DNA of 64,000 bases from Lobosporangium transversale (GCF_002105155.1 NW_019029022.1:186001-250000), one strand, 5' to 3'. Positions 1-64,000 are shown, counted from the first letter of the stretch. Notes: generated by a model from the sequence alone, not told the origin. Translations and numbers: made by a program.

Positions 1-1755
1 TGAATCGTTTTTCATCCTCATTCAAGACTTTCTCGAGTGCATAGTCTGGTCCGAACACATACACAAGATCAAGACCATGATGCGCACCCCAGCCACGGCC
101 AACAGCATCCACTGCCTCAATAGAGCGTTCAAAATAATACTGAAATAACTTGAACCTTTCTTCTCCCTCCTTTGAACCCTCGCGCAACGGCTGTGTTGAT
201 GGTTGGGAGGACCTGTCCAGGTCTTTGCGCTTGGAGAGTGCTCGTAGGATAGAAAAAGTAGGAAAGGTGAAGTGGTAATCCTGCAATACTCGTGCACACA
301 TTCGCTTTGCATCCGAGTCGGTCTTTGGTTTTCCATACACCTTTTCCCACAGCTGTCGGCTGGTTTCATCAGGGGGACAGAATTTTTCGTACAGTCTCGG
401 TAACCCCTCTACTGTTTCTACCCCAAGGGCTGATACGAACATAATCATCTCGTGCAATGTGGCTCCAATCATGACAGCTCTGACACCTTGGTCGAACATA
501 TCGGTTTTATGAATCCGTAAGCGTACGTCTTCAGGGATCATCACTCCATCCACATAGGGTGCGAACATTCGAATCTTCGCAGAAGATGCGATTTGTCCCA
601 ACTCTTTACCGGGCACTTTTTTCAGTAGCTCAAGCTTCTCTTTCCCAGATAGCTCCTTAGGGATATTAAAGTGATTGACCAGATAATCGAAATATATTTT
701 CCCTTCCACATGAGGCCGGATAGCTGCAAGGGTAGTCATAGCACCGGAATGCATAATTGCCCGGTGAAAGAGACCATGATGCTGAGGAGTCAACGTATGA
801 CAATTGATGCTTATAGCACCAGCTGATTGACCCATAGCCGTGATATTGGAGGGATCACCACCAAAAGCTGCAATGTTGTTGTGGACCCATTCAAACGCAA
901 GACGTTGGTCTTGAAGTCCCCAGTTCCCGGTAGCCCTCTCGTAATCAGTCTTGAGATTTGGATCCGACTCAATATCTGCAATAAGCTCTGGACAAGAGAA
1001 GAACCCGTGGAAGTTAAGTCGATAGTTGGGAACAACCACAATCACAGGACGCCCTAGCTTTGTTGCCTGGCGGACCAGATTACTGCCATCTAAAATAGCC
1101 GACTCTTTTATTTAATAACTGCTTTCTTCCCCCTTTCTTTCACTCATTCATTCATTCTTTCTCTGATCCCTTAATGTGAGAAGGAAAGATTATAATTTTA
1201 AATGCATATCAAATCTTACCATAGAGCTCCATAACATTGGCGCCATCACTAAATCCACCTCCATGAATATACACAATGACAGCTACACCTTTGCCCTTCG
1301 CTTGTGCTGCCTCGGTTACTTCCTTTTTCAGTGTATCCTCATGCACAAAAACGTTGAGGTTCAGACAGTTCTTTTCATCAAACTTCGTAGTCTCGTCGTC
1401 AAAGTCGATAAGTGAATAGGAATTAATCACTCTTGAAAAACGCACTTCCCCTTTTGGTTGAGGACAGACAGGCCTAAGGAGAAGAACAGGAAACCCATAC
1501 AGAAGTTCATTGGTATGCATTTCTTTTTTCTTTTATTTTCTTTTCTTTTATTTTTATTTTTTGGATCCATATACCCCAATTTGGTCGCATCACGAACACC
1601 GGTCCATGGCTCAGGCTTAACAGCAGGCCGCCACCTCTCATGAACGACACCGAAGGGAACATTCAAGAAGCGAACAACATCTTTGTTTGGATCCAATGCA
1701 CCTTGGATAACACCTTGGTTTGCAATGTGAATCTGAGTTGTGTCTGATGGCTCAT
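1..1755 (-). CDS. Type-B carboxylesterase paralog 1 (3 exons; 3' end runs off the window)
   Basis: Exons at ~1576-1755, ~1219-1472 and 1-1089. Motifs: FLNVPF..RWRP, EKNCLNLNVF, IHGGGF, NYRL, GNWGLQDQ, nucleophile elbow GQSAG (~817-831) and GAHHGLDL. The ATG at 1753-1755 is out of frame with exon 1 (see findings). Confidence 0.88.
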
Positions 1756-3261
1756 ATTGGAAAAAAAAAAAAAAAAAAAAAAAAAAGTAGAGGAAAAAGG
1801 GAACGGAAGTAGGATATAACTTGAAAAGAAAGAAAAGAAAGAAAGAGATGGAGTGAGAGAAAGAGAGGATAGGGTAGGAAGGGCATCTTTTTCTACGAGC
1901 CCCGCAGTAAGGAATTTTCTCTTAAGGTCATTTGCTTTATGAACCCATCTTGCCTGAAACTATCGGCCTTGGATCCAGAGCTTGAGTGCACAGTCATTCT
2001 TCTCTTCCAATTTAAGAATATATTTGAACCTCTTTAATTTGAATGTAAAACATATATTCTTGTCATGCCATAACATCTTTGCGTCCCCCTCATCAATTGA
2101 CATTTTCTAGATAATTGGTTCCTGAAGAGACCCCTGTTGAGCTTCGTAATGGCATGGTCGCAAGAACGATTTCCTAAGAAGCCGTTTCATTACCGATAAC
2201 TTAATCATTTACAATTAATTCTCAGGGCCTTCCTGGATGCTACCGAAGATCCGCGTTCGTTACAACCATGCAATGGCTTATTAGTCGAATATATATTTTT
2301 GGATAGGATAAAGCATCTTACTTCCCTAATTGTGGTAAAATATCAAAGCTAGAGAGGCATGGCTGCACATTACAGGTATAGAGAGCCCTAAATCCATCAT
2401 AACTTGAAACTCGGATTTTTCAAAAAGCCTTATTGGAAGATGTTCCTCATTAATCAAAGTGAGCATTGACCATGGGATATGTCGGACGTGAGAACGATGA
2501 GATCACGAATAAATATGATGACAAGGAATGCTTGGTCCATAACAGATGATGACATTATCATTGACATGCATTAATGAACACGCGCAAAAAGAAACTGTAT
2601 TAATTTCACATGTCCAAAGTTGCCAAGATTTTTTTTTTCTTCTTGTCTTGACTGTACCTAGATTTGTGCTGACAATGCAAAAATAGTAGAAAAGTCCAGC
2701 TGGACGTTGGCAAGGATCCGTAGGTCATTACTATGACCCATCATTATTATATTGTCCTCATCATTACTCTCACTATCATTCATTCTACAGAAGTTCCAAA
2801 GCCCAGTTGTCGTCTAAATACTTATACGTATACTAAATATACCATGGGTTGTATATTTGAGAAAATACGCTCACATTTTCAAGGTGCTCTCAGCCGGACT
2901 TTCCACTTTTTATTCGCATGCAAGGTTAGAGTAGCATGATTTAATGTGCTTTTGAACATTGTTCGGGCGTTCAAACGAAAGAGAGTGTACATGTACGCCG
3001 ACCGGAGAAGCATGTGCTGAAAGACGAAGAAATATAAAAGTATCTCAACAGACATGTCCTGCTGCCCAAATGTTTCCGTTTCTGTCTTTTTTTTTTTTTT
3101 TTCTTAGTGCTCATCTCCATTCGACATTCTTCATTCTCCATTCTTCATTCACATTCACCGCTTGTTCGACAAAAATAAGATATCAGGGAAATAGAGAAAA
3201 AGAAGGCCTGAATGTTATTTTAATTTAGCGCAGGCATATATACATTCCAATTGATCAGATC

Positions 3262-3721
3262 ATGGATCCCCTTGATTACTACGCACTATTGAACTTGGTG
3301 GATGCCCCTGGCGTTGTGGTAAGTCAACACAACATTAATGCATCCTACGACCAAGAATAGCGTCGTATTGGCCTTGATTCTTGCTGAAAAGGGTTTTTAT
3401 TATTGTCTATTTGTCCTACCTGTCGCTAATACTTTCATTCTTTTGTGTCATTGTTGTTGTATTTGCCATTTGTTGACATTGTAGCCAGGCCGTGACCCAA
3501 AATGTCAATATGTTCAAACACCATTAAAATCTTCTGCAAATGCATCTACTCCTACTTGGGGATGTCCTGCAGGGTAAATAGCCAATACGAGGCAATAGCT
3601 CCCTGCATTTACTGACATTAAGCATTGGTTAAGTGTTGTTCTTCTAACTTGATACTCTGTTATTAGACATTTTTGCGTCTCGCCAAAACATTCAGCGCCC
3701 TGCACGCCTGTAAGTAGTCGA

Positions 3722-3754
<33 letters not shown>

Positions 3755-6700
3755 ACATATGCCATTTTTCTGACACTTGGTTTTTATCAACTGATAAATA
3801 GGGCTTCTACTGTCCACCCAACACAGCTCAGCCCATGTACTGTTGTCCAGGCTATTATTGCTCCAATGACACGACCACTTTGACAATCTGTCCCCAGAAT
3901 CAATACTGTCCAGCAGGATCAGTAGGAGGAGGAGTATGGATAGTTTTTACAACCTGATTGTCTGATGTTTTGATTTTTGTTCTTTTTATTATGAAAAGAT
4001 CTAATTGACATATACTCTATACTACCTCTGCTGTCATTACTGCCGCTACTACAATTAGGTCTCCTGCTTATGGCTCGCCTCATGTCCCGCGGGTAGTTCA
4101 TCGGCTTCCAAGTTTGGGCTGGTTCTTTTTGTTATCATTTTTATCATTGGTATTTACATTGTTTTCTGGATCCACAAACGATTTGAACGAGTCCGTACTC
4201 AGCATCTTGAGAAGCGGCTACGATGGATCCATAACCATAATGCCAATCATGACAACCTGTTGATTGAGGATGAGCAGGACGACGACGACGACGACGGCTG
4301 CAATGATGAAAAAAGTAGTGGATCTGGTACTCATGATGATAATGGTAATAGCAACAGTCGCCACAGGATACGTGATCAAGTCATTGATATTGATGGCAAC
4401 AAATCTACGCCGCACCGTTCAGATTCCGATCGAACAGCTGTAGGAGAGACATCACCATCATCAAAGCCTGTAGACGATGTCCCTCAAAGACCGAAGCTGA
4501 GGAGAAAAGTGACAAAGGTCACTCACTCGTTCGACATTGAGTTTGAGCGCCTCAGCTTGACTCTTTCAAATGGAACTACCATTCTACAGGTAAAACGTAC
4601 TTTCGTTACTACATTGAAAAATAGAGATCATTCTCAAAACACATTCGCTTACTCGATCCAACTGGTATCCCAACACCTGTATACCTTTACCAACGCTAGA
4701 ATGTATCTGGCCAGCTGAAGGCAGGAAGGAGTTGCGCCATCATGGGCCCTTCAGGGTCCGGCAAGACTACGCTTATCTCCATCCTCACATCGAAAATGCC
4801 CAAGAACGAAGGTCGCGTTCTCATCAACGGACAAGAAGAGGATCTTAGCCATTACCGTAAACTCATTGGATATGTACCTCAGGACGATATCATGATGCGC
4901 GAGCTAACTGTGCATGATATCCTCTTACACTCTGCATACATGCGCTTGCCAGCCAAACTCACGAAATCACAAATGACGGAAAAAGTACTGGAGATTGTTG
5001 ACTTTCTGGGTTTAAACTCGGTAATGGATTCTGTAGTAGGTGATGCCGAAAAGCGAGGTATCTCTGGAGGCCAAAGGAAGCGCGTCAACATTGGTATGGA
5101 ACTTGTAACAGACCCTAGCATCTTGTTCCTGGACGAGCCGACCTCGGGATTGGATTCAAGTACAAGTGGTGATGTCTGTAAACTCTTGAGGGCCATTGCG
5201 CGCAAGAAGGGTCTCACAGTCGCTGCTGTCATCCACTCTCCCTCGCCCGTTGCATTCGACCAATTTGACGACCTCTTGCTCTTGGGCCACGGTGGCCGCG
5301 TGGTATTCCACGGACCCAGGACTGAAGCGCCAGCTTATTTCTCTGCCATCGGTTTTCCCCTACCCAAGGACTCTAGCCCTTCAGACTTCTATATGGACGT
5401 GATATCAAATAATGTCAAATCCAAGATCTCTAAAAACTTCAAGCCCTTCTACCTGCATCGCTATTGGGAATCGTACTGCAAGCGCGCACAGACATTTTAT
5501 GCAGCAGGCAACAATGGCGTGGAATATAGACACCCATCACCTTATACTTCAAATCCATCATTACTCCATCTTAATTCGCGAGCTTCAGGTTGCCATAGTT
5601 TGGATCAATCCGCAATGTCGGTACAGCATCAGCATAGACCAGAGCTATCAGCCATGCCCAATATGAGTGGTGCCTCATCGCCAGCGCTGTCTCCTTCTTC
5701 TGTGCATAGCCCGGGGGCGGTAGGGCCGTCATCTCTCCATCCCTCGTCAGCTTCCCGCGTTGGCGATGAGAAACGCCATAGTCAACACAAGAGTGTAACC
5801 AGGGTCCGTGACTTGGCTCTTGAACATGAGCCTAAATCCGGTTCGTCTACACCTCGAGCTTCCATGGCCCTATCTGAGTTTCACTCCATGTATGATTCGC
5901 CGCCTTTACCAGAGAAACTCACCTGGGTAGAGACGACCAAAGGGGCGCTCCGCATATTTCTCATTGACAGTCGTATGTGGTGGCACGGGGTTTTTGCAGA
6001 GACCAAGGAAACTGTTTTGGGGCTCTTTCTTAAACGCAGAGACCCTATCCGTAACACTGCATCCCCATTCAAGATGTTTTGGCTATGTCTATCTCGTGCA
6101 CGCCTGCAGATTTACAGGAGCCGGCGTCAGTTCCTCTACGACCAGCTCTTGCACCTGGGCTGTGGCATGTTCATCTCAATTGCTGCCTCAAAGTTCGATT
6201 ATCTCGGTCGACAACATGACATGGTCTGTGCAATGACTCCATTCCAGCTCAAGCCCAGCTGCTTCAGTCCAACGGACCATTTGGCAGAAGTCGGTGTCTT
6301 TATTGCACTCGGTGTTTGCTTTGCAGGCATTTCGGTGGGATCTGTCACTTTTGGCAACGAAAAGCTGGTCTATTGGCGCGAGAAGTCTTCGGGTCTACTC
6401 ACGCTCCCTTATTATTTAGCCAAAGTGATTGCTGATATCCCTCGCATCGTTCTTGCCGGAATCATGTTCTCAATCTCATTGATTATCTTCTTCAACGAGC
6501 GATCCAATTATTTCTATCTATTGTTTATTATCATCATGCTGTATGCTATAGCCTTTGCAATGGGCTATCTACTATCAGCCTTGATCCCTGCTCAGCGCGT
6601 GGCGCTTGTGGGAACAGGATTTACGTTGGCTTGGGCAATTGTGTTTTCGGGTGATGCACCTGATTTGGCTGATGTGATGAGCGATAGCGCATCGGGCGGA

Positions 6701-6937
6701 TATAGAGCGACATCATGGATCTGGACAATCTCTGCACCTAGGTATGCTATTGAAGCGATTTACTTGCGGGAAGTGCAGGCGAGGCCGTGGGTCGAGATTC
6801 AAAACGCTCCTCTAGCTCACACATATAAGCTAGACCAGTTCTGGTGGTGTTTTAGGGCCATGGCTTGTATTCTACTTGGATGGCACGTTTTAGCATTCAT
6901 CAGCTTCAAACTAAAAGATCGATCCAAGCAACGCTAG
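3262..6937 (+). CDS. ABCG (White-family) half-transporter with Cys-rich extracellular N-terminal repeats and a TM helix before the NBD
   Basis: Walker A GPSGSGKTT, signature ISGGQRKRV, Walker B LFLDEPTSGLD and a C-terminal ABC2 TM domain. Short upstream GT-AG exons encode WGCPAG/HFCVSP/GFYCPPNTAQPMYCCPGYYC/CPQNQYCPAGS. The start codon is uncertain. Confidence 0.9.
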
Positions 6938-7697
6938 AAAAAAAAAATGTATAGACTACCACAATACCTTAATAACTTAATTAAAAGTCTGTTGGCCACT
7001 TTAACGCCCAGCTTTCAAAAAGGTTAAAACGTTATTATGAATGGCCTTAATTTTTTCTGAAACTGACAAATATGAACTCTTTCGAAAAAAAAAAAAAAAC
7101 TTTTTGAAAAAAGGGGGGAGATACAGAGTCCTGAGAAAACAAAAAAGAATTCTCCGAGCAACTCGCTGAAAGGGCAAGATGCATGTCTAAAGAATTTTTT
7201 TTTTTTTTTTTTTGAAGATTACAAAACAGCAAACCCAAGGAGACAAAACATGTGAATGATTAAGGTTACTGGGAGGGGGCTTGGCAAAAACGCGAGAGCA
7301 AGAGCTTATTTGGTTTGTAAGGACATGACAAATAAAACACTGTGCAATTATATCTACACCTAAACCATTTTGCTACAACCTCATCTTCTAAGCTGCAAAC
7401 GGAGGGGGAGGACATCTTTGTGTACATGTTCATGTTACACGTCGAATGCAGGTGCATGTATATATCCTTGGAAGTCTTTTTTTTTTTTTTTTTTTTTTTT
7501 TTCACTCTCCATCTACATTTCCTCTTTTCAGGCTCTCTATTTATCTCTCTTTCCTTTTTCTCTTCACTTTCTTTTCCCTCTTTTACAGCTCCCATCATCC
7601 ACTTTTCAACTCCTCTCTCCCCTCTTTGTTTCTTGCATTAACATAATAGCCATAGAGCACTAATAATCAGTGTTCAATCCTCTCCAACTTACCGACT

Positions 7698-9723
7698 ATG
7701 GAGTCTAATACCAGCAACAGCAACTTCAATGTTGCTCTTAATGATCCGTCGCCAGGGCACCATCACATCCATCATAGTGCATTGGATAATATGTTGAATG
7801 AGGAACTGGTTGATGCACAAGATGCAGCCATTGCTCGTGCAGAGGAAGCAGAGGTAGCAGCAGCAACAATAACAGGTCAACAACAAAATCAACAGGGAGA
7901 TGGATCATATTTTGTTCCAAAAGGAATCCAAAGTGAATATGATGGCGAAGCAGTTTCAAGATCGGTTTTGAGGCCACCTCTGCATTCAGCCCCACCTTCG
8001 TATGAAGAAGGAATTGGACATCGATTGAGATGTCATGCAAAGCTGATGCGTCATCGAGACCGAGATACAAAGGTCACGAATGTGGAGCTGTTCTTTGACC
8101 TGGTCTTTGTCTATGCCAGTAAGTGGCCTCCTCTTTTATTCATTTATCTTTACATCCATGCTGTATACATGAACATTCGTATGGACGCATAAAAACCAAT
8201 AAATAACAAAAAAAAAAAAAATTACTAGTCAGCTCCATCTCTCATACTATGGAAGAGGATCTCAGGTGGGAAGTGATACTCGAAATGTTACTTGTCACAT
8301 TAGCTGTCTGGGTAGGTTTTTTTTTTTTTTTTTTTCTGTCGTGCAAGCAACTGTTTTTTTATTGTTTGTTTGTTTGTTGTTGAACTGTTGCAGGAGTGGA
8401 AATGGCTTCTTTTTTCTAACTCTAATTTTGCTTATTGTGCCGACTAAAAAAAAAAAAACGCGTCTGTTCATTTCCAATAGTGGGCTTGGGTATTCAGTGC
8501 ATGGGCATTCAACTGGTTCGTATCTGGATACTGTATCAAGCGCTTTCTTTTTTTTTTTTTTTTTTTTTTTGTCTGTGTCATTATTAACGTAAAAGTTCCT
8601 TACATCCATCTACTTAGGTTCAATCCAGATTCATATCTGGTTCGATTATTGTTATTAGCATTGATGTTGATCAGCTTGGTCATGTCTGCAGTTATCTCGG
8701 ATGCCTTCCACGACCATAGTCTTCTCTTTGCTGGGATGTATGTGTTGATCCAAGTAGGGCGGAACGTTGCTGCAGTCATTGCACTTCATAAGCACAAACT
8801 CCAATGCAATTTCCTTCGACTGATGGCATGGTTCACATTTACGGGAGTGCTATGGATTGTGGGTGGTGCCTTTGGAGGCGTTGCAAGGAATGTCTTGTGG
8901 ACCATCGCTATTGTGCTTGAATATATCTCTCCAGCTTTGGGTTTCTATACTCCAGGCCTTGGCAAGTCTAAATCCACTGACTGGGATATTCATGGAGGAC
9001 ATCTCGCTGGTAAGGCTTTTTCCTCCCTCATCACAAGAGTCATAAAAAAAAAAGAGAGAGAGGACAGTTCACTAATTTTTTACCTTCTCACTCTTTTTTT
9101 TTTTTTTTTTTTATAACTTATAACTGCTAGAGCGTTGCTCTCTTTTCATCATTATTGCTCTGGGTGAGTCGATTGTAGTCAGTGGCGACACCTTCAAAGA
9201 AGTGATTTTCACAACTACAGGTTGTGCCATGTTTTTCGTGTCATTTTCTGGAGCAGCAGCAATGTGGTGGATCTACTTTCATACTGCCTGGAACGAAGCC
9301 ATCGAATACGTGGAGCAATCAGACGATCCTGGCAAGATGGGTCGCCTTGCTTATACATATATTCATGTGATAATGGTGGTTGGTATCGTCTGGTGTGCTG
9401 TTGCGGACCGACTCAGCATGATGCACCCACACATGGTACCTCACCATGAAGGACACGAAATTGATGTGGCCATCATGATTGGAGGCCCTGCCTTATTTGT
9501 GTTGGGCCATGCTTTATTCCGAAGGACATTCAGCTCAAGGTTACCAAAGGCTCATCTAGTGACCATTATAGCTTTCCTCTGTGCTACACCCATTGGCCTC
9601 TTCTTGCCTCTCTGGGCTACAGCGCTCACGACTACAGCACTGCTGTTATGTTTGGGTTTCTATGAGTCGTATTTTAGATGTCATATCCTTCCTGGACTGC
9701 ATCGTCATCATTCAGAGACTTAA
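7698..9723 (+). CDS. ltrA: LtrA (low temperature requirement A) family membrane protein, 5 exons
   Basis: Motifs VTNVELFFDLVFVYA, WWAW..W.FNWF, GLGKSKSTDWDIHGGHLAERCSLFIIIALGESI, AMWWIYF and AYTYIH. Exons join at GT-AG introns. Confidence 0.88.
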
Positions 9724-10385
9724 ATAGAATGCTATATCTTTGTTTTATTATTTATTTATTTTGATATAACATTAATATATAAATGGTATCCTACAACCAA
9801 AATCACTAGACAAAGCGCGTCAATTGTCAGTTAAAATATATACGTTTAATTCATGAGCCACAAATCGTTAAAACCTTGCATAGTTAATGCCAGCCAATAG
9901 TTTTCAGTTTTGTTCAGGTGGATTTTTTTTATTTTTTTATTTTAGCACAAAGCGTCTCAGAGTTTGAATTCCTTCTCTTCGCATTCATTTGGGATCATGT
10001 AATGTTTATTAACATGAAAATGTCGGGATATCCTTTTTCTTTTCATGTGGGAATCATTGTCGCGATTACGGGAGTAGTATCATCATGATCAGACATTAAT
10101 ATGAACAGGAGAAAAAAAAAAAAAACATCAATTATTACATGAGATTACAAGTGGAGCTTTTTTCTTTTATAAAAAACAATCATGTCGAACCTTTGATTCA
10201 ATGCTATGAATTATTCGATCAACACGGACATGGACTTTTTTTTTTTTTTTTTTTTAAAAAAAAATGGGATGCTACAATCAGTTAAGATGGATTGGAAATC
10301 ATAGCATTGGGACCATGAGAGAACCATCAGCTAATGAATTTTTCCTCTTGTCGGAATCCCCACTGTCTCGTCTTTTTAGTTCAAA

Positions 10386-11101
10386 ATGTCGGCTGATCTT
10401 ACCTGGTAAGACCGAATCTTTTTTTTATATTTTTGTGCCTGATTAAGGGTGTCGCAATTGGAAAGGAGGATAATAACTAAGGGTGGAAAGGAGGATAATA
10501 ACTAACGACCGGGCATAAAATCTCTCCTATTGGGCATTCTATCATGTAGGCTTCTTATCAAGAACAACAACTCCTTCTTGGTCAAGCGCAATGGCGTTCA
10601 GTTCTCCTCGGAGGCTGGTAACTTGTTGAACAAGAACTCGTTCAAGTACTCTGGCCTTGCCAACAAGAAGGTATATGACCAAAATATACACAAAAAAAGA
10701 GATAAAAGCATCTAGTTGAAATGACATTGATGGCATATGCAGAAAAATCGAAACTTGTTTTTTTTTATACCTCTTTGAGCATATCGTCATCAATGTCGTC
10801 GCTCTGTTGGTCTTTTGTTATAAAAAAAGATCAAGAACGCGACATTTGATATCAACTTTCAAAGCGTAATATTTCTCTTATCTTATATATTAACTTTCCT
10901 GATGGCCGTTTTATGATAGACTGTTGACATTACCGCTGCTCCCTCTGGCCGCGGTGTTGTCGTTGCCACCAAGAAGGCTAAGGTCTCTGCCTACAAGCCT
11001 GCCAAGACCATCACCAAGGTCACCCTCACCAAGGGTATCCGCAAGTCTGCCCGCTCTGTCGCTGGTCTTACCCGCAATGGTTACCGTGCTGATCTTCGCC
11101 A

Positions 11102-11139
<38 letters not shown>

Positions 11140-11321
11140 GAGCAGAAAAAGTTGCAATTTTTTCTCTTTAACGCGTATTGAAAACAACCATTTCTTTTTT
11201 TTTTTTTTTCTCTTTTAAGGCCGCTCTTGCCCGTGTCTCTGCCCTTCTCAACAGCCAGAAGCCCGTCAAGGCTGCCCCCAAGAAGACCGGCAAGGGTATC
11301 CGTGCTGCCAAGAAAAACTAA
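10386..11321 (+). CDS. RPL28: 60S ribosomal protein L28 (eL28), 4 exons
   Basis: Spliced product [62 protein letters not shown]...[17 protein letters not shown]...KKN*. Strong codon bias. Confidence 0.95.
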
Positions 11322-12009
11322 ATGCAGAGCCATCCCTTTGATCTGTTTGAAAACAAAATAAAATGAAGTCATTTGGATATTACACAATTGAAAAATAAGA
11401 AGAATTAAATCTCTTTGAATGGTCACGTGAACGAAGCAAGTCAAAATCAATTCAAAATGGTACTGTGCGAAGCAAATAATTAATCCTTCTCTTTCTCATC
11501 CAAAAAAAGGTGCATAATTTAAAAAAAAAGGCATCCATCTATCATAATTTATGAAGATATCATCCATTGAGAAATACACAAACATATTCTTATAAATATC
11601 GACAATCGTTGTCGATATTAAAAACATTGTTATATAGCAGGACTCGACTCGGTCTTATCCGCTTCTTTTTTCTTTATTCTGCTGAGAAGCCTTTACCAGC
11701 TAATGGGTAGTAGGCAACAATGCAGGCTTTGGGCTTGAAAGAATCAACATTCTGAACAACATCGACAATGCTATTTTTTCCACCTTTTCACTAAACTCCA
11801 AAAACGCAATAGATGATGAGTTGGCCATCAAATTATCGAATATATGCTTTATTATTTAAAGGAACAGGAGAGATGGTTCATGACAACTTGGATATTGACT
11901 AAGCAATAAGGACAATCAACATTAATATCAAGGATCAGCATACAATCGACCCTTACTCCATCCCCCATGGCTTTTTTTCTAAAAAAAAAAAAAGAAATCT
12001 AACGATTAA

Positions 12010-13033
<1,024 letters not shown>

Positions 13034-15523
13034 ACTACTGGTTTTTTTTTCTTTCTTTTCTTAACAAAGAATAAAATTGGATTTTCGGATCAGGGAGCTT
13101 TTCTTTTTCTTTTTCTTTTTCTTTTTTTTTTAGTTCATGACTTGATGCCTCTTTAAACTTGAGCTGCATATGTTCCTCTGGCATCCTTTTAAGATGCCTA
13201 CTCTTTTCTCCCTCAAAAAAAAAAGAAAAAGAAAAAAAAGGAATGGGCATGCTTAGTTTTTTGACTCTTTTGCCATAGTTCTTTACTCGCAGAGTCTGGA
13301 GAGTCTGCACGAGATAGTATGCGCAAAGGTGCATTCACTACATATGCTGTATTTAAATAGGTGGCCCTTGATCGATCTACTTTATACTATCGATGCTGTC
13401 ATTCGAAGCCTCTGTCTCTGAGGCTGTCTCTGCTAATAGGTCTTAGTAATGATCTATTTGATACAATTAACCTCTAAAGGCCGATCCAAAGCTGAAGGAC
13501 TATAGCCGAATCCCTTCTGAGTTCCTTGAGTCTTTATCTATCGTAAGGAGAGGAGAGGAGAAGTGGACGCGAAAAAGTCAGTCTCGATGGACTACAATAC
13601 GCGGATGTGGTGCTGCTATCAACTTGAACAGGCACATGACCCATATTACCGTCTATGTTGGTGATGGCGGAGTGATCATTGTATATGCATATATTTATAT
13701 ATCAAACATGTATTTTTTTAAAGGCATAGCGGAATGTGTAACAGTTCAGATGTCAATGCGTTTCCCAGTGATTTGACTAACAGTTTTGAAAATGCAATTT
13801 TTGCCCGTCCCGTGTGTCAACTTTTTTTTATTTAATTCTTGGTTTTTAAATCCTGTGTTCCCCGCAAAAAAAAAAAAAAAAAAAAAAAAGTAGATTGTCA
13901 ATGTCACCATACTGTGACAATGTTCATTGTTGCATTGATTTTTTTTTTTTTTTTTTTTTGTTACAAATATTTTAACGGAAACGCGTGTTTAAAAAAAGTT
14001 GAAATGTCGCACATGAAAAAACATTAGAATATTGTTTTTCTTTTCCTCGTTTGAATACAAGCTGTGCAGGAAACCAACAATGACGAAATACGATTTATAA
14101 GGCTTTATATCACGGCCAATTCCTCAGGTATTGTTGTATCAAAAAAAAAAAAGACACGGAGGATGATTACAATTGAAGAAAACGCTAAGCTATTCCTTAT
14201 TGAGGAGAGTCTGGACAGAAAAAGAGAAGCGGATGTCCTTTTCTGTAAAATGAAATGTATGGTGCAGCATTTTGGAAATCCAATAACATGTGCAAAGCTG
14301 CAAAGGCTCTAAATTGTATTGAGAACAAAAGGTTGTAGACATGTCCATGCTCTTTTTTTTTTTTCCTCCTTCTCTTTCACAAGCTGCAGTAACAATCATT
14401 AGGACCAACACGGAAAAATACGCGACAAAGTCTAAGAGGGGAGTTTCGCTACCGTTCATTTCCGAGATTTTTTAGCTTAAAATTAAAATGAATTCTAACC
14501 GTCATCCTATGTCATTGTAGCTGCAAATGCACGAAAAAAAAAAAAAAAAAAAAAAAAAAAAGCCCTGGTGTCCAAGTCAATTCCGCTTCCACCCTTTCAA
14601 GGTGCGGAAGGGGACCGACGTATGCACAAGTGTATCGAATAAGGGCATCATTGTCTTGTTGGATAACGAACAGTGGCCGTTCAATTGGGTATAAAAAGGG
14701 ATAGCTTTTTTTTTGATTTCCCATATCCAACTCGTAACTCTTTATCGTCGCTTGTATAATATATCTTTCTTTTTTCTCCTTTTCCTTTGTAAAGTACATG
14801 ACATACGGAATGGTAAGTCTGATAGTAGAGATGGTTGAGATGATATGAATCTGTCAATGATTCCATGGTTCTTGTGTCCCTTTGATGGATTGAAATTCCG
14901 CAAGATGTTTAGGAAAAAGAAAACTGCAATGCATGTTTTTTTTGTCGATCTTTTCTTATTTTTACATGTGTCATGCTATTCCACAATTTATTTGCCTTGG
15001 GAGATCCGATTGAAGCAGCGCTGTTCTCTAGAAAGACGTTTTCAATGGCTGAATCTGTTGAGCGTGAGCGTGAGAGAATGATGAAAAGAAGATTACGATT
15101 GGAGAACAGGTTCTCGATGTAGAACATGATTTGTCTATCCGCTCCAGCTGCAAAAAATAAACCTTTTTGAACAAACTCGAACTTTGTCTTTGACTCTCAT
15201 TGTCAGGTCTTTCCTTCAAATAGCATCCTCTCCTCTCTCTTTCTCTTCTCATTCCTTTCTTCCTTCTTCCTCATTCTTTTCTCATTTCACCAAACCACTC
15301 TTTTCACCTCTATACTTCTTCTATTTTTTGTATGTCCCCCCCCCATAATTGCTATTACTTTCGCTATTGCTTTCCTATTGCTATTGCTATTGATATTGCT
15401 ATTGTTATTGTTATCACCATTTGTTACAACTATTAAGTATATGTATGTCTAACATTTCTTTGATTTCCTATCATTATTATATACTATTGCCTTGACTGGA
15501 CTTAGTCTCCAGCTCCTAACAAC

Positions 15524-15967
15524 ATGGTTAAAGGTAATGAGCGAGAAAGGAGGAAAAAAAAAAAAAAAAAAAAAAACATTCCTATTTATCATACCTTTCT
15601 TTTACATTAATTCCTTTGTTCACTAATACGATTATTATTATTATTGCTGTTATAATTTTATAATATAGTCGTCATTTGCGGTGCTGCTGGTGGTATCGGT
15701 CAGCCTTTGTCTTTGCTCTTGAAGCAATCGGATTTAATTTCGCATTTGGCTCTTTATGACGTGGTGAATGCAGCTGGTGTCGCCGCAGATCTGTCACATA
15801 TCAACACAAAGTCCAAGGTCACAGGCCATGGTAAGGAGAGCATGGATGAGGCCCTAAAGAACGCACATACAGTCGTTATTCCCGCAGGTGTGCCTCGTAA
15901 GCCTGGTATGACTCGAGATGATCTCTTCAAGGTAACAAACCCTCCCGTTTATTGCATTTGGTTTTGT

Positions 15968-16003
<36 letters not shown>

Positions 16004-16985
16004 TGACAACTTGTCTTTTTTTTTTTATTATTATTATTATTCTAGATCAACGCGGGTATTGTGCGCGATTTGGCTGAAGGCGTTGTCAGAAACTGCCCCA
16101 ACGCGTTCGTGCTTGTCATTTCGAACCCCGTCAATTCAACTGTACCCATTGTCTGTGAAGTCTTTAAGAAGCACGGTATCTTTAATCCTAAAAGGTAAGT
16201 TTCTTTCATCTCACTCCGTTATCTATTTACGGCTTGCGGATCCACCCACAAAGAAAAAAATGAACTGAGCACTGCGTGGGGATAATTAATAATGTTTTAC
16301 GATAAGCAAAGCCCCATTTTTTCTCCACTTTTTTTTTTTTTTTTTTTTTTTCTACAATTGCTCATGATAAAGGATCTGTCTTATCTAACCCACAAAGTTT
16401 TTGTTATTGTCATTAATTAGGGTCTTCGGAATTAGCACATTGGATGTAGTGCGATCTTCCAGATTTGTTTCCGAAGTTAATCCCAAGATCGATCCTGCAA
16501 CCCGTGTCACCGTTGTTGGTGGCCACTCGGGTGTCACCATCGTCCCTCTGTTGTCTAAACTCCCTCATGGGTTCGTAGACTCCCTCTCAAAGGAACAACT
16601 CGATGCCCTGACACACCGTATCCAATATGGAGGAGATGAGGTCGTAAAAGCTAAAGATGGCGCTGGATCTGCAACTCTCTCAATGGCCTATGCAGGTGCC
16701 CGATTCACTCTGGCATTGCTTGACGCCGTTATCGGCGGTAAACAAGGATTGATCGAGTCCACCTACGTGAACCTGGATGCGGATCCACAGGCCACAGCTT
16801 CATTCAAGGAGAAGACTGGACTAGAATATTTCGCTCAAGATGTCGAGTTTGGTCCTGAAGGTGTGAGTAGAATCTTGCCTTTGCCCACGGTCTCTGCGTA
16901 TGAACAAACACTCTTGGACAATGCCTTCCCAGAACTCAAAGCCAACATTTCCAAGGGCGTGTCTTTTATTACCGAGAGTGCTTAG
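15524..16985 (+). CDS. MDH: NAD-dependent malate dehydrogenase (no mitochondrial presequence), 4 coding exons
   Basis: [69 protein letters not shown]. Confidence 0.95.
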
Positions 16986-17157
16986 ACCATAGGAAAAAAT
17001 TAAAAAAGTCTTCCTTATGCACATCCTCTCACTACTTTCATTTCGAGCACAGTCAAATATATACTTTTGTAAATAAAGAAAAGCAAGCACAAGTTCAAAT
17101 GCGCGCACTTTTTTTTTTTTTTTTTTTTTTTAATTAGAATGAAGTGATAGATGATGG

Positions 17158-18540
17158 TTACATATGGCTGATCTGTTCCTCCTCTTTATACCGCCCTTCT
17201 ACATAATCAACCACATCCTTTCCATAGACCTCCAACAAATCTGCATCCTTAGGTAATGCCAAATGCCTTTCCATCTCCCGTTCAGTCAAGACAACTGCAT
17301 TCAGCAGACTCAGCTTCTCATCTCTTCTCCACCGACAGATCGCGATCTTGTCCATACTAGCCGAGATGGCGCTTCTGCTTCGGAACATTTCCTCCACAAG
17401 GTATCCAATATCATGGCGATTCAATGGGAACTTGCCGTTGCCATCATCGTCGCTGTCGTTATTACTATTGTCTACAGGCATGTTGAAGCGTGTCTCCTCT
17501 AGAGCCTTGAGATTCCGATGTAGACGCTGATAGAGCTCCATCCGGAACTTGACTGATAACGGCTCCATCTCCCAGCCTCCTAGCTTACAGATGATAAATG
17601 TTGCCATCGACATACCAAACATGGCAGGCAAAGGCACCAACACTGGCAGCTTGGTATTGGAAGGAAAGTCAGGAAGGATCCGATATCCATTGTCTGGCGT
17701 CTCTGATCCTGTTAATGGCAATGATGTCTTTTTAGGCTTGATTTTATAAGGTTTCTCTGAAGAATAGACAACTTCAATGCCATAGTCCACGCCAAGTCTC
17801 TTTAATCTGCGACGCACCACTTTCGCCAAAGGATCCTCTATGAAGCAAGCAAAGGATAAAAAGGAAAGAGAGATAAGCGACAAGTAAGAAATAATAATGA
17901 TAACACTAATCCTAATATTAATCTTTAATACCAATAAAAAAAACAAAAAGGTTGTTTTTACCAAAAGTCTCAGAGATATCACTGATCAGCACGCGAGAAG
18001 GGTCTGCCTTGATGCCAGCACTAAGCGAGCTAATCGCAGGGATCTGGTTCTCGTGACAATACTTGAGTAACTGTAACTTTGTTCCTAGATCTCCAATGGC
18101 ATCAACAACATAATCTGGTTTGTCTGCAAGAAGTCTAGCGGCCGAATCCTTATCAAGTCGTTCCACATGAGCATCTACCTCCGCCCAAGGCGCAATTTCC
18201 CTGAAATACTCTTTTAAAGCTATGGCCTTGGGTTTGCCAATGTCCAAGCGACTAGCACTCGCATGAAGATTCAATCCTGTTAATGAAATCTGATCAAAAT
18301 CAATGATCCGGATTTTGCCAACGCCACTCTTGATAAGCATACTAGCGGCCCAGCTCCCAACTCCACCTAATATTATTTATCATTCATATGGATCATGGTT
18401 AATAAAGATAAAAATAAAAACATTCGATCTTCACTCTCGTGTCTTAACAATTAGAGAGAACACAATTTGGAGAGCTGAAAATCATGAAATCACAATTTAT
18501 TCTTCTTATTCTTCTTCCTTTTCTCCTTCTTTTTCTTCTT

Positions 18541-18571
<31 letters not shown>

Positions 18572-18983
18572 TTTCCTTACCTGCTCCAACAACAATCACA
18601 AAAGAATCACGTAGTTTCTGGACACCTTCCTCGCCCAAGAACGCAATGTTCCTAGCCAATTGCTCTTGGATCAGTTCCTCACTGAATTCTACTTTTTTGC
18701 CAGTAGTCTGCTGCTTCTGATATCTATGTTGCTGTTGTTTGTATCCATCATGACTGATATGCTCTAATGACTCCATGTCAAGGACAGGATCCGACGTTGG
18801 CTTGTTTTTCTTCAGAGTCAATGAACGACCGTTCTTGTTACGCCGCTGCAAACCCTGATATCCTAACAAGACGGCTGCAGTACTGACAGAGGCTGCTGCA
18901 GCAACCAAAACCATCTTGGTCGATTGTGAAGAATTTGAAACAGCTCCAGGTGAAAGCGAGAGTTTTTCCAATGTAGCCCACAT
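17158..18983 (-). CDS. TCD: ThiF/MoeB-family tRNA threonylcarbamoyladenosine dehydratase (TcdA/TCD1-2-like) with N-terminal membrane anchor, 3 exons
   Basis: EQLARNIAFLGEEG, VIVVGAG/GVGSWAA, IRIIDFDQ, PDYVVDAI, ADPSRVLISDISETF/EDPLAKVVRRRLK, VVYSSEKP. Confidence 0.9.
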
Positions 18984-20247
18984 TTTTTTTTTTTTCTCAG
19001 CTGTTCGTATGTATCTGGGTTATATGGGATATGTAAAGGGATCCAGTACTATTAATGTTGTTCTCTTTGTTCTCTAGCTGATCCCGCCGTTTTATTTTAG
19101 TTGGTGCAATCACCTGTATGAGTGCTCCTGCTTTGGTAATAAGTAACTCTTTCGTAACAGACCAAAGATGCGACAGCGAATGAGCAAATGAACGAAAAGC
19201 CATGAATAATGAGCTCATAATACTTAACATAAACATTAGTGGAGTCTTGGAGAAAGTCACTTTTTTTTTTTTTTTTTTAGCTTATATCCCACGCATTTTC
19301 TGTATTTCCCATTCACAGATGCATTCTTTCAATATCCAAGCCTATTGCTTTCAGATCAACAATAAAAGAGATTCGCCAACTTAAAAACAATATTAATGAA
19401 GAGATCAATATTTTCTATATCTATATACTTCATGAAGTGAAAAAAAGTATGCGTCTAGACGAGAAAACGGGTATAAGATTACTCTTGCTTTTACAAAACT
19501 TCAAAATTTCAGAATGAATACATTTACAATAGTTGCAACACAATTCATGAAGTCTCAATTTGTAAGAGAGGAGTCAGCAATTATGGTATGGAAATATATG
19601 ATATGAACCCATTGCCTTTGATTTAGTTTTTCGTTCCGTAATGTTTATCTTGTCGCGACTGTGTTCAGACTTTAATACCAAACAGTTTATTACTTGTTGC
19701 ATTTGTTGTAACCATCTAACTAATTTTTCATTAATGTTACCTTTGTTCCTTGACTTGGCTTACATCTGGACAATCTTCCCGTTTTCATTCATTCATTCTT
19801 TCTTCCTTATATGCTTCGCCTCAAGCAGAACAAAAGCTTTTTTTTTTTCCAAAATGATCTATCATTCATCTCCGTTTCATCCTTTTCTCTCCTTAGATAC
19901 TAATATTTATCTCCTGGATTCATACTGCTTTATCATGACAGTTATTTTTTTTTTTTCCACTTTTTTTCGTTCGTAGGCAGTATAACGTATCAAAAAGTAC
20001 ATCCACTTTGATCCTGATTCTTTCATAGTTTGGAAACATCAAAAAAAAAAAAAAAAAAAAAAACCCTCCTCTTCGCTTTGCGCAAAGTACAACCAGAGAA
20101 ACATAAAGAAAAGAGGGATAAAAAAGAGTAGTCACAAAGGACTTTGTTGCCCAAGAGAATTATCCAAGCTTAAAAGCATGGTTTATTACTACTCTGCAAC
20201 AGCGAATGGATTAAGTAAGGAAGGAAGAGAGGAATCAAACAAGATAT

Positions 20248-20852
20248 TTAAGCCTCCTAAAGAAAATAGTAATTCATAGAAACAATTAGATTGTGTATTA
20301 CAGTGTTAAGGTGATGAAGAACATCAGGCACAAAAAAAAAAAAAAAAAAAAAAAAAAACTTACGGGAATCTCAATCTCACCGGCATCGATGGCATCGCCG
20401 ACGTCCTTAGGATTCTGGCCATCGACAGTGCATCCGACCGAGAATGCAGTTCCAAGAATCTCCTTGACAGTACCAGAGAGCTCGCGAGCCATGGACTTGG
20501 GGCGCATGATACGTGCAATCTCAATAACATCATCGATCGAGATGTTGCCGTTGTGCTTAATGTTCTTCTCCTTCTTGCGGTCACGGGGAGCCTCCTTGAG
20601 GGCCTTGATCACCAACGAGGAAGCCGAAGGGACGACCGAGACAGCGGCCTGACGGTTCTGGATGGTCAATTGAACAGTAACACGAAGACCCTTCCAGTCC
20701 TGAGTGGCCTTGGCAATATCTTCACCAACCTTCTTGGGCGAGAGACCGAGAGGACCAATCTTTGGGGCAAGAGCAGACGAAGCTCCAACCTCTCCTCCGG
20801 TAGCACGGAGGTAGATGATCTTGATCTCATTAGGGTCCAACTTTGGTGGCAT
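20248..20852 (-). CDS. RPL12: 60S ribosomal protein L12 (uL11)
   Basis: [48 protein letters not shown]...IEIP. An intron (20257-20363) is followed by the terminal micro-exon GAG GCT TAA. Confidence 0.97.
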
Positions 20853-21226
20853 GCTAATAATAAAAAGTGAAATTTATTGGTAAGCATTTGTTGTGACATT
20901 TATTTCATTGGGAAACGTTTCTCTTTCATCAATTGAGCGCAAATCCTGATAGCCAGAAGGAGCTCATGGATGAAGAAAAGTAACTGCCAAATAGAAATAA
21001 TAGATGCGATACATCGTATGTATAATGGTTTAATGGATAGACAGATGGATGGATAGTTAGATGACACGGATGCTGCAATGGATGCACAAACATACTTGAT
21101 ACAATTTCTTGATAAAAAGAGAGAGAGGGAAACACCTTGTGGACGAAAAATTAATCCTTTTCCCTGTTTCGGAGAAAAACCTTGTTTTATTTTACAGTGC
21201 TCAGTGGAGCAATGTTCTGCTTTCCA

Positions 21227-23284
21227 TCAATTCCAGCCTATATCTTCAGGGAGAGCAACGCCCATGAACCCAACACGCAAAGCTTCTACAGTATTATTGC
21301 TCCTGCGTGTATCATGCACCCACTTCTCAGATCTTTCCCACAGCTCCATCGCATCCTTGCCTTCTCGGACAGCATGTTCTGCTTCGACAGTGAGCTGAGG
21401 CGTAAACACAATAGCTTCTTTAGCAGCACTATGGTGCTTGTAATCGTCCACAGGCTGTGTGATCCTAGCTGGGAAAAGCTCTGCTCCATCTTTCGTCTTC
21501 ATACCTGCAGTCTCTCCATACGCAAAGTGGATCCACATCGTCTGCACTCGCTCTGAAAATCGCTTTTCTTCTTCAGTCAAGACCTTCTCGAGCGCATAGT
21601 CTGGACCAAACACATAGACTAAATCAATACCATGATGTGCACCCCAACCGTGAGATTCATCCATTGCCTTGATGCAGCTATCAAAGTAGAACTGATATAG
21701 CTTGAGTCCTTCTCCTCCTTGCAACGATGAGTGAGTACTGTCCAGATCTTTGCGCTTGGAGAGCGCTCGTAAGGTGGAGAAAATCGGATAGGCGAATGTG
21801 TGATGCTCAAACACATGCATAGATCCTAGTTTTGCGCTCAAGTTAGTCTTAACTTTCCCATACACCTTTTCCCACAGTTGTTGGCTAGCTTCATCAGGGG
21901 GACAAAATTTGCTTTGTATCCTTGAAAATGCCTTTAGATTATCAGCACCAATCACTGATAAAAACATCTCCCCTCCGTTCGACATATTTCCGATCATGAC
22001 AGCCTTGACACCATGATCGAGCATATCGGCCTTGTGGACCTGTACGCGGATATCTTCAAGTATCATCACACCATCCACATAAGGTGAGAACAATCGGACT
22101 TTGTTAGACCCTGCAGCTCGACCCAACTCCTTGCTAGGTACTTTTTTTAGTAGCTCGAGCTTCTCTTTCCCACTCAGCTCCTTAGGGATATTAAAGTAGT
22201 CGACCAAAAAATCGAAAAAGAGCTTCCCTTCCATATGAGATCGAATAGTTGGGAGACCATTCGAAGCGCTGGAATGCATGATTGCCTGATGGAAGAGGCC
22301 GCGGTGTTGAGGAATCAACATATGATAGCCAATACTCGAAGCACCACATAGCTCACCCATAGCGGTGATATTAGAAGGATTGCCACCAAATGTCGCAATA
22401 TTGTTGTGTACCCATTCAAACGCAAGACGCTGGTCTTGAAGTCCCCAGTTGCCAGCGACTCGCTCATAGTCTGTCGTGAGCTTTGGATCCGACTTAATAT
22501 CCTCTTCAAGCTCAGGGCAAGCGAAGAACCCATGGAAATTAAGTCGATAGTTGGGAACAACCACGATCACAGGACGTCCAAGCTTAGCTGCTTGATGAAC
22601 TAGATTGCTACCATCTGGAAAACTCGGTGTTGTTTGAGTACTTTCCTTCTCTCTCTCTTTTTTTTTTTTTACGGTCTTTCTTTCAGCATAATGATAAGAG
22701 GATACTCTTATTTTAAGAACTATCAAAGCTTACCATAGAGTTCCAAAGAATTGGCACCGTCACGGTACCCACCTCCATGGATAAACACAATGACAGCTGC
22801 ACCTTCAGCATTCGCTACTGCTGGCTCGGTAGTTGCCTTCTTCAATGTGTCCTCATGCACAAAAATGTTAAGGTTCAGACAGTGCTTTTCATCGAACTCG
22901 GCGGTCTCATCGTCAATGTCGACAGGTGTGCAAGAGCTAATCCTACTTGTAAAGCGGTCTTCTCTTTCACCTTGAGGACAGATGGGTCTTAGGAAGATGA
23001 AAAGCACACACAGATTTATCAGGATATCAATGAATATTGAATAGAACAGCCACCACAGAACACTTTAGTTACTACTACTGCTGTTGTTGAGCCACATACC
23101 CTTGTTTAGTAGCATCACGGACACCGGTCCATGGTTCAGGCTTGACAGCGGGTCTCCATCTCTCTTGGACAACACCGTATGGGACATTCAAGTAACGGGC
23201 CACACGCTTGCTTGAATCGAAGGAGCCTTGGAGGATACCTTGATTTACAACATGGATTTGGGGTGAAGATGACAAATTAACCAT
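21227..23284 (-). CDS. Type-B carboxylesterase paralog 2 (nucleophile elbow degenerate: GELCG)
   Basis: Three exons with the same structure as paralog 1. Motifs HCLNLNIF, IHGGGY, GNWGLQDQ and GAHHGIDL. The catalytic Ser position reads Leu. Confidence 0.88.
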
Positions 23285-23699
23285 ATTGGATGGTAAAGAA
23301 AAAAATTGAAGTCGCAAAGAGTGATAAAGAGGGGGGATGTTGATACTTTTTATCCTCTGATCCAATGCAAAGCAGTAATCTTTTTTTTTTTTCTTGCATT
23401 AATAGCCCCCTATTCATGCGTATACTTATCAAGGTGGGCAAACAACATCAAAATAATCCCATCAAGCAGAAAGGTAAACGATGAGAACCAGAGCTAGAAG
23501 TTCTATCGGTAGAGACTATATTGAGTCAATAAAGAGTCGTAGAAAGCTCTTCTTCATCTCTCTACGAGTTTAGTTACAAATCCAAATGGTTTGCACCGTC
23601 AGAAGGTCAAAATATTTGTACTTTTAGTTTATTTATGATTCGGTACTTCTGTTCTCATCTCTTACCATTGTTTTTTATTGATATTAAAGTGTGCTTACA

Positions 23700-25925
23700 T
23701 ATGCTATATCAAAATGCCTCCTGACTCTGCGCCATCCAAAGCTGTAGAGGATGAAAATGATACTGTAGTTCAGAAAATCTCAGCTCTATGAAACCTCATC
23801 ATTCCTTCTGCATATTTGTTTGAGACTGCACTGCAAATGCATCACTACTGCCATTGATGATGCCGACTGTAGGCATATTAAAGTATGGCTCCTCTAGAGC
23901 TTTGAGGCTCCGATGTAGACGTATATCCAAAACTTGACAGAAAACGAAGCGATTCCATTTCTCAAGGACTCAGCTGGGAAAGAAGGCGAATGCCTCTACG
24001 CTTAAAATTTAACTGGACAATGAACCCGCGAAGGAAATTGCTCTAAAGGTGGCCAGAACTACCACCGGTTTTCTCAAGGCTTTTGAAACGTACTACCTCA
24101 ATTTCTTGACTGACGATCTCTTCTAGATAACAGACCTTGCTGTCTTACCACGTGAAGGTGCAAATACCTTCGCAGACAGAATAAGTCAATTGTTGAGGCT
24201 GTGGGCTACAACCCACGGGTGTACTCTTCGGAAAGTATTGTAATTAAATTTGCAGATGATTGGCTTTCAAAATGTTAGTACAATAGATGCTATTACTCTA
24301 TCTTGTAATAATCGCACAGTTGAGTGCAGAGTCAGCGTAATGCCTATGGGATACTACGGCTTCCTTATCGGAATAGATCTATTTTACCGCTTCGGCTTTG
24401 AGGCCCATGACGTAGCTACAGTTATTGCTTAAAAAGCGGATGATTTCTTAGTTGATGAAAGTAAACCGTCACTTGTGCCTTTTACTATGAAAGACCAAGA
24501 GCTAGAAACTGAATTCAGCGAACAGAAGAAGCAGTTTTTATTAGCCATTGAGCCCTTCCTACACCCCAATAGCCAGATTGGCCCTAAGAGTCACTACCCA
24601 TTAGACATTATGCGAGTCCATCTAATAGTCAGAGATGACGATGACTGTGCGATTCAAGAACACTCTCGTAGGGTTTACGCGCAAGTAGAATGGATGATGC
24701 CAATGCCACCGTACAGAAATGGTTAGGCAGCGGAATTATCGCTGAGGCGCCTAAAGGCAATCCCTACAACAACTCTCTCACGCTTGCAGCGAGAAAGAAC
24801 TTAGAAGGCGAAATTATTAAATATAGAGTCTGTCTTGGCCCAGGAACGCTGAACAAGCAGCTCGTGGATATTGATAACTTTCCTATGCTCATTGTATGCG
24901 AAATGTTGGAACGAGTTGCAGGTCATAGGTATTTACTACGATTGACTTGTCACAAGCATATTACGGATTACCTCTAGATGAAACAAGCCAACCCTACACT
25001 GTATTCAAAAACATGAATAAGCAATACATGTTTGTCTATGCCCCATTCGGGTTGCAGCCTATGACTAGTATCTTCCAAAAAGGAATGTCTCAATTGCTTG
25101 GAGATCTCCACTCGCTAACGTTTAAGTTGACGACATTGTCATCTTCTTCGACAGCATTGAAGAGCACACTGAGCATGTCAAAATGCTGATTACGCTCCTG
25201 ACAAGTGCCTTTACGATTATTAATAGGGGAGAAAGCAATTTCCATCGCATGAAAGTCTTGTTGCTCGGGTTCGTCATCGATGCAAATGGTGGAAGGATTA
25301 ACTCAGAAAAAGTCGCTACTGCTCAATCATGGACTCCTCCCACCGATGACAAAATGGTACAAAGATACCTTGGAATGTTTAACTACTTCAGAGAATATAT
25401 ACCCCTCTTTAGTACTTTGGCAGCACCTTTGGATAAATTGAGCAGCGCCAAAGGAAACTTTACACTTGGCGATCTGGAAATGCGTTGTTCCCAATCAATT
25501 AAAGCAGCTCATCATATCGGCACCAGTACCGTCATTCCCTGACTTCTCCTAGCCATTTTATGTGGTCACTAACGCATCCAATTAAGACATTGAAGAAGTG
25601 CCACGAGTGACGCCTACTGGTGGTCAGCAAAAGCAACTTTTAAAAGATACACACAGCTTTGGGTACCTTGGTATTGATGCCAAGGTCTTGTCATTGCAGC
25701 AGCAAGGGCATAACTGGCCCAAAATGAGTGAAGCATGCAATCGATGGATAAGGCGATGCTCTCCTTACTAACACTACAATATAGTACGTAAAGGCTATCA
25801 TCTACTCAAAGCGATACACGCTACTCTACCAGATGAGCACATAGCCTTTGATCTAGCTCAATTTCCTGTCAGTTATGCAAGCAACGAATACGCTCTTCTC
25901 GCCGTAGATGTATACATTAGATTTT
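23700..25925 (+). mobile_element. Degenerate Ty3/gypsy retrotransposon relic
   Basis: Fragmented RT (PYNNSLTLA, YRVCL, DLSQAY, PFGL, VDDIV), YLGMFNYFREYIP and integrase Zn-finger remnants, with many stops and frameshifts. No LTR pair was recognised. Confidence 0.85.
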
Positions 25926-25955
25926 TTTTTTATCGAACCAATACCGATCTCTGGA

Positions 25956-26290
25956 TCATCTTTCGTTACTTATTACATCCAGCCTACAGATGGCAAATGT
26001 TGCCATTGACATGCCAAACATTGAAGGCGAGGACACTAACACCGGTAGCTTGAAACTGGAAGGAAAGCCAGGAAATGCTTTTAATGGCAATAATACCTTT
26101 TTAGGCTTGGCTTTGTAAGGGTTCTCTGAAGGATAGATGGTTTTGTTCCTGCTGTTCCCACTACTTATTCTAGCTGTTGCTATAAGATGTATGAGCTCTC
26201 CTGTTTTGGTGACAAGTAGCTCTTTTGTAACAACACAGGAGTATACCAGCGAGTGCGGAAACCCATAATGAACGTCTATACTCGACATAA
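25956..26290 (-). pseudogene. Degenerate partial duplicate of the TCD locus (exon-3 piece joined to the sequence upstream of TCD)
   Basis: SENPYKAKPKK..LPL..FPS..KLPVLV..PSMFGMSMATFAICRL matches TCD at ~17570-17770. TKELLVTKTGELI matches ~19090-19190. Confidence 0.8.
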
Positions 26291-26374
26291 ATACACTTTC
26301 TTTTATTTTTTACTAGCGTGCTTGGTTAGGTAAAATCCTATTCTGTGAGGCTTGTGTAAAGAAGTGTATCAAAC

Positions 26375-28426
26375 TCATTCCTTGTCCGCAGGGAGAGCAA
26401 CGCCCATGAACCCAACACGCAAAGCTTCCACAGTATTATTGCTCCTGCGTGTATCATGCACCCACTTCTCAGATCTTTCCCACAGCTCCATCGCATCCTT
26501 GCCTTCTCGGACAGCATGTTCTGCTTCGACAGTGAGCTGAGGCGTAAACACAATAGCTTCTTTAGCAGCACTATGGTGCTTGTAATCGTCCACAGGCTGT
26601 GTGATCCTAGCTGGGAAAAGCTCTGCTCCATCTTTCGTCTTCATACCTGCAGTCTCTCCATACGCAAAGTGGATCCACATCGTCTGCACTCGCTCTGAAA
26701 ATCGCTTTTCTTCTTCAGTCAAGACCTTCTCGAGCGCATAGTCTGGACCAAACACATAGACTAAATCAATACCATGATGTGCACCCCAACCGTGAGATTC
26801 ATCTACTGCCTTGATGGAGCGATCAAAGTAGAACTGATATAGCTTGAGCCCTTCTCCTCTTTGCAACGATGATTGAGTGCTGTCCAGATCTTTGCGCTTG
26901 GAGAGCGCTCGTAAGGTGGAGAAAATCGGATAGGTGAATATGTAATCCTCAAACACATGCATAGATGCATGTTTTGCGTTCAAATCAGTCTCCACTTTCC
27001 CATACACCTTTTCCCACAGTTGTTGGCTAGCTTCATCAGGGGGACAGAATCTGCTATGTATCTTTGAAAACGCCTTTAGATTATCAGCACCCGTCAATGA
27101 TACAAACATCTCCCCTCCGTTCGACATATTTCCGATCATGACAGCCTTGACACCATGATCGAGCATATCGGCCTTGTGGACCTGTACGCGGATATCTTCA
27201 AGTATCATCACACCATCCACATAAGGTGAGAACAATCGGACTTTGTTAGACCCTGCAGCTCGACCCAACTCCTTGCTAGGTACTTTTTTTAGTAGCTCGA
27301 GCTTCTCTTTCCCACTCAGCTCCTTAGGGATATTAAAGTAGTCGACCAAAAAATCGAAAAAGAGCTTCCCTTCCATATGAGATCGAATAGTTGGGAGAGT
27401 ATTCGAAGCGCTGGAATGCATGATTGCTTGATGGAAGAGGCCGCGGTGTTGAGGAATCAACATGTGATAACCAATACTTGAAGCACCAGACAGTTCACCC
27501 ATAGCGGTGATATTAGAAGGATTGCCACCAAATGTCGCAATATTGTTGTGTACCCATTCAAACGCAAGACGCTGGTCTTGAAGTCCCCAGTTGCCAGCGA
27601 CTCGCTCATAGTCTGTCGTGAGCTTTGGATCCGACTTAATATCCTCTTCAAGCTCAGGGCAAGCGAAGAACCCATGGAAATTAAGTCGATAGTTGGGAAC
27701 AACCACGATCACAGGACGTCCAAGCTTAGCTGCTTGATGAACTAGATTGCTACCATCTGGAAAACTCGGTGTTGTTTGAGTACTTTCCTTCTCTCTCTCT
27801 TTTTTTTTTTTTACGGTCTTTCTTTCAGCATAATGATAAGAGGATACTCTTATTTTAAGAACTATCAAAGCTTACCATAGAGTTCCAAAGAATTGGCACC
27901 GTCACGGTACCCACCTCCATGGATAAACACAATGACAGCTGCACCTTCAGCATTCGCTACTGCTGGCTCGGTAGTTGCCTTCTTCAATGTGTCCTCATGC
28001 ACAAAAATGTTAAGGTTCAGACAGTGCTTTTCATCGAACTCGGCGGTCTCATCGTCAATGTCGACAGGTGTGCAAGAGCTAATCCTACTTGTAAGGCGGT
28101 CTTCTCTTTCACCTTGAGGACAGATGGGCCTTAGGAAGATGTAAAGCACACACAGATTTATCAGGATATCAATGAATATTGAATAGAACAGCCACCACAG
28201 AATACTTTAGTTATTACTACTGCTGTTGTTGAGCCACATACCCTTGTTTAGTAGCATCACGGACACCGGTCCATGGTTCAGGCTTGACAGCGGGTCTCCA
28301 TCTCTCTTGGACAACACCGTATGGGACATTCAAGTAACGGGCCACACGCTTGCTTAAATCCAAGGAGCCTTGGAGGATACCTTGATTTACAACATGGATT
28401 TGGGGTGAAGATGACAAATTAACCAT
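26375..28426 (-). CDS. Type-B carboxylesterase paralog 3 (near-identical to paralog 2; elbow GELSG)
   Basis: Exons and introns are almost identical to 21248-23290, with the same motifs. Confidence 0.88.
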
Positions 28427-28779
28427 ATTGGAAAGGCAAGGAAGAATTTTAGAGGACACAAGATGAATAGTAGGGGTACGTTATTCCAGAGAGTCCTCGA
28501 AAGATTCTCCTCTTCATCTTTATAGAAGCGTATGAGTATTAATCACTCTACTTTCCCACGCCAAACCACATCATGTTGTCGTCTTAAAAAAAAACATTGA
28601 TTTTTGCTTGCATAAATTTTTGAGATACGTACTGCAAGCATGCCATTGGCCCATCTCAACTGATGGGCCTCAGACTCCCAAAGCCTGGCCACTAGTCATC
28701 GCCATTGCGAGGGGCATGAGGGTCTGCTTCCTTCGTTGACAATGAGAAATACCATAATCGACATTAGAGTGTCTGCTTT

Positions 28780-29528
28780 GGGCGCATCTGCAGATTTACT
28801 GGAACCAGCACCAGTTTCTCCATGATTATCTCGGTCGACAATATGATGTGAAATTTGCAATGACTCCATCTCAACTCAAACCCGATTATTCAGCCTAACT
28901 GACCATTAGACTGAGATTGGCGTCTTTATTGCACTCGATGTTTGCTTTGCAAGCATTTCGGTGGAATCTGTCGCTTTTAGCAACAAAAAGCTGACCATTT
29001 GGCATGAGAAATCTTCAGATCTGCTCACACCCCCTAATTACCTGGCCAAAGTGATTGCTGATATCCCTCGCATCGTTCTCGCTAGAATCATGTTCCCAAT
29101 CCTTCTCCAACTGGCTGCCCAACCACTTCTACCTGCTGTTTATTATAAGCATAATGACTGCTATAGCCTTTGAGATGGGTTATCTACTTTTGACTTTGAC
29201 CCCTTCTCAGTGTGTGGTACTTGTCGGAGCAGGATTTACATTGGCTTGGGCAATTGTGTTTTCGGATGATGCACTTGATTTGGCTGATGCTATTGAAGCA
29301 GGAGGTGCAAGCGAGACCATGGGTCTAATTTCAAAACGCTCCTCTAGCTCACACGTTTAAGCGAGATCAGCTAGGGCCATGGCTTGTATTCTGCTTGAAT
29401 GGCATGCTTAGCATTCATCAACTTTAAATTAAACTGTACAGACTACCACAATCCCTTACTACCTTAATTAAAATCCGTTGACCACTTTATCATCCATCCT
29501 TCAAAAAGGTTAAGCGTTATTATGAATG

Positions 29529-29533
<5 letters not shown>
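28780..29533 (+). pseudogene. Decayed duplicate of the 3' end and 3' flank of the ABCG gene
   Basis: YLAKVIADIPRIVLA and GFTLAWAIVFS are present. The DNA aligns to ~6090-7047, including the 3' flank TTATTATGAATGGCCTT, with indels and stops. Confidence 0.85.
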
Positions 29534-29560
<27 letters not shown>

Positions 29561-29622
29561 CTCGATTTGTCGAATATAAAGATAGATGTCATGAAGTCCT
29601 CCAATATTTATTACTTTATTTT

Positions 29623-31608
29623 TTATGTCGAAGCACTAAGAACAGACTGCTCCTTTTGTTCTGCAAAGTGCGAGATTTTGTTCCAATAATTCAATACCCC
29701 AGCCGGCAGTCGATCGCTCTTTCCGAGTGTAATCTGACGATCAGCTCCAATCAAAATAGCCTCATCATTCTCCAGCACAGGAGTCTTCATGGTATCAGCA
29801 GACTTGACGGCCACATCTTTTTGGTTTGCAAATGAGATCCAGATTTTCTGCATTTCCTTACCCAGAGCCAACTCAGATGCTACCAAGACCTTTTCGACTG
29901 CAGGTGGGAGGAATATGTATGGCAATTCGCCTGCATGCATTGCGCCCAGACCTGGAACAAGTTGCTCCATCTTCTCAGTTGCTGCATCAAAATGATATCG
30001 AATGACCTTGAACCCGGCCTCGCTGCGTTGTTGATCAAGCCTCTTGAATGTGTCGACAAGCACCTGAGTAGTATATGTAAACTTGAAATCACCTGTATAG
30101 ACCCCAATGATTTTGGTCACATCCGCATCTGTCTCTGGATTTCCATAGACGGATTGGAAGAGTGCGGCCATCTGTGGATCGGGTATAAACCGGTTGAGCA
30201 GATGAGGCCATGTCTGCAAGTTGTGGTTTCCAAAAAGACCTGTAAACGCAGAGCCCTCATCCTTATTAGCGCCGATCAGGACTGATTTGAGACCAGGATC
30301 ATAAGCAGAGAGATCCTTAGCCAAAACTTGGATAGGGACTTTGGAAGGGATGACCTTGCCGCCGTCGTAGAAAGGACCATAGCCTTTAGCAGCAATGCCT
30401 TGTCCGACAATGCTCAATTCCTCACTTGGCACGGCTCTCAAGCGCTTCAACTTTTCTTTAGAGTCCAAGTCCAAGGGAATGTTTAATTTTGTCAAGAGAG
30501 TATCAAAAATAAGCTGGCCATCCGTGTGGATGAACATAGGGGAGATCGTGGAAACGGTACCGGATTGCATGATAGCGTGGTCGAAAAGCCCATGGTGTGA
30601 GGGTAAGAGCATATGGTAGTGAATGGAGATTGATCCTGCAGACTCACCCCATGCAATGACGTTCTTTGTATTGCCGCCGAACGCTGAAATATTCTCTCGA
30701 ACCCACTGGAACGCAAGCTTTTGATCCATCAAGCCCCAGTTACCGACGGATTGATCGTAAGAGACAGTAGGAGAAGAATTGGCAGTGTAATATTCCTGAG
30801 CATCTTGCTCCAGCTCCTTGGAGGCGAGGAATCCAAAGACATTCAGACGGTAATTGACAGTAACAACGATCACAGGTTGTTGCAATTGGATGGAGTGCTC
30901 AACAAAATTGATTGCATCTAAAAGGGGTTCATGGTATTTGAGTTAGTTAGCGCTTTTTTGAATTACGCAATCAAAAAAAAAAAAAAAAAAAAAAAAAAGG
31001 CTGCAGTACCATATAACGGTAATCCATTAGATCCGTCTTGGAAAGCTCCACCATGGATCCAGGTTAAGACGGGAATTGGCTCGGTTCCTTCTGGGGCGTT
31101 AAGGGCTTGGAGAGGCACAAAAATGTTGAGGTTGAGACAGTTTTTCTCATCATGGTCCAGTCCAAACTCATACTTGCCCTTTCCAGTTGGTACAGCGTCT
31201 TTTGGCAATAAAAGGTTAAGTGCGAACGTGGAAGGCTGCTGAGGACAGACAGGTCTAAAGTTTAAATGAAGGTGAGTTATGGGGAAGAGGAATCCACAAA
31301 AAAAAAAAAAAGAAAAGAAAAGAGCAAAAAGCATAAGAAAATAATTTCTGGAGGCAAACAGCTCCTTGGAGCTCATTCTAATGCTTGATAATAACAATAT
31401 ATATATGTATATATATTTACCCTTGTTCGGTAGCATCTCGAACACCGGACCATGGTTCAACCTTAACAGCTGCACGCCAGCGCTCTGGGACGATGGCATA
31501 TGGCACATTACGGAAGATTGCCACTTGACGAGCCTGGTCAACAAGGCCACGTAGGGTGCCATAGTTGGGAAGTGTGACATCAATGATATTATTATCTTTG
31601 ATCGTCAT
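29623..31608 (-). CDS. Type-B carboxylesterase paralog 4 (intact catalytic triad), 3 exons
   Basis: FRNVPYA..ERWR, EKNCLNLNIF, WIHGGAF, GESAG, GANKDEG, GAMHAGEL. Confidence 0.92.
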
Positions 31609-32385
31609 TTTATCTATCTTATGCTTTGTTCTGTAGAAAAAAAAAATCGAAAAGGACAGGAGTATGAAGAGAGAAAAGAAGCAAAGTAATTGTGGGGAAA
31701 TTCGAAATTAGAGAAACACAGCAGAACAATGTGGACTGTGGAGATATTTATGCAGAAAAATAATCATTTTTGGGGGGGGGCGGGAAAAAAAACACCGATT
31801 CGGAATGTGTGTGTTTCTTCCCAATGCAGAACTACGCTTACAAAGCTGATCGACTACATGTGCTCAAAGCGCCCAATGACGAGCAAGAGCGTATGCTTCA
31901 CGCGTGACGTATTGAGGGAAGGAGTAAAGAAAGGAGGCCGCAAGTTGAGATATAACGTATCAATCCAGACAAAGCAACACAGCCTACAGCCTAAGCTATT
32001 TGGTAAAGATGCAGACACGGCTCCCAAGCTGAACAGTTCCTTACTGGGTATCTTGAGTAAATGCCTACGCTTGGTCCTTGCCCCTCCATGCCTCTCTATC
32101 ACCCACAGTCCTGCCCCAGCATAGGAAACGTCATTTTGCCTAGGTTCTTAACAAAACACTAGTTGTGTGAATCTAACGGCCACGATCGATCGGTATAAGA
32201 ATAATTTCTCGGTTGTGATCGTCTTATCAGTTAATGATGGATGCAGCATACCATCCCTCTCACATTGCATTCTAGCCTTCAGTACCTCCTTAGCGCGTAC
32301 TGCGCTTTTTTTTTTTTTTTTTTTTTTTTTTTCTATTCTTTTAATGATTAATAATACTAAAAATTAATACTAGAAATTAATAATA

Positions 32386-33621
32386 CTATATGGCTATCAC
32401 CAGGATTAACATGATAATCAAAACTATGATCAAGATTCCAATACAGCATGACGACGCTGACTCTAAAAAGACGAGAAAAATTAACAATTATCAATCACCA
32501 TAACAACATACAGCGCACGTCCTCTCTAGTCATAAGCATCAGTCAATCGACATATGTCATGTATTAATAATACCTTCGTTTTGCTTTATAAAACGATTCA
32601 TACGCCTCATTGCCTTCTGTAAGTTTCCTGAAGTTCTATCGACATGCTCATCCAGATCATCTAATAACATAGTTTGGTCCTGTAGTTCACCATTCATTGT
32701 TGTTGCGATCTCCCTTATATTGAGTACTGTATGCATAACGCTGTCCAACTGCTGATCCTGCTCTTGCATCAGTATCTGCAAAAAAAAGGAAAGATAGAAA
32801 GAAAAGCGACATTACCATAGTATTTCTTTAGTAAAGATTTAAAACTGGATCGTTTTGGATATAGTATCCACGTATTACGAATATGCTACTAATGATAACT
32901 GGATTACCTGCTGCTGTATCGCCTCCTGTTCAACAAATTTTGAATTGCTGTACATCATATTTTCCCGCCTTGTTGGCTTCTGATATCCTTTTGGGCTCGA
33001 GCTTCCAGCACTATCTTCCAGTAACGCCAGTCTATCCAGTTGAGCATCCCCAACTTTTACAGGCTTTTCCAATTTTGTTTTCATATCCTAGGTTAGCCAA
33101 GTGCATAAAGGATAAGAAATGTAAGTGCCACATCGCCTAATGCTAACACATTTTTCAAAAAAAAAAAAAAAAAAAAAAAGCGGTAGACGTTACAAGAACT
33201 TTTCTCCTTGTCTGATCTACGAACTGTTTCCTGGCATTGGACTCCCTTGTTGTCAGGTTGAATTTTTGTGGATTCTCAGTAACAGCTTTGACCGCATCGT
33301 CCAAGTCTTCGAGATCCTGCTCTATATTTGTCAGGATCTGAGAAAGTTCTTCTTTTGTCTTTTGAAGCTCTTCATTTTCAGCCGAGGTAACTGTTTGCAG
33401 AATACGCTTCCAGCTCTCATAGAGTGTTGAGGCATTTCCGAGTGATGTAAGGACGTCGCTGGAGAGGCAATATATATATAGAAAGGGAAAGAAGGCAGAA
33501 CGATATAGGAAAAGGAGCCATGATAAAAGTGTATAGTCAGCAAAGGAGTAGAACTCAAGCATTTATTAACCATAATTAAAAGAAAGCTTTACTTTTTGAT
33601 GAGAATAAATGGATCTTCCAT
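32386..33621 (-). CDS. TLG1: Syntaxin-6/Tlg1-like Qc-SNARE, multi-exon
   Basis: Start MEDPFILIK; Syntaxin-6 N-domain (DLEDLDDAVKAVTENPQKFNL); SNARE motif QDQQLDSV...ELQDQTMLLDDLDEHVDRT; C-terminal TM ending LIIMLILVIAI*. Confidence 0.88.
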
Positions 33622-33838
33622 GAGCTCTGTATTATTATATAAATGTAAATTGTCTATGTATCAGTATTTGAATGCGTGTGCTTCGTTTTAATGATGACAA
33701 GTATATGGACAGTGATGTGCAATACAGTCGAATCTGGGGTAACAGAATGCGTGGCACCTCTTCTTGCGCCCAATTACCCAATAGTGGCTGTGCAACTTGG
33801 GCACGTGACATATGTTTGCTGCCATAGAAAAAGAGGTG

Positions 33839-33870
<32 letters not shown>

Positions 33871-33899
33871 TTTGTTTTTAGGATTCAACCACGCAAGAA

Positions 33900-36037
33900 A
33901 TGTCGGAGACAGGAGATCACCAGAAACATGTTCGTGAGCAGACAAGCGTCAATGAGGAGGAGGAGGAGAAGGAGGCACAAGTCATGCTTGGCTTTGCGGA
34001 ACCGGTAGATCTGGAAGAACATGGTCCATTACTTGCAGAAGACTTTTGCTCAAAGATTGGTGGTTTACCTGTAAGAAATGATCTTCACATATATTAGTAT
34101 AAAAAGAAAACGCACTTTTATCTAATTGCTATTTTCTGTCGGGGGACTAAGCTTTGGCTAAATCCTGAACATGTATTAGATATCAAGGAAATCCTTTGCG
34201 ATCAATGCCAGAAGCCTATGACATTTTTACTTCAAGTGAGTGATGTTCTATTCTTTTTTTTTTTTTTTTTTTCAATGTCAACTAGTGGCCTGGACTTTGT
34301 ACTTTTGGATTTATGTTAATTCTAGTACCATCCGTTACTTAATTATTTTCTCTGCTGCTTCAAAGCTCTACTCACCTGAGGATCACCCTCCAGAGGCATT
34401 TCATAGAGTGATATATGTGTTCTGCTGTAAGAATGGAGCCTGTCACAAGAAATCCGCAAAAGGATGGTAAGTAGATTGTGAAAGCTTAACCCAGCGCAAG
34501 CAATTAAAGGCTTATTAACAGCCTTTCTCTTACCGTCTTTTAGTTTCAAGGCCGTTAGAAGCCAACTTGGCCAATACAACCCCTATTATACGCCAGTTTC
34601 TAACGATCATGAAGATGCCGAAGAGGAAAACGCAGGATGGGAGCCTCTTCCTCTTAACAAACATGGTACGATCAGACTTTGGATATATGCGGGATTCGAG
34701 TAAGGCGCCAAATGGAAAACTCTTCTCAACCATATCAAACTAAACTGCATCTTTGGAATTTTTGGTATTGTTCGAGTAGCCAAAACTTGCTTTGTCTGTG
34801 GAATGTATGGACCTAAGCTTTGCTCCAAATGTCACAAAGTCTCATACTGTGGGCCTGAGCATCAAGCCATTCACTGGACCAAGGGTTTGCACAAACAGCT
34901 CTGCGGAACGAATCCTCCAACTTCTTCTATCGATGCGAAACTTGCTGGACTTTCAATATCAAAGTCAGCAGACAAGGATAAAGACGATGACAAAGATGAA
35001 TATAGCGAAGATGAAAGTGTAGTCAAGAGGGTCAAACCTTTGACACAGACTTTGACGAAGGAACAACAGGACTATGCCAACAAACTCGACATTGACTACA
35101 AGCTGGTCGAACGAATGAATCGCTTTCCAGAATTAGAAATTATCAGCGAAGCTGAAGTTTTCGATCAAGAGGCTATCGACGAGGGCTTAGTAGATGAAAG
35201 CTCTGGAGATGAACTTGAGGCAGAAGAAGGATGGGAAGAGAGAACTGCAGCGCTTAACACTAGGAAACGGAAAAAGGCCGCTACACTTGCTAATGCGGAT
35301 GGAAGCGGCACTAGTAGGTCATTGCAGAATGCAGAATCGTCAATGAACGCTTTGGTTCCCGTTGGAGATGAGGTCTACGAGAACACAAAGACAGATATTG
35401 ATGCAGCCTTCTTGGCCTTCCAGAAAAGGATTGCTATGTACCCAGAGCAGGTATTGCGGTAAGTTGTGCCAGGGGCCATACTATACCTTTATGATTGGAT
35501 ATTTCATATGTCTGCCACCAAACTAATGTATATATTTTCGGCTCATGTAACATAGGTACGCACGAATGGAATATGAGCTCACCAATCCTGAACCACTTTA
35601 TGTTAGCGACATTGGCATTCCCAAGCCTGAGGACATCCCGCCATGTCCGGACTGTGGTCAGGAACGTACTTTCGAATTTCAGGTAAGCTGGGGAAAATAA
35701 AGTATATTGCAAGCCTCCTACGAATTTCTCTATTATCTATGAGTGATCGCCAGCTGCCTACCTGAGCACTTTGGAGCAAGATTGATAATACTCTATTTGT
35801 GGTTCCATCCTTTGTCATAAACAGATCTTGCCCCAGCTTCTCAACTACCTTGCAATTGACCACTCAGCAAAAGATTCTCTGGATTTTGGCACAGTGCTTG
35901 TTTATTCCTGCAAAGATAACTGCCACGTAGAAGGGAAATTCTATCAGCACGAGATTGCGTTGGTGCAGCACTTCTCTGAGGATGGCATGCAAGGTGGTAA
36001 CATGACCTCAGGGCTTAATGTCTCAGTATCAAAATAG
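33900..36037 (+). CDS. PDCD2: PDCD2/Tsr4-family protein with MYND zinc finger, multi-exon
   Basis: VMLGFA, SKIGGLP/LWL, CDQCQKPMTFLLQ/LYSP, FHRVIYVFCC, MYND CFVC..CSKC..YCGPEHQAIHW, PEQVLRY, CPDCGQERTFEFQILPQLL, LDFGTVLVYSC. Confidence 0.9.
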
Positions 36038-36229
36038 ACTGGTGTTATTCTAACAAAAAAAAAAAAAAAATAGACTGGTGTATGGTATTTCAAAGTAAAG
36101 CATTAGAATAATAATAATAATAAAAAACAGCCACCATTTTTTCTTTTTCTGTAGTGACTGCTATTCTTGGTTAAAAAAAAAAAAAAAATGCCTTGACTTG
36201 ACTTCATTCTTCAACATTAAACAGAGTAA

Positions 36230-38525
36230 ATGACCATTATGGAGCAGAGTCAAAACTCGCAACATGCCCAGGGACAGAGGCAAAGACAGGAACAAGAGCA
36301 GAGGCAACAAGGATATACGCCAGCTAATATAGATCAGGTACACTATCAGCAATATCAGCATTATCAGCAATATCAGCAATACCAACAACTCCAACAGTAC
36401 TATCACTACCAACAGCAACAGCAGACCCATCAACACCCTGCAGCTGCCTCTGCTGTGACGCCTGTAGCTCTCCCTCCGTCTTATAGCACGCCGCTCCCCC
36501 CAGCTAAATCGAAGAATGCCCATCGTAAAAACAAACAGACCAACCCACTTCCACAATATCAAGCTCAATATCAATCCTCAATGCAAATAGGTGCTGCAGC
36601 TGCCTCTGCTGCAACAGCAGCGTTGCTTTCGTTTGGATACAAGAGCGCTGAGCCAGCCTCAGACCTAGGGTCCAATGCAGCGCCAACAACAGCAGCAACG
36701 GCAAGCAATACATCAATAGATAATCCAATGAGTCAACAGCAGGAATGGTACTCAAGTTATCACACTCCGAGTCTTCGACAGCGGATGGCTGCCACTATGA
36801 CTATGAATGCGTCGCACCCATACTCACAGTTACAGCAATCTCAAAAGCCGTTTAGGCACCAAAATATGAGATGGAACAATGGTAATAATAACCACAACCA
36901 TAATCACCATCTGCATCAACATCTGCGGAACAACAACAGAATCAATAAAAACCATCAGCGTAGCCGAAATCAGCACCAAATAGCAAATGAGGTAAAAGAA
37001 GAGACTACCTTCTCCGCAAAAGATCCGGACTGCAAAAAGACTTCTGATGGATTTCACTGCGACGCATGCGACATTACATTTCATGAGGAAGCCAAACTTA
37101 AGACACATATTGCTGCCCACAGAACTTGCCCAGACTGCCAATACTCAGCATCGCCGAGCTTTGTGAGCGAACATCGTAAACTGGCTCATGGATCTAAGCA
37201 AGGCTTAGGCATCCCCACCACATTAACTGCTGGCCCTTTATCATCGACACCTTCACAAACATCGCCATCATCAATACCACTATCATCAATACCACTATCA
37301 TCAATACCAACATCAATACCGACATTAGCACCTAACGCATTAAAAACGGAAACTACAACGTCAGCTAATTGCGTGGGTGACAGATCTCGCAAGCCCAAGC
37401 CTCCCATAAACCCAGATCTACTACACCCTCTTGCACCTGTTCTCAATACCCCAGAGGAAATTGAAGCATGGATTGCTCAACGGCGAAAAGCATGGCCAAC
37501 AGAAGCAAACATTCGTAAGAAGGTATAAATAATCTACATTTTTACTGAAATATGGTTCATTTGTCATGTATTACAGCTTATCTCATGTACGCATCTCTAT
37601 GTCTTCGCTCATAAAACTCGTGTATAAATCAGGAGCAAGAGCGTCAGGAGATGATTGCTAAAGGGCAGATAGTAGACGAACCACCAAAGAAGAATGATTC
37701 TAACAGAAACAGTCGAAAAAAGGACAGGATCAACAACAACAACAAGCGTCCAATGCAGCCAGCAGCGGTGAATGGGGATCATGACGAATCTATTAATAAG
37801 AAAGCAAGAACCGGGAGCAGTACTGAGGAAAAGACAGAGCCTGCTAATGGTCTAGTAGCATATGTTTCCTCAGCTGAACCCAGTGAAGCCGAAGGTTATG
37901 AGGATAATGATGGGGATGATGTGATGGATCCTGTAAAAGATGCTATCACTTCTAAAGACCCGAATGCCATGGGTAAAATGTTGCTGCCAACCGAGCGATC
38001 AAAACGACCAAAGCGGCCATGCAAATACTTTTTGCGTGGTCATTGTACACGAGGTGACAAATGTACCTTTTCTCACGATCCATCTCTGAAGGTATAGTAC
38101 CAATGGTTCTTTGCAAATGTGAGGATTGATATCTGCTTGTGTGCCTTTGATTCTGTCATTGTTCTCATTTTTGACACGGTCTGTTATGCTTGTAAATGCT
38201 CAGAACAAGGTTCAAAAGCCCAATCAGGCTTCGGCCAAGAAGGAAGTATTCAGATCACGTCCATCGCTTCTACAAATGGTATGCTCATTTAACTAGTTGA
38301 CAGCTTTTTCTCATGTATCCACTATCTTGTTTTAATAATCAGTATATATACAAAAAGCTGACTGTAAGTCTGTGCCTATTACAATGTTATATTGTTGTGA
38401 AATAGTTGCTATCGAGTGAAATCAAGGAGGAGAAGAACAAGCTACTTGAAGCAATGCGGTTCATTGTGGACCGAAACTTCTTTGAGAAGCAGGAACCTGA
38501 AGGAGTACTGGTGCAGGAAGTGTAG
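36230..38525 (+). CDS. NUFIP1: NUFIP1/Rsa1-like snoRNP assembly factor (C2H2 fingers, NUFIP1 domain, CCCH finger)
   Basis: CDACDITF...HIAAH/CPDC, TPEEIEAWIAQRRKAWPT, CKYFLRGHCTRGDKCTFSH, RPSLLQM/LLSSEIKEEKNKLLEAMRFIVDRNFF. Confidence 0.85.
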
Positions 38526-38813
38526 ATTTTTTTTGTTAATTAAAAGAATACATGTATAACTATCATTCATTTTAGTTCATCTCCAATTGTACGTGTTATT
38601 TGTGCTGCTTACCCGTAATTGCGCAGATAAAATTTTCCTCTCTGAGTCAAGACCTATTTATCTTTATCAAGACCGTCTTTCTTCTCATTCTACCGGCCTC
38701 ATTCTAACTTCACCATCCTTTCATTTCCTCATCTCACTCCATCTTTCTCTCCCTCCTACTCCATCTTCCTCTTCCTCTTTTTCTCTCTATCTGTCACAGC
38801 GCGCACATAATAA

Positions 38814-43873
<5,060 letters not shown>

Positions 43874-43880
43874 GGAGGGG

Positions 43881-43911
<31 letters not shown>

Positions 43912-44613
43912 TCTTTTCTCTGCACATAGTATAGTTTAGTAATAAACATGAAAAACATGTAACATCCCACTCAAAGAAAAGAAAAAGGTGCACCCTACAA
44001 GCATACTCAAGGCCAGTGCGAACCATAGAAATGTTTGAACCCGGGCACTGCAGCAATGTCATTGGGGATGGCCCAGTTGCTTCATCTGTTTTAGATAGTT
44101 GACATTGACCGATACCTGGGAACTTCATGATAGTGAGGCTGAATGCAATGAAACAATAGTCAGTTCTGCAAATCGGTCCGGCCAAGGAACACTTCCCTTC
44201 CTTTTTCTTTACGTTTTTTCTTCTTAGTTCCTATATTTCCGTTATTGTATGAAGTTAATGCGTGAAACGGTGTGCCCCATGTATATGTCTAGAATTAATT
44301 TTAAGACCTCAGTAGCGTATTACATACTAATCATTTGCCTTTTTTTTTTCTTTAAGAAATTGGTTACTTTTTATTGTTATCATTTTTTTCTTTTATAATT
44401 ATAAACATAAATACCAGTCAACTGATATTTAGAGAATTGAGGGAATATTACACAAAAGACGAAGACAAAAGAGAAAAAGTTAAAGATTCCTGCTCCAGAC
44501 AAAAAAAAAAGATAAAAAAAGAAGATCCCTGCTCCTTTTTGTTCTTTTTTTCTTTCTCTTTTTTTCTTTTCTTTGAGTTTTATCCTTTTGTATATCCCTA
44601 CTGCTTCTCTTGT

Positions 44614-45184
44614 TTAGCAGTTCTGGGCAAGAACGCCGTTAGCAGATTGGCAGAACAAGACGTGACCGTTGCCGTTGGTGGCGGAAATTTGCAATTGGAC
44701 GGGGATCTATTTTAATAAAAAAGAACAAGAAAGAGTGATTTAAATTTAACATGGCTTGAGACTGGGAATAGAAAGAAAAAAAAAAAAACAGAGAAAACAA
44801 ATAAATGAATAGACAACTTACGCCAGCAGGGGCGGTGGTCTTGACCAAGACGCAGGCGGTGATGGAGGTCAAGGTGACGGGAACGGGGCAAGGGTGTCCC
44901 TGGTTACCGAGCAAGGTGCAGAGGTCATGGGCATCGGTGTAAACGATGCGGTTCAAGTACTTGCCGACGATGTTAAGCTTGGCACCAGCGGTAACAGGGG
45001 CGCTCAATTGACCGTTACCGGTGGCGCAGACGTTCTGACCAATACAGAGAGGGTAGGGAGAAAGGGAGAAGGAGTTGATAACCAAGTCGGTGGCTCCAGT
45101 AGCGCAGTTGGTGAAAGTGGGCTGCGTCTGGGCGTTGGCGACAGCAGCAAGGACGAAGGCAGCGACGGCGGTGATGAACTTCAT
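44614..45184 (-). CDS. Small secreted Cys-rich ML (MD-2-related lipid recognition)/NPC2-like protein, 2 exons
   Basis: Signal peptide MKFITAVAAFVLAAVANA; FTNC..SPYPLC..DLC...CPV pattern; exon 2 IPVQLQISATNGNGHVLFCQSA..NC*; strongly biased codons. Confidence 0.75.
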
Positions 45185-45302
45185 ATTGACTGATTGAAGA
45201 GAAGGCTAAGGCTTGGTTGGTTGGTTGGTTGGTTGGCTTAAGAGAGTGAAGAAGATGGACAAATGACCTGAGGAGGAAGAGAAACAGAGGGGATGAGGAC
45301 GG

Positions 45303-45310
45303 TATTTATA
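45303..45310 (-). promoter_or_regulatory. Candidate TATA box (TATAAATA) of the ML-domain gene
   Basis: TATAAATA on the minus strand ~120 nt upstream of the ATG, followed by a pyrimidine-rich leader. Confidence 0.45.
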
Positions 45311-47299
45311 CATTTTAGAAGAACTTGAAGAGAGTTGCAGAATTGTCGGATTCATGTTTCCTTACTACGGATCTATGCAGCTGTTACTTTACCTAACGGT
45401 TGTTTTGCTTCCTGGCATGAGGAACACGTCCTGGGTAGCGCCGTCGCTCCTCTCTCTTTTTGTTTTGGTTTGTTTTATTTTGGTTTGTTTGTGTACTGTA
45501 TCTGTACTCACCATATGATGTGGATGGGATATTCCTTGATGTGTTTGTCTCTAGCATGTGGGGCGTCGTAAAGCGGGCGATGTTGAGGGTGTACAACAGT
45601 GCAGACATTTCGTAATAAAAAGTGGACGAGTGAGCAGATGACAAAGTAAAACACGGATATGTGGAAGGGTAAGGGCTCTTCAATGTTTTTTGTTTGTTTG
45701 TTTTGTGGAGCAAAATAAAACAGGGTAGTTGAGTGAGGCAGGGCAAGAGGAGGGGGTAAGGGCTCAAGAATCTACGCTAAGTTGCCAAGTAGCTTTTTCA
45801 GTGTATACAGCCATTACTCCTTACCGTTTCTAATCTCTGAAGACGCGTTTTTTTTTTTTTTTTTGTTTTCCCGGTCAGTCATCAACATTCATTTTAAAGT
45901 GGCAACTACCAAACCTTCTTCATCAATGTCATCAGAATAATCAAAAAGGTGTATGAGGCGCTTGGGGTGCCTCATATACTTATCACAAGTAGGATGGGAC
46001 TTTGTTCTTCTGCTTACAGTTGAAGGGATTCCTTTGTGGGTACCCGAGCAAAAATATCTCTTAACTCAACAGTAAGCCATGGAAACGCGATTTCCCTCAA
46101 GTTTTTGATTGGACGATAACAAAAAAAAAAAATCGCGCTGTGACGAGAAGCGCCTCCTATAATGAATCAGCCCATCTGTCTTTGTGACAGAAAAAGGAAA
46201 AAGGACACCTTCCTTTTTTCTTGTATTCAGGGCAAAAGGTTGAAATACATTAGCTGTATCACGATATAAACATCCACATGTTTGTCCACTTTAACAAAGA
46301 AGAAGGTCTAGACAAGGCCATTATTTTTGTCTCGATGCCATGGAATTTACAATGGCCATCTACCAACAGATGCGAGGCGTATACGGCTGTAACAGTAAAA
46401 AGCTTTAGTGACAAGGGTTGTGAATGGTGATTACGTTTTTTTTTTTTTTTTTTTTTATCAAAAGGATTTCATGGGATAAAAATGGCATGATGTTATGTGG
46501 AGAACACAAAAAAACTCCTCCACACTCTTTGTTTTCATTGGTGTCCTATGTGTGGAGGGCAATTTATTAAGGTTGAGACTACATCTTTGTACAAATGTTC
46601 AGTTTGAGAGGAATTCAAAGACATATTATACATGTAAATACATATGCGTTTCTAATATGATAAACAGAATCACAAGAGAGCCAAGGAGTAAAGACATGAA
46701 GGACAAGAAGAAAACTTGTGTCCACGTACACTCTTTCATCCGTATTCATGTACGTGTACACATTGGTGATTTTTTAAAGTTCAAGTGAATAAGCAGATTG
46801 TTTGTGCACAAACTTTTATTCAGAACCACTGCAACATGTCACAAATATTCATAAGCATAAAAACCTGTAAAGCAACAGTAGTCTATAACAAGTCAACAAA
46901 TCAATAAATTAACAAACAACCGTGTTAGCGGTGGATGTCCTTTCTTCCTATTGAATAAAATACCTCGCGTTATGGTTGTAAGCCGCTTTGTACGCATGTT
47001 TTTTTTTTTTTTTTTTATATTTTTTTTAAAAAAAATAAAAAAATAAAAATAAAAAAAAAAGATAACTAGGGTCTTACGAGATCGTGGGGGCTCATTAGCA
47101 CTGAGGCCAAAAAACGGGCCGCCTTTTTGTTATTAGCGCAACTAAAGCGATTCCTAATAGTTGACCTTGACTGTGTCGTTGTACCGTCACTTTATGACAT
47201 TCTTTTTCATAAATCATACCCACACGGAAACCTTTGATCCTTAGTCATTGAGGAACGACATCCTCAAACTTTTCCATTCCCATTAATTATAATAGCCCC

Positions 47300-48320
47300 C
47301 GATAGCTCCTATCATCCCTTAGCCAGCTTTCGTCCCAACCATTTCATCAGCCGCGCAACGTTGTTCCAGTGAGAGCTATAAGAAACTATCGCGTCTATGT
47401 CTGTGTTACTCAACGCAGTTGCGCTTAGCGCATTTGCTCATAAAGGCAATGTCTCTCGTTCTTTTCTCGTCAACAGTGATTTTGCAGCGCCTGTTTCAGG
47501 TCTCAGTCCTTTTGGTCTCTTCGATAATCTTGGCAGACCCGTAAATTACATTCTTGAAATGGATATCATTGTCTTGAATCAACTCTTCCAAGGCCTGACC
47601 ATATCTTTTGGCACGAGTTCATGATATAATTTTTGAACCGTCTGGATGTCTCTCTCATCAGCACCACGTTCATCCCCTTTATCATTGTAACACCACCTCG
47701 TCCGTATGGGTTATAGCGGTACCTCTGTACACGGTCTCCAAAGATATATATTTAGGACCTTTGCCAATATATTTTGTCTGGTGCCTGCACCCGGGGTCTC
47801 CCGCCCTCCCACAGTTTTCTTGAGTTCTCTATCCATCGCGGCTGATGGCCCCAATAATGCTTACTCGTCCATCCAACTGCTTGTCCTAAGCGGTAGGGTA
47901 TTTTTAAAGCTACCCTGTATCCTCTCCCAGCTCACACATGCTACAGGAATCTGAAAGTCCTGAATTATGTTACTACTGCTACATTATCGACGTGGGTTAA
48001 GTGGTACATTTCTTGGACTGACAAGTATTGGTGCGAGGAGATTTGTTAGTCTTATCTGACGAATGAAGCATAACCACCAACTCTACCAGATTTGTTGTCA
48101 TTTGTTTATCTGCGCTCTCCTGTGCAGCAACTATTTTTTTCTTTTACGATTAAAATCCATACCTACAAGATCCAATGTTAATAGACTGATGTTATATTGT
48201 CCTACGCAGGCCACCAGACCTGTAATGGGGGCTTTTCTTGGAGATAGACTCCTAGTCAAGTTGGAAGCACGCCCAAACCGGATGAACTGCACCTATGGCC
48301 CAGATAGTTGACTTATTTCG
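47300..48320 (-). mobile_element. Highly decayed coding relic, possibly the 3' part of a non-LTR retroelement
   Basis: Interrupted minus-strand frames (QTVQKLYHELVPKD, ELIQDNDIHFKNVIYGSAKIIEETKR). No diagnostic catalytic motif was seen. Confidence 0.3.
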
Positions 48321-48916
48321 GCGTGGGATAGTAGTTAGGTAGAGAAGTAAAAAATACTTGAATAAACGAAGATCTTAAGGAAAAGCGTAGTATGTGCTCA
48401 ATCCTTGGGTGGGTTTTCCCGAGCTCCATTAATCTTGATTAGAATTCTTAGTCCTTGAGTTGAGCCGCAGCTCTTTTCTATTCAAGTATCGATCATTTTG
48501 TCCTTGAGCGAACCCAAGGAAAAGAGAAAATTCTTACTGTCTACAGTCGTCTTTTTATACGAAAATTTGTAAAAGAGATAAAAAATGATGCGTAGCACTT
48601 TGGAGTTCATGCCTTTAATATATTTACATTTCTTTCTTTCTTTTTTCTTTTTCCTCTTGCCCGGTTAACTCTTACTCATTCTTCATCTGCCTCTGTCAAG
48701 ATATTTCTCTTCGCTGCTCTGCTAGGGCAGGGTTTTGGCGACCTTGCATGATAGTGCGTCGCTCTTCATTTTGACATCGGGCATATAGAGTGACCACAGC
48801 ACGTATACAAGCAGGTTATTCTTGGTACTTAAGTCAAGCCATGTCCGGATTTTCTCGAGATGTTCCACATCACACCAAAACTCGGACCTGTGATTCGTAG
48901 AGGAGCAATAAAGAAC

Positions 48917-48958
<42 letters not shown>

Positions 48959-50457
48959 CCAATTGGTCTCTCTTAACGAACAGCGTTATCCCTTCGTCCG
49001 TAACAAGGGCAAATTTGCCATTATAAATGGGCTTAAAATCCAGCAATCCATGGGCATTGTCTCGAAAATTTATTTCGATGTCGAAATAAATGACCGAAAA
49101 CTAAATTGTCATGGAGCTATCCTGGCTTCTTTATTTGTGCAAATAAAAAACTCATGAAGACTTTCGCATGACCCTAGCATCCGCTTGGGAGTCCATTGTA
49201 TCGTTTATTTATTGACTAGTGTAATAGCAGTGATAATATTCGCCGCCGTAGTCTCGACTTGAAAGGAGGGCAATCTGAATTGATTCATACCCAAGGTGAT
49301 ACAAATATCTCTGTTGGAGTGAGTGGTGAACTGTGTGTGGTTCAGATGTAGTGGACATAAACGGCGAAAGAATGCATCGAAAGGATGTGAGCGGTTATGA
49401 GAGCAAGGAAGAAGGGTTGGTATGCCTGTTCAAGTCCTTGGCAAGAGAGCATGAGTAGCAGTTGTGATCAATGGTATAGTTTCTAGCCTATCTTCCACGT
49501 ACAACATTGCATTATTGTTGTTTTCAGACCTGGCACCAATCATGCGAGGTATTTCTTTTTCTGAGGGTTCCTTGTGTGTTAAACAGGCAGACAGAAAGCT
49601 TAGAAGAGATACAGACACAACGGTGAAAAAAATGTATGTGAGCAAACAGTTGCTGTGTTTATTTGTTGTCTGCACATGCCTTCTTTCATCGCGGGCTTTT
49701 TTTTTATTGTTTCGCATATCTTGTTTCCTTTTTTGTTCGTCAATCACTGTGTGCACGAATAAGCAGCTGAAGCATCTCTTTGGTTTCTGTACATGTATAA
49801 ACACATTTTACATCGCGGCGTCTTTTTTTGTTCAAAACACAAACGTTTTCCATTGGTGCCTCCAAACAAACTTTATTTTGGTAGCCACTCCACAATGGTT
49901 ATAACAATCCCTAGGAAAGGATCAAACGCGTTGGTATCAATCTCGCTTCTGTATTTCTAGATGCATATGTTTTGGCGATTGGTATCAACTATCAAATTCA
50001 CACATACACACACCAAACGACCGCCAAAAACCACAAGGCGCTGCGCAATATCACCATTAACAAGGCACCGTCCAGTAAGAAAGGGTGCTTAGATAGCTTT
50101 TACTCCAAGCAATAAGCGCATGCAACTACATCACTCCTATCTCCGCCATTGATGCCGGAACCTGAGAGCCAACGAATATCTCTGCTTTAACGCAATAGTA
50201 CTGGGGCTGTTGGATCAAAGAGCATCATATGAAGCCATCCTCTGATAAAAAAGCCTTTTTTTTCTTTAGTTGTTACCTTTGACAAGGATATAATCACCGA
50301 GTCATATCTGTCAATGCATTTATTACCCCTGTTCAAAATTATTAATCTTCTTTTATTCATTAAATTCCTCACAAAGCACAAAGCAAGGGCCGTCCCCAAT
50401 ACTAATCGTTAGTCCCTTTCTTGGATAATGTAAAGGCGCACCATCATTCTATATAGC

Positions 50458-52761
50458 GGAAGGGTCACATAGGAACCAGTTCCGGTCCATCTTTTCTGAC
50501 AAGGCGAGCATATTGGATGGGTGCACAGTTGGTATCAGTAACTGCCGTCAGCACGATAGGCCGGCATCCACCACGTCGGAAAAAGGCAAAAAAGAAGCAA
50601 CAGAAAAAACAAAAGCGGAAGCACAAAGGCAAGAAGCCCCACAGGGCTAAAAAAGAAGGTGCACCAGTTAGGAACTTGAAGAATGCTACGAAGGTTGAAC
50701 ACAGCTACAGCAGTAAGCACCCTATCAAGGCCTTAACAATTGGGTCCCTTAAGGCCTCCATGGCAAGGAAAGGCGGACTGGACGCAGATGAAAGGGATAA
50801 TATTGCAAGCCAGATCCGAGGGGCAGTTGTTGTCCTCAACCGACTACGCCGACATGCATACTGGGCGATTGCCTTGGACATTGAAAGGATCATGCGGTTA
50901 CCAGGGGCAGCAAGGTCGAGGAAAAAGGCACTGGACGAGGTCTTGGATAGCAATGATTATTCCTTCCGACTCGCCACCCTTCTTTTAAGCGGTCAAGGTG
51001 GGCCCCAATTCAGCTTACGCGAGGGCAAAAAAACAAGGGTAGAAGCGCCCCATTACCTCCTCGCTTATGAACATTTCAAGGCCACCACTGAACTTTCCCC
51101 AATAAAGGAAATAGACATCACATTGGGGACGTGCAAGGCTTTGATCCCAAAAAGATCTCATTTCCAAGAGCGTCAGAGCTACTAATGGGCCAAGTACAGA
51201 CATCATTAAAGCAGCACTACAGGAACCCAATGGTATAGCTTGTGTAGGGTATTTTCATGTATATTCTGCAATTAAATTCTCTTTATTCAGACTCTTTTTT
51301 TTTTTTTTCTAGTTTGATGTCGAGAAAACAAACGAAGATATGAGCGACATTGAGTTTTTTTTGCGGGAGAACAAAAAAGTGAAAAAATACTCAGACTTTC
51401 CTACGTCCTCCTGGTCACCCGGGTATGTGTATCTGTCTGAACACGCCCTAGTTGACATCCTCTGGGCGAACGAAGATACCAAGCAGCTACTGGAGCGTAT
51501 TCTGCCTCTCGACAATCCTTCCAAGACTGCAATGTTTGAGTGTGTACAGGGAACAAAAGGGGTTTTGATTCAGGCTCTCTTTTGTGACATTGGAGGCGAT
51601 CACATGGTTCTTGGATATCGAGACAAAGTATCCCTGCAGTCACAGGACAAAGAGCTAACTCGGTTCAAACTCAAAGGGACGATTTCTACCAACGGTCTAG
51701 TTCTGAATCTACTTGCCTATGACACAACCCAGACGAAGAGACAGCAGCAGTCTGACGTAGATGAAGAAGACCCCAGCCAAGAACTGGAGCTTTCTCAGGG
51801 ATTTCTCAACACGACGTGTTCAAAGGCAGCCGGTGAAGACCTGACAGATGAAGACTATGCAAACATAAACTGGAAGAGCTCACATTCAACAAACCAGGGC
51901 GGTACCATCCGCAAACAGCACAACTATCGTCGGATGCGATCCTGGTATTGTTAACGCCCTTACGTTTTCCTCCCTGGATCCTCACAACTCTAACTTGCGG
52001 CAAACAGTAAAGGTGAGAAGCAGGTTCTTGTACCTCCCCGTCCTCCGCTTCAATCACCTGTTGAACAAAAGGAAGCGTGAAAAAGGAATGATTGAGGTTG
52101 AGAGCGCCATCCCTGTGTTTGGAAGGGATACGTACTATGAGTACTTTCAATGGATGAACGAGGAGTCCCAGACACAGATAGGATCAAAGAATTTGGATGT
52201 GCTTCAAGAGTTCTACGAGCCCAGGTGGTACCTGAAAAAAAATGGGACCTACGAAAGGCTCAACGAGCTACGTTCGACTACGCGGTACAGCGAGTGTTGA
52301 AGATGCTCGGGGAAAAAGGAGTGCTTGTCGTCGGCCTAGGGTCCTTTGAAAGTAGTAAAGGAGTTCCCAGCAAGCACACTGCTATAACGAGACACCTTGT
52401 CACACAGGTATGGCTTTTTTTAAAAAAAGTAAGAAAAGCTGGAAAGCCATAGAACCCTTGCTAATAAACGACTGCCATTTGAAACGCTTAGGTCAGAGCA
52501 CGAGGACACTTCGCTGTAGGGGCGTCCGAATTTTACACCAGCGCCCGCTGTCCCCAACCCCTCTGCGATAGCTTTTTAGAGACTGTGTACCCTCGCTCTA
52601 AATATTGCCGGACATGTAAGGTATTCTTCGACCGTGACGCAGTAGGGGCGGAAAACATCGCAAGAATCGGTCTTGCTCAAATTGAAAGGCAAGAGAGGCC
52701 TGCAAAGTACAAGCCCACGGAAGAGTCGCCTGCTCCGGCTGCAAAGCGCGCACGACGCTAG
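50458..52761 (+). mobile_element. Fanzor (eukaryotic TnpB-like RNA-guided nuclease) gene, intron-containing, frameshifted
   Basis: RuvC-I TTIVGCDPG (D at 51938); GVLVVGLGSF; RuvC-II SEFYTS (E at 52528); Zn finger CPQPLC...CRTC; RuvC-III FDRDAVGAENI (D at 52636); C-terminal PAAKRARR*. Introns at 51233-51312 and 52408-52491. Confidence 0.85.
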
Positions 52762-53268
52762 ACACAAGTATTTGGGTGCCGGCACACCCACAAAAAATTT
52801 GTAAGTTCTGTTTATTTTCGTCTCCTGTATCCATCCTCTCTAATCTTTTGCCCCTGAATTTCTGGACTAACTTTAAAAACCGTACAGTTGTATCTACTAA
52901 TCAGCGCAAAGCCTTATAAGCTATAGGCGAGTTCACCTCACCTAGAAAGCACCACAGTCAGGCCTGTAGACTAGGTTATAAAGGCCAAGGAAACATCCTT
53001 CACAATAAAGTCTTCAGTTTTCCCCATATGTCTTGTTCTTGACCTGCAGTTCATCTTGCCATTTATCTTTCCCCCTTTTCCCAACAAGCATTTGTCTTCC
53101 GGTAACTCAGTTTGTGAGCTCATCTATAAAGCCCCCATCTTCTCTTCTGGCATCCTATGGTGCTGTTCGTCGTCAAGGTTATTTGCCTCTATTTTCTCTT
53201 GTTATTCTTGTTGACACACTTTGTTCTGTCCTCTATCTTTACCCCTTAAGCAAAGATACACCTACTAT

Positions 53269-53523
53269 TGTTGCAAAATTTAGGGGCAGATGTGGTAGGA
53301 GATTTAGGTGGATTATGAAGCCAGTCACTTCCAGCTGCAGATAGATAAATAATTCTAACACAATAAAAGAACACACACACTACTCAAAGACTGGACGAGA
53401 ACAGTCAGTACTCAAATGGCTCTTGTGTAAAAATAAGGAACAAGGAGCCAGATTTTCCTGAGCTGTTGCTCGTTAAATAGTTGGTGGCGAACCCTCTACA
53501 CGTGACTAAAACTAAAACCAACA
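53269..53523. mobile_element. 255-bp solo LTR of a different family nested in the 5' LTR
   Basis: TGTTG...CAACA termini flanked by a 4-bp direct repeat CTAT (53265-68 and 53524-27). The 3' LTR has the uninterrupted CACCTACTATTTACAACA. Confidence 0.85.
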
Positions 53524-53534
53524 CTATTTACAAC

Positions 53535-56500
53535 ATGGTGGAGACCCCTGGGCAACAGTCCGTTTGGCTACTGCTGCCATTCTTTGTGCGTCCCGTAGAA
53601 GCTTTTTGGTCCTTTGCCGAACAATCTACCGTTTTATCGACCCATTTGGCCAATCCTGTGAAGGAACAAACGCAGTGGAGAATCTTTTCCAAGGTCCTAT
53701 CATTCGTTCTTTCGCCCTCTTTGCCCTCTTGGCAAGAGAGCGCACTGCTTTTTCCTTTCATTTTTTCCTTCATCTTTTTCTTCTGGCTTTCCTTATTTCT
53801 TTGTATCCGATTGTCGCTGCAGCATACGACAATCCTAAACAACCACCAAACTCAAATCCCTTCTCCCGTTTCCCCTCTTACTTCGCCTGAACCAAAACCA
53901 GAGGATATTATCTGGCCACAGTTCGCAGTAGAGGACAAGATTCCGTTTGATGATTTCCTTGCGCGGTTCGAGCGTATATTCGAAGTAGCCAAGTTTAACG
54001 AATCCCAAAAGTTCGTCTGCTTCAATCGATGCCTTACTCGCGTTAGTCCTACAATTATCCAGCTGTCGAAAGCCTTGGACGAGAGAGATTATGAGACTGC
54101 CGTTAAGCGTCTTCGCCCTTACCTCGCGATTACCCAAGAGCAACGTCAAGCCCAAATCCTCGCGCAGTATGCAACCATTCAGCAAACACGCACTCAATCC
54201 TTAAAAGAATATTATGAGAGCTTTGAAAAACTGAATGCGACGCATGCCCTAGAACGTGAAGAATCTCTCGATCTCTTTTTCAAGCACTTGCAGTCACCCC
54301 TTCGGTCCCATGCTGCTATAATATATATGCTCGCGCAAGAAAAGAATGGGACTGTCCCTGTCTTTTACAAGCGGTTGACCACTTTCCTGGAGTGTTCCCC
54401 TCTTCCGACGAAACCCTCGGAGATTGTCCCAGCGCAAAGTGCACGCCCTACACAACCTCTCTGCTCCCACTGCTCAGGTCGCCATGCATCTGATCGATGC
54501 TATCAAAAATTTCCTGAGCTTCGTCCCCAAAGACAACAGCAACAGAGGCCAGCTCCTGTGGCAGTTGTTCAGCCAGCTACATCTCAGACCGAAACTCCTC
54601 CTAGGGTTTCCGTAATCGCTCCTGTCTCGGCCCTGTCTACGCCGCTATTTCCCTATGTTTCGCTTTCGTTTAACGATACGCCTGTAAAAGCGCTCATAGA
54701 CACAGGTGCATTTATCTCTTGCATATCATCGCACGTCCTTGCAACAACCAAGGTTCCAACACACTGCATCAAAAATGATTGCACTCCAGTTGTCGCTTGT
54801 GATGGACGTATCACTCAAACCAAAGGCTCTGTTATGGTTTTCGTCAACAATACTCTCGTGCGGTTCTCTGTTCTCGATGGGCTAAATACTGAGTTCCTCA
54901 TTGGTTGGGATTTGATCACAAAATTCAAATCGATCCTTACCACAGAAGGACTTTCCTTCGAGACCCAACCTCCTTGCGAAAATCCATTAGATGCCCCCAT
55001 CCTGTCACTTCCTCCTGCAATTAACTCTAAGGTTAATCTCTCCTTCGATGGGCAAACCAACAATGCAGTCAATACTCTACAGCCTGTCATGACTGTCTGT
55101 CATTATACCTTAGAGCATCGTATCAATCAGTTGCTTCGAGAAAACCATGATATCTTTGCTCCTAAACCACAAGCTCCGCCCATTTCTAACACCGTGACGT
55201 TCACAATTGACACTGGATCGTCGCCCCCAATCCAGATCCACACTCGTCGACCAAACCCGGTCCAACAAGCTATCATCGATGAACATATTGACGCCATGCT
55301 TGCAGACGGTATCATCGTCCCTTCATCCTCTCCATGGTGCTCCCCGGTCCGGATTGTTGATAAGCCTAATGGAGAAAAGCGATTTTGTATCGACTACCGA
55401 GCTGTCAATGCGGTGACGGTTCAAGATGCTTACCCGATTCCATACATGGACATGCTCTTGAATGCTCTAAGTGGTGCGACGACTTTCTCAAGTTTGGATT
55501 TAGCTGCAGCATACTGGCAGGTTCCTATTGATCCGGCTACTGCCAAGAAGCTCGCCTTTACAACTCATCGTGGTCTCTTTAAATGGACTAGAATGCCGTT
55601 CGGACCTTCTACTGCGCCTGCTACGCTCCAACGAGCCCTGAATTCCATCTTTAACCCACTCTTGTACAAGAAGGTCATCGTATACTTTGACGATATTATT
55701 GTCTACTCAGAAAATGTTGAACAGCATTTCCATGACCTCCAAGAAGTGCTAGCTATCCTTCGTGCGCATGGATTGTCCCTAAAACGATCTAAATGCCACC
55801 TTTTCCGATCATCGATCAAAGTCCTTGGTTTCATTGTTTCTGCTAATGGTGTAGAGGCCGACCCTGACAAGACTAGACCTATCGATAACTATCCAGTTCC
55901 CGCTTCCGCTAAAGACGTCCTGAGCTTTCTAGGGATGTGTGGAGTATATCGCTCGTTCATACCAAAATTTGCGATAATCGCTGCCCCACTCTACCAGCTC
56001 ACCAAGAAAAACGTCGTGTTTGAATGGTCAAGCGAAGCCCAAGAAGCTTTGAGACTCTGAAAGTTAAGCTGACTTCTGCCCCTGTTTTAGCTCATCCAGA
56101 TTTTTCTCGCCAATTCGAGATTCATAGTGACGCTGCTTGTAAGACGGGCGTTGGTGTCGTGCTATGCCAGCGAGATGATAATGGACATCGCCACCCTGTC
56201 GCCTATGCTTCCCGATCCTTGACCCATGCTGAGAAAAACTATTCTGTTGGAGAGCTTGAGGCTCTTGCCTTTGTCTGGGCTCTCAGAAAGAAATTTCATC
56301 ATTTTGTGAATGGATCCCACTTTCTTATTTTTACCGACCACAGCTCCCTCCAATTTCTCACAAAAGCGAAAGATCTGGACGGGCGCCTTGGCAGATGGGC
56401 ACTGATTCTCCAAAGGTATAATTATACCATTCATCACGTCCCGGGTATCCATCATCGCGTACCAGACGCCCTGTCTCGCCATCCTCTGCCATCAATTTCA

Positions 56501-57853
56501 GTACTTTTCCCAAGCCATGTCACTCCAATAGAAAACGAGGAACAACTCATTGCACAACAAGCCAATGACCCTTTTTGTGCTAGAATTATCGAGGAGTTGG
56601 AAGACCGGCCGGAGTATCGCCTTATTCGCGGCATTCTTTACCGCATTTACCTTGCCCCTCACAATCCTGAGCGTGCTCGCTTTCAGATCGTGGCGCCACT
56701 GATTTTTCATTCGTTCATTTTATACCAAGCTCATGATATCCCTTTAAGCGGACACCTTGGCCAGTCAAAAACTCTTCATCGCATTACCTCGCAATACTGG
56801 TGGCCTACAGTCAATAGGGATGTTAAGAGTTATATTCAAAGATGTAATGCCTGTCAAACTCTCAAGTCTGGACGCTCCTATTCGACGATCCAACACCCAA
56901 CGGTATCTAATGCGGCTTTCGTGAAACTTGCAGTCGATTACTATGGTCCTCTTCCAGAAACTTCTTCTGGCTTCAAGTACGTCGTTGTGATTCAAGATAT
57001 GTTCACGCGCTTTGTCCATCTGTTTCCTGCGAAAACAACGCAGGCGAGAGAATTGATTACCCTACTCGTCGACCAGCATTTCTCGCTTCATGGAGTTCCT
57101 GTCGAAGTCATGTCTGACAACGGCCCTCCCTTCACTGCAGACGACTATAAACATCTCGCCCAGCTTTTGAATATAACACCAAAGTTTGCTCCTGCTTACC
57201 ATCCTCAGTCTAATGGCATGGTCGAACGATTCATGGCTTCTCTTCGTACTCTCATAGCAGCCTATTTACAGCCAGATAGTCATTCTCGTTGGGATGAACA
57301 TTTGAGCAAGTTAGCGTTCGCATACAATACGGCGTTTAACCGACAAATCCAAGACACACCATTCTTCATGGTTTATGGTCGTGATCCCCGTCACCCACTG
57401 AATGCTATTGACTCTCTTGATTTGGAGCGTATGTTGATACAGAGCGCCAATCAACGTTCTCAGTACTTCCAGGCCCTATATCGCGCTCATAGCCTGGCTC
57501 TGACACTTCAAGATCGTGCTCCAGTAGAGGCTGATTCAGATGAGATCTGGCCTGTTGGTCTCGCCGTTTGGGTTTACACCCCACCTGTTTCTACTCGAGG
57601 TGCTAATCCCATGTTCGCTAAGTTCAAACGCCCCTGGACCGGCCCTTGTCGAATTACTCAAATTAGGAGTCATAATAGTCGTGATCTGACTACGGAAAAT
57701 GGTCAGCGATTATTAAACATTCATACCTCCAGACTCAAAAAATTCTATTCGAGTAACGGAACTACAATCGCACCGATCAATGCTCCCGAGGTCGAAACGG
57801 CCAACGTCCCTTTGCCTCCGTCTACTGAGGGGGATGTTGTGGCTGGTCATTAA
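53535..57853 (+). CDS. Gag-Pol polyprotein with a 1-nt frameshift at ~56050
   Basis: Zn knuckle CSHCSGRHASDRC, protease LIDTGA, RT RFCIDYR/MPFG/YFDD, RNase H SDAA/ELEALA/TDH, integrase HHCC plus D,D,E (VDY, SDNG, VERF) and GPY/F-like WTGPCRI. No chromodomain. The start is approximate. Confidence 0.9.
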
Positions 57854-58292
57854 TAGTTATATGAATTAATTATAACTATTTTATTTTTACTTTGTATCTA
57901 CTAATCGGGACATTCTGTCGATCCACAGTTAAAAGAACCTTTGTGCAAAGCCTTAAGCTATAGGTGAGTCCACCTCACCTAGAAAGCACCACAGTCAGGC
58001 CTGTAGGCTAAGTTATAAAAGCCAAAGAACTTCTTCCTCAATAAAGTCTCCAGTTTTCCCCATACGTCTTGTTCTTGCTATTATCTTTTCCCCTTTTCAC
58101 AACAAGCATTTGCCGTCCAGGAACTCAGTTTGTGAGCTAACCTATAAAGCTCCCATCTTTCTCTTTCGGCATCCTATGGCGCTGTTTGTCGTCAAGGTTG
58201 TTTGTCATTATTTTCTCTTGTTATTCTTGTTAACACTCTTTGTAGTGTCTATCTTTTTGCCCCTTAAGCATATACACCTACTATTTACAACA
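57835..58292 (+). repeat. 3' LTR (458 bp)
   Basis: Direct repeat of 52888-53535 and 60637-61073; TG...CA ends; follows the PPT. Confidence 0.92.
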
Positions 58293-58353
58293 ATATGACA
58301 TCACGTGAATTATATAGCTTTATATAGTATTAAAAGTCACCAGTTTCAACAAT

Positions 58354-58425
58354 TCCTAGTTGGTCCAGTGGTCAGGATTTGTCGCTCTCACCGACAAGGC
58401 CCGGGTTCGATCCCCGGACTGGGAA
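58354..58425 (+). tRNA. tRNA-Glu (CTC)
   Basis: Acceptor stem TCCTAGT/ACTGGGA; D-arm TGGTCCAGTGGTCAGGA; anticodon arm TGTCG-CT-CTC-AC-CGACA; T-loop GGTTCGATCC; T-run terminator downstream. Confidence 0.95.
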
Positions 58426-58440
58426 TCATATTTTAATCTA

Positions 58441-59705
58441 GGATAGCGATTTTTTTTTTTTTTGAAAAAAGATATTTGCACGGGCCCGTACAAATATTTA
58501 AAAAATCTATTTGCACTGCCCCGTACACACCTTATTTACACCGCTCCCCCCGTGCAAATAAAAAAAAGTTATTTGCACGGGGGGTCTTTTTTTTTATTTG
58601 TACGGGGTCTTTATTTTAGCCCTAAACACCATAACCAGGAAGCCTTCCATGACACAGGCTTAGATCTAGAGCCGCTGCCTAAGCATCAAATACTGACCAG
58701 AATATCTTATCAAGTTCGTATGTAGCTCAGAGTAGATGTTGGCATTCTTTATGCGACTGGGACTAAATACAGAATTACAAATGATTTATCTATAGTTGAA
58801 ATATACTATGCAGCTTTACTTTGCACTTTTGTTGGTTGCATTGTTATGGTTCCCCGATGCTTTCTTTCATTTAACGCGTGCATACATCTTAGGTATTTCC
58901 GTACACTATTAAGCACACAACGATGAATTCAGTTATTAGGAATCTCTAACGTGTAGTTTGTGTCGGTAGATGTACAACCAATCATACTACCATACTCATT
59001 GCTATGATGCATAGCGCGCCATGTTACTAGTCTCTTTCTTTTCTCTTAGATGTCCTTATCTCTGTCGTCCTTTATTAAGAACTCAAGCGCCCTCGGTACT
59101 ATTTTGTTTATCAAATTCATCAAAATACAATGGGTAGACCTCAGCTTATTTTGTGGAATATCTATCCTCTTACCCGATATTACTTGTCTTTTGATAGTTG
59201 GTGACAGTTCGCACTCAAAGCCGAACGTGCACAATCACCTATATCTCTATATCTAAGTGGCTAAAATATATTACATACATAGTAAGTTATATCAATTAGG
59301 TTAAAACATTGCACCAACTAAGAAGGAGGACAAAGAGAGGGTTCTTGTCTGCCCCACGTGAGTGGTAATTTAAATCATCGTATACGCTATATGGGTCTAA
59401 TGGTAGTATTTTTGTATGTCACAAATGAGCTGTTTGGCAGCTCCCACGGCGCTGCAACTTCCACCAGTAATAATTCCAGACCCCTCTCTACTCTAGACTC
59501 ACCTCCACTTATTTATATAAAGCCAGAATCATGTAGTCTGTAGGATACACGTTGCTGCTTGTAGATGAAAAAGAGACCCCGTGCAAATAACTTTTTTTTT
59601 ATTTGTACGGGGGGAGCAGTGTAAATAGAGGTACGGGGCAGTGCAAATAATTTTTTTTATAAGTAAAAATTTATTTGCACGGGGGCCGTACAAATAACTT
59701 CATCC
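58441..59705. mobile_element. Foldback/MITE-like non-autonomous element with ~130-bp inverted arms of reiterated TATTTG(C/T)ACGGG motifs
   Basis: 58468-58595 is the reverse complement of ~59570-59700. Outer GGAT...ATCC ends. No TSD was identified. Confidence 0.7.
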
Positions 59706-59719
59706 TTTTTTTTTTTTTT

Positions 59720-60253
59720 GGATTAATCTATTTGGCAGCCCATTGCCAAATATAATCAACTTTCAAGACTCTCTTTGGCAGCCCAGTTGCCAAATAATAT
59801 TCATTATTTACTTGGCAACCTACCCAGCGTTATTTGGCCTCTAACTATTTTTTTTTTTTTTTTTTTTTTTTTTCATTCCTAGGAACCGTATATGTGTATA
59901 ACGCTCATACTTTAAATTAATAAAGCTCCCATCTTCTACGTCATGGTTATGTGTAGTGACATTGTCTTGTCTCATTGAAAACTAATGACTTTTTTTTTCA
60001 AGTAGGTCGCTCATAAAGTTTTGGAGGTGCCATTTGGAGATCAATGCCTATGAGAGGTTTTCGCTCGGAGCAAACGCGTCTCACCTGCTACCTAGACGTC
60101 TTCAATAAATCATTCCTTAACCGTGTACATTGAAGGCTGTTTTGTGAAGATGTCATCGCCGCTGCCCTTAGTACCTCCGGCGGCATTAGCTGTGCAAGGC
60201 AATGTATCCACAGAACGCTGCCTGTTTTACCACTGATGTTATGACCCTGTTAT

Positions 60254-60288
<35 letters not shown>

Positions 60289-60434
60289 TGTATTTGGCAG
60301 CCCAGCTGCCACCCAAGAGTGCGAAGTTAAGTGGCAGCCCCCAGAAGTAGGCTGCCAAATAGAGGCAAAAATTACTATAATTGGTATGGGCTGCCAAATA
60401 ATATTTAGCAACTGGGCTGCCAATTATGTTATCT
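59720..60434. mobile_element. Second foldback/MITE-like element with reiterated ATTTGGCAGCCC motifs in inverted arms
   Basis: Left arm TTTGGCAGCCCAGTTGCCAAATA is inverted relative to right arm TATTTAGCAACTGGGCTGCCAA. The motif is repeated several times at each end. Confidence 0.6.
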
Positions 60435-60636
60435 GTGAGTATAATGTGAGTATAACTTGTAACAATGAAGATATTAAGGTATTAAAAAGAAAAAAGAATA
60501 TTTTTAACATTTTTATTATTCGCGTCATTGAGATAATGATTCAACGTATAGCCCGTTCCATTTGGTCGCGATCCCTTATATTTTTTGAATACTTTTAAAT
60601 GTATTGGCAGCCAATTGACTCGCTTGTTATTGCAAG

Positions 60637-61073
60637 TGGTGTGACTGGTCATTAAAATTAATTTCAGTTTATTTTGTATCCACTAATCTGTCGAACCAGC
60701 TTAAGGAATCTTTGCGCAAAAGCCCTTTGTAGTCATAGGCGGGTCCGCCTCACCTAGAAACTACCGAGTATAAAAGCCAAAGAAACTTCCTTCTTAATAA
60801 AGTCTTCAGTTTTCCCCAAATGTCTTATTCTTCACCTGCAGTTCATCTTGCCATTTATCTTTTTCCCCTTTTCACAACAAGCATTTGTCTTCCGGTAACT
60901 CAGTTTGTGAGCTCACCTATAAAGCTCCCATCTTTTGACATTCTATGGTGCTGTTTGTAGTCAAGGTTATTTGACTCTATTTTCTCTTGTTAATCTTGTT
61001 GACACCCTTTGTCCTGCCTTTTCCTGATTGTGTCTATCTTTCTGTCCCTTAAGCAAAGATATTTTTTACAACA
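60637..61073 (+). repeat. Solo LTR of the same family as the 52.9-58.3 kb gypsy element
   Basis: Aligns over its length with the 3' LTR (CTGGTCATTAA, CCTCACCTAGAAA, AATAAAGTCTTCAGTTTTCCCC, ...TTTACAACA). Confidence 0.88.
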
Positions 61074-61614
61074 ATGCCACCAAACCAATTTATTATGATT
61101 AAGATATGTGGGGTCTATATGTTGTCTAAATAGTCCTCCCCATAAAAAAACACCATCTAGACCAAGCATAGAAATAAAGAGATTAGTCAAGAAAGCACTG
61201 TCGAGCTAATACTTACAACTTTTTCAAGACGAAGGCCTTTCCCGACCTAGTCATGTTTGTAGTAGCTCATGAAAAATTTTAGACAGACAAATAGTAACCA
61301 GGGAGCAGAAGTGAGAATAGGATGTGGATTCACACACCACATCCATGGGGCATTTATCCAAATTTGTATCAAAATAAAACTGCAAGTTTGTCTCGGGCAC
61401 CACACCATGGGGCATAGAGCTGTTAGTATGTCTGTATTATAAATTTTCATGTAACACGTGTACTGTGAAATATGCAACTGATCATATCCTATTGTTGTTG
61501 CCGGCTTGGTGTCTTTCCTCCCCATGGATTCAAAGAAGGCTATTTTGGTATCTCGAATTTGGACTCAACCTGTCAGTGAGCATTGGTGCAACGCATATAA
61601 GGCACACAGGCTGT

Positions 61615-62229
61615 TGACGAGCCTACTTCTCACCTTCACCGTTTGACGCAGGTCAGGGTTGTGACGGTCTAGCGAAGAAAACGTAAGGGCATTAACAATA
61701 CCAGGATCGCATTAGACGGTAGTTGTGGTATTTGCAGATGAGCATCGCCCTAGCTCATGGAATATGAGTCCAACGTTTTCAAGAAGTTTGGGGCTCCTCT
61801 TCCAGTTTATGTTTGCGTAGTCTTCATCTGTCAGGTCTTCACCGGCTGCCTTTAAAACACGCCGTGTTAAGGAATCCTTGAGAAAGTTTCAATTCCTGGC
61901 TGAGATCTTCTTCATCTACGTCAGACTGCTGCTGTCTCTTCGTCTGGACTGTGTCATAGGCAAGTGGATTCAGAACAAGGCCATTGGTAAAATCGTTCCT
62001 TTGAGTTTGAGCCGAGTTATACCTTTGTCTTGTGCCTGTAGGGGTACCTTGTCTTGATAGCCATGAAACATGCGATCTCCTTCAATGTCACAAAGAGAGC
62101 CTGTATCTAGACCTCTTTTGTTCCCTGTACACATTCAAACACTGCAGCCTTGGAAGGATTGTCGAGAGGATGTCAGTTAGGACGTGTTCAGACAGATACA
62201 CATACCGAGGGGGGACGTAAGGAAGTCTG
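61615..62229 (-). pseudogene. Second, inverted and decayed Fanzor fragment
   Basis: The reverse complement aligns to ~51390-52030 (GGTATGTGTATCTGTCTGAACAC, CAGACGAAGAGACAGCAGCAGTCTGACGTAGATGAAGAAGA, TGCGATCCTGGTATTGTTAA). A stop codon lies two codons before the RuvC-I Asp. Confidence 0.85.
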
Positions 62230-62817
62230 TTTTTTTTTTTTTTTTTTTTTTTTCATTTCTTGTTGATTGTCATGGCGAAGGCTTGGTGGTGGTGGCAGTG
62301 GTGGTGGTAGTAGCAGATCCACAAAAAGGAAATTTTCAGATGAAGGAGGAGGAGGAGTAGAGGGATCAAGACCACCGAAAGGACCTTTGCTGGGTCCAGG
62401 AGGAGGGGGAGAGACAAGCCGGCAACAACAGTAGGACACAATCTACTACAAACATGACTAGGTCCAGAAAGGCCTTCGTCTTAAAAAAATTGTAAGTATT
62501 GGCTCGATATACTTTTTTTTCTTGGTTAATTTATTTATTTATTTATTTCTGTGTTCTAATACATTTCTTCTTTTTACAATAGATGGAATGTCTCGTTTTT
62601 TAATGGGACGGACTATATGTTGATTTTACCCCCTATTGTCCAGTAGGAGAACAAGAAAAAACGTTGACTATCCCCCCTTTATTTTATTTTTTTTTTTTTG
62701 ACGCGAAATTGTAAAGTTCTTTTGATTTTGAAAACCAGTGTCCGCAAATTATCAAGAAAAAACATTGGTGAGAGTTGGTCATGCATGTTTCCAGTGACAA
62801 CAATTCGTTCTTTCCTC

Positions 62818-62850
<33 letters not shown>

Positions 62851-64000
62851 CCTTTGACTTGTGCTCAAATTCCAGCAAGTTGGATCTGTGAATGTTGGAA
62901 AGTGTATATAAACTCTTTCCCCTTTTTCTCAAACCCTCGACTGTCCGACTGTCTTAATAATTGTTTTACCAATGACGAAACTGGATCACGTTTAAAGATA
63001 CCCATTTGCTTATGGCAAAAAAGTTGATCGTCCATGAAGGTTAGCAAACTATAAAAGATCATGGCAGTATGAATTTATCATTTTTTAAAAGAGATTGACA
63101 CCAAAGCCGAGGTTTTATTATTGTCCCAAGAAATTAAGTAATGTAAATACCGCAATTGTAACAATGTAGTTTTTCTGGGCACAAGCCCTGTTATTCTGCT
63201 GGCTTGAGGTATGTAAGAATGAGAGCAAAGTTGGCTTTTTTTTGTTTTCAAACCTCGCCAAGCTTCATTGCAGCCATTTGCGCCGACAAGGTCTATTGTG
63301 AAGAAGCAGGGCTTTCTTTTTCTGGCAATCTGGCGGAGTCCTCTGTCACACATGTCACACATGTCTTGGAAACTAAGTTGTCAGGTATTAAATATTGCCG
63401 CATGTCTTGAGAAAGCAAAAAAAGAAGGCACTTTTTGCCTTTGCTCTCATCAATTGAAAGTCAACAAGAAGAAGAAGAAGAAGAAGAAGAAGAAGAAGAA
63501 GAAGAAAAGCACAGCCCTGGATGAGGAAAGGAAGGAAAAGGGAAGGAAGGACAATACCCATGGAAAACAAAGTCATCTATCATTTATCAATGATGTGTTC
63601 GGATAGCTTTTACATCTTCACTTGTAAACTGCTAAAATTAACCTGCATATCAGAACGTGGTCGATCAACTGTCCTTTTAAAAAAGGGCCTTCCCTGTCTT
63701 CACTTTTATTTTATATGGTCATTTGTGTCATTTCATTCTTTCCATTGCTTCAACCTCCCCTCAAGGATCATTCTGATCCCCTCCAAACCCTTTCTTATTC
63801 TTTCTCTCTACTTTCTCTTCCTCGCTCTCTCTCTCTCTCTCTCTCTACTCTCCTCTCTTTCTTCCTCTTTCTTGATCTTTTTTTATTTATATATATATAT
63901 ATATATAAATATAAAAAAAAAACACACACACAATCCATTGACGCTTCATTCCGCTCTGTCCCAGAGTGCCATCAATCTCTTCTCCATTTCGTTTAATTTG

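Follow-up and report, generated by a model that had tools for sequence, protein, structure and literature searches.

A decayed Fanzor1 copy of Lobosporangium transversale from a family with a predicted EXO1/FEN1-like domain and an intron in the predicted omegaRNA region

Fanzor1 nucleases have been solved as SpuFz1 (8GKH, 9CEU-9CEZ), PpFz1 (9CF0/9CF1) and GtFz1 (9CER). The solved RNAs of SpuFz1 and PpFz1 comprise SL1, one more stem and the guide, and SL2 of PpFz1 has only four pairs (PMC11423790, in the sections covered here). Supplementary file 3 of PMC10432273 (Saito 2023) contains, among the rows covered, two FZ1 proteins of Lobosporangium transversale, ORZ22893.1 (265 aa) and XP_021884711.1 (834 aa), both listed as hypothetical proteins and one falling to each of the two families described below. 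Splicing and an omegaRNA from one transposon transcript are known together from the IStrons, TnpB elements fused to group I introns, in which the whole element splices itself and splicing excludes omegaRNA function (PMC13565253, in part). Here we describe a broken Fanzor1 copy of L. transversale and compare it with these systems.

A broken Fanzor1 gene and its relatives

In the window, by which we mean the whole stretch of 64,000 nucleotides that was analysed (GCF_002105155.1 NW_019029022.1:186001-250000), a spliced Fanzor1 gene with a D-E-D triad and a zinc finger was found on the plus strand at 50435-52761, in a broken copy (Table 1). An original prediction, made from the sequence alone, had proposed an intron-containing Fanzor/TnpB nuclease here. 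Its motifs were all found where it had placed them and in that order, the RuvC triad was complete with the alternative Glu beside the zinc finger, and the Fanzor1 identity held when profile and fold matches were added to the motifs. The last exon, proposed to be fully open, was read as 89 aa followed by the stop. It passed the Pfam cut-off for PF07282, Cas12f1-like_TNB (E 2.5e-6, 28 bits vs 26.3), and is therefore not a chance reading frame.

P-numbered entries are protein models, L001-L009 metagenome loci and X-numbered entries public sequencing runs; the ends of copies were mapped via run contigs and metagenome loci. A profile of the family had SpuFz1 as its sole PDB match (E 0.004). With the AlphaFold model of the paralogue P0012, which is of low confidence (mean pLDDT 56.6), SpuFz1 filled the top three places in Foldseek (best E 6.1e-7), followed by Cas12f, GtFz1, PpFz1, Fanzor2 and TnpB. 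A search independent of Foldseek with the same model returned RuvC, Cas12f and TnpB folds throughout (best Z 12.4 for Cas12f, rmsd 4.2, 183 aligned). The model of P0032 also had SpuFz1 as its top Foldseek match, and its residues 443-1184 aligned with PpFz1, GtFz1 and SpuFz1 over ~390-425 positions at Z 11.4-11.6. The alignments behind the P0012 and P0032 models held 10-11 sequences. PDB searches with P0012 or P0032 as single sequences gave no true relative; only profiles and folds succeeded. An Atlas search led to Cas12f1-like TNB / DUF8286 clusters, mainly viral, and no relative was found in viral contigs.

The DPG motif, the Gly past the RuvC-II strand and the Glu near the zinc finger fit the signatures given in the covered parts of PMC10711439 and PMC10530073. 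The Gly ends the hydrophobic RuvC-II strand in the window and in all aligned relatives that span it, a placement that follows from the position of the strand. At the apparent site of the WED motif, where PMC10711439 (in part) gives TDG, the window and its relatives have TNG, the equivalence of the two sites being our reading. The supplement of PMC10432273 puts the family on the FZ1 branch in the rows covered, so the family was already catalogued. Together with the alignments to three Fz1 structures, this places the family nearer to Fz1 than to Fz2 or TnpB, with an enlarged recognition lobe. ORZ22893.1 has the motifs of the first family and the length of P0017, as compared by motifs and length only, and XP_021884711.1 matches the family of P0022 and P0026, whose 3' end also lies in the window.

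Twenty-six proteins matched the last exon, 25 of them named as L. transversale and one as Entomortierella lignicola; 23 belong to the family, at 61-98% identity across the matched part. The proteins closest to the window copy are L. transversale paralogues, with identities reaching 97%. The tail PAAKRARR, a putative nuclear localization signal that resembles that of c-Myc, is retained as a basic tail in 18 of the 23 family models and is missing in the relatives from M. alpina. A long basic stretch at ~50570-50660 has counterparts in those M. alpina relatives.

Both coding introns of the original prediction have GT..AG borders in phase 0. The joint across intron 1 was seen in one X7 contig (depth 86), which itself has an exon deletion of ~104 nt; none of the three DNA runs shows the joint. 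A donor in matching register occurs in L002. For intron 2, the acceptor matched in all nine metagenome loci, one of which has one codon fewer near it, the donor was present in the three loci examined for it, and 17 of 23 family gene models join at this intron. Intron 2 is thus conserved among family members. Among the X7 joints listed there was no RNA joint for it, and one X7 contig retains part of the intron. No run is recorded as RNA, and X7 is taken for RNA by guess only; in keeping with this, it shows GT..AG skips that the DNA runs do not have. The non-canonical ends of a further X7 skip, 50927-51037, speak against an intron, and we read it as a deletion in a paralogue.

The decay of the copy goes further than proposed. 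The three predicted frameshift sites (~51117, ~51878 and ~52238) were confirmed, but their number was not: against paralogues, a second fragment in the window and run contigs we counted seven indels. They are -8 nt at ~50564, +1 nt at 51000, -7 nt after 51038, -1 nt in the G run 51125-51128 (the site at ~51117), -28 nt at 51879/80 and -1 nt at ~51902 (jointly the site at ~51878), and -1 nt in the A8 run 52235-52242. When split into ten pieces the copy gave 716 residues with no internal stop, and its exon 50435..51232 was stop-free in five pieces. The proposed gene start at 50458 had to be given up, because homology to the family models begins further upstream, at ~50432-50435 (tblastn). Ahead of 50391, where the copy is broken off, the main family contig of X2 has 180 unlike letters; the segment 49400-50390 is multicopy. 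We concluded that the window copy is a pseudogene in its protein part and in its RNA part alike.

It is very improbable that sequencing errors explain the frameshifts of an otherwise intact copy, although three of the breaks are single bases within homopolymer runs. Short-read contigs mostly have G5 at the G run, and at the A run they have A9 with 139.9 of 149.8 depth in X2 and 141.6 of 174 in X3; set against gene models of which 6 of 23 read through the A run, this is the pattern expected of systematic long-read error. In X1, however, A9 accounts for only 407.6 of 3,937 depth, and deletions of 8, 7 and 28 nt, missing 5' exons and a missing right end are not errors of the homopolymer type. An error in the A8 run, which had been suggested as possible, would not rescue the copy, which would still have its three multi-base deletions and lack both ends. 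Among the models and contigs compared, no intact L. transversale copy was seen.

Table 1. Features of the two Fanzor families in the window
Feature	Position	Strand	Basis
5' break and candidate intron tail	50391..50434	+	main family contigs of X2 and X3 start at 50391
Coding exon: linker, lysine/arginine-rich stretch, start of Fanzor lobe	50435..51232	+	tblastn with P0027/P0028, contig indels and loose ends
Intron 1, GT..AG, phase 0, 80 nt	51233..51312	+	joint in one X7 contig
Coding exon: putative WED-type TNG motif, RuvC-I Asp codon 51938, RuvC-II strand ending in Gly 52333	51313..52407	+	
Intron 2, GT..AG, phase 0, 84 nt	52408..52491	+	acceptor position matched in metagenome loci
Last coding exon: alternative Glu 52528, CxxxxC..CxxC zinc finger, RuvC-III Asp 52636, basic tail	52492..52761	+	
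Hairpin (SL1) in predicted omegaRNA region	52773..52790	+	6 bp, -8.9 kcal/mol, z -1.1
Predicted omegaRNA-region intron, 87 nt	52801..52887	+	GTAAGT, CTAAC, TACAG and X7 contig
3' break: 13-nt family right end gone, 5'-truncated Ty3/gypsy LTR abuts	52887..52888	+	LTR alignment, loose contig ends behind 52887
Second, more decayed copy of first family, internal fragment	61616..62254	-	82% over 553 nt
Second Fanzor family (P0022 type), 3' end: ORF end, hairpin, intron, terminal exon	62285..62616	+	96% to P0022 C-terminus
Further right-end copy of second family with predicted 60-nt intron at the same place	61130..61275	-	83% to 62443-62540; donor, branch and acceptor motifs

The more decayed fragment of the first family retains the 28 nt that are deleted at 51879/80. 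We provisionally treated the second-family fragments as separate decayed insertions rather than as inverted repeats of one element. The features of a DNA transposon that were observed are the 23 family gene models and a sharp right end. No left end, terminal inverted repeat, target-site duplication, TAM or transposase was found for the element, and a search for the 13-nt right end in inverted orientation gave only matches with three mismatches, none of them convincing.

The N-terminal domain of full-length relatives

Two family features had escaped the original prediction: a predicted N-terminal nuclease and an intron within the predicted guide-RNA region. Among the L. transversale models matched by the 5' exon, three reach further upstream into PIN-type motifs; in two of them, P0027 and P0028, these motifs are joined to sequence matching the window from 50432 onward. 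Longer relatives were sought with a profile, which found four proteins of 1,053-1,186 aa, including some from M. alpina and Benniella. P0031 (1,183 aa) and P0032 (1,186 aa) each hold PF07282 and the whole N-terminal domain in a single protein, a layout of which P0030 and P0033 span most.

The P0032 model is of low confidence (mean pLDDT 56.2), and in it the domain takes a predicted PIN/FEN fold with helical arch and H3TH. Its residues 19-333 matched EXO1, a DNA resection enzyme, at Z 14.1 (rmsd 4.2, 265 aligned), FEN1 at Z 11.9 and XRN2 at Z 10.1. A profile of the long proteins matched FEN1 (E 4e-4) and Rad2 (E 0.028), and XPG_I matched P0027 with E 0.028, under the Pfam cut-off. Seven acidic motif residues are retained in P0031, P0032 and P0033, a pattern that we take to be the signature of the EXO1/FEN1/XPG family; in P0032 they are D34, D85, E171, D173, D191, D193 and D243, the last three of which align to FEN1. 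In L002 the PIN exon and the Fanzor part are connected in frame through two GT..AG introns, with 698 aa open until the next intron. The table of Saito (PMC10432273) gave 13 matches to the PIN motif, and the nine examined were all Mortierellaceae FZ1 rows of 774-1,944 aa. In their gene models the full-length Mortierellaceae relatives (~1,050-1,190 aa) fuse a predicted EXO1/FEN1-fold domain to the Fanzor.

The upstream PIN/EXO exons are absent from the window copy. A PIN profile run against six frames of the whole window gave no match, and the same profile scored 113 and 149 bits in L002 and L008. A remnant of the H3TH had been suspected at ~49880-50000, where neither tblastn nor the PIN profile found anything.

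An intron in the predicted omegaRNA region

The stop codon of the window copy (52759-52761) is followed by the SL1 hairpin, an A-rich linker and the intron 52801-52887, in which donor, branch point and acceptor all agree with the U2 consensus. In DNA contigs of other copies (five of X1 and six of X2) the 13 letters after 52887 are identical, and beyond them the flanks differ. In one X7 contig the match to the window breaks off at 52800, and those 13 letters come straight after; this junction, in a single contig, is a loose end and not a called joint. The intron is thus skipped in the X7 contig and kept in the DNA contigs, as seen in one run whose RNA kind is guessed.

In the second family the intron lies at 62492-62582, followed by a terminal exon of 34 nt and the right end at ~62616. 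Here the X7 joint 62491 -> 62583 was called as GT..AG, 91 nt, at depth 241.5, and was absent in the DNA runs; it comes from one contig that is identical to the window over 62318-62491, with the letters between marked as not known. Loose contig ends lie behind 62616-62623 and the DNA depth collapses past 62619. No joint across the 3' introns of either family was found in three DNA runs. The right ends were read as the point where the conserved region stops and the flanks diverge, from contigs, which cannot show small RNA.

Five of the nine metagenome loci, seven of which come out of one metagenome, have a GTAAGT donor at the same point, after a hairpin, an A-run and TT, 29-69 nt past the stop. 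By chance GTAAGT occurs in 1.1-1.6% of random 55-nt stretches. Three of these five loci have a second intron behind a micro-exon of 6 or 12 nt. L001 has no donor and, together with L005, appears to lack the intron (2/9); L005 shows directly the junction that splicing yields in L004 and L006. A comparable 3' layout was not seen in L008 and L009.

A hairpin in the place of SL1 was present in all nine sequences folded, with z from -3.7 to +0.8 and energies mostly non-significant on their own. Independent mapping of the right end was available in three cases. In each of them a 5-bp stem, its 5' arm spanning the splice junction, closes no more than 1 nt from that end; random sequence did so in 4-5% of trials per case. 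The arms are TTATC/GATAA or TATGG/CTATA, depending on the family, but the latter motif accounts for two of the three cases, and the sequences of L004 and L006 agree to 94%. In a looser test of folding energy against random sequence only the two window families did better than chance, at 3.8% and 0.9%, with six other cases at 9-62%. Since the intron lies inside the predicted guide-RNA region, the host splicing machinery likely has to assemble the guide RNA.

Proposed mechanism and comparison with known systems

On the reading that we favour, with somewhat more confidence than doubt, the window holds a dead copy, truncated at its ends, of a multicopy Fanzor1 element of the Mortierellaceae, the intact form of which is likely an EXO1/FEN1-type-Fanzor fusion with a guide RNA likely completed by the spliceosome. 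In the intact element a single pre-mRNA would be transcribed through and beyond the right end, and the spliceosome would take out the 3' intron along with those of the coding part. The short terminal exon would in this way come to follow SL1 and the A-rich linker, giving SL2 beside a guide derived from the flank. The omegaRNA would then be trimmed from the 3' region and loaded on the Fanzor, the complex would cut the empty allele at the insertion site, and the fused 5' nuclease would resect the cut ends, with repair copying the element from the filled sister or homologue (homing). That the splicing step would yield a working guide appears likely to us; that resection of the cut ends would be the job of the extra domain we put a little below an even chance. 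The guide and resection steps draw on SpuFz1 (PMC10432273, in part), on a discussion passage on TnpB homing and on EXO1 biology. A broader and rather doubtful idea is that the Fanzor1 elements of Mortierellaceae home by themselves under RNA guidance, with a spliceosome-built scaffold, EXO1-like resection that would steer repair towards copying of the element, and possibly no transposase of their own; it takes up the last stem, which would exist only after splicing, and the three-exon organisation of some families with a 6-12 nt micro-exon.

The two features could each be read differently. The 3' intron might be an ordinary UTR intron that aids expression, with the omegaRNA working with the intron looped out or being made otherwise, so that splicing would be incidental to targeting. 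X7 does have intron-retaining contigs, and the region beyond SL1 may be unconstrained (PMC11423790, in the sections covered), in line with the weak outcome of the loose folding test; L001 and L005 are intronless at this position, and such intronless relatives suggest that the intron is dispensable. We nevertheless consider this unlikely, for the intron sits at one fixed point among sequences that otherwise differ, the terminal exon of the first family is only 13 nt long, and the stem that closes the element end needs bases of both exons, which we counted against an incidental intron.

For the N-terminal domain, an action on RNA or flaps rather than on a double-strand break, as in 5' trimming of the omegaRNA or flap clipping during copying, is less probable than not. 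FEN-family enzymes cleave flaps and RNA:DNA hybrids, and the domain matches the folds of XRN2 and FEN1 too. Moreover, the omegaRNA region starts directly after the stop and spliced contigs contain coding sequence, so that a 5' processing step is needed. EXO1 is, however, the best structural match, and SpuFz1 matures its omegaRNA without such a domain (PMC10432273, in part). An improbable view is that the PIN nuclease and the Fanzor are two adjacent genes wrongly joined by gene predictors. No L. transversale model covers both ends and the majority begin at exon 2, but the fused single proteins come from separate assemblies, L002 offers its in-frame splice path, and the nine Mortierellaceae FZ1 rows of the Saito table carry the PIN motif.

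Should the guide require splicing, then a programmable nuclease with bacterial roots now depends on the eukaryotic spliceosome for its targeting RNA. This would be the reverse of the IStron conflict and would bear on how eukaryotic omegaRNAs arise. Scaffolds copied from genomic DNA are in that case predicted to fail in heterologous tests, and Fanzors that look inactive may therefore need a spliced RNA. A natural fusion of a 5' nuclease with a Fanzor would allow a direct test of whether Fanzors promote recombinational repair, and would be the natural counterpart to engineered exonuclease-editor fusions.

The family itself is known as FZ1, and its two distinguishing features are the predicted EXO1-like fusion and the probably spliced right-end RNA. 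Neither was described in any paper among the full-text matches listed, and no paper among them had 'Fanzor' and 'Mortierell' together. The main text of PMC10432273, in the part covered, gave no match for 'exonuclease', 'fused', 'Mortierell' or 'intron', and the covered part of the PMC10530073 supplement gave no match. The literature compared also includes parts of PMC3627910 and bioRxiv 10.64898/2026.06.03.729735.

Compared with the solved Fanzor1 proteins, the family has the same WED/REC/RuvC/TNB fold, the DPG motif, an apparent Gly at the RuvC-II site with the alternative Glu, and the zinc finger. It also shares a predicted short right-end RNA region that reaches from the stop codon to the element end with two predicted stem-loops, and Ty3 insertions adjoining the copies. 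Its RNA resembles those of SpuFz1 and PpFz1 in layout, with no sequence likeness seen in the covered part of Table S3 of PMC11423790. Unlike most Fz1, which have 600-700 aa, the relatives have ~1,050-1,190 aa with an N-terminal domain of predicted EXO1/FEN1 fold; they appear to have TNG instead of TDG, their RNA region is split by one or two predicted spliceosomal introns, and no terminal inverted repeat was found. With the EXO1/FEN1/XPG (Rad2) 5' nucleases (EXO1 5V05, FEN1 1A76) the N-terminal domain of P0032 shares fold and acidic motifs, whereas it is only ~15-20% identical, stays below the Pfam cut-offs and is fused to a mobile RNA-guided nuclease. Like the IStrons, the family would draw splicing and an omegaRNA from one transposon transcript; in contrast to their self-splicing of the whole element, a short spliceosomal intron here lies inside the predicted scaffold, and splicing would create the omegaRNA instead of excluding its function.

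Flanks of the Fanzor copy

Directly upstream of the decayed Fanzor1 copy lies multicopy DNA in which no gene was recognised (49400-50390). Because one contig of the public DNA sequencing run X1 joins 49797 to 51291, this stretch may represent the left part of the same Fanzor element. At the other end, the break between the Fanzor copy and the truncated LTR (52887-52888) coincided exactly with the acceptor AG of the intron that follows the stop codon, a coincidence that may be due to chance.

Metagenome relatives

Tandem introns 3' of the Fanzor stop codon were predicted from motifs in three metagenome loci, and the predicted micro-exon between them would measure 12 or 6 nt. In a further locus, L008, the contig that carries the PIN-Fanzor gene also holds, approx. 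4 kb farther downstream, a second, different Fanzor 3' fragment (8424-8603).

Features of the window and of the metagenome loci
Feature	Location	Remarks
Carboxylesterase-like genes, tandem	window 21227-30942	families named from motifs
Ty3 reverse-transcriptase remnant	window 25126-25542	between the 96%-alike carboxylesterase-like genes
Pentafunctional AROM gene	window 38814-43873	recognised from translation; consistent with a fungal host
Ty3/gypsy retrotransposon	window 52888-58290	long gag-protease-RT frame; RNaseH-integrase frame
MITE-like element, two copies	window 58452-58607, 59568-59700	short; internal inverted repeats
Further short repeats related to the MITE-like element	window 59729-60423
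Solo LTR	window ~60640-61075
Two predicted tandem introns	L003 743-835	3' of stop codon
Two predicted tandem introns	L004 541-642	3' of stop codon
Two predicted tandem introns	L006 1791-1885	3' of stop codon

Repeats and the neighbouring Ty3/gypsy element

Two of the carboxylesterase-like genes were 96% alike and spaced 5,142 nt, and the two MITE-like copies were mutually inverted, with 79% identity over 136 nt. The LTR pair of the Ty3/gypsy element was only 82% alike, yet the frames of the element were open. A tRNA-Glu(CTC) gene (58353-58427) follows ~65 nt after the end of the element's 3' LTR, an arrangement also shown by tRNA-targeting Ty3 elements.
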